Part shown: positions 1 through 64,000 of the stretch, piece by piece | Layout of the letters: every line of letters starts with the position of its first letter | Position numbering within the stretch: the stretch's first letter is position 1 | NCBI GenBank assembly: GCA_041749335.1 | Contig: JBGTBM010000009.1 | Coordinates: 64,179 to 128,178, forward strand | Length of the DNA stretch: 64,000 nucleotides | Reading direction: 5' to 3' | Origin: Patescibacteria group bacterium | Lineage (GTDB): Bacteria > Patescibacteriota > JABMPQ01 | Notes under the pieces: model-generated | What the model was told of the DNA's origin: nothing | What the model saw: the letters and a program-made list of their open reading frames with translations, nothing else | Database searches by the model: none | Position numbers and translations under genes: made by a program

Positions 1-747
1 TAAAATACTGTCAACTTCATCGATAATGGCATAATAATTTGATCGCTGCACTTTTTGCGAAATTTCTGAAACCATATTGTCCCGCAAATAATCAAAGCCA
101 AATTCGTTATTGGTGCCATAAGTTATATCCGCTTGATATGCCTCTTTTCTCGTTACCGGCCGTAAATAACTTTTTTCCACTTTAAAACTGCCAGTTTCGT
201 CTCTCTCCTGATCTCTCTCTGAACCTTCATCTACCCGCTCTTCCAAATAGTTTGGATCATATAAATAAGCGCTATTATGCTGAATACAGCCCACCGATAA
301 TCCCAAAGAATGATAAATTTGCCCCATCCAAACCGTATCTCTTTTTGCCAAATAATCGTTGACAGTTACCACATGGACGCCTTTGTTTTTCAAGGCGTTA
401 AGATACACCGGTAAGGTGCTCACTAAAGTTTTCCCCTCTCCGGTTTTCATTTCGATTATATTACCTTTGTGCAAAAAAAGTCCTCCCAATATCTGTACAT
501 CGTAATGGCGCATCCCGGTCACGCGCTGCGAGACCTCGCGCACGGTTGCAAAAGCTTCCGGCAATATTTCTTCGCAGGAAACTCCTTTTTTTAATTTCCC
601 CTGAAAATTTTTTGTTTTGGCTTTCAACTCTTCATCTTTTAACTTAGAAATTTCCATTTCCAGCGCGTTAATTTTTTCCACCACTGGCATATTTTGATCA
701 ATTAATTTCTGGTTGGGATCTCCAAATATTTTTGAAAATATTGACAT
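1..747 (-). CDS. secA: Preprotein translocase SecA, N-terminal part; gene continues beyond the window start
   Basis: Minus-strand translation from the ATG at 745-747 gives [30 protein letters not shown]...[35 protein letters not shown]. This is the canonical SecA N-terminal DEAD-like motor. There is no stop before position 1. Confidence 0.85.
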
Positions 748-811
748 TTAAATTTAATTAAATTTTTACAATACATTAATAATAGTATTCTACCGCAATC
801 CCGTCAACCAA

Positions 812-848
812 GAAAAAAGCCCTTAAAGTTTTTAGTTTAAAGGGCTTA
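812..848 (-). terminator. Putative rho-independent terminator downstream of the 923-1654 gene
   Basis: Imperfect hairpin AGCCCTTAAAG...TTTAAAGGGCT (818-847). On the minus strand it is followed by a U-run, the complement of the A-run at 813-818. Confidence 0.4.
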
Positions 849-922
849 TAGGGTAAACTACAAAAGGATCAAGTCATCAAGTATTCAATTATAATTTCTA
901 GGAAGAAACGACCCCAAAATCA

Positions 923-1654
923 TTATGGAGGCGGGCAGTTATAACTGTAGTCGAAGTGGAAACCATTCCGACCGAAATCGCCAAGAAATACAGTACAACC
1001 GTTTGAAATCAGAGTGCCAGTACGCGCGTATACACGTTCCAGCATGTATTCACCGGTTGCAAGGTAATTAAGGATAATAATGTAAACCAGCGCTCTTGCA
1101 CTGTTTTCTTCTGCGGAATCCAAGGGTAACTTATCCTGATTTCCCGGCCACTTAATACTTGTGGAATTAGGCACTAAATCCTTGCAAATTAGGCGCCACT
1201 GGGGCTTACTCTTTTCCTTAGCAAATTTTTCGGAGTTGAAGATAATGTCTTCGTGGGGAAAAAGGGTTTTATCAACCAACTTGCGTATCTCATAAATTGA
1301 GAGTCCAAAGTCAGCCACGAGAATATGGGTATTCCGAAATTTTCGCAAATTTTCGTCGGAAAGGGGAATCTTATCTAGAGCTTCAAACTGCTCGGCAGTC
1401 GGATCAATTTTGAAGTGCTTGACTGCTTCAGAAATGCCAAGAAAATTGGGTCCCATAATATCACGAGCCATTTGATGAAACACGCTAGTTTCTGGATCTG
1501 CCATTTCACGAATTTTATAAATTACCGCTCGCGCAATTTCCGGGTTTGAACGGAGATGTTGGAGATCAGCTCTATTGCCGCCGGCTTCCTGAAGAGCACG
1601 CAAAGTTTCATGTACCTCGTTATTTGGAGTACGAATGAGGCTTTCCTTTTTCAC
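923..1654 (-). CDS. Hypothetical protein, compositionally atypical (GC-rich relative to neighbours)
   Basis: 243-aa uninterrupted ORF. Local GC is visibly higher than the flanking AT-rich DNA. No recognisable family motif. Confidence 0.5.
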   Translation of the reverse strand: MKKESLIRTPNNEVHETLRALQEAGGNRADLQHLRSNPEIARAVIYKIREMADPETSVFHQMARDIMGPNFLGISEAVKHFKIDPTAEQFEALDKIPLSDENLRKFRNTHILVADFGLSIYEIRKLVDKTLFPHEDIIFNSEKFAKEKSKPQWRLICKDLVPNSTSIKWPGNQDKLPLDSAEENSARALVYIIILNYLATGEYMLERVYARTGTLISNGCTVFLGDFGRNGFHFDYSYNCPPP

Positions 1655-1842
1655 GGCTTTCCTCTTTTCTTGGTTGTTGGGCTTTTCTTCATTTTTAGAA
1701 GCGTTACCCAGTTAAAGGTGCGAACAGGAACTTATCAATACATTAAATATCTAACAAAATAATTTATCATTTATATTAATTCTGTCAATGATGAATATTA
1801 ATATTATATTTTATTAAATATTAAACCAAAAGCTTATTAATA

Positions 1843-1867
1843 CAAAAAGCGGGAGATAATCCCGCCC
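1843..1867 (-). terminator. Rho-independent terminator after hpf
   Basis: GCGGGAGATAATCCCGC hairpin (1849-1865) with a 6-bp GC-rich stem, followed on the minus strand by a UUUUU run. Confidence 0.55.
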
Positions 1868-1889
1868 TAATTATTAATAAAAGTAAATA

Positions 1890-2240
1890 TTATAATCCAG
1901 TTTCTTTTTCTATTATTCCTTTTATCCCCCTGCCTTTTCTTGGCCTTTCTTTATAACCCTTAATCTTTTCAATTCTTTTCTTCAGCTTGGGCACAACTAG
2001 GTCTATCGCTTCAAAAATATTCATAGCTTCCACGTCAGCCCGAATAGATTCACGCGGTAATTTTATTTGCACCTCGGCGCGAAATTTTTTTCCCGATTTC
2101 ATGCTTTTATCTTCAGCTAATTCTACCCATGATTCAATCACATTCTTCACATATTTATCTAATTTGCCAATCTTCTTATCAACATAGCTTTTAATATCAT
2201 CGGTTAACTCAATTTTTTTAGCTAGAAGTGTAATTTTCAT
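1890..2240 (-). CDS. hpf: Ribosome hibernation promoting factor / ribosome-associated inhibitor A family
   Basis: 116 aa, MKITLLAKKIELTDDIKSYVDKKIGKLDKY.... Typical HPF/RaiA N-terminus and size. Standalone gene between two terminators. Confidence 0.8.
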   Translation of the reverse strand: MKITLLAKKIELTDDIKSYVDKKIGKLDKYVKNVIESWVELAEDKSMKSGKKFRAEVQIKLPRESIRADVEAMNIFEAIDLVVPKLKKRIEKIKGYKERPRKGRGIKGIIEKETGL

Positions 2241-2279
2241 ATTTTATTATTAATTTATTATATTATAGCAAATTTTTGA

Positions 2280-2304
2280 TAAAAAAAGTAGGAAATTTCC
2301 TACT
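2280..2304 (-). terminator. Rho-independent terminator ending the mraY-murB operon
   Basis: Perfect palindrome GTAGGAAATTTCCTAC (2288-2303), followed on the minus strand by UUUUUUU (complement of 2281-2287). Confidence 0.5.
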
Positions 2305-2371
2305 TATAAATTCTCGCTTCTTTAAAATCATCAATGTTATTAATAAATTTCAATTGATAACACTAGATAAA

Positions 2372-3298
2372 TTATTCCACCAACTTTATTTCTTCTTCTA
2401 ATTCAATGCCATATTTAGCTTTTGCTTTAGCTTTTATCATTTTAATTAATTTTATTACATCCGAGGCCTTCGCATGATTAGTATTAATAATGAAATTTGC
2501 GTGTTTTTCCGATATTTTAGCCCCGCCAATACTTTTTCCCTTTAATCCTAGTTCTTGAATGATTCGAGCGGCCGGAACTTTGTTATGCACTTCAAATTCT
2601 TTCACTCTTAAATTTTTATTATGTTCAATATTCTTAAATACGCAGCCTGCGCTGGGATATTCATACGGCTGTTTTTCGTTTCTCTCTTTAATAATATTTC
2701 TAACTATTTTTTTTACTGCCGCCGGCGTGGACTTTTGCAATTTAATTATCGCATCAACAATTACGTATTCCCGATCTTTAATAATACTACCGCGATAGCT
2801 AAATTTAATCTCCCTTTTATTTAGTTTTTCTAATTTAAATTTTCCCCGCCTGTAAATAATCACGTTAATTGACTCCACTACATTAGCCATTTCATGACCA
2901 TAAGCTCCGGCGTTTCCCCTGATAGCGCCGCCTACCGAACCCGGAATACCAGCTAAATATTCTAATCCGGATAAGCCCTGTTTCGCGGATTTTAAAACTA
3001 GATCACGCAGATTAACTCCCGCGTCTACTTTTACTCTGTTTCCAATAAATTTAAGGTCCTTATTATTAATTTTTATCACCAGTCCGTTAAATCCCTTGTC
3101 AGCAAATAACAAATTACTCCCTCCGCCCAAAATAAAACGTTTTATATTATTTTTTTCACTATACTCCAAAGAGGTAATAATCTCATCTGTATTGCTCGCC
3201 TCAATATAATATTTGGCTCGCCCGCCAATTTTATAAGTGGTATGAGGAGCAATATCGTAATTCTTCTTTAACTTTTTTTGAAATTCTTTATTTTGCAT
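2372..3298 (-). CDS. murB: UDP-N-acetylenolpyruvoylglucosamine reductase
   Basis: 308 aa. FAD-binding N-terminus (ILGGGSNLL, GIPGSVGGAIRGNAGAYG) and MurB C-terminal domain. Position in the dcw cluster. Confidence 0.9.
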   Translation of the reverse strand: MQNKEFQKKLKKNYDIAPHTTYKIGGRAKYYIEASNTDEIITSLEYSEKNNIKRFILGGGSNLLFADKGFNGLVIKINNKDLKFIGNRVKVDAGVNLRDLVLKSAKQGLSGLEYLAGIPGSVGGAIRGNAGAYGHEMANVVESINVIIYRRGKFKLEKLNKREIKFSYRGSIIKDREYVIVDAIIKLQKSTPAAVKKIVRNIIKERNEKQPYEYPSAGCVFKNIEHNKNLRVKEFEVHNKVPAARIIQELGLKGKSIGGAKISEKHANFIINTNHAKASDVIKLIKMIKAKAKAKYGIELEEEIKLVE

Positions 3299-5774
3299 TG
3301 ATTAAATCGGCTAATTGGTCAGAAAGGTTTGTAATAGTACCGGCGCCCATGGTAATTATTACATCATTTTCCTTGATATTTTCTTTGAGATAATTAAAAA
3401 TATCTGTAATATTTCCCATATATTTTACCTTGTCTTTTTTTATCATCTCAACTAATTTTTGCGAACTGATATCAATATCCTCTTCTCGGCCCGCGACTTC
3501 ATAAATATCGGTAATTATTGTCATATTAGTATCATTAAACGCATTGCGAAAATCATTGAACAATTCTTTAGTTCTTTTCTTTTGATGGGGCTGATATACA
3601 CAGATTATTCTGGATTCTGGATATTTGTTTCGAGCAGCTTCTAATGTCGCCTTAACTTCAGTCGGATGATGAGCATAATCGTCTATAACAGTAATATTAT
3701 TTTTTTCCGCCTTTTTTTCAAACCTTCTCCAGGAGCCAGTATACTCCAGAAGTGACTTTTTAATTGAATCTATGCCGATATCAAGGCTTAATCCTAAGGC
3801 TATTGCTGCTAATGAATTATATATATTGAATTTTCCGGGAATGTTAAGTTTTATATTTTGATAAACATTATTTTTATAAACAACTCCAAAAACCGGAAAA
3901 CCTTCTTTATATCTAATATTTTGCGCCATAATATCAGCTTGATTATCAATACTATAAAATATCTTTTTGCATCGTGCCGCCCTTGATATTTCCATAATAT
4001 TTTTATCATCCTGATTGGCAATTAATATTCCGTCTTTTTCTATTCGACCAACATATTTTTTGAAGGCGATCAAATAATCAGTTAAATTTTTATAGATATC
4101 AGGATGTTCGTATTCCACTGAAGTTAAAATTACAATATCGGGATAATATTTTAAAAATGCCCTTTTGTATTCATCAGCTTCCAGTACAAAATATTTGCTT
4201 TGGCCCAATCTTGCATTTCCATTAAACTGCTTTACATTTGATCCCACGATCACGGTTGGATCGAGTTGTGCTTGCGCCATAATAACTGAAATAATTGCCG
4301 TAGTTGTCGTTTTACCATGACTGCCGGATATGCAAATGGAATATTTATCTTTTGTCAAAATTGAAAGTATTTGGGGATATGAAAGGCAGCCAATATTCAT
4401 TTTTTTAGCTTTAACAATATCCGGATTATTTTTTGCCGCCGCAACCGTGTAAATCAATAAATCTGTTTCAGCGTCAATTAAAGAGCATCCTTCTTCTCCG
4501 ATATTTATTTTAATCCCAATTTTATTGAGCTCTTGAGTAATTTTTGATTCGGCGATATCGCTGCCCGTAACTTTTGCATTTTGTTTTTTAAATAGTCTAG
4601 CTAGCGCGGAAACACCGATGCCGCCAATGCCGACAAAATGAACTTTTTTTATATTAGCTAAATTAATTTTATTTAAATTATATTCATCAATAATATCAGC
4701 AATATATATGCTCGCTGATATATTTGATAATTTTGCTATATTTTCCGCTAATAATTTTTGCTTATCGTTATCTGAAAATATTTCATTTATTATATTAAAT
4801 AATGTATCTCCGGTAAGTTCATTTTCATTTAATATCACCGCGGCTTTATTATCCGCAAAATACTTAGCATTTTCAATTTGATCGCCGCGGCTTCCTTTAA
4901 CTGATAACGGCACTAGAATAGTAGGTTTTTTATAAAAGGCGATCTCATTTAAAGCACTGGCTCCGGCTCGAGAGATAACCAAATCGGCAGTCGCCAAGGC
5001 ATTGCCCATTTCCTCGGCATAAAGATATGAATACAGATGATAATGAGATCCGATATCATTTTCTTTAATATGTTTTTCCAGTTTGTCAAAATTATTTTTG
5101 CCGCAAATATGGATAATTTGAAATTTTTCTATAAATTTATCTAAATATCTAATAACCGACTGATTGATGCTTTCCGCGCCTTGGCTGCCGCCTATTATTA
5201 AAATTATTTTTTTATCCGGCATTAATTTAAAATATTTTAATCCAGCCAATCTATCTCCCGATATTACATCCTGCGATATAGGAATTCCGGTATAGACTAC
5301 ATTCGATTTATCTTGAAAATATTTTATTGTTTTTTCAAATCCCAATAATATTTTATCAGCAAATTTAAATGCGATTCTGTTTGCTAAACCCGGAATAATA
5401 TCTGATTCATGCACAATGATTGGAATTCGCAAAAATTTTCCCGCAATAACAGGAGGCACGCTGACAAATCCACCTTTACTAAAAATTACTTCCGGTTGGA
5501 ATTTTTTAATAATAAAAAAAGATTGAATCACTCCAATCGGAATTTTAATTAAATCGACTAAATTATTAAATGAAAAATATCTGCGCAGCTTTCCCACTAA
5601 AATCGCTTTAAACTGAATGTTATTTTTATCTGCAATGGCTTGTTCAATGCTTTTTTTTGATCCAATCCACAAAAATTGATTATCTTCAATAGTATTTTTT
5701 TTTATTTCCTTGTACACAGCCTCAACCGGATAGGCATGTCCCCCTGTGCCTCCGCCTGTTAAAATTATTCGCAT
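3288..5774 (-). CDS. murG-murC: Bifunctional fusion: MurG glycosyltransferase (N-terminal ~365 aa) fused to MurC UDP-N-acetylmuramate--L-alanine ligase (C-terminal ~460 aa)
   Basis: The N-terminus carries MurG motifs: MRIILTGGGTGGHAYP...IIGGSQGAESIN. From about aa 370 the Mur ligase motifs appear: KKVHFVGIGGIGVSALA, ISGSHGKTTTTAIIS, DYAHHPTEVKATLEAAR. It is a single continuous 828-aa frame. Confidence 0.85.
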   Translation of the reverse strand: MRIILTGGGTGGHAYPVEAVYKEIKKNTIEDNQFLWIGSKKSIEQAIADKNNIQFKAILVGKLRRYFSFNNLVDLIKIPIGVIQSFFIIKKFQPEVIFSKGGFVSVPPVIAGKFLRIPIIVHESDIIPGLANRIAFKFADKILLGFEKTIKYFQDKSNVVYTGIPISQDVISGDRLAGLKYFKLMPDKKIILIIGGSQGAESINQSVIRYLDKFIEKFQIIHICGKNNFDKLEKHIKENDIGSHYHLYSYLYAEEMGNALATADLVISRAGASALNEIAFYKKPTILVPLSVKGSRGDQIENAKYFADNKAAVILNENELTGDTLFNIINEIFSDNDKQKLLAENIAKLSNISASIYIADIIDEYNLNKINLANIKKVHFVGIGGIGVSALARLFKKQNAKVTGSDIAESKITQELNKIGIKINIGEEGCSLIDAETDLLIYTVAAAKNNPDIVKAKKMNIGCLSYPQILSILTKDKYSICISGSHGKTTTTAIISVIMAQAQLDPTVIVGSNVKQFNGNARLGQSKYFVLEADEYKRAFLKYYPDIVILTSVEYEHPDIYKNLTDYLIAFKKYVGRIEKDGILIANQDDKNIMEISRAARCKKIFYSIDNQADIMAQNIRYKEGFPVFGVVYKNNVYQNIKLNIPGKFNIYNSLAAIALGLSLDIGIDSIKKSLLEYTGSWRRFEKKAEKNNITVIDDYAHHPTEVKATLEAARNKYPESRIICVYQPHQKKRTKELFNDFRNAFNDTNMTIITDIYEVAGREEDIDISSQKLVEMIKKDKVKYMGNITDIFNYLKENIKENDVIITMGAGTITNLSDQLADLINAK

Positions 5775-6913
5775 TATTTTCTATTTAAAAATACTGTTTT
5801 TCTTACTGGCTGCTCTTCGACGGTAAATTTTGAAATATTTATTAAAATTCCTACCCCCACCAGAGCGCATAATAAGGCAGTACCACCATAGCTGACAAAT
5901 GGCAGCGGAATTCCGGTTAAAGGGACTAAGGCTACCATAGCGGCAATATTTACAAACGCTTGATAAACAAACCAGGTTGTAATTCCCGTCGCAACCAATT
6001 TGCCAAATTTATCTGGAGCTTTTTTTGAAATTATAAACCCTCTATAGCCTAAATAGGCGAACATAAAAATAATCAATAATACCCTGATAAAGCCCAGCTC
6101 TTCAGAAATTATGGCAAATATTGAATCTCCGGTTGCTTCCGGCAAGTAATTATATTTTTGAATACTTTTACCCAACCCCCGTCCAAATAAACCGCCGGAA
6201 CCGATTGCCAATAATGCTTGATTAATTTGATAGCCAATCCCTTGAGGATCAATACTGGGATTAAGAAAAACTGTAAATCTAGCCATTCGATATGGCGCTA
6301 ATTTGATCAGTATTAAGACGATCATAATACCGGAAGCACCCAGCGCTAATAAATGCTTATAACTTGCTCCGGCGACAAAATATACTATAATTGCAGAAAA
6401 TATTATAACAGACATTGAGCCTAAATCCGGCTGCATCATAATTAATAGCCCGATTAATCCGATCACCGCGGTAAAAGGCAAAAATCCATATTTCCAATCG
6501 GTTATTCCCTTTTGCCTTTTCTCAAGCCAAGTGGCCAAGTATATAATAAAAGCCAACTTTACTATTTCAGTAGGCTGAATTGTAGAAAGTCCGGGCACGT
6601 TAATCCACCTGCGCGCTCCACCATGCTCAAAACCAAGACCGGGAATAAAAACTGCAACTAACAATAATAATGTAATAAATAACATTAAAGCTGCAAATTT
6701 TTTCCATATACGATAATCAATCTTAGAGACTATAATCATTAATATTAATCCGATCAAAGCCCCGTAAATCAGTTGATGCTTTAAATAATAATAATTGCTG
6801 GAAAAATTTTCATAAGACACTACCGCGCTGGCGGAAGACAGCATAATTAACCCGACTGTCAGTAAAACAAAAACTAAAATTATTAATATGTAATCTGGAT
6901 TGTGTTTTTTCAT
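5774..6913 (-). CDS. ftsW: SEDS-family peptidoglycan glycosyltransferase FtsW/RodA
   Basis: 379 aa polytopic protein with FtsW/RodA signature regions (GGARRWINVPGLSTIQPTEIVKLAFIIYLA). Lies between murD and murG. Confidence 0.85.
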   Translation of the reverse strand: MKKHNPDYILIILVFVLLTVGLIMLSSASAVVSYENFSSNYYYLKHQLIYGALIGLILMIIVSKIDYRIWKKFAALMLFITLLLLVAVFIPGLGFEHGGARRWINVPGLSTIQPTEIVKLAFIIYLATWLEKRQKGITDWKYGFLPFTAVIGLIGLLIMMQPDLGSMSVIIFSAIIVYFVAGASYKHLLALGASGIMIVLILIKLAPYRMARFTVFLNPSIDPQGIGYQINQALLAIGSGGLFGRGLGKSIQKYNYLPEATGDSIFAIISEELGFIRVLLIIFMFAYLGYRGFIISKKAPDKFGKLVATGITTWFVYQAFVNIAAMVALVPLTGIPLPFVSYGGTALLCALVGVGILINISKFTVEEQPVRKTVFLNRK

Positions 6914-8382
6914 TATTTGTTTTTATACGAACGCACTAATCTTTTAAATTCCTCTCCTCTTTGACGATAATCTTTAAACATATCAAAACTTTCACAGCCT
7001 GGAGATAATACTACTACATCGCCATTTTTGGCGGCTAAATAACTATTTGCAACTGCATCTTCAAGGCCATTGCATTTTTTAATTAATAATCTTTCATTTC
7101 CGGCCTTCTCTAACTCTTTCCTGACAGCATTTTCGATTTCTTGAGCCTTTTCACCAATCAAAAACAAAGCCTTTACATTATTTTTTACAATTTCTTGAGC
7201 TACTTCAATAAATTCATTTGTTTTACTGACTTTTCTAGTTCCACCGGCAATTAAAATAATTGGTGTTTTAAATGATTGTACTGCATTTTTTGGCCCATCA
7301 GGATTGCATGCCGAAGAATCTTCATAATATCTTACTCCTTTAATCTCTTCAAAAAATTCCAATCTGGATTTCATTCCTTTATAAGTAATAATGCCCTCTC
7401 TAATATTTTTAGTGCTTATACCCGCCACAAATGTAGCTAGCGAAGCAGCTAAGGCATTTTCTATATTATGAGGTCCCGGTATTAATAAATCCAGCGTTGA
7501 ACAAATTATATATTCTCTATCTTTATCTTTTAAAACTATATTATTATTTTTTATAAAACATCCATTTTCCAATATATTTTTACGACTAAAAAAATATGTT
7601 TTGGCATTACAATCTTCGGCGATCTTTTTAGTAGCATAATTATCATAATTTAAAATGGCATAATCGCCGGCGCCTTGATATTTTGTCAGACTTTTTTTTG
7701 TTTTAATATAATCCTCGTAGCTATCATGATCATCTAGATGATTCGGAGATATATTGGTAATAACCGCCACATGAGGAGATTTTTCCATATCAATTTTTAA
7801 CTGTCGGTTGCTTACCTCTATTGCCAATATATCGTCGGAATTCATTATATCCAGATCATCCAGGACTTGTTCATTTAACCTATCATTGCCAGTAAAAAAT
7901 ACTCTTTTTTTGCTTTTACTGATAATATTATTTATCAATCGTGACGTTGTTGACTTGCCCGAAGTTCCGGTAATCGCAATTATCGGACATGGCGCTAAAT
8001 TAAAATAAAGCTTGGTAATATTATAAAATGGTATTTTCTTCTGATATTTTTTTAACTCTTGATTATTTTCATATCGATACCAAGACTGCGGAACAAAAAT
8101 TATGTCCGCCTTTTTGATATCATTTAAATAAGTATCTTTAAAATTGTATGTTATCGGCAAATTGCTTAATTCTTTAAACATTTTTTTCTTTTCATTCTCG
8201 CTATATCCGTCATGAAATAAATTAAAGTTTTTTTGAAATTCCGATTCTAGACAAAAATCATGGGCAGTAATTTTTTTGTTTTTTATATTTTTAAATAAAA
8301 ATAACAAAACCGCAGAGCCTTCAGCGCCGGAAGCTCCTAAAATATGAATATTCTTTTTTTCAAATTTAATTAATTTTTTCAT
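6913..8382 (-). CDS. murD: UDP-N-acetylmuramoylalanine--D-glutamate ligase
   Basis: 489 aa. Mur ligase P-loop IAITGTSGKSTT and Mur ligase C-terminal domain. dcw context. Confidence 0.85.
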   Translation of the reverse strand: MKKLIKFEKKNIHILGASGAEGSAVLLFLFKNIKNKKITAHDFCLESEFQKNFNLFHDGYSENEKKKMFKELSNLPITYNFKDTYLNDIKKADIIFVPQSWYRYENNQELKKYQKKIPFYNITKLYFNLAPCPIIAITGTSGKSTTSRLINNIISKSKKRVFFTGNDRLNEQVLDDLDIMNSDDILAIEVSNRQLKIDMEKSPHVAVITNISPNHLDDHDSYEDYIKTKKSLTKYQGAGDYAILNYDNYATKKIAEDCNAKTYFFSRKNILENGCFIKNNNIVLKDKDREYIICSTLDLLIPGPHNIENALAASLATFVAGISTKNIREGIITYKGMKSRLEFFEEIKGVRYYEDSSACNPDGPKNAVQSFKTPIILIAGGTRKVSKTNEFIEVAQEIVKNNVKALFLIGEKAQEIENAVRKELEKAGNERLLIKKCNGLEDAVANSYLAAKNGDVVVLSPGCESFDMFKDYRQRGEEFKRLVRSYKNK

Positions 8383-8522
8383 ACTAATCTTATTATGAGA
8401 TAATAGCTAAAATTGCAATAATATTCAATATTATTTATATAATAATGCAAATTATTTGCCGATAAATAGTATATAAATAATTTAATATATCGCCTCTGTC
8501 CAATTATGTATTCGCTATAATA

Positions 8523-9299
8523 TTAAATCTTTTTAACTTTTATTTTTTTCCCGATCAATTTAGCGCCCATATGTCCGAATTTATTCGGTAAATCACTAGC
8601 ATAAAATTTGTTTTGGAATTTATTTTTAATATTTTGTCTATTTTGTATATAAATATATTTTTTTAATTGGCGGGCAGTTTCCAGCGAAGGATCAACAATT
8701 CTAACTTTTTTACCCATTATTTTAGCAATAATCCCTTTTAGTATAGGATAATGAGTACATGCTAAAACCAAGGTGTCAATATTTTTATTCTTAAAATAGG
8801 ATAAATAATGTTTAGCGATACTTAATGTTTCTTTTTTATTAATCCAATTTTCCTCAACCAAAGGTACAAATAAAGGACAAGCTTTATTGAATACTTTAAT
8901 TTTATGATTAAGATAGTATAAATAAGCTTGATGCGCACCGCTGTTGATCGTTGCTTCGGTTCCGATTACTCCAATGCGGCCATTTTTGGTTACCAATAGA
9001 GCTTTATTCAAACCAGAATCAATCACATCAAATATCGGCATATTGGGATACTTTTTTTTAAGTATCTTGGATGCTAAGGCCGAAGCAGTATGGCAAGCTA
9101 TCACAATAACTTTAGCGCCTTTACTTATTAAAAAATCAGTATTTTCAATTGAGTATTTAATAATATTATCTTTGCTTTTATTGCCGTAAGGAACACGAGC
9201 TGTATCGCCAAAATATATAATTTTATTGTGTGGCAATAATTTAATTATATGCCTAACTACGGTCAAGCCCCCTACGCCTGAATCAAATATACCAATCAT
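8523..9299 (-). CDS. murI: Glutamate racemase
   Basis: 258 aa, MIGIFDSGVGGLTVV...ACHTAS...LACTHYP. Carries both conserved MurI catalytic-cysteine regions. Confidence 0.85.
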   Translation of the reverse strand: MIGIFDSGVGGLTVVRHIIKLLPHNKIIYFGDTARVPYGNKSKDNIIKYSIENTDFLISKGAKVIVIACHTASALASKILKKKYPNMPIFDVIDSGLNKALLVTKNGRIGVIGTEATINSGAHQAYLYYLNHKIKVFNKACPLFVPLVEENWINKKETLSIAKHYLSYFKNKNIDTLVLACTHYPILKGIIAKIMGKKVRIVDPSLETARQLKKYIYIQNRQNIKNKFQNKFYASDLPNKFGHMGAKLIGKKIKVKKI

Positions 9300-9300
9300 A

Positions 9301-10362
9301 TTATCCTCCGGCGATTAAAGCAATTACCATTCCAACTGCTGCCGATACCAATGAAATAACCCAAAACCTCATAGTAACTTTTGTCTCCGGCCAGCCCTTG
9401 GCTTCAAAATGATGATGTATAGGAGTGCTAATAAATATTTTACGTTTAAATACTTTTTTCGAAAACATTTGAATAATAACCGATCCGGATTCAATTACTA
9501 AAGGAAGGCCGATTATAGGAAGTACGATAACGGAATTTGTCAGCATAGCTACTATTCCCAATGTTGTTCCTAATGACATTGCTCCTGTGTCGCCCATAAA
9601 AAATCTGGCGGGATAAATATTAAACCATAAAAAAGCTAAAATCGCCCCGGCGATAACACCACAAAAAGCAGCTAAGTCTACTCTCCCTTGTACAAATGCA
9701 ATCACAGCGTAAGATCCGAAACAAATCAACAATATTCCGCCGGCTAAACCGTCTAATCCGTCCGCTTCATTTACGGAAAAAGAAGTTGCCACTAGAATAA
9801 AAATAAACAATGGAATATACCACCAACCGATATTAAAATCTCCCACTCCGGGTATATGAATTACATCCCAGCCTAATTTATAATAAAACCACCAAGCTCC
9901 CACTACCGCAATTGCTATATATAAAAGCAGCTTATATTTCATACGCAATCCACCGCCCTTGGGGCCAATTTTAAAAACGTTCATAATATCATCAATTAAT
10001 CCTATTATTGCGGTTAAAACTAAAACTCCCAGCGGCAATAATGTCTCGGAACGAGTAAGAAAATTTAAAAAATTTGATGTAAAATTATTAAAAATGAAAT
10101 TAATCAGCATGAAAACCACCGCCAAGACCAATACGGTTACCCAAATCAATAAACCTCCCATAGTTGGCGTCCCCTCCTTTTTCATATGCATTTTAGTATA
10201 AACCGGCGCTCCAGATGTTCTAATGCTTTTCCCTAAACGATATTTAAACAATATATGAGTAAGCAAAGGAGACCATAAAAAAGCAATTGCAAAGGAAATT
10301 GCAGTTAATATTAATACCTTCATTACATTTTGGACCAATATTGGATCTTGTATTTCCCCCAT
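9301..10362 (-). CDS. mraY: Phospho-N-acetylmuramoyl-pentapeptide transferase
   Basis: 353 aa polytopic protein with the DDxxN/DGLDGLAGG motifs (NEADGLDGLAGG). First gene of the operon. Confidence 0.9.
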   Translation of the reverse strand: MGEIQDPILVQNVMKVLILTAISFAIAFLWSPLLTHILFKYRLGKSIRTSGAPVYTKMHMKKEGTPTMGGLLIWVTVLVLAVVFMLINFIFNNFTSNFLNFLTRSETLLPLGVLVLTAIIGLIDDIMNVFKIGPKGGGLRMKYKLLLYIAIAVVGAWWFYYKLGWDVIHIPGVGDFNIGWWYIPLFIFILVATSFSVNEADGLDGLAGGILLICFGSYAVIAFVQGRVDLAAFCGVIAGAILAFLWFNIYPARFFMGDTGAMSLGTTLGIVAMLTNSVIVLPIIGLPLVIESGSVIIQMFSKKVFKRKIFISTPIHHHFEAKGWPETKVTMRFWVISLVSAAVGMVIALIAGG

Positions 10363-10425
10363 GTTTGATAATATTTATTAAAATAATACCACCGATTATT
10401 ATGTTTGTCTAATATTTTTGTACCA

Positions 10426-10463
10426 TTGACAAATAATTATTTTTTGTTATTGTATGGCATAAT
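10426..10463 (+). promoter_or_regulatory. Candidate sigma70-like promoter in the divergent region between mraY and the 10492 gene
   Basis: TTGACA at 10426-10431. Downstream lies TGgCATAAT-like -10 material with suboptimal spacing. A purine-rich RBS (AAAGGAAAGAGA) sits before the ATG at 10492. Confidence 0.2.
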
Positions 10464-10491
10464 CACTTGCACTTTTTAAAGGAAAGAGAAA

Positions 10492-10854
10492 ATGACGAGA
10501 AAACAAAAGATTCAAATCATTGTTTCTTTTATCTTCTTTTTCTTTTTTGGATTATTTGTTGGAGCAAACATTCTCGCTACCTTATTAAAACACAAAATTG
10601 TCACGATTAAGGGAGTAAATACTCCGTACAGAATTATCAATATCTACGCCAATAATCCAGAATGCTACGTTCCAACTTTTATCACCGGCCGTCACCTGCA
10701 GGGCTGTGGAAAAAGAATATTTCTAATGACAAATGGTCGGTGCGACCCAGAAAAGAGCTTTCCACAATATTGGACAAGGACAAACTACAAAGACGGATGG
10801 GACTTACTTTGTTTAGAATCCTACTTACGTGAACTTAAAACTGGTCGTCCCTAA
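10492..10854 (+). CDS. Hypothetical small membrane-anchored or secreted Cys-containing protein
   Basis: 120 aa. N-terminal hydrophobic segment (IVSFIFFFFFGLFVGANILATLL) and 5 Cys in the C-terminal part. Locally GC-richer. One of the few plus-strand genes. Confidence 0.5.
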   Translation: MTRKQKIQIIVSFIFFFFFGLFVGANILATLLKHKIVTIKGVNTPYRIINIYANNPECYVPTFITGRHLQGCGKRIFLMTNGRCDPEKSFPQYWTRTNYKDGWDLLCLESYLRELKTGRP

Positions 10855-10882
10855 ATATTCTTTATCTACAATACCAACTCGC

Positions 10883-10908
10883 CCTTGATTTTTTCAAGGT
10901 TTTTTTTA
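10883..10908 (+). terminator. Putative intrinsic terminator for the 10492-10854 gene
   Basis: CCTTGA-tttttt-TCAAGG hairpin (10883-10899) followed by an 8-T run. Confidence 0.4.
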
Positions 10909-10963
10909 TAAAAAAAGAGAGTCAAGCTCAAATTTAATTCTCAATAATAATCAGTATTAAATG

Positions 10964-11875
10964 CTAATCCCAATTATAATTTCCAAAAGTCCACTCGATC
11001 ATCGCTTTGGTATCATGAAATTGCCGTCCATCCTCCTTTTCTCCCAATACGACTGTAATTATCTCATGTTTATTATCATCTACTCCAAATGTTATCAAGC
11101 AATATCCGGCATTGTCCGTAAAACCAGTTTTGCCTCCATTGATTAAAAAATAATCTTCCTGCAAAAGTTTATTGGTATTTTTGAATTGATGATGTTTTGG
11201 CATATTCACCGCATCAAATTGATAATCTTTCATTTTAATTAATTGGCGAAAGGTTTCATTTTTATAAGCGTATAAAGCTAATTTAGCCAAGTCACTGGCG
11301 CTTGAGTAATGATTTTCCTGATCTAGGCCGTGAGGATTTTGAAATTTGGTATTTTCCATGCTCAATTCATCTGCCTTTTTATTCATTAAACTAACAAATT
11401 TCTTTTCCTCTTTTGCCACTTTGCGTGCGATTGCTACAGCCGCATCATTGCCGGAATTTATTAACAAACCATGCAATAAATCACTGACTCTAACTTCTTC
11501 TCCTGCTTCCAAATTTATACCAGATCCATATATTTTATTTACTTCCGGCTCAATTACATAGGTGTCCTCCAATGGAACATCACTATCTAAAAGTATAACC
11601 GCAGTCATCACCTTAGTGAGAGACGCCATGGGCATGTTTGACTGGCTATTTTTTTCAAATAATACCCGGCCAGAACTATAATCAACAACCATGGCGGATT
11701 TGCCGTCAATGTCAACTCCCAGGCTAGTGCTATTTTTGTATGGAGAAATAATTCTTTGCTCTGACTGGCTATTACCACTTTCTACCGGAATAATATTTTT
11801 ATCAATAACAAAACCAGTCCCCCAAAAAGACGAAGTAAAGATAATCAAGCTTGCTAAAAATATTTTTGTGATCAT
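10964..11875 (-). CDS. D-alanyl-D-alanine carboxypeptidase (S11 peptidase, PBP5-like)
   Basis: SxxK motif (ASLTKVMT), SxN motif (SGNDAA), and an N-terminal signal/TM segment. Start assigned to the internal Met (MITKIF...) to avoid overlap with the upstream ferredoxin gene. The ORF-track start at 11920 is the alternative. Confidence 0.8.
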   Translation of the reverse strand: MITKIFLASLIIFTSSFWGTGFVIDKNIIPVESGNSQSEQRIISPYKNSTSLGVDIDGKSAMVVDYSSGRVLFEKNSQSNMPMASLTKVMTAVILLDSDVPLEDTYVIEPEVNKIYGSGINLEAGEEVRVSDLLHGLLINSGNDAAVAIARKVAKEEKKFVSLMNKKADELSMENTKFQNPHGLDQENHYSSASDLAKLALYAYKNETFRQLIKMKDYQFDAVNMPKHHQFKNTNKLLQEDYFLINGGKTGFTDNAGYCLITFGVDDNKHEIITVVLGEKEDGRQFHDTKAMIEWTFGNYNWD

Positions 11876-11883
11876 TGATAAAT

Positions 11884-12078
11884 TTACTTTTCTTCGCTCG
11901 TTATTGCTTGCACCGGACATGACTCAATTGTATCAGAAATGCAATCCAAGCTATCAACTTCATTTTTTATCACTACTGCCTTATCCCCCTTTAATTCAAA
12001 ATGTTCGGAACAAAGTGCTACACAAGTTCCACAGCCAATGCAAGTTTCTTCATTAATTTTTATTTCATATTTTGCCAT
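11884..12078 (-). CDS. Small ferredoxin (single Fe-S cluster, CxxCxxC...CP type)
   Basis: 64 aa, MAKYEIKINEETCIGCGTCVALCSEHFE...SCPVQAI. Classic ferredoxin cysteine pattern. Confidence 0.7.
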   Translation of the reverse strand: MAKYEIKINEETCIGCGTCVALCSEHFELKGDKAVVIKNEVDSLDCISDTIESCPVQAITSEEK

Positions 12079-12102
12079 ATGTTTAATTATTTTAAAAATA
12101 TT

Positions 12103-13554
12103 TTAACCCTTAATGACTATATAAGGCTTAAGTCGAGCCACTTTTTCGTTTATTCCTGCATTATGCATTACATTTACTACACTTTCAATATCTTTGTATG
12201 CTCCAGGCGCTTCTTCTGCCAATCCTGCCATGCTATGACCTTTTATAATAATACCTTCTTGTTTTAATTTATCTCTTAATTCTTCGCCCCGCCATATTTT
12301 TTTTGCTTGGCTTCTGGATAATCGCCTACCCGCGCCATGCACGCCGCTACCGAATGTTTCATTCATTGCCTTGGCAGTGCCCTTCAAAATATATGAAGCC
12401 GTCCCCATAGTTCCACCAACAAATAAAGGCTGGCCAATTTTACGATATTTTTTACAGATCTCGATTCTGCCCGGACCAAATGCTCTAGTTGATCCCTTTC
12501 GATGAACCAATACGTCTTTAATAATACCGTTAATTCTATGTTTTTCAATTTTGCATGTGTTGTGGCCAACTTCATACATTGTATCAATGTCCGTTTCTTT
12601 AATTTTCATAACTCTACCAATAGTTTTTCGAGCTAAATGGGCAATTACTTGACGATTGGCGAAGGCTGCATTGGTGCCACAATTAACCGCCTGTAAATAA
12701 TCCTGGCCTTCTGGACTTTTGATCGGAGCGGCTACCAATTCTCTTTCCCTAATCGGAATCTTATATTTTTTTGATGCCGCTTCTAAGATCTTTAAATAAT
12801 CTGAACCAATTTGATGGCCCAAACCTCTCGATCCGCAATGAATTGAAATAACCGCTTGGCTTTCAAACAATCCAAAAACTTTTGCCGCCTCTTGATCAAT
12901 TATTTTATCCACTATATCTATTTCCAAATAGTGGTTACCCGATCCCAATGTGCCGATTTGCTCTATTTGTCTTCTCTTTGCTTTTTCGGAAATTTTTTCC
13001 GGATTTGCATTGTTAATTTTTCCTCCTTCTTCAATATATTCCAAATCTTTTGGTAAACCATAACCTAATTTCACAATATATTTAGCGCCATTTATCAATA
13101 TCTCTTCAATTTGTTTAAAATCCATCTTTATTTTACCCCCCATGCCTAAACCGGCCGGAATATTTTCAAATAGAGCCTGCGCCAGATTTTCTTTTTGTGG
13201 TTCAATATCAGATTGCGTTAATTTAGTCTTCATAACCCTTACGCCGCAATTAATATCGAATCCTACTCCAGCGACGCTAATTACCCCCTGGTCTAAATTA
13301 AAAGCACCAATCCCGCCAATGCAAAATCCATATCCCGGGTGTACGTCAGCCAGCGCTAAAGAATATTTTTCAATACCTGGAAGCGAGGCAACATTAATAA
13401 TTTGCCTGATTGCATTCCATTCTTTATTTAAATCATTTTTTAAATCCTGCGTAATTTCTTCATCAGCGTATATTCTCCCCGGTACTAACATCTGCCCGAT
13501 TTTTGAAATTTCATAGATATTGTCAGATATTTTTTTTAGCTCTGCCTCGAGCAT
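12103..13554 (-). CDS. rtcB: RNA-splicing ligase RtcB (3'-phosphate/5'-OH RNA ligase)
   Basis: 483 aa with the RtcB His/Cys metal-binding regions (GFDINCGVR, NHAG-like GSGNHYLE, HCGSRGLGHQ, HNAG). Confidence 0.9.
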   Translation of the reverse strand: MLEAELKKISDNIYEISKIGQMLVPGRIYADEEITQDLKNDLNKEWNAIRQIINVASLPGIEKYSLALADVHPGYGFCIGGIGAFNLDQGVISVAGVGFDINCGVRVMKTKLTQSDIEPQKENLAQALFENIPAGLGMGGKIKMDFKQIEEILINGAKYIVKLGYGLPKDLEYIEEGGKINNANPEKISEKAKRRQIEQIGTLGSGNHYLEIDIVDKIIDQEAAKVFGLFESQAVISIHCGSRGLGHQIGSDYLKILEAASKKYKIPIRERELVAAPIKSPEGQDYLQAVNCGTNAAFANRQVIAHLARKTIGRVMKIKETDIDTMYEVGHNTCKIEKHRINGIIKDVLVHRKGSTRAFGPGRIEICKKYRKIGQPLFVGGTMGTASYILKGTAKAMNETFGSGVHGAGRRLSRSQAKKIWRGEELRDKLKQEGIIIKGHSMAGLAEEAPGAYKDIESVVNVMHNAGINEKVARLKPYIVIKG

Positions 13555-13576
13555 ATATTTTATTTATTTTTTTTAG

Positions 13577-14002
13577 CTATACATCTATTATACATTTTGC
13601 CTCCCATGATCCCTGCTTCTGTTTAACACTCAATTGAGAAAATGTTGCTCCCTTAGCCTCTACTTTAATTTGATGTTTCGCGGGATTTAACTTTTCACCC
13701 CAGATTATCGCTCGTAATTCATATATATCATTTTTATTTATAATTTCTTCAATTTTAAATTTTGAAAAAACCATTCCGGTTACATCTTTTTGGAATATCA
13801 ATTCATTCAGCCACTCAACAAATAATCCGGCTTTATCTTTAGAGCTGCACATCACGCTGATTTTTTCTATTGGTTTTACGGTTTTTATCTCCACCATGAT
13901 ATCAAAAAGAGCCTTGGCGCCATCTGCAAAAACTTCCCGTAGATTTTCCCCAGTGCTGGTAATTCCAATATCCGATCGATGATCATAATACCCATAAGCC
14001 AT
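13577..14002 (-). CDS. Archease (RtcB activator)
   Basis: 141 aa, MAYGYYDHRSDIGITSTG.... Matches the archease N-terminal YxxHTADIG-like signature. Lies immediately upstream of rtcB. Confidence 0.75.
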   Translation of the reverse strand: MAYGYYDHRSDIGITSTGENLREVFADGAKALFDIMVEIKTVKPIEKISVMCSSKDKAGLFVEWLNELIFQKDVTGMVFSKFKIEEIINKNDIYELRAIIWGEKLNPAKHQIKVEAKGATFSQLSVKQKQGSWEAKCIIDV

Positions 14003-14005
14003 AAT

Positions 14006-15526
14006 TTAATGATTAATATATTCAAAAATCATTTTATCGGTTAAATATTCTATCGGCGCCTTGTCGTCAGTTAATTTAAGAGCATTTTTTTCATATTTAA
14101 AATTGTAACTTTTATCTTTAGTATTTTTTAATGTATTAATTAATTCTTTTCGAATATCCCGATTGCTGATATTGTCAAAATTGATCTTTTCGTTCCTTCC
14201 GACTATCATATAATTGAAGCTAAAATTTATCGGCGTAATCATAATATTAGAGAAGTTGTAAGCAATGGAATTTGCTATTGCCAATAAAAGCTCCGATTTT
14301 TCGGATTCTGCATTAACATTAATCGCCACCATTCCCTTTTCATGTAATTTCTCCTCAATTAATTTAAAAAATTCTTCGGTTGTCAAATGAAATGGAATTT
14401 GCAATTGATTATTATAAGCATCGATTATTATTAAATCATATTTCTTTTCCGCTTGTTTAAGAAACATCCGACCTTCTTCATTGTAAATATTAAACCCCTT
14501 ATCGTTAGTATCAAAATATTTTTTGGAAATATCTATTACTTCATTATCAATTTCGACTCCGTCTATATTAATTATTTTATCTTCACAAAAATATTTCATC
14601 TGATTTGCGATAGTTCCGCCGGCAAAACCGATAATCAATATATCTAACTCTTTTTTTTCCAACATTTCCGGCAATAAATTATAATAATCATAATAATACC
14701 TGGATATATTATTATTGGGATTATAAACCGAATTTATTCCGATTCCTTCGTTATATAATAAATGCCTAGTTCCATCAATTTGTTCAATAACTTGAATATA
14801 TTGATAGGCCGATTCCGTTTCATAAACAGCATTAGCATTAGATTTAATAGAATATATGTTTAAAAAAAGTACCGGGAAAAATATTAAAAAGATTAGCAGA
14901 TACTTTTTATTTTTTTTTAACAAACCAATTATGGATAACAGCATCAGAGTTAGCGCAGAAGCGATAATTGTTCTTTTAGTGCCGATCGTCGGAATTAACA
15001 CAATTGTTGAAATAAAAGTACCGATGATGCTTCCGATAGTGGAAAATGCAAAAACCGAACCGGAAATATTACCGATATTTTCATTGGTAATAGATAAAAG
15101 CTTAATAATATAGGGGCTAACCATCCCCAAGAGCAGAATGGGCAAGACAAATAGCAATAAAGTGGAAAAAAAAGAGCCAACTAGAATTATAATAGAAGAA
15201 ACATTGGCTTTAAAAATATCTATCGTCGTTAAATCCGCTACCGGCCTTACTAAAAGTGGGATTATAATTATTAACAACGAGGCTAATAAAATAATTTGCA
15301 TTAATTGCGTTTTGCTATGATATTTATCAGATAATTTTCCCCCGAAATAATATCCCAATGAAAGCGCCAGCATCACTAAACCGATAACATTGGTCCAAAC
15401 GAAAATTGAAGTTCCAAAATAAGGCGCCAACAAGCGCGAAGCCGCCATTTCAACCGCCATAATAACCATTCCGGAAATAACCGCGACAAAATAAAGATAT
15501 TTATTTTGATTCTTAATTTTTTTCAT
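14006..15526 (-). CDS. Fused polytopic membrane domain / spermidine-synthase-like aminopropyltransferase-fold protein
   Basis: 506 aa. About 7 N-terminal TM helices, then a SAM-MTase-like spermidine synthase region (LIIGFAGGTIANQ, IDGVEIDNEVIDISKKYF, DLIIIDAYN). Confidence 0.7.
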   Translation of the reverse strand: MKKIKNQNKYLYFVAVISGMVIMAVEMAASRLLAPYFGTSIFVWTNVIGLVMLALSLGYYFGGKLSDKYHSKTQLMQIILLASLLIIIIPLLVRPVADLTTIDIFKANVSSIIILVGSFFSTLLLFVLPILLLGMVSPYIIKLLSITNENIGNISGSVFAFSTIGSIIGTFISTIVLIPTIGTKRTIIASALTLMLLSIIGLLKKNKKYLLIFLIFFPVLFLNIYSIKSNANAVYETESAYQYIQVIEQIDGTRHLLYNEGIGINSVYNPNNNISRYYYDYYNLLPEMLEKKELDILIIGFAGGTIANQMKYFCEDKIINIDGVEIDNEVIDISKKYFDTNDKGFNIYNEEGRMFLKQAEKKYDLIIIDAYNNQLQIPFHLTTEEFFKLIEEKLHEKGMVAINVNAESEKSELLLAIANSIAYNFSNIMITPINFSFNYMIVGRNEKINFDNISNRDIRKELINTLKNTKDKSYNFKYEKNALKLTDDKAPIEYLTDKMIFEYINH

Positions 15527-15537
15527 AATTTAATATT

Positions 15538-16521
15538 TTATAATACTTTATTTAATGGCTTTTTGCCGGAAAGAACAGCAATAATATTTTTAGCTGCCAC
15601 TTCAGACATCCTTGATCTTGTTTCGTTTGAAGCCGAGGCTATATGGGGAGTAAAAATCGCATTATTTAATTGCTTAAATCGATTTTTTACCTCTAGGCTA
15701 CATCCCAAAAGCGGCTCGCATTCAAAAACATCCAATGCCGCTCCTCTAATTTTTTTCTTTTCCAGCGCATTTAGTAATGCTCTCTCGTCCACTATCGGAC
15801 CGCGAGAAGTATTTATTAAATATGCGGTTTTTTTCATCATTGCAAATTCCCGATGTCCAATTAGATGTTTAGTGCTAGGCAGGAGTGGGACATGCAAGCT
15901 AACAAAATCTGATTTTTTCAATAATTGGTTCTTAGATAAATATTTTGCTTTATATTTTTTCTCAAATTTAATATCTCTTTTAATATCATTATATGCTAAT
16001 TTCATTCCCATCCCATTGACCGCCTTTTGGGCCACTGCATATCCGATTCGACCCAGGCCGATTACACCCAGTAATTTTCCCCGTAAGTCATCCCCTAGAA
16101 ACAACATCGGACCCCAACCCTTAAATTTTCCTGAACGCATATATTTATCAGCTTCAACTATCCGGCACGCAATAGACATCATTAAAGCGAAGGCATGTTC
16201 CGCTACCGTGTCAGTTAAAACGCCAGGAGTATTAGTAACAATGATATTTCTTTTTTTTGCATAATTAAGGTCGATATTATTAAAACCAACGGCGTAATTA
16301 GCTATAATCCTCAAATTATCACCTGCCGCATTAATGATTTCCGCATCAATTTGATCGGTTAAAAGACATAATAGAGCATCAATTCCTTTTACATTCTTAA
16401 TTAATTCTTTTTTACTTAAAGCTCGGTCATATGGATTAATTTTTACGTCAAATATTTTTTTTAAAACAAGAATTCCACTTTGAGGAACTTGGCGTGTGAC
16501 AAATATTTTTTTCTTTCTCAT
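15538..16521 (-). CDS. D-isomer-specific 2-hydroxyacid dehydrogenase (glyoxylate/hydroxypyruvate reductase, glycerate dehydrogenase family)
   Basis: NAD-binding GxGxxG (GVIGLGRIG). Catalytic R/E/H region (NTSRG...DVFECEP...TPHIASAS). Start placed at the internal Met (MRKKKIFV), which abuts the upstream gene's stop. The ORF-track start at 16566 is the alternative. Confidence 0.8.
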   Translation of the reverse strand: MRKKKIFVTRQVPQSGILVLKKIFDVKINPYDRALSKKELIKNVKGIDALLCLLTDQIDAEIINAAGDNLRIIANYAVGFNNIDLNYAKKRNIIVTNTPGVLTDTVAEHAFALMMSIACRIVEADKYMRSGKFKGWGPMLFLGDDLRGKLLGVIGLGRIGYAVAQKAVNGMGMKLAYNDIKRDIKFEKKYKAKYLSKNQLLKKSDFVSLHVPLLPSTKHLIGHREFAMMKKTAYLINTSRGPIVDERALLNALEKKKIRGAALDVFECEPLLGCSLEVKNRFKQLNNAIFTPHIASASNETRSRMSEVAAKNIIAVLSGKKPLNKVL

Positions 16522-16522
16522 T

Positions 16523-17776
16523 TTATTTTTTATATTCTTTATTAATATCAATATACCCTTGTTCAAAATTATTAATTATCAATTCTTCCATTTTTTCTTT
16601 ACCAACAAATTCCTCAAATATTCGATTCCATAGAGCTTCTTGGTGATGATATAAATATTTAATTCTTTCTTTTTCTTTTACTAAAGACATCACGCTGTCA
16701 ATTAAATTAAAGCTAACAAGGTCTTCTCCCTTTTTATTGATAAAAAAATCTCCAACAAAGTTTAAATTTTTCCAAAAAGTAAAATCTAAATCTTCATATC
16801 TGGCATCCAACTGGGTTAGATTATTTTCGGCTTTATCCCAATGTATGGTTTCGGGATTAACATGGGGCTCAAACAATCTAAAATCGTTGGGATCATCCTT
16901 CGCCAGATATCTCTGGACAATTCTCCACTTATTATGGCCTGTCAATTTAGTTTCAATAACGTCTCCCCTGATTAATGAAACAATTTTTTTGCCGATGTTG
17001 TGATTATTTTGATATTTTTTAAATAACTTTGAATAAAATGTGACTTCGTTCAAATAATGTAATACCAAAGAAAATATTCTCAACATTTCTCCTGGAGTAT
17101 CAACATCGAGCGGAATAATAAATACCACGCCCAGCTCTTTTAAATGGCTGACGTTATGATATTTTTTTTGTATGAATTTTTCCGCTACTTCCAGCCATTT
17201 TCCATCTAAAACGATAATGTCAATATTTCGTTCTTCAAAATCTTCCGGTTTTAAGCTGTTATATAGCGGTATAAATTTTTTATTCATCCAATCAGAAGAT
17301 TCAACAAACCTTAGTGCAGAAAATACTTGTTTAAAATCTTCATGGGCCAAAAGCTCATTAGTATCCTTATATCCCAAGGATTTCAAGATGTTTTTCGGCG
17401 GACATTGATGGATCATCTGTCTGGCAATTTCTTCCTTAAGAAAATACCCCCTTTTTACATCTGCTAGCTCTAAAAGAAGCTGAATCATTAAACGGCATGA
17501 TTTTACATATGTACACTTAGGCTTCCCTAAAATATCATATAATTTTTTATCGTCGCTCTTTAATTTATTTATTATAGCTTCATAAACCTCGTGGCTATTT
17601 GACTCTCTGGAAAGATTTAAAACACTCAACACTTCTTTGACCTTAAAATCATTTTCCGCCATCACTCGCTCTAAAGCTCCATGAATATTACAAATATCTG
17701 CCATAGAATTACATACATTCAAAATATAATCCTCCTTAATTCTTAAAATCTTCGCAAATTTTTCTGCTGGTTTCAT
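16523..17776 (-). CDS. Hypothetical protein (417 aa) embedded in the sugar-phosphate gene block
   Basis: Long uninterrupted ORF with typical local codon usage. No family motif recognised by eye. Flanked by the PfkB kinase and the 2-hydroxyacid dehydrogenase. Confidence 0.5.
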   Translation of the reverse strand: MKPAEKFAKILRIKEDYILNVCNSMADICNIHGALERVMAENDFKVKEVLSVLNLSRESNSHEVYEAIINKLKSDDKKLYDILGKPKCTYVKSCRLMIQLLLELADVKRGYFLKEEIARQMIHQCPPKNILKSLGYKDTNELLAHEDFKQVFSALRFVESSDWMNKKFIPLYNSLKPEDFEERNIDIIVLDGKWLEVAEKFIQKKYHNVSHLKELGVVFIIPLDVDTPGEMLRIFSLVLHYLNEVTFYSKLFKKYQNNHNIGKKIVSLIRGDVIETKLTGHNKWRIVQRYLAKDDPNDFRLFEPHVNPETIHWDKAENNLTQLDARYEDLDFTFWKNLNFVGDFFINKKGEDLVSFNLIDSVMSLVKEKERIKYLYHHQEALWNRIFEEFVGKEKMEELIINNFEQGYIDINKEYKK

Positions 17777-17781
17777 AACAT

Positions 17782-18771
17782 TTATTTTAATTTATATTCA
17801 ATGACTTTAATTTTCTTAAATTTAGATAAATCTGATTTTTTCAAAATCCCATTTTTTGCCCCAATTTCTTTAATTACCGCAGTGGCATTGGCCGAGCCGA
17901 GCTGTATGGCATATTCGATTGAATTATTTATCATTAAGCCAGACACAAATCCCGATCCGAAAGAATCTCCCGCGCCGGTCCTCTCCACTACTTTGCCCGG
18001 AAGTATCCCGGCTTGAAAACATTGATTTCCATTACAAGCAATCAAGCCCGCAGGACCTCGAGTTACTACCACTACTCCTTCCTGGATCACATCTATTAGT
18101 CGTTTTAATATTTTATCAAGGTTATTAAATTTTATACCAGTTAGTTTTGCCGCCTCTTCTTGATTTAAATTAAGCAAGCTTACTTTTTTTAATATTGGCT
18201 TAAGCTTATTTAATCCATATTTTAATTCCTTAGCACCAGGATTTAGAGCAATTTTAATATTTTTCTTAACCGCAAGATTTACTACTTTGTTTAAAAATCC
18301 AATATCCCCGGCCAAAGATGTAATATAAAACCAATCAGAGTTAATATTTTCAGGAATATTAATTTCTTTAAATTGTGCGCTTGCCCCTCGATAAACAATT
18401 ACCATCCTTTCTCCTATTCTTGGTGAAGATATTAAAACTGAATAACCGGTATTTTCTTTTTTTGAAATATTAATATATTTAGTTTCAATGCCGAGTTTTT
18501 TTAACTCCTTGATTGATGCCTCGCCATTTTGGTCTTTGCCTACATTACTAATACATGTACTCTTAAACCCCAAACTTGAAAAAGTTGCCGCGGTATTAGT
18601 GGCGCCCCCACCGGTTGAAAAGACTATTTTATCAACCTCATTTTTTGATCCGACCTCGAAACAATATGCTTGGCCGGTTTCAAACCTCTTGTCATAATAT
18701 CCTTTTAAATTATTTCCCAGCAAAAAAACGTCCCTGGTTGCCGATCCAAAAGTTATTACATTATATTTCAT
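17782..18771 (-). CDS. PfkB-family carbohydrate/nucleoside kinase (ribokinase superfamily)
   Basis: C-terminal anion-hole motif TGAGDSFGSGF and an N-terminal GG-containing region. Start trimmed to the internal Met (MKYNVITFG) to remove overlap with the transketolase C-subunit gene. The ORF-track start at 18813 is the alternative. Confidence 0.75.
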   Translation of the reverse strand: MKYNVITFGSATRDVFLLGNNLKGYYDKRFETGQAYCFEVGSKNEVDKIVFSTGGGATNTAATFSSLGFKSTCISNVGKDQNGEASIKELKKLGIETKYINISKKENTGYSVLISSPRIGERMVIVYRGASAQFKEINIPENINSDWFYITSLAGDIGFLNKVVNLAVKKNIKIALNPGAKELKYGLNKLKPILKKVSLLNLNQEEAAKLTGIKFNNLDKILKRLIDVIQEGVVVVTRGPAGLIACNGNQCFQAGILPGKVVERTGAGDSFGSGFVSGLMINNSIEYAIQLGSANATAVIKEIGAKNGILKKSDLSKFKKIKVIEYKLK

Positions 18772-18775
18772 AAAT

Positions 18776-19762
18776 TTATTTCCTTTTAATAACCTTTTTA
18801 ACAGCGTCAACAATATCTTTTTCAGTACAACCGTATTTTTTTAAAAGTTCTTCTGGCTCCCCGGATGCACCAAAGGTATCATTGATTCCAACCATTTCCA
18901 CCGGCACCGGGTAATACTTACCCAATACTTCCATAACAGCGCTGCCGGCCCCGCCCATAATTTGATGTTCTTCAACCGTTACAACCGCCTTGGTTTTTTT
19001 GGCTGAAGCTATTATAGTTTTTTCATCAATTGGCTTTATAGTATGATTATTAATAACTTCAACGTCAATTTTTTGAGCAAATAATTTTTTTGCAGCTTGT
19101 AATGCTTCATAAACCAATGGCCCGCAGGCAATAATACTGACATCGCTTCCCTCTTTTAATACATTGGCCTGACCCACTTTAAAGGGGGAATTCTTAGTAG
19201 TAAATACAGGAGTTGCTTCTCGGGCAAATCTTATATAAACCGGACCTTTAATTTTTGCAGCTTCCATGGTAGCTTTTTTAGTTTCCTCATAATCTCCGGG
19301 AACAATAACTTTAAGATTAGGCAGACATCTAGTAATGGCAATGTCTTCTAATGCCTGGTGAGTAGCGCCATCCGGACCTACAGAGATTCCAGTATGCGCT
19401 CCAGTTAATTTTACATTAGCCTTGCTATAACAAACAGACACGCGCAACTGATCCCAATTTCTGCCCGGACAAAAAACACCATAGGTTGAAATAAAAGGAA
19501 TTTTTCCGGAAAAAGCCATGCCGGCCGCCATTCCCATCATGTTTTGTTCTGCAATTCCCATCTGAACAAATCTATCCGGAAATTTTTCTTGAAAATAATT
19601 ACTTCTGGTTGATTCCGTTAGATCTGCGCATAAAACAACTACATTTTTATCTTTTTTACCCGCTTCCACCATTCCTTCTCCATAGCCATTTCTGGTAGGT
19701 ATTCTTTTTATTTTTTTTCTATCAAATAAATTTCTTGCTAATTTTGCTTTTGGATTTAACAT
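18776..19762 (-). CDS. Transketolase, C-terminal (pyrimidine-binding plus C-terminal domain) subunit
   Basis: 328 aa with the transketolase central/C-terminal domains (GIAEQNMMGMAAGMA, FISTYGVF). Separate gene from the N-terminal subunit. Confidence 0.85.
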   Translation of the reverse strand: MLNPKAKLARNLFDRKKIKRIPTRNGYGEGMVEAGKKDKNVVVLCADLTESTRSNYFQEKFPDRFVQMGIAEQNMMGMAAGMAFSGKIPFISTYGVFCPGRNWDQLRVSVCYSKANVKLTGAHTGISVGPDGATHQALEDIAITRCLPNLKVIVPGDYEETKKATMEAAKIKGPVYIRFAREATPVFTTKNSPFKVGQANVLKEGSDVSIIACGPLVYEALQAAKKLFAQKIDVEVINNHTIKPIDEKTIIASAKKTKAVVTVEEHQIMGGAGSAVMEVLGKYYPVPVEMVGINDTFGASGEPEELLKKYGCTEKDIVDAVKKVIKRK

Positions 19763-19782
19763 AATATAATATTAATTAATTT

Positions 19783-20637
19783 TTATTCATGTTCTCCTAC
19801 AATTTTTCCTTGTAATGTTCTCAACTGATTTAAAGCTTCTTTTGCCTCATTCGGCTGTGGCGACTTTCCATGCCAGGAGTATTCAAATTCCATAAAATCA
19901 ACGCCCTTGCCGGGAATAGTATGCGCAATTATCAAAACCGGCTTTTCATATATCGCGCGAGCTTCATTGCATGCATCAATAATGGCTTCGATATTGTTTC
20001 CGTCAATATCTATCACGTGCCATTTAAAGGCTTCGTATTTTTCTCTCAATGGCTCTAAGGGCATTACATCTTCGGTATATCCATCAATCTGAATATTGTT
20101 TCGGTCCATAATGAAGGTTAGATTATCCATTTTATTTTTTCCGGCAAACATTACCGCTTCCCATAATTGACCTTCATTCTGCTCACCGTCAGAAGTTATT
20201 GCATAAACCTGATATTTTTTATTATCCATTTTAGCGGCATAAGCCATTCCTACTGCTTGACTCACTCCTTGCCCCAAAGGTCCCGATGAATTTTCCAGAC
20301 CCGGCAAAGCTAAATTATGAGGATGGCCTTCCAACCTTGTTCCTAGTTTTCTTAAGGTCTTTAATTCGCTTAATGGGAAATATCCGGCGCGCGCCATGGA
20401 CGCATACTGCACAGGGCAGATATGTCCGCAAGATAACACCAATCTGTCGCGATCAGCCCATTTTGGATTTTTGGGATTGTGCTTTAAAACATCAAAATAA
20501 AGCGCTGTAAATATGTCCGCCATCCCTAAGGGTCCGGCTGAATGGCCAGAGCCTGCTTCAACCAGCATTTTAATTATATCCTGCCTAATTGTATATGCCA
20601 ATTTTTCTAATTCCTTAAGCGTATAATGTTTTTTCAT
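19783..20637 (-). CDS. Transketolase, N-terminal (TPP-binding) subunit
   Basis: 284 aa with the ThDP-binding motifs (GHSAGPLGMADIF, ITSDGEQNEG). Confidence 0.85.
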   Translation of the reverse strand: MKKHYTLKELEKLAYTIRQDIIKMLVEAGSGHSAGPLGMADIFTALYFDVLKHNPKNPKWADRDRLVLSCGHICPVQYASMARAGYFPLSELKTLRKLGTRLEGHPHNLALPGLENSSGPLGQGVSQAVGMAYAAKMDNKKYQVYAITSDGEQNEGQLWEAVMFAGKNKMDNLTFIMDRNNIQIDGYTEDVMPLEPLREKYEAFKWHVIDIDGNNIEAIIDACNEARAIYEKPVLIIAHTIPGKGVDFMEFEYSWHGKSPQPNEAKEALNQLRTLQGKIVGEHE

Positions 20638-20647
20638 TGTTTAATTT

Positions 20648-21292
20648 TTATTTAATTAAATTTAATAAAATATTATAAACTTCACTTGAATTTTCAGCTT
20701 GAGATAGTTCAGATCCCACACTCAAATAATCTACGGGATATTTTTTAATTTTAAGAATTGTTTTTTGATTAATGCCACCGTCAAAGCCAATAGTTCCCAT
20801 AAATCCCATTTTTTTTAATTTTAATGATTTTTTTAGCATTTTTTCCAAAAATGGATTATTTTGTTTTCCCGGCTCAACTGCATATATCTGGATATGATCA
20901 ATAATATTTAAATATTCATCCAATTCCTCGACTTTATTTTCCGGATTCAAGGCTATCCCAACCTTCTTGCCACCCTCTTTTATTATCTCAATTAATTCAT
21001 TAAAATTTTCCTTTTGTATAACATTTAAAATTATTGTATTTACTCTTTTATCTTTTATTAGAATTTTTATCACTTCAGAGGGATAATCCATCATTAAATC
21101 AAAGTTCATGCTAATATTATCGGGGATCGATAGCGCTTCTTGCACTAAAATTGTTTTATTTTTTGTTCTCTCCCAATCTATTATATCAACATCTACTTGA
21201 TCGGCATATTCTGAAGCCTTATTTATTTGTATTAAAAAATCCTTTAAGTTATCAACCAAAATTGCCGGATGAATTTTAATTATTTCGTTCAA
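20648..21292 (-). CDS. Ribulose-phosphate 3-epimerase-like TIM-barrel protein
   Basis: 214 aa. The pattern resembles Rpe (IYAVEPGKQNN, GFDGGIN) with divergent sequence. Lies adjacent to rpiB and transketolase. Confidence 0.55.
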   Translation of the reverse strand: MNEIIKIHPAILVDNLKDFLIQINKASEYADQVDVDIIDWERTKNKTILVQEALSIPDNISMNFDLMMDYPSEVIKILIKDKRVNTIILNVIQKENFNELIEIIKEGGKKVGIALNPENKVEELDEYLNIIDHIQIYAVEPGKQNNPFLEKMLKKSLKLKKMGFMGTIGFDGGINQKTILKIKKYPVDYLSVGSELSQAENSSEVYNILLNLIK

Positions 21293-21725
21293 TTTCTTTT
21301 ATTTTATTTTCTCTGCGAACATGCCTTTCTTTACCTGAAAATTTAGAATTAAGCCATGATTCAACAATCTCTATTGTTTGTTTTTCTGTTATATAATCAG
21401 CCGATAAACATAATATATTTACATCTTCATCGGCAGTAGAAGATCGGATTTGATCTTTATTAATGCCTACTGCGGCCCTTACGCCATCATATTTATTAGC
21501 GGTTATGCATACTCCCTGCCCTGATCCGCACAACAAGATCCCGCGTGCGTTTTCCTGTGAAACCTTTTCCGCTACTTTTTTTGCATAATCCGGATAATCA
21601 TCATCTTCATCATATTTAACATTACCTATATCAATTATCTCATATCCTCGAGCATTTATATACGCCTTTATTTTTTCTTTCAGTTTGAATCCACGATGAT
21701 CCGCCCCAATATAAATTTTTGGCAT
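21276..21725 (-). CDS. rpiB: Ribose-5-phosphate isomerase B
   Basis: 149 aa, MPKIYIGADHRGFKLKEKI...LLCGSGQGVCITANK. Typical RpiB/LacAB fold signature. Confidence 0.85.
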   Translation of the reverse strand: MPKIYIGADHRGFKLKEKIKAYINARGYEIIDIGNVKYDEDDDYPDYAKKVAEKVSQENARGILLCGSGQGVCITANKYDGVRAAVGINKDQIRSSTADEDVNILCLSADYITEKQTIEIVESWLNSKFSGKERHVRRENKIKEIERNN

Positions 21726-21734
21726 TTTAGATTA

Positions 21735-21971
21735 TTATTTAATATTTAATAACTCTGCAATTTTTTCTTTGTCAAAACCGATAACAATCTCACCCTCAAT
21801 ATCAATTACCGGCACTCCCATTTGCCCTGATATCTCAATCATTTTATCTCTGGCTTTTTCATCAACCGAAACATCATAATTCTCATATTGATAGTTATTT
21901 TCGCCTAACCACTCCTTTAGTGCCTGGCAATAAGGGCAAGTCGGTGTTGTATAAACTTTTACTTTTTTCAT
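21735..21971 (-). CDS. Glutaredoxin-like protein (CPYC active site)
   Basis: 78 aa. TCPYCQALKEW and the GVPVI motif of the glutaredoxin/NrdH fold. Confidence 0.75.
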   Translation of the reverse strand: MKKVKVYTTPTCPYCQALKEWLGENNYQYENYDVSVDEKARDKMIEISGQMGVPVIDIEGEIVIGFDKEKIAELLNIK

Positions 21972-21993
21972 TTTTTTAAAATAAATTAATTAT

Positions 21994-22248
21994 TTATTCT
22001 CCGCTTATTTCTTTTATTTCAATAAAGTCGCCTTTTATTTTTTTTATATCCAACTTGGCATCTTCGGCAATTGTGCCCTTGCTTAAATTTTCAAAATTAT
22101 ATCTTAGGTATCTGGGATTAATTTCTTCGCCATGTTCAATAACAGTCCCCAAATAGATCAAAATTCTTATAATTTTTATCAATTTCTTTTGTTTTCCGAA
22201 CTCAATCGTTTGATTTAAAATTTTATCAGCCGCATGTAATTCGTGCAT
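21994..22248 (-). CDS. HypA-like hydrogenase nickel-insertion N-terminal domain protein lacking the zinc-finger module
   Basis: 84 aa. Begins with the MHE nickel-binding motif (MHELHAADKIL...) and aligns to the HypA N-domain. It has no Cys and therefore no CxxC...CxxC zinc finger. Lies immediately downstream of the hydrogenase large subunit. Confidence 0.45.
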   Translation of the reverse strand: MHELHAADKILNQTIEFGKQKKLIKIIRILIYLGTVIEHGEEINPRYLRYNFENLSKGTIAEDAKLDIKKIKGDFIEIKEISGE

Positions 22249-22258
22249 ATATTATATT

Positions 22259-23521
22259 TTAATGGACACTACATGTCATACAAGGATCATAGGCTCTGAT
22301 TAGCATCCTAATTTTACGCGTTTTTTCTGCTTGACTAGCTTGATGTATATTGGGATAAAATAATTTAATATCTTGTTCAATATTAGAGATAAATTGCGCT
22401 GTCGGAGTTATAATGTTTGAGTGTTTAACCACTCCCTTATCATCTAATTCGTAATAATGATAAAGAGCTCCCCGGGGCGCCTCAATCATTGCTCCCCCTT
22501 TTCCCGCCCTCACCTTATATTTTTTTAAGGCTGTAGAATATTTTTTATTTAAAATTTTTCTTAAATATCTGCCCGAATCCTCGATACAATGGACTATCTC
22601 CACCACCTGTGCAAAAACGTTATAAAAGGAATTATAATTGGGAAACTTTATTTTAGAGTCTCTAATTAATTTCTTAGCCAGCGGACTTAATTTATTTTTA
22701 TTATTATTAACTCGCGCTAATGCTCCTAAAAATATTTCCCGATCTTCGTGAGTAACTCTTTTTATCAATTCAAATGGCCGATGAATTTCTCTAATATGTT
22801 TTTCATAATTATTAGGAACTACTCTTAAGCCCTTATTGCTAACAACTTCACCATCATAAATCGCGTATTCTTTATTATTTCGCAAAGATATATATTCAGA
22901 TTCCCTTTCAAATTGCGGATAATTTAATTTAGAGAAAAGCAAGCCTAAATCATTAACAATCTTTAATACTTCTTTTTGTTCAATTAACAATTTCTCTAAC
23001 TCAAATCTGTCAGGTAATTTCAAAAATCCCCCCACAACAGATGATAAAGGATGAATTGTCCGACCGCCAATTATTCTAATTAACTCGTTTCCATAATGTC
23101 TTACCCTTAATGCTTTCCGAGTATATTCCGGAAATTTCTTGATTAATTCAACATCATGCCTAATTTTGAAAAAATCGGCCAGACAAAGAAAATAAACATG
23201 GATACCATGGCTTTGAATCACCTGTCCAAACATCATAACCTTTCTTAAATCTTCAGTTTGTTCGGAGGGTTTAATATTCATAGCTTTTTCTAGCGCTTTA
23301 ATGGACGTTAAGTTATGTACTACCGGACAAAGACCACATACTCTGGCAGTAATAACCGGAATGTCCATATATGGCCTGCCTATTACCATTCTTTCGAACA
23401 ACCGAATTCCCATCTTTACTTCGTACTGAGCCTTATCCATTTGACCATCAATAATGTGCCCAACAAAACCGGCATGTCCTTCAATTTTATCGATATGATC
23501 AATTTTAAATTTTTTTATCAT
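22259..23521 (-). CDS. [NiFe]-hydrogenase large (alpha) subunit, group-3-like (sulfhydrogenase/bidirectional type)
   Basis: 420 aa. N-terminal RxCGxCxxxH motif (RVCGLCPVVH). C-terminal DPCxxCxxH (DPCMTCSVH). The ORF stops right after that His, so there is no C-terminal extension. Confidence 0.9.
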   Translation of the reverse strand: MIKKFKIDHIDKIEGHAGFVGHIIDGQMDKAQYEVKMGIRLFERMVIGRPYMDIPVITARVCGLCPVVHNLTSIKALEKAMNIKPSEQTEDLRKVMMFGQVIQSHGIHVYFLCLADFFKIRHDVELIKKFPEYTRKALRVRHYGNELIRIIGGRTIHPLSSVVGGFLKLPDRFELEKLLIEQKEVLKIVNDLGLLFSKLNYPQFERESEYISLRNNKEYAIYDGEVVSNKGLRVVPNNYEKHIREIHRPFELIKRVTHEDREIFLGALARVNNNKNKLSPLAKKLIRDSKIKFPNYNSFYNVFAQVVEIVHCIEDSGRYLRKILNKKYSTALKKYKVRAGKGGAMIEAPRGALYHYYELDDKGVVKHSNIITPTAQFISNIEQDIKLFYPNIHQASQAEKTRKIRMLIRAYDPCMTCSVH

Positions 23522-24267
23522 AATAATTTATCCTTTACTTTATCCTTTATTCCATAAATTTCCGTTAATTCTTCAATTCTTTTTGGGGTTGTAATTTTTC
23601 TTAATAATTTCTTAAAATCCGGATCAATTTCCTTGAGCGGTCCGCGGCATCCCTGACAAATCATGCCGGCATTGGGACAAACGGCTTCACACCCGCCCAA
23701 TATAATCGGCCCTAGACAAGGTTCACCCTTTTGTAACAAACATGGAATTTTTCTGATTTGGCATTCATAACAAACCGGCCTTTGCGGTATTTTAGGAATA
23801 TTCCCCTGAAGAAGTTCATAAACAAATTTGATAAACTCTTCGCCATTGATGGGACAGCCCGGAACAACAAAATCAACTTTTATTAACTCGTCTAGAGCCT
23901 GAACTTTAGGATTAAATATTCTCTTAGGATCTTTATAAATATGCTTGAGATCGCAAGTTTTTTTATCGTAATCTTTCATTCTATTTACACCGCCTTCTGC
24001 GGCGCAATTACCTAAAGCCACTACATATTTCGATCTGGCTCGCAGTGATTTTAAACACACAAAATTTTCTTTTGTTATCGGTGGCCCTTCAATAAAAGCA
24101 ATATCGTAGCTTCCTGTGTCTTCAATATCTTCGATTAAATGAAATTCTGCTATATCTAATCTCTTGGTTAATTCTAAAAATTTCACCCCTTGATCTAATA
24201 TAGCAAACATACAGCCTTCACAGTCAGTTAAAGAAACTATTGCGATTTTTGGTTTTTTGTCAGCCAT
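23518..24267 (-). CDS. [NiFe]-hydrogenase small (delta) subunit
   Basis: 249 aa, MADKKPKIAIVSLTDCEGCMFAI...LGNCAAEGG...VPGCP. Shows the cysteine ligand pattern for proximal Fe-S clusters typical of group-3 small subunits. Confidence 0.85.
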   Translation of the reverse strand: MADKKPKIAIVSLTDCEGCMFAILDQGVKFLELTKRLDIAEFHLIEDIEDTGSYDIAFIEGPPITKENFVCLKSLRARSKYVVALGNCAAEGGVNRMKDYDKKTCDLKHIYKDPKRIFNPKVQALDELIKVDFVVPGCPINGEEFIKFVYELLQGNIPKIPQRPVCYECQIRKIPCLLQKGEPCLGPIILGGCEAVCPNAGMICQGCRGPLKEIDPDFKKLLRKITTPKRIEELTEIYGIKDKVKDKLL

Positions 24268-25018
24268 TTATTTGCTTATTTGCTAAATTTATACTGAGCT
24301 GGGTATAATATTTTAAATTTTGTAATTGAATATTGCTTATCCTGTCGCAAACAAAATCCCAATGCAGCGATACCCAATCTCCCTTTTTGATATTTTTAAT
24401 AAATCCCTTATCGCCAAGCTGCCAAATATATTCTTTTTCAATCGCCTCTCCCCATCCTATTTTATTGTTTTTGATCTCTAATAATTTTGTTAAAACTTTT
24501 AACTTAAAATTTTTTACTATTAATACTTTCCCCCATCCTATTCGGCATTTATCCATTGTTTCAATCGTATGATCTACGGGATAGTAGCCGGTACGCTTAG
24601 GTATGTTTATAACATGAAAACTATGGTGCGGGAATGCGCCGCTGGGTAGAATATTAATAACTTTATCAAAAATACCCGGCTTCAATTTTTTCTTTAGTTG
24701 CTGAACATCAACAATATGGCTAAATAAATCCTTCGCTTGAATATTTTTCAGCAGACCATTGCCGATCCAATATGCCTCAACCACTCTTTTATCAAACGGA
24801 TTAATGATCTTATTCTTATAAGCAATCAGTTTTAAATACGGATATAATGTTTCAAATTCCTCCAATAATCCGTTTAGCCCGGGGTCTTGATAAAAGTTTG
24901 AAGTATATTGATAAAGCAAGGAATTTTTATCCCCCCCGCAATACCTTAATTTATTGGGCATAAAGGCGTAGCGCGCGCACAATAAGCTCCCATCTTTATT
25001 ATTATATCGCTCTACCAT
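24260..25018 (-). CDS. Hypothetical protein embedded within the hydrogenase structural operon
   Basis: Uninterrupted ORF. Start set at the internal Met (MVERYNNKDG), which abuts the upstream transporter gene. The ORF-track start at 25075 is the alternative. No recognisable motif. Confidence 0.45.
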   Translation of the reverse strand: MVERYNNKDGSLLCARYAFMPNKLRYCGGDKNSLLYQYTSNFYQDPGLNGLLEEFETLYPYLKLIAYKNKIINPFDKRVVEAYWIGNGLLKNIQAKDLFSHIVDVQQLKKKLKPGIFDKVINILPSGAFPHHSFHVINIPKRTGYYPVDHTIETMDKCRIGWGKVLIVKNFKLKVLTKLLEIKNNKIGWGEAIEKEYIWQLGDKGFIKNIKKGDWVSLHWDFVCDRISNIQLQNLKYYTQLSINLANKQING

Positions 25019-25928
25019 TGGGTTCGCTTGATATATTTTCAAATTTTTTCCCGAATAATATAAACAGAGTAACACCCGCGATACTTATCAATACTCCCAA
25101 TAATTTTAAAATTTCAAGCATACTACCGCTATATATTGAGTCCAATATCGTTGTAATGGGCGATGCCAATACCAATACGCATGCCACCGTTGAAGCCTTT
25201 TCATGCTTTAAGGCATGATACCAAGTAACCACATAAATTGTTAAAAAACCTGCACTTAAAAATATCCAACTCCATTGTAGAGCTTGCAAAGAAAATATCC
25301 CTGAAATTCCGGATGTTAGCAAAACAAATGCTAAAAGTATTATCGCTCCAAAAAACATTCTGGCCCAAGCTACAACCATGGCATCAATGTTTTTTAACAC
25401 TTTTTTTGCGATTATATTTTCTATCGACCACATTATGGTTGCTAACAAAATTATTAATTCCGCATAACCAAATTTTATTGATGGCAGTCCTCCCAATAAA
25501 ATATTCCCAATCAATAAGATTCCCAGAGCAATATATTGCAATTTAGTAATTTTTTCCTTAAGAAATATTATGGCGAATATAGCTACCCATATAAATAATG
25601 TTTTATGCATAAATCCCGCGCTAACGGCCGAAGTCATGCTCAAGCCCTTAAAAAACAACAAAAAGGGAACGCTGCCTCCTATCACACCTATTGCGATAAG
25701 CTTTAACCAATTATTTTTAGATATGTCTTTGAGTTTTTTAATCACTGGTGGAGTTAAAATTACCAGAGTTAAAATAAAACCCACTAAAACATTTTTTAGC
25801 GCGGTAAATTGGTAAGGATTAATATTTTTTGTTACTGCAAATTTATTAAAAAAAACAGCAAATCCGCTAATCAAAGCCGTCATTATAGCTAATTTTATTC
25901 CAGTCTTTTTTATAATATTTTTAATCAT
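25002..25928 (-). CDS. DMT-superfamily (EamA-like) transporter
   Basis: 308 aa with about 10 predicted TM helices arranged as two EamA-like repeats. Confidence 0.7.
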   Translation of the reverse strand: MIKNIIKKTGIKLAIMTALISGFAVFFNKFAVTKNINPYQFTALKNVLVGFILTLVILTPPVIKKLKDISKNNWLKLIAIGVIGGSVPFLLFFKGLSMTSAVSAGFMHKTLFIWVAIFAIIFLKEKITKLQYIALGILLIGNILLGGLPSIKFGYAELIILLATIMWSIENIIAKKVLKNIDAMVVAWARMFFGAIILLAFVLLTSGISGIFSLQALQWSWIFLSAGFLTIYVVTWYHALKHEKASTVACVLVLASPITTILDSIYSGSMLEILKLLGVLISIAGVTLFILFGKKFENISSEPNGRAI

Positions 25929-26133
25929 TTTTCTTAAAATATTTAGTAATTATTTTTGCTTCTTCAAATGTAATCTTTGATATCGCCATATCGGCATTAA
26001 TCAGAACCCAATCGTTTTCCTTGATACTATTTAGTAAAACTGACTTAACTTTACGCATTCTATCGCCTTGCATTATCTGTATATAATTTTTATCAATCAC
26101 CTTAATTACTTTTGCAGGTAAAGAAAAGCACAT
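25921..26133 (-). CDS. hypC: Hydrogenase maturation chaperone HypC/HupF family
   Basis: 70 aa. Starts MCFSLPAKVIKV, matching the MC(L/F)xxP N-terminal HypC signature. Typical size. Confidence 0.7.
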   Translation of the reverse strand: MCFSLPAKVIKVIDKNYIQIMQGDRMRKVKSVLLNSIKENDWVLINADMAISKITFEEAKIITKYFKKND

Positions 26134-26134
26134 A

Positions 26135-26971
26135 CTATACAGCTCCTTTGATATCTTTTAATTCAGACCAGCGAAATATAGGGCCGTCTTTGCACACAAA
26201 TTTAGATCCAACTGCGCAATGTTCACAGACTCCAACACCGCATTCCATTTTTCGCTCTAAGGAAAGATAGATATCTTTATCTTTAAAATTTATCTTTTTA
26301 AGTTCATTTATCACAAATTGGCACATAACCGGCGGACCGCAAATTATTGCGATTGAGTCAGGATTGACATGAACTTTTTGGATTAATTTGGTAATAAGTC
26401 CAATATCGCAGACCATGCCTCCTAAAATTTTTTTTCTTTGCCCCTGGTCTAACGTTATATAAAAATCAAATATTTTTTTCCAACGCGCATATTCAGACTT
26501 AAATAAAAGATCGCTCTCATACTTTGCGCCATAAAATATCTGAAGATGTTTTGAATAATTTATTTTATCATCTCCAATTGTCATTAAAAGAGATCGAAAA
26601 GGAATAAAACCAATACCACCGGCAATAATCAAGGAATTTCTTGATTTAATTTTGTCCATCGGAAAGCCGTTTCCGTAAGGCCCTCTGATTCCAAAAACAT
26701 CCCCAATTTTAAGATTATGAATAGCGCCAGTTAGTCTGCCAGCCTTCCTGATTGTTACCTGAAAATTATTAGTACTCAAAGCTGAAGAGCAGATAGCAAA
26801 AGGAGCTTCGTTATAACCAGGCAACGATAATTCGATTATCTGGCCAGGAATAAATTTAAAATATTTTTGGTCATTGATTGACTTAAATTCAACCATAAAT
26901 CTTTTAACTGCCTCTGTTTCTCGCCAGATTTTTTTTATTTCAACTTGTTTAGTCAGGTAAGGATTAAACAT
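26135..26971 (-). CDS. Hydrogenase gamma subunit (FAD/NAD(P)-binding oxidoreductase with C-terminal [2Fe-2S])
   Basis: 278 aa. PyrK/FNR-like fold (RxYS-like KAGRLTG, GGIGFIPF). C-terminal Cys cluster ECGVGVCEHCAVGSKFVCKDGP. Confidence 0.8.
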   Translation of the reverse strand: MFNPYLTKQVEIKKIWRETEAVKRFMVEFKSINDQKYFKFIPGQIIELSLPGYNEAPFAICSSALSTNNFQVTIRKAGRLTGAIHNLKIGDVFGIRGPYGNGFPMDKIKSRNSLIIAGGIGFIPFRSLLMTIGDDKINYSKHLQIFYGAKYESDLLFKSEYARWKKIFDFYITLDQGQRKKILGGMVCDIGLITKLIQKVHVNPDSIAIICGPPVMCQFVINELKKINFKDKDIYLSLERKMECGVGVCEHCAVGSKFVCKDGPIFRWSELKDIKGAV

Positions 26972-26974
26972 TTA

Positions 26975-27949
26975 TTAAGATTTTAAGATTTTATCGAGTG
27001 TTTCATTTATATCAATGCCGACAGGACAAACTCTGGTGCATCTCCCACAACCCACACAACCGGGAATACTAAGCCGATCTGGAATACGTACAAATTTGTG
27101 ATAATACCAAAAATATATTCTTTCGGCTGTACTGTTAAGAAATTTATGTCCCCCGGCTACCTCTGAAAACTCCGGGTAAAAACATGAATCCCAGCATCTA
27201 ATTCTTGAGCCACTATTTTTTCCTAATGAAGCTTCATCTTCTATACGAAAGCAATAACATGTCGGGCAAGCAATCGTGCATTTCCCACACTCAATACATC
27301 TTTTGCCTAAGTCATCCCAAATTTTTTGATTATGATGATTTTTCATTTTATCTCTTATTTTTACCATCCTGTTATCCAAACCGCGCTCTTGAATTGGTCC
27401 GGCAAATTGAATATAGTCGTAATTTTTATATCCGAAATTATCCAGAACATTACTGCCCTTTTCAGAACCGGAAATTATTTGATAATCTTGGCTTTTTCTT
27501 TCAATAAAAATATCAAATTCAATATGCTCCAGAACATCTTCCTCTAAATTTTCTGAATACCTCTTATTATTCAAGGTTCCATTGGCCATATAACTTTGCC
27601 CAATTATCAAAATTTTTTTCTTACGCGCCTGATAGTAAGGATCTTTCTCATAGATATGATTTAACAAATTCAATGCTTCTAAATCAAAAATAGTCATGCC
27701 CAATGCCACAGTATTGGGGTATTTGTTTTTTTGTTCCGATAATCTATTCTTTTTATAGGTAAATAGCTTCTCGCAAGCTGGAATAAAAATATCCTTAAAG
27801 GAATGTTCGGCTACTCTGCCATTTAATAAAACCTCGCCCACATTGTCTATTTTCTTGATTTCCAAAAATTCATTCTGGACGGCGGGGCCGTAAACTTCAG
27901 TATTTACCAATAAATAACTAATAAATTTTTTATATTGATTTTTTTTCAC
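26975..27949 (-). CDS. Hydrogenase beta subunit (Fe-S protein with two 4Fe-4S ferredoxin motifs)
   Basis: 324 aa. CIECGKCTIACPTCYC and CVGCGRCTRVCPVG motifs. Lies upstream of the gamma/delta/alpha genes. Confidence 0.8.
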   Translation of the reverse strand: MKKNQYKKFISYLLVNTEVYGPAVQNEFLEIKKIDNVGEVLLNGRVAEHSFKDIFIPACEKLFTYKKNRLSEQKNKYPNTVALGMTIFDLEALNLLNHIYEKDPYYQARKKKILIIGQSYMANGTLNNKRYSENLEEDVLEHIEFDIFIERKSQDYQIISGSEKGSNVLDNFGYKNYDYIQFAGPIQERGLDNRMVKIRDKMKNHHNQKIWDDLGKRCIECGKCTIACPTCYCFRIEDEASLGKNSGSRIRCWDSCFYPEFSEVAGGHKFLNSTAERIYFWYYHKFVRIPDRLSIPGCVGCGRCTRVCPVGIDINETLDKILKS

Positions 27950-28011
27950 AAAATATACTATTTTGTTTATTTTATCATAAATAGCATATTAAAAAAACTA
28001 TTTGGTGTGTA

Positions 28012-28042
28012 TAAAAAAAGACTTTATAAAAGTCTTTTTTTA
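28012..28042 (-). terminator. Bidirectional-looking intrinsic terminator downstream of the dsbA-like gene
   Basis: AAGACTTTATAAAAGTCTT hairpin (28018-28036), flanked by an A-run on the left and a T-run on the right. Confidence 0.5.
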
Positions 28043-28056
28043 TTATAGCCTATGTT

Positions 28057-28776
28057 CTATTTTGCTAATTCCTCGTCAATTATTTTTTTAAATACTTCAT
28101 ACGGCTGAGCACCTACCACCTTTCGTCCATTTATAAATACAGCAGGAGTTCCGGTCACTCCGGCATCTACTCCATCAGCTATGTCTTTTTCTACTTCATC
28201 TTCATATTTTTTGTTATCCAGGCAATCGCTAAATTTGTTTTCGTTTAATTTTAATTCCTTGGCATATGCCTTTAAATTACTTGAAGTCAAAGCATCCTGA
28301 TTTTCAAATAATTTTTCATAATATTCCCAGAATTTTTCCTGCTCAAAAGCGCACTGCGATGCCAATGATGCTATTTTCGCATTTTCATGAAAATCTAAGG
28401 GATAATCTCTAAAGGTAAGGCTGACTTGGTCTTTATATTCTTCTTTAATTTTATCCATGGTAGCCACATTTCTAGAACAGAACGGACACTCATAATCACT
28501 AAATTCAATGATTTTGACTTTAGCATCTTTGGGGCCATAAGTTGGATCATCATCAATACCCACTTCGACTACCTCTGAACCCGGCTCCGCTGGCGCCAAA
28601 CTGTCTTCTTCGGGCAATGATTCTTCCAAGGCGCCTTTTAAGCTTTCATCAATATCTGTATCATTTATTTTACTGCTATAAACAACTGCCGCAGCTATCA
28701 AAACCCCAGCGATAATTATCGCCACCGGTACCCAAAAAGAATTAGATTTGTATGATTTTTCTCTGTTTTCCGACAT
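28057..28776 (-). CDS. DsbA-family thiol:disulfide oxidoreductase, N-terminally membrane anchored
   Basis: 239 aa. TM segment, then a thioredoxin fold with the active site ECPFC. Confidence 0.75.
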   Translation of the reverse strand: MSENREKSYKSNSFWVPVAIIIAGVLIAAAVVYSSKINDTDIDESLKGALEESLPEEDSLAPAEPGSEVVEVGIDDDPTYGPKDAKVKIIEFSDYECPFCSRNVATMDKIKEEYKDQVSLTFRDYPLDFHENAKIASLASQCAFEQEKFWEYYEKLFENQDALTSSNLKAYAKELKLNENKFSDCLDNKKYEDEVEKDIADGVDAGVTGTPAVFINGRKVVGAQPYEVFKKIIDEELAK

Positions 28777-28814
28777 AATTTAAAATTATTTGTTGAATTA
28801 ACTAATAATTGCAT

Positions 28815-29972
28815 TTAATGAGGTAATTGTCTATACAAATCATTTATAAAACTTCTAAAAATTTCTAAGCTCTCCATTAAGTCTGTAGAATTTGCGCCTT
28901 CTTCAATAAAATTGAAATATTTAAATATTTTTTGAGGAGATATTTCATGGGTAATATAGCCAAAATCCCTAATCGAACTTTTTTCAATCAATTTTTTAAT
29001 TGATTTCTGATATGATTCTAAATATTCCGTAGAAATTCTATTAAATGGCAAATGCTTATCATAAACAGATATTCCAATATTCCCCTGATTTAAAAATTTT
29101 ACCGTTTCAGTCCAAAAAAATACCAGATATACCAAATCGTTTATATAATTTCTTTTTTTCTTAATTTCTCCTCCCAAATGGCTCTTATTATAATGCACAT
29201 GCGCATGAATAATTTTTGTATTAATTTTATCAATAAATTCTGTAATATGCTCAAAATTATGAATTTTTTCTTTACTTATCCTTCTCATTATTTCTGGATT
29301 GCACGCATTGGTATTCATATGCCCCCAATCAAAAGTTATTTTAAGATTTGGATGATTTATTTTGCTAAAAACATTTTCGAAATCAGTAAAATCATAAAAA
29401 ATCATTTTGCCTTCCGGCTTATAATCCATATTTTCTAAAGTAAGCACAACTTTTTTTTCTTGAGCATAATCAAGATGTGGATTAATATTTTCAATTACGT
29501 TTATTATCGCCTGTTCGCGACTAATTTCTTTTGGACAAAAACCCGGATGAAATACCAGTATTGGATCTTCTTGAGATAATTCACTAACTAAATCAATTTG
29601 CGCTCTTATTGCCGCAAATGTATCAGGATTTTTTTCTGCCAAATTCAAATAATATCCTCGCAAAGATTTCGGACAGCCCTCAAAACAACCATGAAATGTA
29701 TAAATCTTGATTCCGGAATTTATTATTAAGGCTTTTCTATGTTCGTTAACTCGCCAATACTCATCAAAAAGCCCCCATAGGGTTAATTCAATTCCATCGT
29801 AGCCATTGCTTTCAGCAAATATTATTTTTTCAGGTAAACTAAATCTTTTATTTCCAAACTTAAATTTCTTCAAAAATGGCAGCTCTACATTAATTATATC
29901 TGAAATAAAATGAGCCGGAACCGGAACTAGAGCCATGCTATCAATAAGATGCAATATTTTATCTTTTTTCAT
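28815..29972 (-). CDS. Xylose-isomerase-like TIM-barrel protein (sugar phosphate isomerase/epimerase family)
   Basis: 385 aa. Conserved acidic/His positions typical of the AP-endonuclease-2/xylose-isomerase-like fold (LTLENMD, FDWGHMN, HAHVH). Confidence 0.5.
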   Translation of the reverse strand: MKKDKILHLIDSMALVPVPAHFISDIINVELPFLKKFKFGNKRFSLPEKIIFAESNGYDGIELTLWGLFDEYWRVNEHRKALIINSGIKIYTFHGCFEGCPKSLRGYYLNLAEKNPDTFAAIRAQIDLVSELSQEDPILVFHPGFCPKEISREQAIINVIENINPHLDYAQEKKVVLTLENMDYKPEGKMIFYDFTDFENVFSKINHPNLKITFDWGHMNTNACNPEIMRRISKEKIHNFEHITEFIDKINTKIIHAHVHYNKSHLGGEIKKKRNYINDLVYLVFFWTETVKFLNQGNIGISVYDKHLPFNRISTEYLESYQKSIKKLIEKSSIRDFGYITHEISPQKIFKYFNFIEEGANSTDLMESLEIFRSFINDLYRQLPH

Positions 29973-30025
29973 AAATATTCATTACATAAATAAAATAAGC
30001 CAGATTTAAGATAATATCAAGATAA

Positions 30026-30052
30026 CTAAAAAGCCCCTTATTTTGGGCTTTA
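30026..30052 (-). terminator. Intrinsic terminator after the DUF4340-like gene
   Basis: AAGCCC-(loop)-GGGGCTT hairpin on the minus strand, followed by UUUUU (30027-30051). Confidence 0.45.
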
Positions 30053-30056
30053 ATAT

Positions 30057-30584
30057 TTAATCTTCCTTAAGTATTTCATCATCTACCCTCAATCTACTTT
30101 CAAACATGGAGTCTACCAAATATATTTTATTATTTAGAGAAGTTTTAATATATGCTTTTGTTTGTTGAGGATTTAAATTTCCAATAATCAACGAAATTTC
30201 TTCATCGCTATTTTTAGTGAATATTATTTCAGTTGTTGGATTATCTAGCCCATATTCAGCCAAATTATCTGATTCAAATTTCTGTTCAGACTCCGCATTA
30301 TTCACTTCAGTTATTATATCACTTATTTTTTGCTGGCGCGCCTTATATTTTATTGGTTTGATTATTTTCCAATCCTCTCCATCTTTTTTGACTATAGTCT
30401 CCTTATTATCATAAGAGAATTTTATCTGTTTAATTTCACTTTCTTCAATTTGAATAATTTGATAAGTTTCTATTTCTTCCGGGTCCTTTACAAGACGATC
30501 TTTTTCATAAAAATAAACAAATAAGAACAATACTGCAAAAATTGCGATTAATATGTATGTAGTTCTAAATTTTTTTGATGACAT
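30057..30584 (-). CDS. DUF4340-like N-terminally anchored protein (partner of GldG-type ABC-2 systems)
   Basis: 175 aa. Single N-terminal TM and an acidic extracytoplasmic domain. Sits directly downstream of the GldG-like gene. Confidence 0.5.
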   Translation of the reverse strand: MSSKKFRTTYILIAIFAVLFLFVYFYEKDRLVKDPEEIETYQIIQIEESEIKQIKFSYDNKETIVKKDGEDWKIIKPIKYKARQQKISDIITEVNNAESEQKFESDNLAEYGLDNPTTEIIFTKNSDEEISLIIGNLNPQQTKAYIKTSLNNKIYLVDSMFESRLRVDDEILKED

Positions 30585-30590
30585 TGTAAT

Positions 30591-32075
30591 TTATCTTTTC
30601 GTTTTTCTTTTGCGATCCATCCAAACTCCGATACCAATAATAATTATAATTAAGGGCATGCCGATTACCGTCAAATAGAAAATTAATTTTGATTGTGAAC
30701 CGGTTAAGGTTACTGTCCTTTGCTCTTCTTGTTTTGGCCTGATTGATATAAGATCCTCTTCTTCTGCCAACCAATTTATTGAATTTATAAAAAGGTCAAA
30801 ATTACCCAAGGAATTAGCAAAAATATTATTAGCAAAATCGGAATCTCCCATTACTACAATTCTCGGACTATTATTTTCCGTTTCTTTCTTTTCCTCGGAA
30901 TCAGCCTGTTCCTCTTCTTTATTTATGCCTTGGACCGCTAAAGCGATCGAAATAGGACCTTTCACATCTTGACCTTCATTGTATTTAGCCTTGCCCGATG
31001 TCAATTCTTTTTCCAACCAAGAATCACTTGAAGTTTTGGCTAAGGGCTGGACTTCCACATTTTTTGGATGTTCGGCCGCCTGATCTACCTTGGCTACACC
31101 GGAAAAAAACGCCGGGGATATACTAGAGGTAATCTGATGATTTTCCCATTTTTCAATCACTGGACTGCCGACATCCGTCCAAAAATATTTTGCGGGATCA
31201 ATCACGACGCCGTCCTCAATCTCCACTCCCCATTTATACAATAGATCACTTAAATTTGATTTTGATTTTATCTCGGTTGACGGATCAATCAGTGCCATCA
31301 TCTTTCCACCATCATCTAAATATTTTCGCAGTAAATCCTGCTCTTTATCGAGAACCTTCTCCTTGGGTCCGGCGATAACTATTACATCAGCATCTTCTGG
31401 TATTTTTTTCTCTGTAATTAAAGATAGCTTTTTTACCACATATCCTTCTCGCTCTAATAAATCTTTAATTGTTGCATAGCCTAACTCCGTCATTGCATCA
31501 ATATCCTTTTCATTATGGCCTGATAAGAAGTATATCGACTTGATTTCATCGCGTGATAATTTTAAAAGGCTGGAAGTGATATCGGCTTCGGAGTAAGTCA
31601 AGGCCTGTTCTTTTTTATCTCCTTGCTCAAAAATCAGCGTGCCATATCTGGTAATGCCAAATTTTAATGCTTCGGCCGGTTTTACATCGGGATCAATAAA
31701 TTCAATAGAAATTTTATTATTTTTTGCCTTATATTCATTAATCAAATCTTCAACTTCTCCTCTTTGTGAATTATTGGTTTGAAAAAATCCGATAATTTTT
31801 ATATCTTCATCAATATTATTCAAAACTTTTAAAGTTTGATCCGATAGTGAATACTTTTTTATTTTAGTTAAATCCCAACGGATAGATTCCTTTTGAGCGA
31901 TAAAATTCACTAAAATCAATATCCCCAACATAACCACTAAAGCTAAAAAGGTATTGCTACCGTATTTTGTCTGGCGCAAGCCTAAAAGCTTAATAAGCCA
32001 TTTAAACTTAAAAAACTCTTTCACCTTTGTGGCCTTGCCGGTCTTTTTTTCAATTATTTCTGTTTTTTCTTCCAT
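30591..32075 (-). CDS. GldG-like ABC-2 transporter auxiliary protein
   Basis: 494 aa with N- and C-terminal TM segments flanking a large extracytoplasmic domain. Follows the ABC ATPase and ABC-2 permease. Confidence 0.6.
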   Translation of the reverse strand: MEEKTEIIEKKTGKATKVKEFFKFKWLIKLLGLRQTKYGSNTFLALVVMLGILILVNFIAQKESIRWDLTKIKKYSLSDQTLKVLNNIDEDIKIIGFFQTNNSQRGEVEDLINEYKAKNNKISIEFIDPDVKPAEALKFGITRYGTLIFEQGDKKEQALTYSEADITSSLLKLSRDEIKSIYFLSGHNEKDIDAMTELGYATIKDLLEREGYVVKKLSLITEKKIPEDADVIVIAGPKEKVLDKEQDLLRKYLDDGGKMMALIDPSTEIKSKSNLSDLLYKWGVEIEDGVVIDPAKYFWTDVGSPVIEKWENHQITSSISPAFFSGVAKVDQAAEHPKNVEVQPLAKTSSDSWLEKELTSGKAKYNEGQDVKGPISIALAVQGINKEEEQADSEEKKETENNSPRIVVMGDSDFANNIFANSLGNFDLFINSINWLAEEEDLISIRPKQEEQRTVTLTGSQSKLIFYLTVIGMPLIIIIIGIGVWMDRKRKTKR

Positions 32076-32084
32076 AATATATTT

Positions 32085-32795
32085 TTATTTCCATTTTCTT
32101 ACTTCAATAGCTTTTATACTGGCAAATAGCCAAAAAACTACAAAACTAAGATAATAAGACAAATTTTTAATATCCACCACTCCTTTAATAAAATCATCCA
32201 AGTGCGTTGAAAGCGCCAAATAATTTAACAAATTTTGCATACTTTCACCAACATAACCGGCTAGCCAATTTAAAATCCACAAAAGTAAAACAAAAGAAAA
32301 TCCAATCACGGCTGAAATTATTTGATTTTCGGTTAAAGTGGAAGCAAATATTCCCAAGGCAATAAAAGCCATCCCGCACATAAATACTCCGATATAAGAT
32401 GTAATAATCGGTCCGATATCCGGGTTTCCATATTTAAATAATATTAAAACATATACCAAAGTAGATAAAAGCATTAAGCCAAATAACGATAAAGCGGCAA
32501 AAAACTTACCTAAAACCACTTCAAAATCTTTGACGGGTTTAGTCATAAGAATTTCCAGCGTTCCTAGCTTTTTTTCTTCCGCGAAAAGCTTCATGGTAAT
32601 AAGCGGAATCAAGAACAGCAGGGTAATAATCATATTGTAAGCCACGCCGGTTAACGATGCCTCTTTGGTAACAAATAAAATCGCGGAAAAGAAATATCCA
32701 CATAAAATCAGAAACAACACAAAAACCACATACGCGATCGGAGATGTAAAATACGACCTTAATTCCTTATATGCGATTGTTAGAATATTTTTCAT
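32085..32795 (-). CDS. ABC-2 type transporter permease (GldF-like)
   Basis: 236 aa, 6 predicted TM helices. Confidence 0.7.
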   Translation of the reverse strand: MKNILTIAYKELRSYFTSPIAYVVFVLFLILCGYFFSAILFVTKEASLTGVAYNMIITLLFLIPLITMKLFAEEKKLGTLEILMTKPVKDFEVVLGKFFAALSLFGLMLLSTLVYVLILFKYGNPDIGPIITSYIGVFMCGMAFIALGIFASTLTENQIISAVIGFSFVLLLWILNWLAGYVGESMQNLLNYLALSTHLDDFIKGVVDIKNLSYYLSFVVFWLFASIKAIEVRKWK

Positions 32796-32810
32796 TTAAT
32801 ATTTAATCTA

Positions 32811-33782
32811 TTATTCTTTAGTGGTTAGTTTTAAGAAAATTTCCTCCAGGCCTAAGACTTCTCGGCGCATTTCCAACAGATGCCAATTGTTGCCGACTAC
32901 CACTTGAGCCAGCTTGCTTCTTACGTCTATATTTTTTTGTGATTCTACCTCTATATCAATCAAATCACCTTGATGCATTTTTAGTATATTTACATTTATA
33001 ACGCCATCAATTCCGGTCAATATAGTTTTTATGCTATCTCCGGGGCCTTTGATGGTAAGTAAAACTTTGGCAACTCCCGAAACTTTATTTTCCAAATTAT
33101 CCGGTGTATCTTCAGCCACAATCTTACCGCGTGAAATAATTATCACCCGAGAACAAGTAACAGACACCTCCGGCAAAATATGGGTGCTCAAAATAATGGT
33201 CTTTTCTTTACCTAAATTTTTTATAAGTTCTCTGATTTCGATAATTTGCTTGGGGTCAAGCCCGATTGTCGGCTCATCCATAATTAAATATTCCGGATCG
33301 CCAATTAAGGCTTGCGCGATACCAACACGCTGTTTATATCCCTTTGATAAGCTTTTAATCCTCGATCTTTTCACTTCATCCAAGCCGCAAACTTCAATAA
33401 TTTTTTTAAGATGCTTGGGTTTTTTTTCTTTAGCTACATTTTTTAAGCTAGCGATAAACTTTAAAAAATCCTCCACGTCCATATCAAGATAAATGGGATT
33501 ATTTTCTGGGAGATAGCCAATCATTTTTCTGATTGCCAAAGAATCTTCTAATATATTATATCCGCCAATTTTCACTACACCGCTGGTCGGCGGAAAGTAT
33601 CCGGTTAAAATACGCATTGTAGTAGTTTTGCCCGCGCCGTTAGGCCCTAGAAAACCGACTACTTCCCCCTTCTCAACTTTAAAAGACACTTTGTCAAGCG
33701 CCTGAAAACTGCCATATTTTTTTGATAAATCCTTAACTTCAATCATTAAAATATTTAAGCTTGTTATATTAAAATAATACAT
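32811..33782 (-). CDS. ABC transporter ATP-binding protein (GldA-like)
   Basis: Walker A GPNGAGKTTT, signature LSKGYKQRV, Walker B LIMDEPTIGLD. The true start is probably the internal Met (MIEVKDLSKKYG) near 33746. Confidence 0.85.
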   Translation of the reverse strand: MYYFNITSLNILMIEVKDLSKKYGSFQALDKVSFKVEKGEVVGFLGPNGAGKTTTMRILTGYFPPTSGVVKIGGYNILEDSLAIRKMIGYLPENNPIYLDMDVEDFLKFIASLKNVAKEKKPKHLKKIIEVCGLDEVKRSRIKSLSKGYKQRVGIAQALIGDPEYLIMDEPTIGLDPKQIIEIRELIKNLGKEKTIILSTHILPEVSVTCSRVIIISRGKIVAEDTPDNLENKVSGVAKVLLTIKGPGDSIKTILTGIDGVINVNILKMHQGDLIDIEVESQKNIDVRSKLAQVVVGNNWHLLEMRREVLGLEEIFLKLTTKE

Positions 33783-33821
33783 TAAAAAAATAAGTCAAAC
33801 CAATAACTGTGGAAAAGCAAC

Positions 33822-35150
33822 TTATTTTTTGTCTTTTCGACTATCTAATTTTTTTTTTATAAAAATACCAAAAAATATCACCGCCATAAATCCTAAAGTT
33901 CCTACTATTATTCTCATCACCCAAGAAGTAAATTCCGGTACCGCCGGTCCTCCCGGCGCGTCTTCTTGTCCAATAATGGCGGTACCATAATTTGAATTTC
34001 CGCCATCACTATATGTTATAATAAATAGCTGGGAAGTGTTGGGAATATAAGAAATATGATTGTATTGAGTTGTACTTGAATTATAAACACTGGCTAAACC
34101 ATGAGATATTACATCATTAGTAACAATACCGGTTATTGAAGTTCCATATGAACTATTTCCTACATCCGTATAAGCCACATTAATAGTGTATTCATTGAGG
34201 GCCGCAACATCGATATGGTCAGTTGCGGCATCATTAAATTTATCTCTGGTTCCAAAAATAATTGAATTGCCAGACACTTCACCAATAATTGAATAACCTC
34301 TACTTAAATCCGCATTATCACTATATGAGATAACGAATTTATTATCATTTAATTTATCAATCATCTCTCGCTGAACAGCTCCAGTGTCAAAAACTGTTTC
34401 CGATCCTCCGAATGTTATAACATTACCCGAGACAGTGCCAATTTTAGCCGCTCCATCGCTTGTTGCTTCTAAATCATGATATGCAACGACGAACTTAAAA
34501 TTCGAATCTTCAACTAAGGAGGCGACAACGTTTCGATCAACGCCCGCTCCGGCATCTTTATGTTTTACTGGTGACCCAAAAGTTATTATTTTGTTTGAAA
34601 CATCAGTGATATCCCCAATTACCGAATAACCATCACCGTCAGAAGTTTGCTTATAAGTCACAACAAATTTTGTATCTGATAATCGATCAACGTGTGGCTC
34701 AACTACAGCTACGCCGGGACTAGTACCCCATTTATATTCACTACCTACAGTTAGAGTGCCAGCGCTAATACTTCCGTATACCGCCGTACCATAATCATAA
34801 CTCCCCATATCATTATATACTATTACAAAACTCGTATCTGTTAATCTGGCTATTTGAATATATCCCGTATTAGCATTATTGAATGTTACAACGGTAGAGC
34901 AAGAAGTTATCGTTGTTCCCGTATGATCACAATAGCGAACAGTGCCAGTTCTAACAACTGAACCCGATCTAACAGCTGCAACAAAACGACCATCGTATAG
35001 CGCGGTAACATCATTCTGATATGTAGTAGCGGTTCTTATAACCATTTCACTACCAAAATTTAAAGCAGCTTTAGTATGATTCATAGTAAATAAAATTGCG
35101 GATAAACTGATAATGCAAATAATTACGCTAATTTTTCTAAAATATTTCAT
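33822..35150 (-). CDS. Secreted repeat protein (6-7 approx. 50-aa beta-propeller-like repeats) with a C-terminal PEF-TM-basic tripartite anchor
   Basis: N-terminal signal peptide. Repeated FV(V/I)xYxD...YG(T/S)A...G units. C-terminus ...AVPEFTSWVMRIIVGTLGFMAVIFFGIFIKKKLDSRKDKK. GC-richer than its surroundings. Confidence 0.6.
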   Translation of the reverse strand: MKYFRKISVIICIISLSAILFTMNHTKAALNFGSEMVIRTATTYQNDVTALYDGRFVAAVRSGSVVRTGTVRYCDHTGTTITSCSTVVTFNNANTGYIQIARLTDTSFVIVYNDMGSYDYGTAVYGSISAGTLTVGSEYKWGTSPGVAVVEPHVDRLSDTKFVVTYKQTSDGDGYSVIGDITDVSNKIITFGSPVKHKDAGAGVDRNVVASLVEDSNFKFVVAYHDLEATSDGAAKIGTVSGNVITFGGSETVFDTGAVQREMIDKLNDNKFVISYSDNADLSRGYSIIGEVSGNSIIFGTRDKFNDAATDHIDVAALNEYTINVAYTDVGNSSYGTSITGIVTNDVISHGLASVYNSSTTQYNHISYIPNTSQLFIITYSDGGNSNYGTAIIGQEDAPGGPAVPEFTSWVMRIIVGTLGFMAVIFFGIFIKKKLDSRKDKK

Positions 35151-35151
35151 T

Positions 35152-36009
35152 TTATAGGGTTATTAACATAGCAATTATAAATCCAATCGCCGCGCCTCCT
35201 GCGATAGGAGGCAGAGCTGCCATCGCTTGAGCATTTTTAGCATATTTTTGATACAAATTTATTACTATCAATCCCGCAAAAGCGCCAACAATAATTAATA
35301 TCGAATGCAACATGCCAAACTTTAAAGCCGATACTGAAAATACGATTGGGAAAGCTAGATCCCCCGTACCTAAAAACAAGAAATGATCGCCGGGCTTTGC
35401 TTTGTCCATATTGGCAAAAAGCAATCTTATTTTATTGGGGATTATAATAGAAAACATTGCTCCCTTTTCCGCCATCTTAGTAAACATTTCCACCATATGG
35501 CCGGTTTTATGCACCGCAATAAAATCATATATAACCAGAATAAGTAGAATTATTAAAGTCTGTGTGACCGATAAGCCTAAACCTAAATATGAACTAATAC
35601 CGATAATGGATAAAATCAATGTCAAATTGTGTAAAAATACATTCTTTTTATAATACCTTATTATAATTAATATCGTAGTCAAAAGCAAATTAATTTCTAG
35701 AGGTATAAAAACATCAAAAAAAGTTAAAATTCCAAAAAACAGCAAGAAATAAAAAATTAATTTAAAAAATGTTTCCTTTTTTGCATATTTTATCAATAAT
35801 AAAAGTAAGGCAGTACCAATTGAAAAGGAAATTATAAAATTAAGAATCGAGATATCCTGTTCTTCAATAATCTGTCTCACTTCTTCAATATTAAATAAAA
35901 CATAGCCAATATATAATCCTAAAAACTGTGTAATCAAAAATGAGACTGTTTCAATTATGACAAATGGCATGTTGTATTTGTTTTTTTGTTTTTTTGTTTT
36001 CTTTTTCAA
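35152..36009 (-). CDS. Presenilin/signal-peptide-peptidase-like GxGD intramembrane aspartyl protease (A22 family homolog)
   Basis: 285 aa polytopic protein. YD motif (LVIYDFIAV), LGTGD motif about 60 aa later, and an ALP(P) PAL-like motif about 43 aa after that. No Cys. Confidence 0.6.
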   Translation of the reverse strand: MKKKTKKQKNKYNMPFVIIETVSFLITQFLGLYIGYVLFNIEEVRQIIEEQDISILNFIISFSIGTALLLLLIKYAKKETFFKLIFYFLLFFGILTFFDVFIPLEINLLLTTILIIIRYYKKNVFLHNLTLILSIIGISSYLGLGLSVTQTLIILLILVIYDFIAVHKTGHMVEMFTKMAEKGAMFSIIIPNKIRLLFANMDKAKPGDHFLFLGTGDLAFPIVFSVSALKFGMLHSILIIVGAFAGLIVINLYQKYAKNAQAMAALPPIAGGAAIGFIIAMLITL

Positions 36010-36296
36010 TTGCCTATTTAAATTGATATAAATTCTGAGAAAATTTTATTGTCTTATTAGTTAATATAGTAAGACCTTCGGTATTTAGCAAGTTAATTTT
36101 CTTTTTATCTTCTTGATTTTATTTAATGATCTCTCTATTGAATTTTACTGTATAATACTATGAAATTTTAATATTACCAACATTACTGCTAAGAATTCGT
36201 AACTACCCTGGATATAGCAGGATTACCTATATAAACAACAATTTCAAATAACCTCGTCCTAAATAAATTTTATCAATAAATAAAAAAACCAATAAT

Positions 36297-37208
36297 TTAT
36301 TCGTCCTGCTTTTCATAAATTTTTTCCTGAGCAATTTTGATCACTTCCGGCAAAATATCAATAACATCAGAAGCAATTACAGATTTTTCACCAATTTTTT
36401 CTGTCGCAACATCTCCCGCCAAACCATGTAAATATACTGCGGTGGAAGTTGCGTCAAAGGGTTTTTTAATATTATCAGCCCAGAATGCCGCTATTACCCC
36501 CAGCAAAACATCGCCGGTTCCGGCAGTAGCAAGAGACGGTCCGCCGGTCATATTAATTATGGTGCGGCCATCGGGATACGCAATTACGGTATGATACCCC
36601 TTTAATACCAATATCACCTTCCATTCCTTGGCATATCTACGGGCAATGCCATCTCGATCATTTTGAATTTCATTAATGGATAGGCCGCTTAGATTTGACA
36701 TCTCGCCAGGATGAGGAGTAATAATGGTCTTTTTAATTCTTTTTTTTAAAATACCAGCATTATTTTTTAAAGCGTTTAGAGCATCCGCGTCTATTACCAG
36801 CGGTTTTTGGACCTTGAGAATAAAATTCCTTATTAGCTGCGCAGTATCTTTATTTTGAGATAATCCGGGGCCGATTGCCACTACATCATATCCTTTTGAT
36901 TTTTTAATCAATAAATCCAATGCCTCTTCGCTCAACGTGCCCGCCTTTGTTTGGAGACACGGCACTGTTGTTACTTCTAAAAGCAATTCTCGATAAATAT
37001 TAGCCAATTTTTCCGGAAATGCCAAAGTAACATATCCCGCTCCGGAACGCATAGCCGCCTTAGCGGTAAGCGCAGCCGCACCGGTCATATTGCGAGACCC
37101 TGCGATAATAAATACTTTCCCGCAGGCTTTTTTATGAGTATTTTTTGATCTTTTGCCAAGAATCTGTGGAAAAAGTATCCGATCTTGATTAATGGGTTCT
37201 ACATGCAT
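36297..37208 (-). CDS. nnrD: ADP-dependent NAD(P)H-hydrate dehydratase (YjeF C-terminal domain)
   Basis: 303 aa, GKVFIIAGSRNMTGAAAL...GPGLSQ...GGPSLATAGTGDVLLGVIAA. Matches the YjeF-C signature. Confidence 0.8.
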   Translation of the reverse strand: MHVEPINQDRILFPQILGKRSKNTHKKACGKVFIIAGSRNMTGAAALTAKAAMRSGAGYVTLAFPEKLANIYRELLLEVTTVPCLQTKAGTLSEEALDLLIKKSKGYDVVAIGPGLSQNKDTAQLIRNFILKVQKPLVIDADALNALKNNAGILKKRIKKTIITPHPGEMSNLSGLSINEIQNDRDGIARRYAKEWKVILVLKGYHTVIAYPDGRTIINMTGGPSLATAGTGDVLLGVIAAFWADNIKKPFDATSTAVYLHGLAGDVATEKIGEKSVIASDVIDILPEVIKIAQEKIYEKQDE

Positions 37209-37261
37209 TATTGTTTTATATTTTTTTCAGAATAATTATAACATAAATACATACTATTTTA

Positions 37262-37432
37262 TATTGTATCATTTTCTTGTTCAGACTCATTTTTAATTTC
37301 TTGTTCTTCTGCCACTTTTGGATTTAGATCTTCTTTTTTTTCAAAAAAAGGAGCGATAATATAAACTCCCAGCAGCGATAGTGCGGTTATAAAAAAAATT
37401 ACCGGCAATGCTTTTAAAATAATTTTTCTCAT
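37262..37432 (-). CDS. Possible small membrane protein (56 aa), not in the ORF track
   Basis: Minus-strand ORF MRKIILKALPVIFFITALSLLGVYIIAPFFEKKEDLNPKVAEEQEIKNESEQENDTI. Fills the gap between nnrD and the first PEP-utiliser paralog. Confidence 0.25.
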
Positions 37433-37443
37433 AATATTAACAA

Positions 37444-38499
37444 TTATAACTTTCTAACAATCCCCTTGTCTGCATTAACCTCTACATCATCGCCGTCCTT
37501 AAATACTTTAGAAGCAATTTTGGTTCCAATTACACAAGGCTTTTTCATTTCCCGCGTGATAATTGCCGCATGACATAATACTCCTCCAGCATCAGTTACA
37601 ACAGCCGCGGCTTTTTTTATCAGTGGTAAATAATCTGGTCGTGTCATTTCTGCCACTAAAATATCTCCATCATTAAAATCAGCTACTGAAGTCGGATCTA
37701 AAATTACTCGGACTTTTCCCCTTACAAATCCAGAATAACCAGCCTGACCCTTAACTTCATCGCCGTCTTCATCTCCAAGAATGATTTTTTTTAAGTTTAT
37801 GGCTTCCAACCCTAGCCATGATTCTCTCATGCCTTTGTTAAAAGTTAAAATGCTTTCTTGATGCCTTTTTTGTAATATATTTTTCTGAGGTAAATTTCCA
37901 TTTTTTAAATATTCTTCAAATTCTTCTGACAGCATTGCTAAAATCAAATCTGATTTATACCCAGTTTTTTTGCTTATAATTTTTACTAACGCATCCATAT
38001 ATTCTTCCGAACGGGTAAAAACCGGCTCTGCGTAAACACGAGCTTCCTCCATCATCTTTGAATATTTTTCCTTCTCTTTTTCGCTAAAAACATCAATGAT
38101 ATTTTTCACTACGACGTGGGGTGAATAATAATTAAATAATGCATCAATATATTCTCTAAACTCTTTGAAGGTAACTTCTTTCCCCTCGTCACGATTTATA
38201 ATCGCTAAGTAATTATCAGTTTCTTCTTTTAATAACTCACAAATTTTGTAAATAGAAAGCTCACCGGATTCAATTGAACTTTTTACCTCATTACAAAATT
38301 TTATTTTATCTGACTTGCGAATACAGGCCGTAGTAAGTCCTTCTTTGTAAAGAAAAGCGACCCGGGGAATAAACATGTCAACTTTTGGCATATAGGGCTT
38401 TCTCATATATTGTTTACCAAAATATGAATCGCTTAATAAGCTAAAGCCACCGGCCCAATAAACTATCCAGTCGTCTGCTTTAAATTTCTCTATCGTCAT
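37444..38499 (-). CDS. PEP-utilizing-enzyme mobile (phosphohistidine swivel) domain protein, paralog A, with an unknown about 250-aa N-terminal domain
   Basis: C-terminal about 90 aa: GDILVAEMTRPDYLPLIKKAAAVVTDAGGVLCHAAIITREMKKPCVIGT. This is the PPDK/PEP-synthase phospho-His motif. No ATP-grasp GGK motif in the N-terminus. Confidence 0.65.
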   Translation of the reverse strand: MTIEKFKADDWIVYWAGGFSLLSDSYFGKQYMRKPYMPKVDMFIPRVAFLYKEGLTTACIRKSDKIKFCNEVKSSIESGELSIYKICELLKEETDNYLAIINRDEGKEVTFKEFREYIDALFNYYSPHVVVKNIIDVFSEKEKEKYSKMMEEARVYAEPVFTRSEEYMDALVKIISKKTGYKSDLILAMLSEEFEEYLKNGNLPQKNILQKRHQESILTFNKGMRESWLGLEAINLKKIILGDEDGDEVKGQAGYSGFVRGKVRVILDPTSVADFNDGDILVAEMTRPDYLPLIKKAAAVVTDAGGVLCHAAIITREMKKPCVIGTKIASKVFKDGDDVEVNADKGIVRKL

Positions 38500-38514
38500 A
38501 TTTTAAAATATTTA

Positions 38515-39426
38515 TTATTTATCTAAATTTTTAGCATCCTCAATTATATCTGCCAATATCTTCGGACTAAGCTCCATATCTTCAAATCCATACTCGCCTT
38601 CTAAGACAATTTTTTGGCCCTCACTACTATTAATTATTATTATATCAAATCCTTCTCCATAACCAAAGCCGTTACCATCTCCTTTTGCTTGTTTAAGTTT
38701 TTCAATAAATTCCTTAACTGCCTTAATACCCTTAATTTTTTCTAATACTTTCATATAAAAGCACTCTGATACTGTTTGGTGAGTTCCAAAAAATCTTTCT
38801 AATGTATTGCCGAATTTTGAATAATCATCAGGTTTTTTTGAAACAATACGATTAAAATTATTGGCCATTCTCATTTCCCGTGCAATTAGAGAAACATAGC
38901 CTGCTGCTTGCCTTGAATATGACGAACTCTCATCATCCCTTAAGCCTCTAACTAAATTATCGCTTTCATTAAGTATAAATTCTAAAGCCCTCCCCTCACT
39001 AAATGCTTGATGAGCTGCATGTTTAAATTTCTCATTTCCCTCCCACATAAAATTTAGTTCTGGCAATATAACAACCTTCTCACCATAAGACATTTCTTTT
39101 TCAATTTGAGCCTTTGCTTCATCATAACTCATATCCGCTGTTAAACCTGCTTTTTCTCCTGCCATTTGTAATAAAGCTGTGTGACCAGATCGAACTCGAT
39201 CACTTCCTGCCGCCCATGCAACTTCTGGTTTTGATTTTAGTTTCAAGCTTTTATTAATCGCAGCTTGCTTACCAGCTTTTGTTAACTGAATATCTTTATC
39301 CGATTGCCCCGGCAAAGCTTTATCTTTTTCTTGATGACGCATAAAATGAAGAATAACCCTTGTCTCTGGCCTTATTTCCTGTTCTTTTACTTCAGGAGAA
39401 GTGGGTATTTCACGATATTCTGACAT
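38515..39426 (-). CDS. Histidine-phosphatase superfamily (phosphoglycerate-mutase-like) protein
   Basis: 303 aa. N-terminal LHFMRHQEKD (RHG-like catalytic motif) and a downstream SGHTALL region. Locally GC-richer. Confidence 0.5.
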   Translation of the reverse strand: MSEYREIPTSPEVKEQEIRPETRVILHFMRHQEKDKALPGQSDKDIQLTKAGKQAAINKSLKLKSKPEVAWAAGSDRVRSGHTALLQMAGEKAGLTADMSYDEAKAQIEKEMSYGEKVVILPELNFMWEGNEKFKHAAHQAFSEGRALEFILNESDNLVRGLRDDESSSYSRQAAGYVSLIAREMRMANNFNRIVSKKPDDYSKFGNTLERFFGTHQTVSECFYMKVLEKIKGIKAVKEFIEKLKQAKGDGNGFGYGEGFDIIIINSSEGQKIVLEGEYGFEDMELSPKILADIIEDAKNLDK

Positions 39427-39435
39427 AAATTAATT

Positions 39436-40893
39436 TTATTTGATTTTTGTAACTATTCCCTTTTTAGCATAAACTTCAACCCTATCGCCGTCTTTCAAAG
39501 CTCTGGTAGAAATTTTCGTACCCACTATGCACGGAATATTAAGCTCTCTAGATACAATGGCGGCATGAGAAGTCATACCACCCTCATCGGCAATGATAGC
39601 AGCTGCTTTTTTCATCGCTATAATATATTCAGGCGATGTCATACTGGCCACCAAAATATCGCCTTTTTCCATTTTATTGTTATCTTTAAAAGGATCTTTA
39701 ATGATTTTTACAACTCCAGACACCTTATTTTTACTTCCCGTGCTGACAACCGTACCCTTTATTATTTTTACCTTAATTTTCGTCTTCGGCCAAAATATAT
39801 TCAAATATTTTTTTATTATAATATGATCGACTTCAATTTGTAAATTATCGTTTTTGCCATATAGCATATAATAATTCAACCTTTTTCCGACTTCCGCCTT
39901 ATTTATTTTTTTTGGTTCTTTTAATAAAATTAAGAGTTCATACGGCCACATCCACTGTAATTTTTTTAAGTCCCATTTCCTCCTTTTTGCTATTTCGCCA
40001 ATAAATAAATCCCAAAAATAGTTCATTTTCCAAATATACGCTTTTCTGTGATCCTGCCACCAAATACATTCACTCAGCTGCTTTGCGATATAAATAATTT
40101 CACTATTTAATTTTATTTTTTTTATCAACCTTTCCTTTCTTAGGCTGTTATTTCTAATGTTATTTTTTATTTCATCAATTCTTATTTTAGCGCTTTTTTC
40201 TTTTAATAAGTCCTGTAATTTTTTATCAAAGTATCCACTCTTTAAAACACGGTTTCCGCCATAGCTATTTAATAGCCAATAATATTTTATCGCGTGTTTT
40301 TTCAAGGCTTTAGAATAATCATCCTTGTCTTTTATATTAGCCAATTTTAATAAATCCAACTCTTCAGTTTGGAAAAATGAAGGCTTAATCGGCGCGCTTA
40401 ATATCTCCAGATATTCGTCTGCTTTATCTTTAAATAATTTTTTCAACTTTTGCCTTAATAAATATTCTCCGCCCCAATTGGCAATTTCCGGCACATGGAC
40501 AATAATCCAAAATTTCAGATTAAAATCGTAAAATTCTTTTAAATGATTATATAATTTCTGATCGGATATATCCTTCCAATTTATTTTTTCCAACTCACGA
40601 GAAATTTTTTGGTAATCTTTTATCCATTGCTGATACTTGCTCCAATGCTGCAAATAAAATTTTTTGTCCAATAAATAATAACTAAAATATTTCAGTCCAA
40701 CACCTTGCAGCGCTTTCATTTCATTTATCCACAAACCGCGCCCGTCTTGATAAAGAACTAAGTATGAAGGCCATGCCCACTTATAAAATTTTTTAGTGCT
40801 TGTTAAAACCACTTTCATAAAACAGGAACCATATAAAATCTTAAAATCTATCGGGCCCCATTTAAATAGCTCTTTCTTGGGATCAATAATCAT
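39436..40893 (-). CDS. PEP-utilizing-enzyme mobile domain protein, paralog B, with an about 390-aa N-terminal domain of unknown function
   Basis: C-terminal GDILVASMTSPEYIIAMKKAAAIIADEGGMTSHAAIVSRELNIPCIVGT. The N-domain shares the KxYxWL...YGG...YF motif with paralog C. Confidence 0.65.
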   Translation of the reverse strand: MIIDPKKELFKWGPIDFKILYGSCFMKVVLTSTKKFYKWAWPSYLVLYQDGRGLWINEMKALQGVGLKYFSYYLLDKKFYLQHWSKYQQWIKDYQKISRELEKINWKDISDQKLYNHLKEFYDFNLKFWIIVHVPEIANWGGEYLLRQKLKKLFKDKADEYLEILSAPIKPSFFQTEELDLLKLANIKDKDDYSKALKKHAIKYYWLLNSYGGNRVLKSGYFDKKLQDLLKEKSAKIRIDEIKNNIRNNSLRKERLIKKIKLNSEIIYIAKQLSECIWWQDHRKAYIWKMNYFWDLFIGEIAKRRKWDLKKLQWMWPYELLILLKEPKKINKAEVGKRLNYYMLYGKNDNLQIEVDHIIIKKYLNIFWPKTKIKVKIIKGTVVSTGSKNKVSGVVKIIKDPFKDNNKMEKGDILVASMTSPEYIIAMKKAAAIIADEGGMTSHAAIVSRELNIPCIVGTKISTRALKDGDRVEVYAKKGIVTKIK

Positions 40894-42383
40894 ATTTTTT
40901 TTATTATTCCTTTATCGGCATCAACTTCTACCTTATTATTATCCTCAAAAATTTTAGTGGCATATTTAGTACCGATAATGCAAGGAATGCCAAGTTCGCG
41001 GGAAACAATCGCCGCATGACATGTAATTCCTCCCATATCGGTAACGACCGCTCCAGCCTTTTTCATCGCCGCAATTATCTCCGGATCAGTCATTTTTGAA
41101 ATTAATATATCTCCATTTTTCATTTTATTTAGATCTTTTGCGTTATTAATAATTTTAACGTTTCCTATTGCTTTGCCCGGTTGAGCGCATACGCCTATTA
41201 ATTGGATTATTTTTCGATCTATTCCTTTTTCGATTTCTACATCAATTGATTTTATAAAATTTTTCGCTTCTTTTTCTATAAAAACTTTAGTTTTACCCCG
41301 ATAAGCATATTGAACGCTATATTTATATCTTTGTTTTAACTCTTCAGCATCCACCTTACTTAACTTTAAGGCCGTTTTAATTTCCCAAGGGAGCATGCGT
41401 CGAACTAAAGCAACGTTGATTCCCAATCTATTTCCAATCTCTTTTATTAAATTTTCACTGGCATAAAATCCATAAAATAGAGCTTCTTTGCTTAAACTCT
41501 TTATGTAAATAGATTTTCTGGCAATGTTTATCAATTCCATAATGTCTTTATCAAGTTTTAAAAGCTTCAAGAATTTTTCTTGTTGTTTTTTAATATGATT
41601 TACCTGATTTTCTAAAAACCGCAGCCTTTCAATAATTTCAGCCTTATCTTTGATTAAATATTTTTTGGCGTTTTTTACAAAATATCTCTTATCCCAGGCC
41701 GGTCCAGACATGCCATACGGAAGCCAGCAATATTTCTTATAATGTTTTTCTAGTTTTTTGTTTAATATTCCATCGTTAATATTATCAAGATCCTTTAATT
41801 TTAAAACAGTCTTTATAAATTCCTGCTCTTCTTGAGCAACATGGTTTTTTATAAGCGGAGTAGCCAGAATGGCAAATACCACTTCTGGTTGCAATTTTAA
41901 TTTTTGCTGCTTTATTTTTTCTTTTAAAAGATTTATAACATATTTAGAAAATATTTCTTTGGGTGTTTCCATTACCCAAAATATTGTTCGCCGAAAATGA
42001 GCTTGGTTGTGCAATTCTTCAAATTTTTCATATAAACTGCCCAATTCTTCATTGCCTTTATCTTTTAAATTTACAGATAATAAATATCGGCCATATTCAA
42101 ACAATTTTTGTGAAAACTTTTCACTAATAAAAAATATTTTTTTGATCAGCTTAGGATCATTTAAAATTATTTTTAAATATTTATCGCCGGCATCCGCCCA
42201 TATTTTTCTTGGAAAGATATAGCTCGCCTTTTCTTTTATATACTCCACGACGCCAAAGCCAATATTTGAAAACCCGACAGATTCCATATCTTTAGTCATG
42301 CTCAACAAAGGGGAAGCGGCAAAAAGATAATGAGATGCTTCAGCTTTTTCCACTATTATCCATTTTTTGGGTCTATTTGACAT
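40890..42383 (-). CDS. PEP-utilizing-enzyme mobile domain protein, paralog C
   Basis: C-terminal GDILISKMTDPEIIAAMKKAGAVVTDMGGITCHAAIVSRELGIPCIIGT. The N-domain is paralogous to B (KKYCWLPYGMSGPAWDKRYF). Its 4-nt overlap with gene B suggests co-translation. Confidence 0.65.
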   Translation of the reverse strand: MSNRPKKWIIVEKAEASHYLFAASPLLSMTKDMESVGFSNIGFGVVEYIKEKASYIFPRKIWADAGDKYLKIILNDPKLIKKIFFISEKFSQKLFEYGRYLLSVNLKDKGNEELGSLYEKFEELHNQAHFRRTIFWVMETPKEIFSKYVINLLKEKIKQQKLKLQPEVVFAILATPLIKNHVAQEEQEFIKTVLKLKDLDNINDGILNKKLEKHYKKYCWLPYGMSGPAWDKRYFVKNAKKYLIKDKAEIIERLRFLENQVNHIKKQQEKFLKLLKLDKDIMELINIARKSIYIKSLSKEALFYGFYASENLIKEIGNRLGINVALVRRMLPWEIKTALKLSKVDAEELKQRYKYSVQYAYRGKTKVFIEKEAKNFIKSIDVEIEKGIDRKIIQLIGVCAQPGKAIGNVKIINNAKDLNKMKNGDILISKMTDPEIIAAMKKAGAVVTDMGGITCHAAIVSRELGIPCIIGTKYATKIFEDNNKVEVDADKGIIKKI

Positions 42384-42579
42384 ATTCGTAATTTAAAAAT
42401 ATTCTTATTATAATATTAATTAAACATATTTCTATTTTAAAATATTTTAATTTTATTGGCTAGCATTAAAAATTATAATGTCATTTTTCTGAAACATTAA
42501 TTATGCATAATTAATTAATAACTCATCCAACCATATCTGATTTTATGCTTGTCTATAAAGCAAAACTTGCCTTGTTATC

Positions 42580-42616
42580 AATAAATAAAAGAACCACCTT
42601 GATTTAAGTGATTCTT
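42580..42616 (-). terminator. Intrinsic terminator after the LOG-family gene
   Basis: On the minus strand: AGAATCAC-(loop)-GTGGTTCT hairpin, 8 bp with one G-U pair, followed by UUUUAUUUAUU. Confidence 0.45.
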
Positions 42617-42629
42617 TTTATAATGTTTT

Positions 42630-43349
42630 TTAGAAAATTGTTCTTTCCTCAGAGTCTTTAATCAACTCATATGCTTCTTCGGCGCTATCTACAATATGAT
42701 AAATTTTTCTATCTTGCGCATCAATACTTTTATATCCATTTAATATCACTTGTCCAATAAATTTATCCAGTTTGCTCCAATAATCTTTACCAATACAAAT
42801 TACCGGTATTTTGACAATCTTTTCGGTTTGCACCAAAGTGATAATTTCAAAAAACTCATCCAAGGTTCCAAACCCTCCCGGGAAAAAAACGTACGCCTGA
42901 GCAGATGCCGCCATCATGACTTTGCGGGTAAAAAAATAATAGAATCCTTTCCCCTTGGTAACATAGGGATTTATTCTCTGTTCTTGCGGTAATTGAATAT
43001 TCAGTCCAATTGACATAGTGCCGGCTTCTTTAGCGCCTTTATTGGCTGCCTCCATTATTCCCGGACCGCCTCCGGTAATAACTGTAAAATTATTTTGTCC
43101 TAAAATTTTGCCCAGCATTTCTGCTTCTTGGTACCATTTATTTTTCTTGTCTGTCCGCGCTGAACCGAATATTGTTACTTCTCTGCTTGTTTCGGAAATA
43201 AATTCAAATCCTTCAATAAATTCCGCCATGATGCGAAATATTCTCCAAGTAATATCACTCATTCTCCCGCCCTTTTTACCTTTTACTGGTATTTTAGTAA
43301 TTTGCTCAAATTCTTGTTCTCTAATTTTTTTCTTAGTATTTTTTTTCAT
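42630..43349 (-). CDS. LOG-family protein (cytokinin-riboside 5'-monophosphate phosphoribohydrolase / nucleotide 5'-monophosphate nucleosidase family)
   Basis: 239 aa with GGGPGIMEA and PGGFGTLDEF motifs. Confidence 0.8.
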   Translation of the reverse strand: MKKNTKKKIREQEFEQITKIPVKGKKGGRMSDITWRIFRIMAEFIEGFEFISETSREVTIFGSARTDKKNKWYQEAEMLGKILGQNNFTVITGGGPGIMEAANKGAKEAGTMSIGLNIQLPQEQRINPYVTKGKGFYYFFTRKVMMAASAQAYVFFPGGFGTLDEFFEIITLVQTEKIVKIPVICIGKDYWSKLDKFIGQVILNGYKSIDAQDRKIYHIVDSAEEAYELIKDSEERTIF

Positions 43350-43357
43350 ATTTAAAT

Positions 43358-43993
43358 TTAATTTCTATTTCTCATAATCGCGATAACGTCATCATCTTCC
43401 ACCTGATTAAAATTCTGATAAAAAGCCCCTACTGCTCCAAAAAATGGCGGAATATGCAAGCAAATGATCTCATCTACCATAGGTTTAATTTTTTTTAAAG
43501 AATCGCTGGCAGAAACCGGCACGGCAACAATAATTTTTCGAGGATTTTTATTTTGAATGGATTTTATCGCTGCCATCATTGTTAATCCGGTTGCAATGCC
43601 ATCATCCACGATTATAACTTCCTTAGATTTTAATGCTAATTTATTTTTACTGCCCCGATATAATACCACGCGCCTTTGCGCTTCTTTTTTTTCTTTTTCT
43701 ACTTCGCGGACAATATAATTTTTATCAATATACAAGTTATCAATTTCCTCGTCATTAAATAACCCCAGCCCATCTTCAGTAATTGCGCCAATCGCATATT
43801 CTTGATTACTCGGAGCGCCAATCTTTCTAGGCACTACAATATCTAAAGGTAAACCTAGAATCTTGGAAATTTTATCACCCAATACAACCCCTCCGCGCGG
43901 CAAAGCTAAAACCACCGTATCGGTTTTTTTCTTAAATTTTTTTAACTCAAGCGCCAGTTTTTCACCCGCTTCTTCTCGATCTCGAAAAATCAT
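43358..43993 (-). CDS. Type-I phosphoribosyltransferase family protein (predicted PRTase)
   Basis: 211 aa. PRPP-binding motif VIIVDDGIATGLTM. 8-nt gaps to both neighbours. Confidence 0.75.
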   Translation of the reverse strand: MIFRDREEAGEKLALELKKFKKKTDTVVLALPRGGVVLGDKISKILGLPLDIVVPRKIGAPSNQEYAIGAITEDGLGLFNDEEIDNLYIDKNYIVREVEKEKKEAQRRVVLYRGSKNKLALKSKEVIIVDDGIATGLTMMAAIKSIQNKNPRKIIVAVPVSASDSLKKIKPMVDEIICLHIPPFFGAVGAFYQNFNQVEDDDVIAIMRNRN

Positions 43994-44001
43994 ATTAAAA
44001 T

Positions 44002-45078
44002 TTAATATCTTAATATTGCTCCGATATTACCCAATTTATCCATTTTATCTTCCCATTCAACAAATTGCACCTCGGCATTCTGATCAAGCGCCTTTTGTAC
44101 CATCTCGTCCATCAAATCAACCTCCATAGCTTCCCCTCCGCAAGAACAATTTTTTTCCAACAAAAGTAAATCGCAAGCCATGCAATAATAACCCTTGTGC
44201 TCCATTTTCGCATGGACTATCAATTGTAAAACTTTTTTATTATTTAAATTATCTAAAACATCTCTAACGCCGGAAACTGCTTTATTGCCATCCCCTAAAT
44301 TATTTTCCAATTTCATTATCAATTCTTTTTCCTTTTCTCTCTCTGCCTGTTCCGCTATTACCAACGCCTTATCAAGAATTTTTTGTGTTGATTTAAATAA
44401 CTCAATTTTGAAATCTCCCGCAATAACATTTTTTAATTCTATTGGAAGATTTTCTTTCAATTGCGCTATTATTTCATCAGTACCGCCTAAAATTAATCGA
44501 TCAAATCTCTTCTCTTTCCAAATTGAATAGAGAGCAGCAATAAAATTTTTTAAATTATGTGTTGAATGTTCATCTACATGTCCCTGATATCTTTTTTGCG
44601 ACCATCCTCCCTGCGCATGCCTCCCCGGGAAGTATTCACTAATATTTCTCATTTCTTCTATTTCTCCCATATAAACCACAAATATTTTTGTCTTTTCTTT
44701 ATCAGCAACCATAACGGCATATCTTTCATGCTCATCAATTAATTTTTGCAGAGGTGCTAAATGTAGATTATGTTCCACAAATACCGCTGACGCCATGGGT
44801 TTTTTAAATTCATAGAAAAACCATTTATCATCAGCCTTACCAACAAAAAAAACTACCCCCCTGGCTCTATTAATTATGCTTTTTGGGACCTGTTTTTTTA
44901 TTTTATCGATCTGCCCAGCTGTCAGCTCATCTTCAACCTTTGTTAATAGATTCTTTAATTTAATGTTAATCTTTTCAGTAGAGTTGTTTTTTTGATCTAA
45001 ATTTAGATATAAACTTACATAGTTGTATTTATTGCTCTTTATCTCATTTAATTTTTTGATATTCTCAATAGTAAACAT
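44002..45078 (-). CDS. eRF1/Pelota-fold protein (bacterial eRF1-like, Vms1-like GxxQ variant) with a zinc ribbon inserted in domain 3
   Basis: 358 aa. Aligns by eye over all three eRF1 domains. N-domain start ENIKKLNEIKS. The M-domain loop PGRHAQGGWSQKRYQGH sits in the position of GRGGQSALRFARL. C-terminus ...LGNIGAILRY matches the eRF1 end GGIGGILRY. A CxxC...CxC insertion (YYCMACDLLLLEKNCSCGG) is present. Confidence 0.7.
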   Translation of the reverse strand: MFTIENIKKLNEIKSNKYNYVSLYLNLDQKNNSTEKINIKLKNLLTKVEDELTAGQIDKIKKQVPKSIINRARGVVFFVGKADDKWFFYEFKKPMASAVFVEHNLHLAPLQKLIDEHERYAVMVADKEKTKIFVVYMGEIEEMRNISEYFPGRHAQGGWSQKRYQGHVDEHSTHNLKNFIAALYSIWKEKRFDRLILGGTDEIIAQLKENLPIELKNVIAGDFKIELFKSTQKILDKALVIAEQAEREKEKELIMKLENNLGDGNKAVSGVRDVLDNLNNKKVLQLIVHAKMEHKGYYCMACDLLLLEKNCSCGGEAMEVDLMDEMVQKALDQNAEVQFVEWEDKMDKLGNIGAILRY

Positions 45079-45273
45079 TTTATTATAAATTACTTATTTT
45101 ATTCATTATATCAAATTTCCGACTTTATCTCAATTGATTATCTTTATCTTGATTGTTAATTATATCAAATATATAATATTTCTATTATAATCTTTTTAAT
45201 CCTAGGCTTATATTCATTGTTATATTATTTGATTTTGAAAACGCCATTATTGGTTAAATTTATCCGAACCTTA

Positions 45274-45346
45274 GCCCACGTAGCTCATTTGGTAGAGCAA
45301 TGCTTTCGTAAAGCATAGGTAACCAGTTCGACTCTGGTCGTGGGCT
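45274..45346 (+). tRNA. tRNA-Thr (anticodon CGU)
   Basis: 73-nt cloverleaf. Acceptor GCCCACG/CGTGGGC. D-stem GCTC/GAGC. Anticodon stem ATGCT/AGCAT with loop TTCGTAA. T-stem ACCAG/CTGGT with loop TTCGACT. No encoded CCA. Confidence 0.85.
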
Positions 45347-45420
45347 TAGGTGCGAATAGATGTTAAAATACAGATAAAATATATTGCGCCAATTTAAATT
45401 TAGACTTAGATTAATTAATT

Positions 45421-45456
45421 AAAAAAACAGCCTCTTTTTCCGTGCTGTTTTTTTAT
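45421..45456. terminator. Bidirectional intrinsic terminator between tRNA-Thr (+) and the PPIase gene (-)
   Basis: AAAAAAACAGC-(12-nt loop)-GCTGTTTTTTTAT. The hairpin is flanked by an A-run and a T-run. Confidence 0.5.
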
Positions 45457-45460
45457 CAAA

Positions 45461-46450
45461 TTATTTTAAAGTTATTTGGCCATTCTGCCAGATAAACCCC
45501 GGAACCAATACAATTACCCTGGCATCGGTCATATTGACTCGTAGCCACTCGTTATAATTATCGCTTGTTTTAATTAAAATATGTGACGCTCTGGTCGTTT
45601 CTACTCCTTCGGCATCTTCCTTTTTATCAGTAACTTTAATTATATGGAAGCCATAACTAGTCTCAATTACTTCGCTTATCTCGCCAATCTTCAAGTTAAA
45701 AGCAGCTTGCTCAAATTCTTGAACCATTTCTCCTTTGCCAAAAAATCCTAAATCTCCAGCATACTCTTTAGTAATTTCATCATCGCTTTCTTTTTTTGCT
45801 ATTTCTTCAAAGTTTTCTCCTTGTCTAATCTTATCTAAAATATCTTGAGCAATAATTTTTTGATTATTATTTTTCAACTTCGCATCTCTGTCAATATTGT
45901 CTTCCTTGATATATTTTTGATGCAATTTAGAATATAAAATTTCTGGGCTTAGTAATTTTTTAATAAAGTCATCCTCTGACATTCCGTACATGGCAGTCAA
46001 CCGGTCTTCCAGATTATCCCCCTCGCTTAAATTATTTTTAATATTATTCAGCTCGTAATCTATTTCTTCTTTAGAAACACTCACTCCATTTAAATCTGCA
46101 AGGTGCGCAACTATCCTATTCAGTATTAATTTATTAAGCACCTCAACCTTTAATTCCTCTTCAGTAATTTGAAAAACTTCACTTTCTGAAACCTGATTTT
46201 CATTAAAATATTTTATTACTTGATAATTATCAATATACTCTTCAAAACTAATAATATTATTATTTACTATCACGGCGGGATAAGGAAAATAATCAGCTAA
46301 AGCCATAGTAACTTTTCCCTGCCAATTATATTTATATATGCCTACGCCGTTCATAATTATTAGCAACAAACAAACGACTAATAAATATATTCCATACCTA
46401 AAAAATTTAAATTTTCTTTTCTGAATTATTTGTTCATTATTCTCTGGCAT
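45461..46450 (-). CDS. Parvulin-type peptidyl-prolyl cis-trans isomerase (SurA/PrsA/PpiD-like), N-terminally anchored
   Basis: 329 aa. N-terminal TM. C-terminal PpiC rotamase domain (GDLGFFGKGEMVQEFEQAAFNLKIGEISEVIETSYGFHIIKV). Confidence 0.75.
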   Translation of the reverse strand: MPENNEQIIQKRKFKFFRYGIYLLVVCLLLIIMNGVGIYKYNWQGKVTMALADYFPYPAVIVNNNIISFEEYIDNYQVIKYFNENQVSESEVFQITEEELKVEVLNKLILNRIVAHLADLNGVSVSKEEIDYELNNIKNNLSEGDNLEDRLTAMYGMSEDDFIKKLLSPEILYSKLHQKYIKEDNIDRDAKLKNNNQKIIAQDILDKIRQGENFEEIAKKESDDEITKEYAGDLGFFGKGEMVQEFEQAAFNLKIGEISEVIETSYGFHIIKVTDKKEDAEGVETTRASHILIKTSDNYNEWLRVNMTDARVIVLVPGFIWQNGQITLK

Positions 46451-46864
46451 TTATGCTTCTTTATTTTGAAATAAATAATCCCACCATTTCTTTAAATTGC
46501 TTGTTTCGGTTTTAATTGGTACTTCAAAACTAGCTTCATTCTCATAATTTAAGCCGCTATCGCCCGATTCTATCGAAATTACCTTTTCACCTTCTTTTTT
46601 AAAACCTAAATTCTGCCTGGCCTGAATCTCTTTAAATGAGTCAGTGTTCAAATATTCAATCAACTGCCCCAATTCCTTATTTTTCTTTTCCAAAGATTCA
46701 ATTTCCCTTTTTACCTCTTCGATTTCATTATTAATTTTTTGCCTTCTAACCAATTCCTTACCTAAACCGAATGATGTAAATATGATCATAACAAAACCAA
46801 AAAATATCAAAAGCTTAATTGCCGTCTTTTTTTTGGCGATCCCATTGCGATTAAAATTATTCAT
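46451..46864 (-). CDS. ftsB: Cell-division protein FtsB/DivIC family (septum formation initiator)
   Basis: 137 aa. N-terminal TM, a coiled-coil, and the conserved EIQARQNLGFKKEGEKVI region. Confidence 0.6.
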   Translation of the reverse strand: MNNFNRNGIAKKKTAIKLLIFFGFVMIIFTSFGLGKELVRRQKINNEIEEVKREIESLEKKNKELGQLIEYLNTDSFKEIQARQNLGFKKEGEKVISIESGDSGLNYENEASFEVPIKTETSNLKKWWDYLFQNKEA

Positions 46865-47477
46865 CTTTTACTTCTTTTTCTTTAAATTTAAAAGTGTTTT
46901 TTTCTTGAATCATTTTCTGTTCTTTTTCATTTAAGCTGCTTTTAGCTTTTGTAATAAAATTGATCAATTCACTCGCGCTCATTTTCTCTTGATTCTCAGA
47001 CTTTTCTTTTATTTTCAAAATCAATTCCTGTAAATTTTTTGGATTCTCGACCGATTCTATTTTTATTAAATTTTTAATTCCGATCGCTTGGATTTTTACT
47101 GTACCATAATTAAAAAGCATTGCAAAGATGCCAGTTAGCTCATAATTGACGCCTTGAACATTTTTATAAGTCACTTCCGATACTTCTCTGGTAAAAATAC
47201 CCTTTTGATCTATATTTAAAATTCGGTAATTTGTTAATACAAATAAATCAAAATACCATTTCATCCAAATATCTACCGCATAAACCAATGCTATAACAAA
47301 AAGAAGGATAAATATCAACAAGCCCCACTTAAATGAAAATAAAAATGCGCTAAAAAAAAATGACACAGAAAAACCCAGCAATATCCTAAAGGAAGGGACG
47401 ATAAAACTTGCCCAATGTTTATGAATAATTCTAATAATATTTTCGCCTTCTTTTAGTTCTTGTGTAAAAAGTTTCAT
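46857..47477 (-). CDS. Membrane protein with a bacterial PH (bPH_2/YdbS-like) domain
   Basis: 206 aa. Two TM helices followed by a bPH-like region. Confidence 0.5.
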   Translation of the reverse strand: MKLFTQELKEGENIIRIIHKHWASFIVPSFRILLGFSVSFFFSAFLFSFKWGLLIFILLFVIALVYAVDIWMKWYFDLFVLTNYRILNIDQKGIFTREVSEVTYKNVQGVNYELTGIFAMLFNYGTVKIQAIGIKNLIKIESVENPKNLQELILKIKEKSENQEKMSASELINFITKAKSSLNEKEQKMIQEKNTFKFKEKEVKDE

Positions 47478-47537
47478 TTAATACCAATTGACTCTTTAAA
47501 TATATTATGATAATTTTGTTAAAGATAAAATAATTTT

Positions 47538-47639
47538 ATGAAACCAAAAACTACAAAAAAGATAATCTGGTTCGGACTTGTGAGTATTACCATAGTATGT
47601 ATGCTTGTATGGCTAATCTTTCCCTTTTTCGCTTAATTG
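47538..47639 (+). CDS. Possible small hydrophobic peptide (33 aa)
   Basis: Plus-strand ORF MKPKTTKKIIWFGLVSITIVCMLVWLIFPFFA in the lepA downstream intergenic region. No RBS was checked rigorously. Confidence 0.2.
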
Positions 47640-47680
47640 ATTATAAAATAACACAAATAGCAGAAATTTAATATATTCTG

Positions 47681-49486
47681 TTATTTTTTTAGCATTTTCA
47701 AAAACGCCTCTTGAGGAATTTCAACATTGCCGACCTCTCTCATCTTTTTTTTGCCCTTCTTTTGTTTTTCTAATAATTTTCTTTTGCGAGTAACATCTCC
47801 GCCATATAGCTTTTCCGTTACATCCTTGCGAAATGCAGAAACATCTTCTCGCGCTAATATTTTTCCACCAATGGCTGCTTGTAAAGTAATTTTAAAATTT
47901 TGTCTCGGAATTATATCCTTCAGTCTTTTTACCATGGCTCTGCCTTCTTTAAATGCGACATCGGCTGGCACGATTCTAGAAAATGCTTCCACAATGTCCC
48001 CCGCCACCAATATATCCAGGCGCAATAAATCAGATACCTGAAATCCGATTATTTCATAATTCATTGAAGCGTATCCTGAAGTAATGCTTTTTAAATTATC
48101 ATAGAAATCAATTATTAATGATGCCAGAGGAGCTTCGTAATGTAGTATCACGCGAGAATTTTCAACTCCGGAAGAAATATATTCAGTATTTTTATAAACC
48201 CCACGATACTTCTGCATCAAATCCATTACTCCCCCAATATAATCAGCTGGCATAATAACATCTACTTTGGCCCAAGGTTCGCTCATTTGCTGGATTAAAC
48301 TTCTATCAGGCAATTCACTAGGCGTATAAATAGTGATTTGCTCATTATCTTTCAATAAAACTTTATATGATACCGATGGAGTGGTAATAATTAAATCTAA
48401 ATTATATTCCCTCTTTAACCTTTCTTGAACAATTTCAAGATGTAAAAGCCCTAAAAATCCCAATCTAAAACCTCTTCCCAGGGCTTTTGAGCTTTCAGGT
48501 TCATAAAATAAAGAGGCGTCATTTAATTTTAATTTATCCAGTCCGTCTTTTAATTCCATATATTCAGAAGCATCAACCGGATAAAAACTGGCATAAACCG
48601 AAGGCTTAATTTCCTTATAGCCCGGCAATGCATCTACTACATTCATACCGGCAATAGTATCCCCAACGCGGCATTGAGATACATCTTTATTGCCAGTCAC
48701 TATATAACCTACTTCTCCATTAAAAAGTTCGAGCCTGGATTCCATTTTAGGCCTATAAACTCCTAATTCCAATACTTCAATATTGTTACCGGAAGAAACA
48801 AATTTAACTTTATCGCCTACCTTAACTTGTCCGGAATAAATCCTAACATCCGCAACTACCCCCTTATATTCATCATAAAATGAATCAAATATTAATGATT
48901 TAAAATCATCCTGATTTACTTTCGGGCTTGGAACTTTTTTAATTATAGTAGTAAGAACATCTTTTATACCAATGCCTTTTTTTGCGCTTACTTTTAAAAT
49001 ATCATCCTCGCTACAACCCAGGGTATCAATAATTTCTCGAGTTACTTTTTTTAAATTGGCATTGGGCAAATCGATTTTATTTATTATCGGAATTATTTCT
49101 AATTCATGTTCTAGAGCCATATATAAATTTGCCAAGGTTTGCGCTTGAATCCCCTGGCTGGCATCGACCAACAATAACGCTCCTTCGCATGCAGCTAAAC
49201 TGCGAGAAACTTCATAAGTAAAATCCACATGTCCGGGAGTATCAATTAAATTTATAATATATTCTTCGTTATCATGCCGATAGCTCATAGTGACAGGCTG
49301 AAGTTTAATCGTGATACCGCGTTCTCTTTCCAGATCCATCTGATCAAGCAATTGTTCCTTCATTTCTCTTTTTTCAACCGTTCCGGTAAATTCTAAAAGT
49401 CGATCCGCTAATGTGGATTTGCCATGATCGATATGTGCAATAATGCAGAAATTTCTAATGTGTTCTAACTTTTCTCTATTAACCAT
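47681..49486 (-). CDS. lepA: Elongation factor 4 (LepA)
   Basis: 601 aa, IRNFCIIAHIDHGKSTLADRLLE...DTPGHVDF. Carries the LepA-specific C-terminal domain. Confidence 0.95.
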   Translation of the reverse strand: MVNREKLEHIRNFCIIAHIDHGKSTLADRLLEFTGTVEKREMKEQLLDQMDLERERGITIKLQPVTMSYRHDNEEYIINLIDTPGHVDFTYEVSRSLAACEGALLLVDASQGIQAQTLANLYMALEHELEIIPIINKIDLPNANLKKVTREIIDTLGCSEDDILKVSAKKGIGIKDVLTTIIKKVPSPKVNQDDFKSLIFDSFYDEYKGVVADVRIYSGQVKVGDKVKFVSSGNNIEVLELGVYRPKMESRLELFNGEVGYIVTGNKDVSQCRVGDTIAGMNVVDALPGYKEIKPSVYASFYPVDASEYMELKDGLDKLKLNDASLFYEPESSKALGRGFRLGFLGLLHLEIVQERLKREYNLDLIITTPSVSYKVLLKDNEQITIYTPSELPDRSLIQQMSEPWAKVDVIMPADYIGGVMDLMQKYRGVYKNTEYISSGVENSRVILHYEAPLASLIIDFYDNLKSITSGYASMNYEIIGFQVSDLLRLDILVAGDIVEAFSRIVPADVAFKEGRAMVKRLKDIIPRQNFKITLQAAIGGKILAREDVSAFRKDVTEKLYGGDVTRKRKLLEKQKKGKKKMREVGNVEIPQEAFLKMLKK

Positions 49487-49558
49487 ATTGAGCAGATTAT
49501 ACCAATAAAAATTATTATTTCAATAAAAAAAATTTTGGGAATATTTTTTTATCAGATT

Positions 49559-51127
49559 TTATTTTTTTGCTATTAATACATTTTTTATTTCACGAATATC
49601 ACTCATTCTAAAAAGATGTGCCATTAATAAATATATAAATATTCCCCCAAAAGCCGCAGCGCTGGCTTGAATAAAAATTCCCAGAAAAGTTTTCATATCA
49701 ACAATAGGAGCAACTATATTTAAGATCAGATAAATTATACTTCCCATAACAAGCGACATTATAACTATTTTTAAACTACACATAAAAATATATGAGTCAT
49801 TTAAATCTCCAACCTTTATTCTTAAGAATACTAATAGGAGCAATATATTTATAAAAGAGCTGATTGAAAAAGCCAAGGACAAACCAAGAATATCCATTTT
49901 GGCAAGCAAAAATAAACTTATAATAATATTGGCTATAACCGAAATTATACTAATTATTACTGGCGTTTTAGTGTCTTGGATGGAATAAAACGCGCGTGCC
50001 AAAAGAGGAATTAGGGCTTGAGCAAAAACCCCAATCGAAAAGTATCCCAATGACTGAGCGGTCAAATAAGTATCCTCCCAATCAAAGTTGCCAGTTCCAA
50101 AAACCAATCTGACAATTTGAGCTCTTTCAAATAATAATATTATTGATATGGGAATAACAAAAAATAATATTTTACAAAAAGTCTTCGAAAAATGTTCTTT
50201 AAACTTACTAATATTATTTTTTGAAAAAGCATCGGCCAAAAATGGAAAACTGGAAACTGCAAAGGCGATGCCAAAGATCCCCACGGGTAAACTTTGTAAA
50301 TTATTAGATAAATTAAATATTGATATGCCTCCTTCGCTAGCCATTGATGCCAATATTGTTATTACCCACAAATTAAGCTGAGTAACAGCCAATCCAATCG
50401 TTCTGGGTATCATTAATTTTACTATCTTTTTTACGCCTTGTTGATAAATACCAATGCGCAAAGAATATTTAAAGCCCGTTGATATTATTGCCGGTATTTG
50501 AATCAACATATGTAGTATTGATCCCAGCACGACCCCCATCGCTAAACCAAAGATACCAAAATTTTTCGTAAAAAATAAAGCTCCGAAAATAATTCCTATA
50601 TTGTAAAATATCGGAGCCAAAGAATATGCCAAAAATCTTTTATATGAATTTAAAATTCCTGAAAAAACATTACTTATTCCAAAGAATATGGGCGAAATCA
50701 ACATTATCCGGGTTAAAACTGAAGTTAATTCTCTTTGCTCTTGATTAAACCCGGGAGCTATCAGAAATATTAATCTTGCAATAAACAAAAAAAGTAATCC
50801 GCTGATAGCAACTAAAAGGATTACCGAAATATTTAGAATTGTGCTGGCTATCTGATTAGCTTCTTTTTTATCTTTATTGAGATATTCTATAAAAATTGGA
50901 ACAAACGCTGAAGACAAAGCGCCCAATACCAATAAATTAAATATTAAATCGGGCAGCCGGAAAGCCGCATAGTATGAATCTAGCATAGATGATGCGCCAA
51001 ATTGATCGGCAAATATTCGATCTCTAATCAATCCTAAAAATCTACTCAACAAAGAGGCTACTCCAATAATTACCGCTCCTGAAATAATTGTTGCGCGTTT
51101 TTTGTTTTTAAAAGTTCTAAACATCAA
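49559..51127 (-). CDS. murJ: Lipid II flippase MurJ/MviN
   Basis: 522 aa with about 14 TM helices. N-terminal LLSRFLGLIRDRIFADQFGAS matches the MurJ signature. Confidence 0.85.
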   Translation of the reverse strand: MMFRTFKNKKRATIISGAVIIGVASLLSRFLGLIRDRIFADQFGASSMLDSYYAAFRLPDLIFNLLVLGALSSAFVPIFIEYLNKDKKEANQIASTILNISVILLVAISGLLFLFIARLIFLIAPGFNQEQRELTSVLTRIMLISPIFFGISNVFSGILNSYKRFLAYSLAPIFYNIGIIFGALFFTKNFGIFGLAMGVVLGSILHMLIQIPAIISTGFKYSLRIGIYQQGVKKIVKLMIPRTIGLAVTQLNLWVITILASMASEGGISIFNLSNNLQSLPVGIFGIAFAVSSFPFLADAFSKNNISKFKEHFSKTFCKILFFVIPISIILLFERAQIVRLVFGTGNFDWEDTYLTAQSLGYFSIGVFAQALIPLLARAFYSIQDTKTPVIISIISVIANIIISLFLLAKMDILGLSLAFSISSFINILLLLVFLRIKVGDLNDSYIFMCSLKIVIMSLVMGSIIYLILNIVAPIVDMKTFLGIFIQASAAAFGGIFIYLLMAHLFRMSDIREIKNVLIAKK

Positions 51128-51130
51128 ATA

Positions 51131-53497
51131 TTAAAGATTAAAATTTTTATTCGCAAAAATTAGCCCCAAAACCTCATCCTTGTCCATATTGGAGCTGTAT
51201 TCCAGATTATTCGATTCAAAGCCGGTTGAATTATAAGTCCAAATGGTTTTCCATGCTTCAGGAATATTTAATTTTCCATAAAATTTTCTGTTTTCAGAGC
51301 CGGGTTGTCTTTGCAGAACCAAACTATAATTTTTTATCGGATTATTCTCGTCTAAATTAATTTTAAAAGGTAATTTATATTTGATTCTTGCCACTTTTTC
51401 ACTACCGACTTCTACCCCCATCCAATTTCCAAAAACTGTTTTTCCGTTTTCTTTGAAAATTCTCGTTTTAGAGTTTTCCAAAACATCCATATTTTCTTCT
51501 ATCTCTTTTATATCCTTATCAACGGTATAACCTTCTTCAGGGCTCATAAGAGCATCAAAAAACCAATCGTCGAACCCCTCTGCCTCAAGTAAAGTGCTAC
51601 CGAGAGGAACATAAAAACGAAGGAATGAAACATTTTTAACATCCTCAAATAATTTATTCACATCTCCCATATGTTTGCGTGAAATGGTTAAAGTATTAAT
51701 TACTGATCCATCTGACTTAATTTCAGTATTTAAATACGTATTTTGGTTTATAACATGATCTGTTTTCCCTCCGCCAATATTAGTGGATATTATATTGAGA
51801 TAATCTTTTTTGGTTTCAACAATTTCCCCGCCCCAACCAAATTCTTTAACAAACTTTTCTAAGCTAGGATCTTGAAAATATATCATAATATCTTTTTTCT
51901 CAAATGCTGTAATAAATAAATTTAATATTTCCGGCCATTTGTCCTTATCTATTTGTGAAAATTTATCAATTAATTTTGGAAACATATCCGCGATGAATTT
52001 TTTGGGCTCATTTAGCTCTTTATCGTATTCAAATTCTACATGCCTCTGTGTCTCTTCATAAAAATTTTCATAATTAATAATCTTTCCGTACTCGGGCATA
52101 TCAATCGGACCCACCAGCTTTAATAAATCATTAAATAAATTTGAAGTCACGGCAATTACCCCATCCGTTGTCGCTTGGCCTGATTTTTCATATAGCGATG
52201 ATATTTTTTTTGCGGATGTGGGGAAATCCGCGAACCAATTTGCATCTCTCATGTACAATCTGCTGACAATCAATCTCATCGGTTCGGGAGCAGCAATATT
52301 GTCAAAAAGCTGGCCATCTACATTGTAAGGTCCTTCAATCTTAATATTTTCAATTTTACCTTCATTTATGTCGAACTGCCCGTAAGTGCCAATAAATCCG
52401 CCGGTTGCTCTTAATTCGCGATTATTTTGGAATATGAACAAATATTTTTTTAAATTATCGTGCCCCAATAATTTCAATATCAAATCTGAAAATGATAAAT
52501 ATTTTTCAATCACATATCGAATTTGCGGTACTTGTTTTTTTATAGTAATTACTTGTTGAGCAATATCATTGGGTAATGATTTTACATTAACTTTATTCAA
52601 ATTCTCTTCAGCTAATATAATTTTTTCTAATGATTTTTCCAGATTGGCGTTGGTTATCAGCAAAGCATCAGTAAACGCGATTTCTCCATCCTCATTGCTT
52701 ACGGATGATAATTTCTCCTGTTCAAGAGCCTCAAATATTTTTCCTGTTTGATTAAAAGGCATAAGAGCATAAGCAATATATTCCGAGGCAACAGCAATAT
52801 TGCTTCCCGCCTCCAGTAAATAATCGGCCGAGGATACCTTTTTCCCCACTGGAAACAAAGATAAAGTGTCAATCATGCTTTTTCCAATAAACTCTAATTC
52901 TTGCTGCGCTGCTTCAAATCTTTCTGATGCAACACCAAATTTATATGAAGCTAAATCATAATCCTTTTGCATAATTGATTGTTGGCCGGAATCCATATAC
53001 TTATAGGCGATTTCAGCGCCACTTATAATTTTATCCTTCTTATTTAACAAGTCTCCCTGAAAATATGCCAAGCCCCTTATGGTTGATACTGAAAATAATG
53101 CAATAATTAAAAAGAAAGCTAGTGACCTGCTGAAAATTACTCCACCATATTTAGCCCTTGAGCCAATTTTAAAATTATTCAATCTCTTTAAAATTAGCTT
53201 TTTACTAATTATTTTTTTTAAATAAGGTATTATTTTTGAATTTCTGTTTTTATTTCTTAAAAAATTAACATCAATATTGTAATTTATATTTTCTGAAAAT
53301 TTTGTATCTTTATTGGCAATTAAAAAAATCTTATCCTTTCTTTTGATAATTTCCTTTGCTTTAAAATTGGGTTTAGATTTTTTAGAATTACTTAAAGGCT
53401 TGGATAATTTCCCGAAATCGGCGCTCCTCAAATCCACTATCTTTTTTTTATTAGCAGTTGAATGGTTGATATCAAGATATCTTTTTGTTTTTTTCAT
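51131..53497 (-). CDS. Large N-terminally anchored extracytoplasmic protein of unknown function (DUF4012-like), first gene after the polysaccharide locus
   Basis: 788 aa. Basic N-terminus, one TM at about aa 120-145, then a large soluble domain. Family assignment is tentative. Confidence 0.45.
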   Translation of the reverse strand: MKKTKRYLDINHSTANKKKIVDLRSADFGKLSKPLSNSKKSKPNFKAKEIIKRKDKIFLIANKDTKFSENINYNIDVNFLRNKNRNSKIIPYLKKIISKKLILKRLNNFKIGSRAKYGGVIFSRSLAFFLIIALFSVSTIRGLAYFQGDLLNKKDKIISGAEIAYKYMDSGQQSIMQKDYDLASYKFGVASERFEAAQQELEFIGKSMIDTLSLFPVGKKVSSADYLLEAGSNIAVASEYIAYALMPFNQTGKIFEALEQEKLSSVSNEDGEIAFTDALLITNANLEKSLEKIILAEENLNKVNVKSLPNDIAQQVITIKKQVPQIRYVIEKYLSFSDLILKLLGHDNLKKYLFIFQNNRELRATGGFIGTYGQFDINEGKIENIKIEGPYNVDGQLFDNIAAPEPMRLIVSRLYMRDANWFADFPTSAKKISSLYEKSGQATTDGVIAVTSNLFNDLLKLVGPIDMPEYGKIINYENFYEETQRHVEFEYDKELNEPKKFIADMFPKLIDKFSQIDKDKWPEILNLFITAFEKKDIMIYFQDPSLEKFVKEFGWGGEIVETKKDYLNIISTNIGGGKTDHVINQNTYLNTEIKSDGSVINTLTISRKHMGDVNKLFEDVKNVSFLRFYVPLGSTLLEAEGFDDWFFDALMSPEEGYTVDKDIKEIEENMDVLENSKTRIFKENGKTVFGNWMGVEVGSEKVARIKYKLPFKINLDENNPIKNYSLVLQRQPGSENRKFYGKLNIPEAWKTIWTYNSTGFESNNLEYSSNMDKDEVLGLIFANKNFNL

Positions 53498-53548
53498 GAT
53501 AATGACTATAGATTTATTATAGCTATAATCTATTTTAATGCAAAATTA

Positions 53549-54688
53549 TTATTTAATGCTCTTGTACACGGCTAGTGTTTCTTGCGCACACCTTTCCCAG
53601 CTATAACTTTTAATTTTTTCATACCCACTTTTTACTAAATCAGCTCGAAGCTCTTCACTATTCATCAATAAACTAATTTTATTTAGCATGTCTTGTTTGT
53701 CCTTGGGATTAAAATATTCAGATGCCTGGCCCAAAATTTCAGGCAGACAAGAACTGCTTGAAGACAGAACCGGCAACCCATAACTCATTGCTTCAAGAGG
53801 AGGCAAGCCAAAACCTTCAAATAATGACGGAAAAACATACAATCTAGCGCTTCGATATAAATCTGCCAATTGCTTCTCACTGGCAAAACCAAAAAATACA
53901 ACATCAGCGCTTTTTATCAAACCAATATTATCTGCATATTTTATTAATTTTTGATAAAAATAATCTCTTTTTCCCACTAAAACCAATTGAAATTCATGCT
54001 TAGTTTTCTCTGCATATTTCTTAAAAACATCCAATAATGCTTCAAGGTTTTTGTGGGGATAAGCATTTCCAACATACAAAATATAAGGCCTTGTTATTCC
54101 AAATTTCTTTAAAAAACTGCGGTCAGGTATCGTCAATTGCCCACTTTCTACTCCATCACAAGCTTCATAAGTAACAACCACTTTATCACTTTTTATTTTA
54201 AAATAATCCACTAGCTCCTGCTTTGTATAGTTTGAAACCGTTATTATTTTTTGTGCTTTTTTTACCGCATATTTTATTACTTGTTTATAACCCCAATATT
54301 TTATTTTGTATAAAATTGGATCTAGCGTAGTAGCTTTTTTGGTGGGATATTTAATCAAAATCAAATCATGAATTGTAACTACAAAATCTTTACGGAATAA
54401 AATAGGAATATTAAAGTGCGGAAAATGCATAAGATCAATTTGATATTTTTTAATAATTAAGGGCATAAATATCTGTTCTTTTAGCGTATACCAGCGATAA
54501 TCAGCCAATGCTTTTTTAAAATTACTATTGGCCGGCCGATAATCATTCCAATTTTCTTTCCTTAAAAATATTACATATTGATTAACTTTGTCGATTTCTT
54601 CTAAATTTTTTATTAATTTTTGAGTATATCTCCCCAAACCTTTTCCCAAAGGTCCGTAGAATCTAGCATCAATGCCAATTTTCAACAT
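53549..54688 (-). CDS. Glycosyltransferase family 4 (GT-B, retaining)
   Basis: C-terminal EGFGLPPLEAM (the E-x7-E motif). Confidence 0.8.
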   Translation of the reverse strand: MLKIGIDARFYGPLGKGLGRYTQKLIKNLEEIDKVNQYVIFLRKENWNDYRPANSNFKKALADYRWYTLKEQIFMPLIIKKYQIDLMHFPHFNIPILFRKDFVVTIHDLILIKYPTKKATTLDPILYKIKYWGYKQVIKYAVKKAQKIITVSNYTKQELVDYFKIKSDKVVVTYEACDGVESGQLTIPDRSFLKKFGITRPYILYVGNAYPHKNLEALLDVFKKYAEKTKHEFQLVLVGKRDYFYQKLIKYADNIGLIKSADVVFFGFASEKQLADLYRSARLYVFPSLFEGFGLPPLEAMSYGLPVLSSSSSCLPEILGQASEYFNPKDKQDMLNKISLLMNSEELRADLVKSGYEKIKSYSWERCAQETLAVYKSIK

Positions 54689-54690
54689 AA

Positions 54691-55833
54691 TTAGCTATTA
54701 TTTATATAATTAAAAAATTCCAGCGTTTTTCTTGCGCTCTTTTCCCAATAAAACTTTTCGACCTGTTCATTGCCAGATTTTATTAAATTTTCCCTTAAAT
54801 CATTATTTTCACAAATATTTAAAATCATTTTAAACAATTCCATCGTATTATATGGATCAACATATAAAGCCGCCTTTCCACAAATTTCAGGCAGTGATGA
54901 TACGGTCGAAGTGATAATGGGCGTTCCAGCTGCCATAGCTTCCAGGGGCGGAAAACCAAAACCTTCGTAAAAACTGGGAAATAAAAATATATCAGCCATC
55001 TGATATAAATATTTTTTTAATTTTTCATCGACAAATCCATATAATATAATATCTTTTTTATATTTAGATGCTTTTATTTTGTTGATAATTTTTTTACTCA
55101 ACCAGCCCTTGCTTCCGGCTAGCACTAATTTATAATTATTAATCTTATATTTCTTAAATTTTTCAAAAGCAGATATTATGTTAATAATGTTTTTTCTGGG
55201 CTCAAGTACGCCTAAATATAAAAAATATTTACTCGGCAGCTTAAATTTCTCCATTATTTTATTCTGCTCCATTTTATTAAAATAGCCGGACTTATCAATA
55301 CCCGAATGAATTACCTCAATTTTATCAGGATTAATATTAAATATTTCCACCAAATCATTTTTTGTTGATTTTGAAACCGCAATAATCCCGTCCGCCCGCT
55401 GAGCCAATCTTTTGGCATTTATTAATCTATGCCAAACCCTTCTTTTCCATGAATAATATTTGGGATGAGTGATAAAAGATAAATCGTGAAAAGTTAATAC
55501 ATTCTTACAATCATTTGACAAGGAATTAAATAAAATATTGGGTTGAAAAAAAATATCCACACCCTCGATCATCTTATCAATTTTTGGATACTTGAAATAA
55601 TTTAAAGAAAAATTTAAAACCTTATTGGGATAATTAAAGTTATAAATTTTTACATTTTGCTTTTTATCAAAATTTAATTCAGCTAAATTATTCTCCCTAA
55701 AAGAGTTATAAAAAAGCTTGTATTCATTTTTATTATCAAGCTTAAATAGAGATTCTAATAGATTAGTAATATAGCCTTCGACTCCACTCTTTCTATCAAT
55801 ATTCAAGGGCCTTATATCAATACCGATTTTCAT
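54691..55833 (-). CDS. Glycosyltransferase family 4
   Basis: EGFGFPPLEAMAAGTPIITS motif. Confidence 0.8.
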   Translation of the reverse strand: MKIGIDIRPLNIDRKSGVEGYITNLLESLFKLDNKNEYKLFYNSFRENNLAELNFDKKQNVKIYNFNYPNKVLNFSLNYFKYPKIDKMIEGVDIFFQPNILFNSLSNDCKNVLTFHDLSFITHPKYYSWKRRVWHRLINAKRLAQRADGIIAVSKSTKNDLVEIFNINPDKIEVIHSGIDKSGYFNKMEQNKIMEKFKLPSKYFLYLGVLEPRKNIINIISAFEKFKKYKINNYKLVLAGSKGWLSKKIINKIKASKYKKDIILYGFVDEKLKKYLYQMADIFLFPSFYEGFGFPPLEAMAAGTPIITSTVSSLPEICGKAALYVDPYNTMELFKMILNICENNDLRENLIKSGNEQVEKFYWEKSARKTLEFFNYINNS

Positions 55834-55872
55834 TTTTATGTAAAAAGATAAAAAACTAAAATTTGGCTAATT

Positions 55873-56490
55873 TTATTGATTTGATTCTTTAAAATATTCA
55901 AAGATAAAACTCAAACCAATCCCAATTAGTAGTCCAGATACTAGACCGATAATAGTTATTAATACCGGATCATATTTTTTTTCCGATATTATGGGGCTAG
56001 AGGCAATAATTTCAAAAGAGTTTTTATTATCTCCTGTTATTTCCACTTCGGAAACTTTATCCTTAACCACTTCAACCAACGATCCGGATAATTTTTCCGC
56101 CCTGCCCTTATCCGTTTGATCAAAAGCTACTTTTACCGAATGTGAAGAAATCTGTTTTGCTTTTATTTGCTGCACTAATTTATCTATTTCTTCCGGCTGC
56201 GGAGTCAATTCTGCACGATCATATATTTCATAAATAACATTGGGAGTTTCTAACCAACCGACTATGGTATTTCCTAATAATTCACTGGCCTGAATAGCAT
56301 AATAATTATCATATTGATAGTTTTTATTATCTTGTCGATTTACTTTGTGCACCGATAAAACTAACGTAGAATTATAAGCTGTCGCTTGAGTTAATGAGAA
56401 CACCAATGCCACCGCTCCACAAAATATTATACAAATATAAATATATATTTTATTTTTTTTAATCACATCAATATAATTTTTTAGTTTCAT
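55873..56490 (-). CDS. Wzz/YveK-like polysaccharide chain-length determinant (short PCP)
   Basis: 205 aa. Topology is TM, then an extracytoplasmic domain, then a second TM. Confidence 0.5.
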   Translation of the reverse strand: MKLKNYIDVIKKNKIYIYICIIFCGAVALVFSLTQATAYNSTLVLSVHKVNRQDNKNYQYDNYYAIQASELLGNTIVGWLETPNVIYEIYDRAELTPQPEEIDKLVQQIKAKQISSHSVKVAFDQTDKGRAEKLSGSLVEVVKDKVSEVEITGDNKNSFEIIASSPIISEKKYDPVLITIIGLVSGLLIGIGLSFIFEYFKESNQ

Positions 56491-56499
56491 TTTAGTTTA

Positions 56500-57612
56500 T
56501 TATTTGCTTTTTAAAATATGATTTTCATATGTATTTTCGACATAATCTTTGATTTTTTGTTTAAAAATATCAGTATCAAAAGATAAGGCATATTCTCTGA
56601 TTTTCATTGGATCATATTTGTCTGCCTTAAATTCCCTAATTGTATCAACTAAGCTCCATGGCGTCTGATCTTCAAAAAATTCACCCGTTATTTTTTCTTT
56701 AACAGTTTCCAATGCACCCCCTTTTTTATAAGCAATTACGGGCCGACCGGCTGCCATGGCCTCTACAGCCGCTATTCCAAAATCTTCTTCCTGGGGATGA
56801 ATCAACGCCCGGCATTTTGCCAAAAGCTCATTGCGCTCTTGATCGCTTACATATCCCAAAAATTCCACATTTTTATTAGCTAATTTCCTCAATTTTTTAT
56901 ACTCCTCGCCAGTACCAATCACCTTAAGCGGTAGTTCCAGAGCGTTAAAAGCTTCTATTGCCAAATCCACTCTCTTATAGGGTCTCAATCGACTAACTAT
57001 AATATAATAATCTTCAAGTTTATTTTCAGAAGCAATTTTAAATTTTTTGGTCTCGACCGGCGGATAGATAACGGTGCTTTGGCGATTATAATATTTTTTA
57101 ATTCTTTCTTTTACATTATTAGAGTTAGCAATAAAATTATCAACTCTTTCCGAAGCTAATTTATCCCATACTCTTATTTTGTTCAATATTAAAGGAAGTC
57201 CCTTTTTTATTACGCTGGGCTGTTTTAATTCTTCCGTATAGGCATGAGTATCGCTCCATAAATATCGGGTCGGAGAATGACAATAACAAATATGCAAAGT
57301 ATCCGGCTTGGTTATTACTCCCTTGGAATATGCAGAACAATCAGAAAGAACTACGTCATATTTTGATAAATCAAATTGTTCAATAGCTGCTGGCATCCAT
57401 GCCAAATACCATTTGTATCTTTTTGGACCACCTGGCAATCTTTGGATAAAAGATGTAGTAATGTCCATATCTTTAAAAGCATTACCCGTTTCCGTCTTAT
57501 CATGAGTAATAGTAAAAACAGGCGCCTTGGGATATAATTCATGAAATATCTCCAGCACCTTCTCTGCACCTCCTACTTGATTTAAGAAATCGTGAATTAG
57601 GGCTACTTTCAT
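56500..57612 (-). CDS. Glycosyltransferase family 4
   Basis: GIAAVEAMAAGRPVIAYKKGGALETV region in a GT-B C-domain. Confidence 0.8.
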   Translation of the reverse strand: MKVALIHDFLNQVGGAEKVLEIFHELYPKAPVFTITHDKTETGNAFKDMDITTSFIQRLPGGPKRYKWYLAWMPAAIEQFDLSKYDVVLSDCSAYSKGVITKPDTLHICYCHSPTRYLWSDTHAYTEELKQPSVIKKGLPLILNKIRVWDKLASERVDNFIANSNNVKERIKKYYNRQSTVIYPPVETKKFKIASENKLEDYYIIVSRLRPYKRVDLAIEAFNALELPLKVIGTGEEYKKLRKLANKNVEFLGYVSDQERNELLAKCRALIHPQEEDFGIAAVEAMAAGRPVIAYKKGGALETVKEKITGEFFEDQTPWSLVDTIREFKADKYDPMKIREYALSFDTDIFKQKIKDYVENTYENHILKSK

Positions 57613-57682
57613 TTTTTAAAAATAATATTAAGTAAGTATATTAAATATTTTATTTAATAACAATACCACAAAAAAATTAACA

Positions 57683-59062
57683 TTACGCCGCGCCTTTTCC
57701 GGAAAAAACTATTCTAACTGTTCGAAACAAAATTTGTAAATCAAGTTTTAAACTCCAATTCTCAATATAGTAAGTATCAAGCTTAACTTCCTCGTCAAAA
57801 GTAAGATCGGAAGCGCCACTTACTTGTGCCATACCGGACATTCCAGGCTTAATGGTTAAAACCTTTTTCTGATGCTTCTGATATTGCAAAACTTCTTCCG
57901 GTTCATGCGGCCTAGGGCCGATTAAACTCATATCGTCAGCAAGTACATTAAAAAGTTGCGGAAGTTCGTCAATCCTTGTTTTTCTCAAAATCTTGCCGAT
58001 GCGTGTAATACGAGGATCGTCTTTCATTTTAAATAACGGCCCTTTCCGCTCACTGAACTTTAGTAAATCTTTTTTCATAGCATGGGCATTTTTGACCATT
58101 GATCTAAACTTAAACATCTTAAATTCACCATCCCGGCCCACCCTAGTTAGCTTTACAAATACCGGCCCCCTGGAATCTATTTTTATAATTATGGCAACTA
58201 ACAAAAATAAAGGTAAAAGGAAAATTATACCAACGATTGATTCGAAAATATCAATCGTTCTTTTAATAATTTTTCCCCATCCGTCCAACGGAGTTCTTTT
58301 TAGCTCCACCATCGGTATTCCTGCTACCGCACGCACTTCAATATTGGTAGCTTGAGTACCAAATAAATCCGGAATATATTTTATGTCAATCCTTCGATCA
58401 TCAGCAAAATCAATTAAATCTAAAAATTTTTCCTTGGCAATCGAAGGATCCGTTTGAACTATTTCATCTATGCCATACCTTTTAGCAATCTTATCTAGCT
58501 TTTCAAAAGTTTCTTCATTGATATTTTCTATCTTGGCAACAATGGCATACCCCGACAAGGGCTGATTATAAGTTTGAATGATATTTTTTGCCGTCGATGT
58601 ATTTCCGATTAAAACAACACGATGGACTCCATATCCATATTTATATAATTTTCTTTGTATATATCTAATTAAAAATCTTCCGATAATTACCAAAAATATT
58701 GCCAAAATCCAGCTGGCAATAACTATAAAACGGGAAGAAAAGCTTTCCGCTCTCAAAAAAATATAAATAGTAATCCCGACAATTCCCGTAGAAACCCCGA
58801 CGAACGAACCATAGATATCATCAATTACTCGCCTTTTTTTAATATTATATAATCCCAGTAAGCTAAATATTATTAAAAATAACGGGGTAATTATTAATAA
58901 TAGAATAAGGAATTTTTTGAAAGGCAAATCAAAAAGAATCGGCCTTAATTCGACAACAGTGCCGGTAAATCTAATAAAATATGCCAAAATTGCTGCGCTT
59001 AAAATCATAATAAAATCCATCGGCAGCAACAACGCGGTAAATATTAATTCGGATTTTTTCAT
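57683..59062 (-). CDS. Polyprenyl-phosphate hexose-1-phosphate transferase (bacterial sugar transferase, WbaP/CpsE-like priming enzyme)
   Basis: Polytopic N-terminus. C-terminal catalytic domain with DELPQLFNVLADDMSLIGPRP. Start set at the second Met (MKKSELIF). The first Met at 59089 overlaps the 3' end of the RNase P RNA. Confidence 0.8.
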   Translation of the reverse strand: MKKSELIFTALLLPMDFIMILSAAILAYFIRFTGTVVELRPILFDLPFKKFLILLLIITPLFLIIFSLLGLYNIKKRRVIDDIYGSFVGVSTGIVGITIYIFLRAESFSSRFIVIASWILAIFLVIIGRFLIRYIQRKLYKYGYGVHRVVLIGNTSTAKNIIQTYNQPLSGYAIVAKIENINEETFEKLDKIAKRYGIDEIVQTDPSIAKEKFLDLIDFADDRRIDIKYIPDLFGTQATNIEVRAVAGIPMVELKRTPLDGWGKIIKRTIDIFESIVGIIFLLPLFLLVAIIIKIDSRGPVFVKLTRVGRDGEFKMFKFRSMVKNAHAMKKDLLKFSERKGPLFKMKDDPRITRIGKILRKTRIDELPQLFNVLADDMSLIGPRPHEPEEVLQYQKHQKKVLTIKPGMSGMAQVSGASDLTFDEEVKLDTYYIENWSLKLDLQILFRTVRIVFSGKGAA

Positions 59063-59081
59063 TTTATATTTTATTAACTTA

Positions 59082-59478
59082 AAGCCCAAGTAAATAATAA
59101 GCCGAATTTTGTTATCATTCGCTTTTACGCGAATTCAGATAGCTATCTATCTAGCCTCACCATTGCTGATGAGATCATGCCCCTATATTTGGGTTGCACC
59201 AGGTGGGGTTTACCACGCTTTCATGTCACCATGAAGCGAAAGATGTAGTTTGTACAATCAAACGTCATCTAACTTTTCACCTTTTTCCCATAATGAAATG
59301 GGATAGTATTGTCTCTGTGGCACTTTCCCTAAGATTCGAAATAATCACAAGTCTGCAGGACTTCTGATAATCTCTTCTCTCGGTTGACGTTATCAACCAC
59401 CTATAATCATTATTGATTAGTGTTCGGACTTTCCTCTCCGATATTAAATCGGAGCAACTATCTAATTTACTTGGGCGT
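59082..59478 (-). ncRNA. rnpB: RNase P RNA (bacterial type)
   Basis: Minus-strand conserved blocks: GAGAGGAAAGUCCGAACAC (P4 5' strand), GGGAAAGUGCCACAGAGAC, GGUAAACCCCACCUGGUGCAACCCAAAUAUAGGGG, and ACAAAAUUCGGCUUA (P4 3' strand). P1 pairs GCCCAAGUAAAU (59476-59465) with AUUUACUUGGGC (59095-59084). Local GC is elevated. Confidence 0.85.
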
Positions 59479-59507
59479 TTATATAATAACTAATTACTTT
59501 AATTTTG

Positions 59508-59933
59508 TCAATATATAATACTTTGTCTCCTTGTCTTATTTAAGGCTTCATTTACAAGCAAATCTGCTTCTTTATTATTTTCTCGCCTCACATGGATGAA
59601 TTTAATATCATCAAACTGCTTTGCCAAGCCTGACGCGATTTCATAAAGAGAATAAATATTTTTATTTTTTACTCGATATTCTCCCCGCATTTGTTTTGTT
59701 ACCAATTCGCTATCCAAATAAAAATTAACCCTCTTGGCCTTTAAATTCAAGGCTTCATTTAAACCAAAAATTAAAGCGTGATATTCGGCTTGATTATTTG
59801 TTTGTTTTCCAATATATTCCGATTTCTTTAAAACAATATCCCCATCTTCATTATAAATTACAACTCCAATTCCTGCCGGACCGGGGTTTCCTCTTGCTCC
59901 CCCATCAGTATATATAATATATTTATTATTCAT
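59508..59933 (-). CDS. rnhA: Ribonuclease HI
   Basis: 141 aa, IIYTDGGARGNPGPAGIGVV...NNQAEYHALI...NKEADLL. Shows the RNase H catalytic DEDD pattern. Confidence 0.85.
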   Translation of the reverse strand: MNNKYIIYTDGGARGNPGPAGIGVVIYNEDGDIVLKKSEYIGKQTNNQAEYHALIFGLNEALNLKAKRVNFYLDSELVTKQMRGEYRVKNKNIYSLYEIASGLAKQFDDIKFIHVRRENNKEADLLVNEALNKTRRQSIIY

Positions 59934-61659
59934 GTAATTTTTTTATTCTAATATCTTTAACAATCAATTGCATTTTTTTATAGCCATTCCACTGGTTTTG
60001 ATTGATTTCGGCTATAAAATCAATTATATCACCTTCTTTTAAATTATTTAAATTGTTTTTAAAATTAAAACAAATGACTTCCAAATTATTAACATTATTT
60101 ACTATTTCAATTTTAAAATGTTTTTTTTCTTTTCCCAAAGCTGATATTGCCTCGAACCTTACATTCGTAAATTTAAATAAAGGCCTTTCGTTATTTATGC
60201 CAAACGGTTCAAATTTAATTAATTCATTATATAAATCCCAATTAACTTGATTGACATCTAATTCCATATCAATCTTGGTAATTGGAGTTAAATCTTCATC
60301 TTTAATATCATTTCCGGCAATTTCTATCATATTAGCGAAAAATTTATTTAAATTATTATTGGCAACAGTAAATCCAGCTGCTTTTTTATGGCCCCCATAT
60401 TCCAAAAGAATTGCCTTATTTTTAGCAATAGCCTCAATAAGATTAAAAGCGTCAATACCGCGCGCAGAACCCACGGTTTGATCTTTCCCCTGGCCGGCAA
60501 TCATTACCGGACGGTTATATTCTTCAGAGATCTTTCCTGCAACTATCCCTAGAACGCCCAACGGCCAATCATCGCCTACGGCAATTAAGATTTTATTTTT
60601 CTTACTTATATCCCCAATAACATTCTTGGCTTTAATAGATATCTCTTCGGTTAGTTTTTGCCTGGTAATATTCGACTCATTAATTTTTTTGGCTAAAGCT
60701 TGGGCTTCTTGGTCTTTATTTGTCGCCAATAATTTATATGCGGTATTAGCATGATCCAGTCTTCCGGCAGAATTTATTCTAGGAGCAATAACAAAACCTA
60801 TTGCATAGGTATTTATTTTTGTTTTATCTAATCCGGCAATATCAAATAAAGTCTGAAGGCCTTTTCTACTATTATATTTTAGTACTTCAATGCCATATTT
60901 CACTAAAGCTCGATTTTCCGAAATAATCGGCGAACAGTCCGCAATCGTACCGATAGCGACTAAATCTAAAAAATTTTTTTCAAACACAGAATCTGTTTTT
61001 ACAGATTTAAAAGATTTAATATTATTAATAATAGCCTGTGCCAATTTATAAGCCACGCCCACTCCGGCTAATTCTTTAAAAGGATATTGATCCCCTTTTT
61101 GTTTTGGATTTATTACAATATAATCATGGGAAAATTCATGTGGCAGGCTATGATGATCAGTAACAATCACATCAATGCCTAAATTACGCGCATAATCTAT
61201 TTCTGCTTTATTTGATACTCCGCAATCACATGTAATAATCAATTTTATATTTTTTTTATTTAGCCAATCAACGGCGGCTTTATTCATGCCGTATCCTTCA
61301 GTCAAACGATCCGGAATATATACCTGCCCCTTTAAACCTAAAATATCTCGAAATAATTCCATTAACAGCACAGATGATGTAACCCCATCAGCATCGTAAT
61401 CCCCGAAAATTGCGACTCTTTCATTAAATTTATATGCCTTCAAAATACGTTCAAGAGCTCTATCCATGCCTTTAAGCAACATGGGATTGAATATATCCTG
61501 TTGATAGTCGGGATTAAAAAATTCATCGATTTTATTCTGCGCATTAATACCGCGATTATATAAAAGTTGTAAAATTACATAAGAAAATTCAGGATATTCT
61601 TGAATAAATTCCTTGGGAGCTTTTGGGGAAACTTGCCATTTTTTATTTAATACAGACAC
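59926..61659 (-). CDS. recJ: Single-stranded-DNA-specific exonuclease RecJ
   Basis: 577 aa. DHH motifs (IFGDYDADGVTS, VTDHHS), a DHHA1 region, and a C-terminal OB-like domain. Confidence 0.9.
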   Translation of the reverse strand: MSVLNKKWQVSPKAPKEFIQEYPEFSYVILQLLYNRGINAQNKIDEFFNPDYQQDIFNPMLLKGMDRALERILKAYKFNERVAIFGDYDADGVTSSVLLMELFRDILGLKGQVYIPDRLTEGYGMNKAAVDWLNKKNIKLIITCDCGVSNKAEIDYARNLGIDVIVTDHHSLPHEFSHDYIVINPKQKGDQYPFKELAGVGVAYKLAQAIINNIKSFKSVKTDSVFEKNFLDLVAIGTIADCSPIISENRALVKYGIEVLKYNSRKGLQTLFDIAGLDKTKINTYAIGFVIAPRINSAGRLDHANTAYKLLATNKDQEAQALAKKINESNITRQKLTEEISIKAKNVIGDISKKNKILIAVGDDWPLGVLGIVAGKISEEYNRPVMIAGQGKDQTVGSARGIDAFNLIEAIAKNKAILLEYGGHKKAAGFTVANNNLNKFFANMIEIAGNDIKDEDLTPITKIDMELDVNQVNWDLYNELIKFEPFGINNERPLFKFTNVRFEAISALGKEKKHFKIEIVNNVNNLEVICFNFKNNLNNLKEGDIIDFIAEINQNQWNGYKKMQLIVKDIRIKKLHE

Positions 61660-61804
61660 ATATGTAAATTAATAACCTACTAATCCAGTTTAACATATAA
61701 ATTATTAAATATGTTGTTAATAAATATTATTATAGTTAGTAAATTTTATAAAAATTACCATTTATGCTAAATTAATTAAAACTAACCTAACTAACATGCC
61801 ATAA

Positions 61805-63715
61805 GTGAAAAATAAATTTAAAAATATCATCATAATTTTACTGGTAATTATAGTTTTTTGGATTTTATATTTTTATGCTGGACATTTAATTTTGAAATTA
61901 ATAAATCCACAAATATTTACCTCGGAAAATATAAATAATTTAGATGGAAAAATCTTAACATTTTTACTTACTTCTTTTTTTTATTATTTAATCTATCAAA
62001 TATTTAGGTTTTTACTTAGGAAAGACAAGGCTTCCGATAAATTAAAAATTTTAAAAAAGGGATCGATATTTAAGTTCGATTTTTTAATCGCGACTATATT
62101 TTATATTGTTTGTACGTTAATTTTCTTTTATCCAATTCTTAGACTATTGATAAATTATCTAATTGGACCGCCTGAAGACAATATGCAAGGTTTATGGAAT
62201 ATTTGGTGGGGATATCGGGTATTTGAAAACGGCAATCTAAACTTTTCTTATACTAATTATTTATTTTATCCGGAAGGCACTTCACTTATTTATCATGATT
62301 TTTCTTTTTTGAATTATTTCATATCTTTATTGCTTAAGCCGATTGGAAATCTGGTCTTAATTTATAATATTTTAATATTGATTTCATTTCCGTTGGCAGG
62401 ATTATTTATGTTTTTTTTAGTTAAATATCTAACTAAAAATTCCTATGCAAGCATAATTGGCGGCTTCATTTTTGCATTTTCTCCATACCATGTTGCTCAC
62501 TCTCTACATCATTTAAATTTAGCTGCAATTTATTTTATTCCTTTATTTATTTTATTTTTTTTAAAAGCAATCAAAGAAAAGAGTAAAATAAATATCTTTG
62601 GAGCATCGCTATTTTTTCTTTTATGCGCTCTCTCTCACTGGAACTATTTTATTTTTAATATTTTTTTTATTGCTTTGAGCTATATTTATCTTGCATATTC
62701 AAACAAAAAAGTATTTATCTCAAAAATAATTTTGCGAATTTTAATTATTTTAGGTATGGCTTTATTTATTCTCTCTCCACTAATCTTGTCTATGATAATA
62801 CTCGGCTGGGACAATCCGGATATCCAAATTAATATCGATGGACACAATAAGCACGTTGTAGATATTGGCTCTTTATTAATACCTCACTCCTATCATATTT
62901 TTTCAGACTTAGATTTTTTTATTGATGCAAGAAATGAATTTACGGGATTCATATGGGAAACTGCTTCATATATCGGAATTATAATCCTGTTTTTATTACT
63001 TATATTTTTTCGAAAAATTGTTAAAAATACCGCGAAATACTTTGCGGGTATGGTCAGTTTCCTAATTTTAGCAAGCGGAACGCAAATACATTATTTTGGC
63101 AAAGAAATTCCGATTTTGCTGCCCTATGAATTAATAAAAAATATCCCCTTTTTAGCAAGCGCAAGAATTCCCGCCAGAAATATTGTTATTGTTTATTTAT
63201 TTTTAGCCATTATCATCGCCTTTATTATCAAATATTTATTTGATAATAATAAATCTTATAAAAAATTTATTTTATTATTTTCAATAATTACTTTATTAAT
63301 AATTTTTGATTATTTTGCTCCTATTAAAGAGAGAACAAACATTTTTTTACCGCAATGTTATGACAAAATCAAAGATTCCGATAAGGATTCTGGCATATTA
63401 AATCTTCCTCTAGACGACAGAAACCTGCCATTTAATTATGATACCAGGTTTATGCTTCACCAAACATATCATGAATTACCGATAGCCAATGGCTATATTT
63501 CACGCGAAAACGGTTCCACTCTTGTTGACAATCTGGAATTAAATAAATTTTTAAAACAAAAAAAACAACTCGCTGATAATCATATCAAATATATTGTTGT
63601 CCATAAAAATTTCCCCACTGCAAAATATCTAGATATCGCTGAATATAAAAAACACTATCAACTTATATGCGATGATAGCGAAAATATGATATTTGAAATT
63701 TTAGCTGATAGTTAA
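61805..63715 (+). CDS. Large polytopic membrane protein, possible GT-C-type glycosyltransferase (YfhO/ArnT-like architecture). GTG start.
   Basis: 636 aa, more than 12 predicted TM helices with short loops. Only sizeable plus-strand gene. No ATG in frame near the 5' end. Confidence 0.45.
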   Translation: MKNKFKNIIIILLVIIVFWILYFYAGHLILKLINPQIFTSENINNLDGKILTFLLTSFFYYLIYQIFRFLLRKDKASDKLKILKKGSIFKFDFLIATIFYIVCTLIFFYPILRLLINYLIGPPEDNMQGLWNIWWGYRVFENGNLNFSYTNYLFYPEGTSLIYHDFSFLNYFISLLLKPIGNLVLIYNILILISFPLAGLFMFFLVKYLTKNSYASIIGGFIFAFSPYHVAHSLHHLNLAAIYFIPLFILFFLKAIKEKSKINIFGASLFFLLCALSHWNYFIFNIFFIALSYIYLAYSNKKVFISKIILRILIILGMALFILSPLILSMIILGWDNPDIQINIDGHNKHVVDIGSLLIPHSYHIFSDLDFFIDARNEFTGFIWETASYIGIIILFLLLIFFRKIVKNTAKYFAGMVSFLILASGTQIHYFGKEIPILLPYELIKNIPFLASARIPARNIVIVYLFLAIIIAFIIKYLFDNNKSYKKFILLFSIITLLIIFDYFAPIKERTNIFLPQCYDKIKDSDKDSGILNLPLDDRNLPFNYDTRFMLHQTYHELPIANGYISRENGSTLVDNLELNKFLKQKKQLADNHIKYIVVHKNFPTAKYLDIAEYKKHYQLICDDSENMIFEILADS

Positions 63716-64000
63716 ATAATTAGTTCTCCCCGATCGCCGTTTTCAATATTTCCTGCGTTAGCCTCATCTGTATCTATTTGGAAAGAAAGACGGAAGCCAG
63801 GCTTAACCCTTATCGCCACATTATTAAATACTAAACTTCTATCTCCCATAATTTTAACTGAAGCGTTTTGTTTGTTTTTAACTTGGTAATTTTTAGCATC
63901 TTGCTCTGACATATGTATATGTCTTTTAGCTATGATCAAGCCTTTTAATAAATTAACTTCTCCTTTTGGACCAATTATTTTTATTCCGGGGGTGCGCTCA
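63712..64000 (-). CDS. PduL/EutD-type phosphotransacylase (PTAC fold), C-terminal repeat only; gene continues beyond the window end
   Basis: ...GPKGEVNLLKGLIIAKRHIHMSEQDAKNYQVKNKQNASVKIMGDRSLVFNNVAIRV...QIDTDEANAGNIENGDRGELII. This is the PduL repeat signature (RHIH...DxDEANA). The frame stays open to position 64000. Confidence 0.6.
   Translation of the reverse strand, partial: ERTPGIKIIGPKGEVNLLKGLIIAKRHIHMSEQDAKNYQVKNKQNASVKIMGDRSLVFNNVAIRVKPGFRLSFQIDTDEANAGNIENGDRGELII

Follow-up and report, generated by a model that had tools for sequence, protein, structure and literature searches.

The window, by which we mean the whole stretch of 64,000 nucleotides that was analysed, carries on its minus strand a gene for a presenilin homologue (PSH) of the presenilin protease family and, directly downstream, a gene for a repeat protein with a predicted propeller fold. 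Both open reading frames (ORFs) match exactly the coordinates given in an earlier note on this DNA. The features of the locus, in window positions, are the following.

30057..33782, minus strand: ABC ATPase, ABC-2 permease, GldG-like auxiliary protein and DUF4340 genes, the downstream neighbours of the protease where the propeller gene is absent
33822..35150, minus strand: repeat/propeller protein, 442 aa
33825..33857, minus strand: predicted cytoplasmic basic tail KKKLDSRKDKK of the propeller protein, aa 432-442, with KKK invariant across orthologues
33858..33929, minus strand: single predicted C-terminal transmembrane (TM) helix, aa 408-431, 24 aa by hydropathy (model helix 409-439)
33930..33965, minus strand: juxtamembrane motif EDAPGGPAVPEF, aa 396-407, the best-conserved stretch of the propeller protein
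33966..35063, minus strand: predicted seven-bladed beta-propeller ectodomain, aa 30-395, with seven repeats of ~52 aa
35064..35150, minus strand: predicted signal peptide of the propeller protein, aa 1-29, with MKYFRK, a hydrophobic core (hydrophobic segment aa 7-25) and a putative cleavage site between TKA and A
35152..36009, minus strand: PSH/presenilin-family protease (MEROPS A22, PF06550), 285 aa, TTG start
35209..35217, minus strand: ALP (A265-L266-P267), PAL-equivalent motif, preceding TM9
35359..35370, minus strand: GTGD motif (G214-D217), carrying the second catalytic Asp (GxGD) and opening the seventh hydrophobic segment
35524..35529, minus strand: YD motif (Y161-D162), carrying the first catalytic Asp and closing the sixth hydrophobic segment
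35971-36009, minus strand: basic N-terminal extension KKKTKKQKNKYN of the protease, also present in orthologues P0122 and P0124

The two genes lie on the same strand, as previously described, but the reported gap of two nucleotides is in fact a 1-nt spacer (TAA-A-ATG). Across the three genomes of the clade with available context, the protease and propeller genes are either 1 nt apart or overlap by 4 nt, an observation that in itself runs against a purely historical adjacency. Tight spacing between the two is nonetheless the local norm, a gap of at most 5 nt being found in 23 of the 56 same-strand gene pairs of the window (41%). Since one strand carries nearly all of the densely packed genes here, the protease and the propeller protein are probably co-transcribed. 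The remark that the propeller gene is richer in GC than its flanks holds literally (0.363, against a window mean of 0.329) but fails as an argument, because the elevated value is an effect of amino-acid composition: the gene has a low GC3 (0.233), and the window contains several housekeeping genes with higher GC (0.38-0.43). A foreign origin of the propeller gene, as might be read from its GC content, is rejected on account of this low GC3.

The assignment of the protease to family A22 was confirmed by Pfam, with PF06550 scoring 71.1 bits against a cutoff of 23.9 and aligning residues 24-283 to profile positions 4-280 of 283. The NCBIfam equivalog model for archaeal PSH (NF041679) yields 75.3 bits, below its cutoff of 125, so that by the NCBI criterion the sequence is that of a family member without equivalog status to archaeal PSH. 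The NCBI gene call is shorter, at 272 aa, and starts at M14. A phmmer search against PDB retrieved the 4HYC PSH (E=3e-11). The catalytic motifs follow one another in the order originally described; their spacing departs from that description, with 53 aa from YD to GTGD (not ~60) and ~48 aa from GTGD to ALP(P) at 265-268 (not ~43). YD and G-x-G-D are unchanged across 18 diverse homologues and in register with the PSH 'VYDAISV' and 'GMGD', respectively. A-L-P, likewise unchanged in the homologue alignment, is in register with the PSH 'GLPPL', the surrounding sequence reading PALPPIA in most homologues versus AALPPIA in the protein's own clade. The AF2 model (pLDDT 89.5, pTM 0.88) contains about nine TM helices, and Foldseek ranks PSH structures 4HYG and 4Y6K first (TM 0.72-0.74), followed by SPPL2a and PS1, with no other significant matches. 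The distribution of basic residues (20 K+R inside, 2 outside) points to an N-in topology like that of presenilin. Judged by sequence and predicted structure together, the protein is a genuine A22 presenilin/PSH-family member, active-looking and predicted to be a PSH-type intramembrane aspartyl protease.

The occurrence of such a protease in a bacterial genome had been thought unusual, a view that the distribution of the family contradicts. Counted with one peptide pattern among GTDB species genomes, PSH relatives occupy at least 535 loci, and of the best 80 about 51 carry a bacterial label, most of them from Patescibacteria lineages, with Dehalococcoidales in addition. NCBI already uses the name 'presenilin family intramembrane aspartyl protease [Patescibacteria group bacterium]'. 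Patescibacteria and DPANN archaea widely carry the PSH family, as a single copy. We know of no natural substrate for any archaeal or bacterial presenilin homologue. Archaeal A22 homologues, whose natural targets are unknown, have been viewed as candidate signal-peptide peptidases (PMC8305020, PMC9263693), and a 2022 review of Haloferax volcanii lists the entry for its A22 protease as 'Unknown' (PMC9263693). Literature searches that paired presenilin with Patescibacteria or 'candidate phyla radiation' yielded either nothing or papers on the gut microbiome in Alzheimer's disease.

The second gene would encode a Sec-exported seven-bladed propeller with a type-I C-terminal anchor. The six to seven repeats of approximately 50 aa noted before resolve into seven mutually alignable repeats of ~52 aa, and the predicted model (pLDDT 86.4, pTM 0.83; ectodomain pLDDT mostly above 90) is all-beta with about seven blades, consistent with the propeller-like fold suggested at the time. 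Foldseek returns beta-propellers only, with best TM-scores of 0.70-0.77 to seven-bladed PLL lectins and Sec12. The repeats match no Pfam or NCBIfam model, and a sequence search of the protein against PDB found nothing significant. Its 467 homologues have varied termini. The signal peptide forms a separate N-terminal helix in the model, its cleavage site being placed from sequence. Together with the C-terminal TM helix and the KKK tail, it bears out the description of a secreted type-I membrane protein, since signal peptide and basic tail jointly specify an N-out, C-in orientation. A phage tail-fibre-like repeat family was also considered and is not substantiated, because 50,697 phage records searched by tblastn with the propeller domain gave zero matches and a PHROGs search gave marginal ones only.

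The tripartite C-terminal tail is present as reported, consisting of EDAPGGPAVPEF, a 24-aa hydrophobic helix and KKKLDSRKDKK, and it is kept in five orthologues. Residues 397-407 share 89% pairwise identity among four orthologues, versus 46% for the propeller and 53% for the TM helix; the fifth orthologue, fragment P0241, has EDAPGGPAIPEF at this position. The conserved motif reads EDAPGGPxVPEF, and the segment is disordered in the model (pLDDT <50 for 399-413). The TM helix contains three glycines, two of them invariant across orthologues, and the basic tail is rich in Lys, with a length of 11-14 aa. Such strong conservation of EDAPGGPxVPEF relative to ectodomain and helix is an observation that does not sit easily with a historical adjacency of the two genes, and the same can be said of the conserved TM glycines and of a protease whose N-in orientation suits a type-I substrate. 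A plain anchor or stalk needs no motif conserved at 89%, and something may therefore recognise it.

Comparison of PSH loci shows how recent the pairing is. The propeller gene adjoins the protease in L001-L003 alone, where protease identity is 82-84%. Where identity is 66% (L164), 52% (L004), 48% (L019) or 47% (L008), the same ABC transporter comes straight after PSH, with no propeller gene. The order of PSH, propeller gene where present, ABC ATPase, ABC-2 permease, GldG-like protein (a TIGR03521 match below cutoff) and DUF4340 is kept in six loci (L001, L002, L004, L008, L019 and L164) spanning 47%-84% PSH identity. Across some 80 loci, the neighbours of PSH are varied, unrelated housekeeping genes, and no C-terminally anchored downstream neighbour was found outside the clade; the single anchored neighbour there lies upstream (L016). 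As background, 5 of 844 non-polytopic ORFs in the examined loci satisfy the same C-terminal anchor filter. Tail-less propeller homologues of the CPR are found in Wzy_C/PMT/TPR envelope loci without PSH. The propeller protein itself diverges quickly, at 42-44% identity between genomes whose PSH and ABC genes share 82-85%. Because the genomes of the clade are such near relatives (82-84% PSH identity, with flanks syntenic throughout), adjacency among them adds no independent weight. These comparisons show that the propeller gene entered a housekeeping block recently and is no conserved partner of the protease, and the gene pair is therefore mostly ordinary. The dedicated protease-substrate module that the earlier note envisaged finds no backing in these comparisons, the adjacency being absent at 66% identity and below and showing no enrichment in ~80 loci.

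We consider it likely that a housekeeping protease stands here beside a clade-specific, fast-evolving surface protein, and that their adjacency is historical, with no dedicated protease-substrate system. PSH lies within a conserved block whose housekeeping genes are unrelated to one another, in the order NAD(P)HX dehydratase, (MGMT-like), PSH itself and then a GldA/F/G-like ABC-2 transporter. Its distribution and neighbours suggest that it most likely serves a general role, such as ridding the membrane of transmembrane stubs or of what is left of signal peptides. The propeller protein may be held on the cell surface by a plain type-I anchor and a conserved Pro/Gly-rich stalk, its gene having presumably separated the protease from the ABC transporter through an insertion in a small clade's recent ancestor. 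The protein is fast-evolving and clade-specific, and its role is probably one of surface binding or recognition.

The propeller protein could instead be a natural type-I substrate of the adjacent PSH, with the stalk and the glycine helix as determinants and cleavage freeing the ectodomain or removing the anchor. Such a relation would fit an N-in, presenilin-type enzyme next to a type-I protein, a juxtamembrane motif at 89% identity beside an ectodomain at 46%, the two invariant TM glycines and the tight coupling of start and stop in all three genomes with context. It also meets no contradiction, because no natural substrate of a prokaryotic PSH is known (PMC9263693, PMC8305020). Against it, the adjacency is confined to close genomes (82-84% PSH identity) and lost at 66% or less, anchored neighbours show no enrichment across ~80 loci, propeller homologues elsewhere are unlinked to PSH, and the tight spacing reflects the local norm. 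If gamma-secretase is a guide, a folded ectodomain of 366 aa would have to be shed beforehand, and no sheddase is evident. We regard this alternative as unlikely. Its bolder form is decidedly unlikely, holding that the propeller protein would be the first natural substrate to be recognised for any prokaryotic presenilin homologue, and that in this Patescibacteria clade PSH would recognise EDAPGGPxVPEF with the glycine helix, cleave the anchor and thereby shed or turn over what would be a fast-evolving surface receptor. A substrate relation between PSH and the propeller protein is possible but unsupported.

It is very unlikely that the functional partner of PSH is the downstream GldA/F/G-like ABC-2 transporter, for instance in a shared membrane-maintenance operon interrupted by the propeller gene. 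The gene order kept in six loci from 47% to 84% identity speaks for such a partnership, but at 49-52% identity there are five loci (L006, L007, L010, L011 and L165) in which PSH is followed by an HD-domain gene without the ABC transporter, and more distant PSH loci have many different neighbours. The association of PSH with the ABC transporter therefore fits inherited synteny within one sublineage.

The resemblance of the tail to PEF-CTERM-like sorting signals did not extend to a sorting class. Three orthologue tails score 7.4-11 bits against the PEF-CTERM model TIGR03024 (cutoff 23), the window's own tail gives no match at E<=10, and no other -CTERM model matches the propeller tails above cutoff. 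One tail-bearing ORF was found in the window and in L001-L008. When the tail was sought on other proteins, a profile search of 1.84e9 representatives recovered the orthologue group only. Scanning metagenome DNA for D-x-P-G-G-P-x-x-P-E-F gave 75 matches, none followed by a TM helix and stop; all are due to chance, and most lie out of frame in DNA of high GC. A minimal PEF-TM-KKK signal would lie below the sensitivity of both the profile search and the scan. Among the polytopic proteins of the 64-kb window there is no exosortase, archaeosortase, sortase or rhomboid; they comprise FtsW, MraY, MurJ, EamA, a sugar transferase and a spermine-synthase fusion, and one further protein of 636 aa has no match in any library. 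That the tail is a PEP-CTERM/PEF-CTERM-type signal handled by an exosortase/archaeosortase-like enzyme encoded elsewhere, with the presenilin homologue irrelevant, is most improbable: the P-E-F, hydrophobic helix and basic cluster at the extreme C-terminus, the weak, sub-threshold likeness of the VPEF start to TIGR03024 and the strongly conserved juxtamembrane motif would suit such a signal, but the sub-cutoff scores, the lack of a candidate enzyme in the window, the Lys-rich basic tail of 11-14 aa and the restriction of the tail to one window protein and one family all stand against it, such signals being normally present on several proteins per genome.

Had the genomic evidence tied PSH robustly to a type-I membrane protein, a substrate to test would have followed; an adjacency of recent origin, found in a single clade, does not offer this. 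Two points remain of use: apparently housekeeping proteases of the PSH type are widespread in the membranes of Patescibacteria and DPANN, and the unusually conserved juxtamembrane motif makes the propeller protein a cheap candidate substrate for an in-vitro PSH assay.

Among known systems, the tail recalls the PEF-CTERM/archaeosortase C and PEP-CTERM/exosortase sorting systems (TIGR03024, TIGR02595; Haft et al. 2012, cited in PMC9263693) in placing a hydrophobic helix between a short Pro-Glu-Phe signature and a basic cluster. It differs from them in failing the curated model, in having no cognate enzyme in the 64-kb window, in occurring on one protein rather than on a set, and in its longer, Lys-rich basic cluster. 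The ectodomain, compared by fold, resembles the Photorhabdus PLL lectins (8Q82, 6RG2) in its predicted seven-bladed propeller (TM-scores 0.71-0.77) and predicted extracellular location; unlike these lectins, with which it shares ~10-12% identity, the window protein is predicted to be membrane-anchored and belongs to a repeat family without a Pfam model.

With SPPL2a (9K92) and PS1 (6IDF, 6IYC and others) the protease shares the catalytic motifs and, in its predicted model, the A22 fold. It resembles presenilin in its predicted N-in orientation, and an N-in presenilin cleaves type-I substrates. Unlike presenilin-1 within gamma-secretase, it has no evident nicastrin, APH-1 or PEN-2, and its loop between TM6 and TM7 is much shorter. 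The closest counterpart is PSH/MCMJR1 of Methanoculleus marisnigri (4HYC, 4HYG, 4Y6K). From this enzyme the window protease differs in its bacterial host (Patescibacteria-like, with RNase P of class A, versus a methanogen), in ~20% sequence identity, in an NF041679 score of 75 bits against the cutoff of 125, and in the Ala that opens the PAL-like motif in its clade. It nevertheless belongs to the same family, with YD, GxGD and (P)ALP in register and about nine predicted TM helices (TM 0.72-0.74), and like PSH/MCMJR1 it would be a stand-alone enzyme of similar length that works without gamma-secretase partner subunits.

The protease and the repeat protein encoded beside it both belong to known kinds, and the pair is best explained, in our judgement probably correctly, by a PSH-type protease (PSH, archaeal presenilin homologue) that would be a housekeeping enzyme, next to a type-I-anchored, fast-evolving propeller surface protein that would have been inserted beside it recently. 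The observation and the family assignment of an earlier note stand, whereas its proposals of a dedicated module, a sorting class and rarity do not. Both reading frames lie exactly where that note had placed them, though on the minus strand, with a one-nucleotide spacer at their junction (TAA-A-ATG).

Features of the protease-propeller region (L-numbers denote loci of protease relatives)
35152..36009, minus: protease gene, 285 aa, TTG start
33822..35150, minus: repeat (propeller) protein gene, 442 aa
Repeat protein, aa 1-29: signal-peptide-like N-terminus
Repeat protein, aa 396-407: disordered stalk EDAPGGPAVPEF
Repeat protein, after the stalk: TM helix of 24 residues
Repeat protein, C-terminal, after the TM helix: basic tail KKKLDSRKDKK
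30057-33782, minus: ABC-2/GldG-like/DUF4340 block; counterparts at L004 7382-11225, L008 7082-10833, L019 and L164 967-1530

The window is bacterial DNA, given its class A RNase P and peptidoglycan genes (FtsW, MraY, a MurG-MurC fusion, MurJ), and those homologues that bear names come from Patescibacteria. It is AT-rich (GC 0.329), with almost every gene on one strand and gaps of 5 nt or less in 23 of 56 same-strand neighbour pairs, so the tight spacing invoked earlier is undistinctive. The propeller gene does have a raised GC content (0.363), but its GC3 is low (0.233), so the cause is a Gly/Ala/Ser/Thr/Asp-rich composition rather than foreign origin. Only two genes of any size lie on the plus strand; one of them (61805-63715) codes for a 636-aa protein that shows about nine hydrophobic segments and matches neither Pfam nor NCBIfam. 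Three tandem paralogous genes at 37444-42383 (minus) carry a PEP-utilising-enzyme mobile domain (PF00391, seen in the L001 orthologues), interspersed with a 303-aa protein without assigned family; one 351-aa paralogue is 39% identical to its L001 counterpart, against 60-80% for its neighbours.

Assignment of the protease to the presenilin (A22) family, as predicted catalyst, is solid, since profile, sequence, motif, topology and structure matches all agree. The protein matches Pfam PF06550 over its full length (71.1 bits, cutoff 23.9) and aligns with the crystallised archaeal PSH (4HYC/4HYG; E=3e-11), with YD161-162, GTGD214-217 and ALPP265-268 in register with the PSH motifs VYD, GMGD and GLPPL; Y-D, G-x-G-D and A-L-P are invariant across 18 diverse homologues. 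Its nine hydrophobic segments place 20 Lys and Arg residues inside and 2 outside for an N-in topology, the predicted orientation being that of presenilin. The AlphaFold model is confident (pLDDT 89.5, pTM 0.88), and its only significant structural matches are PSH, SPPL2a and the presenilin-1 subunit of gamma-secretase. Positions 36010-36296 (minus), which separate the protease from the NAD(P)HX dehydratase gene, hold a decayed MGMT-like remnant (PF01035, DNA_binding_1; tblastn E=1e-12). It contains in-frame stops and has S*YYTV in place of the PCHRVV active site, whereas L001 (5769-6029) and L002 (1331-1672) keep an intact copy upstream of PSH.

A presenilin homologue in a bacterium is not unusual, contrary to what had been proposed: GTDB species genomes hold at least 535 confirmed relatives, retrieved with one conserved peptide pattern, and the best 80 of these are, as labelled in their records, about 51 bacterial (Patescibacteria lineages, Dehalococcoidales) and about 29 archaeal (DPANN, Methanosarcinales). 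The names "presenilin family intramembrane aspartyl protease" and "presenilin-like A22 family membrane protease" are already in use at NCBI and JGI for proteins of this kind. By similarity, relatives from the DPANN archaea are intermixed with those from Patescibacteria, a hint that the gene may have crossed domains between these two lineages of ultra-small organisms; the protein of L013 (Undinarchaeota) is 44% identical to the window protease, against 31-38% for most Patescibacteria relatives (L030-L080 compared).

The repeat protein matches no Pfam or NCBIfam model, yet the propeller-like fold suggested for it is borne out by seven repeats, each about 52 aa long, that align with one another, a confident all-beta model of about seven blades (pLDDT 86.4, pTM 0.83) and Foldseek matches to beta-propellers only, seven-bladed ones having the top TM-scores. 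Scoring 8,000 candidates gave 467 matches to the repeat, a large family without a Pfam model; the phage record collection gave none. Homologues of 33966-35063 (P0005-P0120) share a consensus of approximately KVVIAYxDxGNSxYGTAIVGTVSGTSISFGS; their N- and C-terminal modules vary, with a conserved YYVQxDGTLxT...AGTAISATxLIVKG domain at the end of many members.

Adjacency of the two genes is confined to a narrow clade. In L001-L003, the closest relatives (protease 82-84% identical), the whole 12-gene block is syntenic and the propeller gene comes after the protease, whereas the ABC ATPase directly follows the protease at 66% (L164), 52% (L004), 48% (L019) and 47% (L008) identity, and an HD-domain gene does so in further relatives. 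The most parsimonious history would have the propeller gene inserted once, in the clade's ancestor, between PSH and the ABC transporter. Across about 80 loci, a scripted survey found varied housekeeping genes as immediate neighbours; outside the clade, the sole C-terminally anchored one is the upstream gene of Pacearchaeote locus L016, a frequency no different from background (5/844 ORFs). Tail-less Patescibacteria propeller homologues sit in Wzy_C/PMT/TPR envelope loci without a presenilin gene. Where two genomes share 82-85% identity in their PSH and ABC genes, their propeller proteins share only 42-44%, a divergence typical of surface-exposed proteins. Gene order in the run of PSH, ABC ATPase, ABC-2 permease, GldG-like auxiliary protein and DUF4340 (then AP_endonuc_2), kept at 47-84% PSH identity, persists more widely than the propeller adjacency; this may be synteny passed down by descent or a sign that the genes are functionally linked. 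In several relatives, at about 47-52% identity, the gene directly before PSH on the upstream side encodes a small secreted or one-TM protein, namely a Big_5 domain protein (L008 5528-5995), a PAPPA-like protein (L165 4323-4874) and a 190-aa one-TM protein (L010 5305-5877), none passing the C-terminal anchor filter.

That the propeller protein is a substrate of the adjacent PSH we consider improbable on this distribution. The enzyme's predicted orientation would suit a type-I substrate, the TM helix carries glycines that are invariant among orthologues, and the stalk is conserved beyond a plain anchor's need (pairwise identity is 89% over residues 397-407 but 46% in the propeller and 53% in the helix). 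We also know of no natural substrate for any prokaryotic presenilin homologue, which leaves room for this one. As a candidate to try in an assay for PSH substrates, the pair would cost little. Reviews list the targets of the archaeal enzyme as unknown and regard it as a candidate for signal-peptide peptidase activity (PMC9263693, PMC8305020).

A PEF-CTERM-type sorting signal is a weakened reading of the tail, which is conserved in a fragment as well as in four full-length orthologues, falls short of the curated cutoff, exceeds that of no other -CTERM model, and recurs neither on other ORFs of the window or the first eight related loci, nor beyond its orthologue group in an exhaustive HMMER search of 1.84 billion representatives, nor beyond chance in a metagenome scan (a minimal PEF-TM-KKK signal would escape such searches), while the window's polytopic proteins include no exosortase, archaeosortase, sortase or rhomboid.

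Compared with known systems, the tail stays below the PEF-CTERM model (7-11 bits, cutoff 23). The protease resembles archaeal PSH in motifs and fold (TM 0.72-0.74) but misses the NCBIfam PSH equivalog cutoff (75.3 against 125 bits), and its model is structurally like SPPL2a and the presenilin-1 of gamma-secretase.

Follow-up and report, generated by a model that had tools for sequence, protein, structure and literature searches.

The three swivel-domain genes A, B, and C probably encode acceptor ('H-type') subunits of two-component RPH-like small-molecule dikinases, which would be charged by an ATP-grasp protein encoded outside the window, that is, the whole 64 kb stretch of DNA analyzed here. 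An earlier note on this DNA was borne out in its account of the genes, the swivel domains, the catalytic histidines, and the paralogy, but not in its readings of the A N-domain and of the base composition of Ph, the histidine-phosphatase-fold gene of the locus. Its proposal of a split dikinase with a separate donor and several substrates is supported by standalone PPDK_N genes, by one-to-many fusions, and by the divergence of N-domains relative to swivels in related loci. The enzyme class is not uncharacterized, as the note had it, since the two-component RPH homologs HpeHI, CreHI, and PpsAB are biochemically established, with an ATP-to-His-to-acceptor mechanism (PMC12167813).

Locus organization

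Four minus-strand open reading frames make up the locus, and the exact coordinates reported for them earlier were recovered. Their features, with the flanking signals, are as follows.

42587..42618, minus strand: terminator-like hairpin (pattern match only), just 3′ of the preceding LOG-family gene
42407..42434, minus strand: promoter-like site, 10/12 consensus matches
40890..42383, minus strand: gene C, 497 aa, predicted long-type acceptor ('H-type') subunit
41211-42383, minus strand: C N-domain, aa 1-391, helical, RPH-rifampin-binding-like
40893-41210, minus strand: C swivel, aa 392-497, His456 codon at 41016-41018
39436..40893, minus strand: gene B, 485 aa, predicted long-type acceptor subunit, paralog of C
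39760-40893, minus strand: B N-domain, aa 1-378, paralogous to that of C
39439-39759, minus strand: B swivel, aa 379-485, His443 codon at 39565-39567
38515..39426, minus strand: gene Ph, 303 aa, histidine-phosphatase-fold protein; predicted catalytic core R30, H31 (codon 39334-39336), R79, and H216
37444..38499, minus strand: gene A, 351 aa, predicted short-type acceptor subunit
37765-38499, minus strand: A N-domain, aa 1-245, truncated
37447-37764, minus strand: A swivel, aa 246-351, His310 codon at 37570-37572

A, B, C, and Ph are real genes and probably form a single operon in the order C-B-Ph-A, with intergenic gaps, calculated from coordinates and sequences, of -4, 9, and 15 nt; the C stop and B start share 4 nt (ATGA), the overlap noticed previously. 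The promoter-like site lies within a 246-nt gap upstream of C and is a possible start of this operon, although a consensus scan in an AT-rich genome is weak evidence, and the hairpin would set the LOG-family gene apart from the swivel operon. GC content is 0.351 for Ph, 0.349 for A, and 0.314 for B and C, against 0.329 for the window, so the base composition of Ph is unremarkable, contrary to the earlier claim of a visible difference.

Swivel domains and the catalytic histidine

All three proteins end in a PF00391 domain identified by Pfam (A residues 275-346, E 6e-23; B, E 2e-25; C residues 422-492, E 4e-24), and the catalytic histidine (H310 in A, H443 in B, H456 in C) sits in the motif GGxx(C/S)HAAI and is kept in 99% of 253 family members. 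Neither PF01326 nor PF02896 was found in A, B, or C by Pfam, even at E≤1, in agreement with the earlier reading that an ATP-grasp and a PEP/pyruvate barrel are absent. In sequence, the swivel comes closest to the PEP synthase swivel (8a8e, E 8e-48), and it resembles the swivels of PEP synthase and PPDK in its GGxT(C/S)HAAI motif, including a Thr at position -2 from the histidine that is conserved in 90% of the 253 members. Because RPH and HpeH have Met at this position (PMC12167813), the swivel is nearer to PEP synthase than to the characterized two-component dikinases. Unlike PEP synthase and PPDK, A, B, and C have no TIM-barrel (PF02896), no fused ATP-grasp, and a C-terminal instead of a central swivel. 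Matches to the NCBIfam PRK08296 'hypothetical protein' models (~600 aa, with a C-terminal swivel) span the swivel region only.

N-terminal domains

The description of these proteins as carrying only a swivel domain is misleading, since each also possesses a large, well-folded N-domain (about 245-390 aa) with homology to the RPH rifampin-binding domain. An AF2 model of C (pLDDT 94.6, pTM 0.91) was used for the structural comparison with RPH that had been suggested; its N-domain is almost entirely helical and resembles the rifampin-binding domain, not an ATP-grasp. The top six Foldseek matches were all RPH-Lm (E 6e-14, TMq 0.58, ~570 aligned columns; PDB 5FBS/5FBT/5FBU/5HV1), the closest structural match to C and the sole one to cover its full length. 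RPH has three domains in one chain; C as a whole is equivalent to two of them, the rifampin-binding domain and the swivel, and its model matches an RPH minus its ATP-grasp. At the profile level, family positions 251-494 align to RPH 617-866 (E 5e-26).

The phosphate-site motif of RPH is Y-R666-E667-x-x-K670 (PMC4844700), and the family motif YxK295xxR298K299D aligns with it, its basic residues with R666/K670. Conservation among the 253 members is 72% for K/R295, 78% for R298, 82% for K299, 90% for R319, and 94% for R352, whereas RPH E667 has no conserved equivalent among them, and there is no sign of rifamycin as a family substrate.

B and C are paralogs, as proposed, with 31% identity over 434 aa; their swivels are 56% identical and their N-domains 19%. 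The claim that A has a different N-domain did not hold: HHalign places A-type N-domain residues 41-240 on B/C N-domain residues 163-380 (probability 98.5%, E 1.5e-15). The N-domain of A is thus a truncated form of the one in B and C, and BLASTP aligns A 169-351 with C 310-497. Short proteins like A make up a conserved subfamily, and family lengths are bimodal.

Arrays, fusions, and the ATP-grasp partner in relatives

Comparison was made with 78 related loci, mostly from CPR bacteria and DPANN archaea, with stored flanks of ≤10 kb. Full-length homologs occur widely in both sizes, about 350 and about 490 aa (>3,000 matches), and arrays reach 13 swivel modules. Median identity between paralogs of one locus (207 pairs) is 54% for the swivel and 18% for the N-domain. 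The strong conservation of the swivel surface among paralogs is consistent with their sharing a protein partner, and N-domains this divergent in arrays of ≤13 modules fit diversified ligand specificity better than they fit a relay. Acylphosphatase and Pta-like (by eye) genes occasionally adjoin arrays.

A highly conserved standalone PPDK_N ATP-grasp gene (about 315 aa) lies beside arrays in 18 of the 78 loci and was the top recurrent neighbor in unbiased clustering of flanking genes. An ATP-grasp of any kind is present within the stored flanks at 24 of the 78 loci and absent from them at 54, and with flanks of ≤10 kb such absence is weak evidence. Six loci have an ATP-grasp fused to family modules, four of them with 2-8 modules; in these four genomes, a single open reading frame consists of one ATP-grasp followed by 2, 2, 4, or 8 N-domain-plus-swivel modules, every one of which keeps the GGxx(C/S)H motif. 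The standalone PPDK_N protein aligns full-length to the ATP-grasp of RPH (E 2e-63) and to the 387-aa standalone chain 9goj (E 1e-50), and the CPR standalone ATP-grasp is PEP-synthase-like. These proteins are abundant in CPR (7,989 matches), and the best 120 CPR homologs are 311-369 aa long (most 312-333) and at least 66% identical.

No ATP-grasp was detected in the 64 kb window by tblastn/phmmer (best E 0.37) or by Pfam among 50 window proteins, which include 47 of the 52 listed open reading frames of ≥150 aa; two spurious plus-strand frames and three ABC-type/membrane frames (32085-33782, 35152-36009) were left out of the Pfam scan. The closest syntenic relative likewise has none within 10 kb. 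With the gene absent from the 64 kb, the donor in this genome can only be inferred.

The histidine-phosphatase-fold protein

The window Ph protein falls in no family recognized by Pfam or NCBIfam, although more distant members of its family pass Pfam His_Phos_1 (PF00300). Its placement in the histidine-phosphatase superfamily, made earlier from motifs, is upheld by an AF2 model (pLDDT 91.9) whose top 50 PDB matches all belong to that superfamily, SixA structures among them, and by the invariance of R30, H31, R79, and H216. The Ph family comprises about 378 representatives/clusters. The fold and the catalytic quartet R-H...R...H are those of SixA, dPGM, CobC, and GpgP Rv2419c, from which Ph differs in its large helical cap (about 115 aa) and in forming a separate family tied to dikinase genes. 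This family is lineage-specific and accompanies the dikinase genes: at each of the 14 loci examined, a relative adjoins swivel genes, ATP-grasp genes, or both, in orders such as PPDK_N→Ph→A-type (locus L091, which shares the Ph→A-type order of the window) and PPDK_N→Ph-FGase→swivel (locus L092). Ph is found in 11 of the 78 family loci, most arrays being without it, and some relatives are fusions with amidohydrolases of small molecules (Peptidase_M20 and FGase). Ph is most likely a hydrolase dedicated to the dikinase system, with a phosphorylated small-molecule product or intermediate as its target; resetting of phospho-His is less likely.

Comparison with characterized systems

In architecture, the family is comparable to the split systems HpeHI (Rhodococcus), CreHI (Corynebacterium), and the phenylphosphate synthase PpsAB (Thauera). 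All have an RPH-rifampin-binding-like domain and a C-terminal swivel with the histidine in a T/SxxGGxxxH context (PMC12167813), as well as an ATP-grasp on a second protein of about 320-340 aa, which in relatives of the present genes is encoded beside the swivel genes. At about 350 or 490 aa, the H subunits of this family are smaller than HpeH (roughly 71 kDa), and relatives have 2-13 divergent paralogs per single ATP-grasp in place of 1:1 pairs. Unlike the known systems, the family is found in CPR bacteria and DPANN archaea, outside any aromatic-catabolism context, and is accompanied by a histidine-phosphatase-fold protein, and the window has no I subunit. The prodiginine ligases PigC, RedH, and HapC are further members of the RPH-like superfamily. 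They too have a swivel at the C-terminus, and it is this region that their NCBIfam matches to the window proteins cover (57-70 bits against cut-offs of 1300-1350), but they combine it with an ATP-grasp in a single chain, and in them phosphorylation activates a condensation.

Proposed mechanism and alternative explanations

By analogy with RPH, HpeHI, and PpsAB, ATP would be bound by a separate ATP-grasp ('I-type') protein, about 315 aa long, and the conserved swivel histidine would attack the beta-phosphate, with the gamma-phosphate leaving as Pi. The three N-domains are predicted to differ in the small-molecule acceptor that they bind. The phospho-His domain would then swing back to its own N-domain and phosphorylate the bound molecule, for a net reaction of ATP + X + H2O -> AMP + Pi + X-P. 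One conserved ATP-grasp, encoded outside the 64 kb window, would charge all paralogs in trans.

Two other readings are each rather unlikely. The swivel proteins may instead be carriers or regulators in a phospho-His relay, like PTS components or VadK, passing phosphate to proteins or switching state, with Ph resetting the phosphohistidine as SixA does. Such a role would agree with the SixA fold of Ph, with its constant position beside swivel genes in the loci examined, with the conserved Thr at -2, a regulatory site in PEP synthase and PPDK, and with the precedent of VadK, a PPDK-derived protein turned regulatory histidine kinase (PMC13400623). The earlier note's His-phosphorelay with a dedicated phosphatase is nevertheless disfavored, because the N-domain, a homolog of a small-molecule-binding domain, retains the basic motif that lines up with the phosphate site of RPH, its divergence is better explained by ligand diversification, and Ph, at about 300 aa with its cap, is far from a minimal SixA of about 160 aa, has relatives fused to small-molecule amidohydrolases, and is missing from most arrays. 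No better odds attach to A, B, and C acting without an ATP-grasp partner in this genome, through His-mediated exchange between small molecules or with another donor, such as acetyl phosphate or a host-derived phospho-metabolite. HpeH alone exchanges phosphoryl between 4-phosphoacetophenone and acetovanillone (PMC12167813), the window, the syntenic relative's flanks, and 54 of the 78 loci are without an ATP-grasp, and acylphosphatase and Pta-like genes occasionally occur beside arrays; yet the short flanks make nearby absence weak evidence, standalone PPDK_N is abundant in CPR and the single most recurrent neighbor, and the conserved swivel surface suits a shared protein partner.

It is very improbable that these are pseudogenized ppsA fragments or PpsA/RPH enzymes with a cryptic N-terminal ATP-grasp, even though homologs are publicly annotated as 'phosphoenolpyruvate synthase/pyruvate phosphate dikinase' and the swivel has its closest counterpart in PEP synthase. 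The reading frames are intact, with widespread full-length homologs in two length classes, the histidine is present, the N-domain is helical, no ATP-grasp is hidden in it by either the Pfam search or similarity to CPR ATP-grasp proteins, and NCBIfam scores are far under cut-off for PpsA (e.g. 128 against 598 bits) and RPH (54-69 against 999 bits), all of which contradicts this explanation.

Significance

Acceptor subunits of a two-component RPH-like dikinase, the preferred interpretation of A, B, and C, would belong to an enzyme class that is already known, in a multi-copy CPR/archaeal version that has not previously been described.

Gene organization

Three proteins, A, B and C, each end in a swivel domain (PF00391) with a catalytic histidine, and Ph, a protein of the histidine-phosphatase fold, is encoded between A and B. 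The positions given for the four ORFs in the earlier note were confirmed exactly, all on the minus strand, as was the 4-nt overlap of B and C, where a single ATGA holds both the C stop and the B start.

37444-38499, minus strand: gene A, 351 aa
38515-39426, minus strand: gene Ph, 303 aa
39436-40893, minus strand: gene B, 485 aa
40890-42383, minus strand: gene C, 497 aa

Spacing between the remaining genes is 9 nt (B-Ph) and 15 nt (Ph-A). Two further features, both consensus matches only, are a terminator-like hairpin behind the upstream LOG gene and a promoter-like site ahead of C. Because of this overlap, the short gaps, the hairpin, and the promoter-like site, the four genes look like one operon in the order C-B-Ph-A. 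The deviant base composition ascribed to Ph was not borne out, as GC content is 0.351 in Ph and 0.349 in A, with B and C at 0.314 and the window as a whole at 0.329; a foreign origin of Ph on compositional grounds was rejected. An ORF of 57 aa (37259-37432, minus strand), 11 nt downstream of gene A and with a single predicted transmembrane helix, was considered as a further subunit and rejected, as this small membrane protein was found only in the two closest relatives.

Three other genes lie directly upstream of the operon:

42630-43349, minus strand: LOG/SLOG-family protein
43358-43993, minus strand: phosphoribosyltransferase (PRTase)
44002-45078, minus strand: baeRF family 10 (bacterial eRF1-like) protein

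This block (42630-45078, minus strand) is kept in the closest relative (loci L002/L003) and not in other array loci, and looks like a separate system. LOG/SLOG, PRTase, baeRF-family-10, and NAD(P)HX-dehydratase genes were all rejected as system members, being conserved in the closest relatives only (2-3 loci). Elsewhere in the window, an 828-aa protein (3288-5774, minus strand) is a fusion of MurG, with both glycosyltransferase 28 domains (N and C), and a complete Mur ligase resembling MurC, and the N- and C-terminal halves of transketolase are encoded by two genes (18776-20637, minus strand) beside a ribulose-phosphate 3-epimerase and a PfkB-family kinase. Genes resembling those for the large and small subunits of NiFe-hydrogenase, with a DUF6390 gene behind them (22259-25075, minus strand), are near Fe-S and NAD-binding oxidoreductase subunits (26135-27949).

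Swivel domains and catalytic histidines

Full-length Pfam matches established the C-terminal PF00391 domain in A, B, and C (E 6e-23, 2e-25, and 4e-24; 80.7, 88.8, and 84.5 bits, respectively, against a gathering score of 23.1 bits). The catalytic histidine is present within the motif GGxx(C/S)HAAI at H310 of A, H443 of B, and H456 of C, and is 99% conserved among 253 family members; the residue two positions before it is Thr in B, C, and 90% of the family, and Leu in A.

All three chains end at the swivel domain. As the earlier note had proposed, Pfam detected neither PF01326 (PPDK_N) nor PF02896 (PEP-utilizers_C) in them even at E<=1, so the PEP/pyruvate-binding TIM barrel has no match, and the chains showed no similarity to a CPR PPDK_N protein that would indicate an ATP-grasp. 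PEP synthase and PPDK, in contrast, have both a fused N-terminal ATP-grasp and a C-terminal TIM barrel. NCBIfam PpsA models scored 103-128 bits against cut-offs of 598-740, the rifampin phosphotransferase (RPH) model NF041857 scored 54-69 bits against a cut-off of 999, and the PRK08296 models, ~600-aa 'hypothetical protein' models with a C-terminal swivel, matched on the swivel alone, far under cut-off.

The helical N-domain and its relation to RPH

Describing these proteins as carrying only a swivel domain proved misleading, as C is predicted to have a ~390-aa, largely helical N-domain ahead of the swivel. The very confident AlphaFold2 model of C, built from 42 homologs (pLDDT 94.6, pTM 0.91), bore out the proposed comparison with the rifampin-binding domain: its best six Foldseek matches among solved structures were all RPH-Lm (E 6e-14 to 5e-11, TMq up to 0.58, ~570 aligned columns), and the remaining matches covered the swivel alone. 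Residues 251-494 of the family profile also aligned onto RPH 617-866 (E 5e-26). On the strength of these RPH-Lm-only full matches and the profile alignment, C corresponds to the rifampin-binding domain plus swivel of RPH, minus the N-terminal ATP-grasp. The binding-domain fold followed by a C-terminal swivel is thus common to RPH and C, but RPH holds three domains in one chain, including the ATP-grasp that A, B, and C lack.

In RPH, motif residues hold the transferred phosphate, with Arg and Glu essential (PMC4844700); the Arg666-Glu667 pair is essential for the second phosphotransfer. The family motif YxK295xxR298K299D lies opposite RPH Y-R666-E667-x-x-K670 in a sequence-profile alignment only, in which K or R stands opposite R666 in 72% of 253 members, K670 aligns with K299 (82%), and the E667 position is variable. 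Other conserved positions in this sample are R298 (78%), E315 (87%), R319 (90%), R352 (94%), and H456 (99%).

Paralogy of B and C was upheld (31% identity across 434 aa), with 19% identity in the N-domain and 56% in the swivel. The view that A has a different N-domain was not: HHalign matched residues 41-240 of the A type to positions 163-380 in the long N-domain (probability 98.5%, E 1.5e-15), and A is therefore taken as a truncated form of the same domain. N-domain lengths are bimodal across relatives, at ~225-275 aa and ~325-425 aa, and A belongs to the short class.

Related loci

More than 3,000 relatives of C were found in the database; those listed record PF00391 alone, and the named sources among them are almost all Patescibacteria (CPR) and DPANN archaea. 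Ten longer homologs (~600 and 850 aa) were checked for a hidden ATP-grasp, and none had one; seven were tandem fusions with two swivel domains and three had a single swivel with an unexplained N-terminal extension.

Ninety-two loci were collected and, with duplicates and pure PpsA loci removed, 78 of 86 non-duplicate loci were family loci; two Ph loci, L091 and L092, were added after the 86-locus tally. Loci carry a median of three swivel modules and up to 13 within about 21 kb, and a run of at least 11 paralogs in a row stands on one Magasanikbacteria contig. Across 207 pairs of within-locus paralogs, median identity is 18% in the N-domain and 54% in the swivel. No meaningful PADLOC match to anti-phage defence was obtained for A, B, C, Ph, or the ATP-grasp.

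Several other genes recur near the arrays. Raw counts of flavin-related genes are six loci for flavokinase, six for a small CTP_transf_like (RibL-like) protein, and three for riboflavin synthase plus DMRL synthase (L087 9033-10551; L091 4880-5937; L013, L042, L062, L073, L023, L045, L048), and may point to vitamins or cofactors as substrates. In 11 loci there is a TrmB-like regulator. Other phosphohydrolases occur with some arrays (listed sites L004 11569-12255 and 15073-15348; L044; L058): in three loci the gene directly after a swivel or ATP-grasp gene encodes an acylphosphatase. HAD-like and HD-like hydrolases also recur, named by eye from motifs, with Pfam HAD matches in L089 and L091 only. 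A different His_Phos_1-type protein of 228 aa occurs in L004.

A proposed separate ATP-grasp partner

A standalone PPDK_N gene, encoding an ATP-grasp protein of ~310-340 aa, is present in 18 of the 78 family loci, and the ATP-grasp is fused to family modules in six more. Unbiased clustering of all neighboring ORFs returned the standalone ATP-grasp as the most recurrent neighbor (15 loci), followed by the TrmB-like regulator, a HAD-like hydrolase, Ph, and an HD-domain protein, the HAD-like and HD assignments again being by eye. The standalone protein aligns end to end with the ATP-grasp of RPH (E 2e-63), with PEP synthase, and with the 387-aa standalone chain 9goj. Among 7,989 matches, the best 120 CPR homologs are 311-369 aa long, most of them 312-333 aa, and at least 66% identical, in contrast to the low N-domain identity of acceptor paralogs within a locus. 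The gene frequently adjoins rplI-pyrG, L004 and L087 being examples.

Single uninterrupted ORFs in four genomes, those of one Woesearchaeota archaeon and three bacterial MAGs, encode one N-terminal ATP-grasp followed by two, two, four, or eight modules of N-domain plus swivel, with the catalytic-His motif intact in every module. These are, in effect, dikinase 'polyproteins':

L048 6251-17554: fusion ORF of 3,768 aa, eight modules (the largest)
L068 6926-12916: fusion ORF of 1,997 aa, four modules
L031 384-4316: fusion ORF of 1,311 aa, two modules
L067 4970-8440: fusion ORF of 1,157 aa, two modules

Within the 64 kb window, no ATP-grasp or PEP-binding domain was detected by tblastn and phmmer with a CPR PPDK_N protein (best E 0.37) or by Pfam scans of 50 window proteins. 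Of the 52 listed ORFs that reach 150 aa, these scans covered 47, the other five being two spurious ones on the plus strand and three of ABC type or membrane type (32085-33782 and 35152-36009); three additional proteins complete the 50. The closest syntenic relative likewise had no ATP-grasp within 10 kb.

The Ph protein

Window Ph has no Pfam or NCBIfam assignment, and PF00300 (His_Phos_1, cut-off 21.7 bits) has no match, yet its proposed place in the histidine-phosphatase superfamily is sustained by R30, H31, R79, and H216, invariant in 25 sequences, and by concordant fold matches. The best 50 fold matches of its confident AF2 model (pLDDT 91.9) all belong to this superfamily, including mycobacterial hydrolases, GpgP Rv2419c, CobC, SixA, and dPGM. 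A full HMMER profile search recovered 378 representatives of the Ph family, and PF00300 is passed by the relatives P0318 (34.5 bits), P0344 (23.9 bits), and P0304 (26.0 bits); as distant relatives pass and window Ph does not, the sequence link to the superfamily is transitive.

Ph is a capped protein of 303 aa with a ~115-aa helical insertion, unlike the SixA-type phosphohistidine phosphatases, which have a minimal core of ~160 aa and no cap, and SixA structures are among the weaker fold matches. Long family members are fusions to Peptidase_M20 or FGase (N-formylglutamate amidohydrolase), as observed for P0298 (756 aa) and P0318 (629 aa; L092 2156-4045). The large cap, together with the fusion of relatives to amidohydrolases, makes a phosphorylated small molecule the probable substrate of Ph; alternatively, Ph may reset phospho-His.

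The swivel arrays of the window and of seven loci reached via a swivel gene include a Ph-family gene. Four Ph homologs looked up independently had the same linkage, two with a standalone PPDK_N ~2.2-2.4 kb downstream. Two relatives at greater distance have compact cassettes: gene order is PPDK_N→Ph→A-type swivel protein in L091, with Ph→A as in the window, and PPDK_N→Ph-FGase fusion→swivel protein in L092, for a total of 14 of 14 linked loci.

Proposed two-component dikinases and alternative explanations

HpeHI, CreHI, and PpsAB are biochemically established two-component RPH homologs (PMC12167813). In these systems, the first protein, an ATP-grasp, presents ATP to the second, which consists of an RPH-binding-like domain and a swivel. 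The histidine of the swivel is pyrophosphorylated, loses the gamma-phosphate, and then phosphorylates a bound small molecule; mutation of the histidine abolishes activity (PMC12167813; PMC4844700). The H subunit is defined as having the RPH-binding-like domain and C-terminal swivel with no ATP-grasp (PMC12167813), and A, B, and C likewise have this second-protein architecture, with relatives coupled to the first protein as neighbors and as one-to-many fusions. From this architecture and genetic coupling, it is fairly likely that A, B, and C are dikinase acceptor subunits, that each has its own acceptor specificity, and that all are charged in trans by one conserved ATP-grasp outside the window. 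A separate, conserved ATP-grasp encoded beyond the window would charge the swivel histidines, and each of the three proteins would transfer phosphate to its own small-molecule acceptor, with AMP + Pi as the other products.

By analogy, the system would thus work like HpeHI, CreHI, and PpsAB, but it departs from them in two of the features tested. The I subunit of these systems is encoded with the H subunit, whereas none is found in the 64 kb window, but homologs adjoin in 18 of 78 loci and are fused in six more. HpeH, CreH, and PpsA have Met two positions before the histidine, whereas B, C, and 90% of the family here have Thr, as does PEP synthase. HpeH, CreH, and PpsA are ~45% identical among themselves, and their likeness to A, B, and C is one of architecture.

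A regulatory relay of phospho-His in which Ph would serve as a SixA-like phosphatase has a precedent in VadK (PMC13400623) and is improbable here, Ph differing from SixA in its cap and size. Donor-independent phosphoryl exchange by A, B, and C, of which HpeH alone is capable (PMC12167813), likewise has a low probability. That the proteins are ppsA fragments or cryptic ATP-grasp enzymes deserves almost no credence in the face of no PF01326 or PF02896 at E<=1, no similarity to CPR PPDK_N, NCBIfam scores far under cut-offs, >3,000 relatives, and a helical N-domain with RPH-Lm as the best fold match.

Beyond the reading of A, B, and C as acceptor subunits charged in trans, a broader joint claim, doubtful as a whole, is that a combinatorial dikinase platform common to CPR and DPANN might combine one highly conserved ATP-grasp, up to ~13 rapidly diversifying acceptor modules, and a dedicated histidine-phosphatase-fold enzyme. 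The modules would be placed in arrays or in single polyproteins of up to 3,768 aa, with C-B-Ph-A as one instance. As part of the same claim, many host- or environment-derived small molecules would be phosphorylated, trapping scavenged metabolites and vitamins or neutralizing toxic compounds, and the platform would be lifestyle-linked and take up an estimated 1-2% of each of these very small genomes.

Implications

[quoted passage not shown] The two-component RPH-like dikinase offers a frame for a very large family annotated as 'PEP synthase', 'PEP-utilizing enzyme', or 'hypothetical'. The dikinase class is known and the mechanism has precedent, but one ATP-grasp with many divergent acceptors, 1:2-8 fusions, and a dedicated phosphatase family are traits for which characterized members have no reported counterpart. 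The one-to-many organization, the polyprotein fusions, the dedicated Ph family, and the CPR/DPANN arrays and distribution had no description in the literature searched; given its incomplete coverage, this amounts to absence of evidence and no more.

A survey of antibiotic resistance in CPR genomes counts rifampin phosphotransferase (rph) matches (PMC8651080), and among these may be RPH-like proteins that are split or lack the ATP-grasp and whose substrates are unrelated. Should the acceptors prove to be antibiotics or scavenged metabolites or vitamins, the system would have a direct bearing on the way in which these symbionts obtain or detoxify compounds, and caution would be warranted in taking such genes for markers of rifampin resistance or gluconeogenesis when metagenomes are surveyed.
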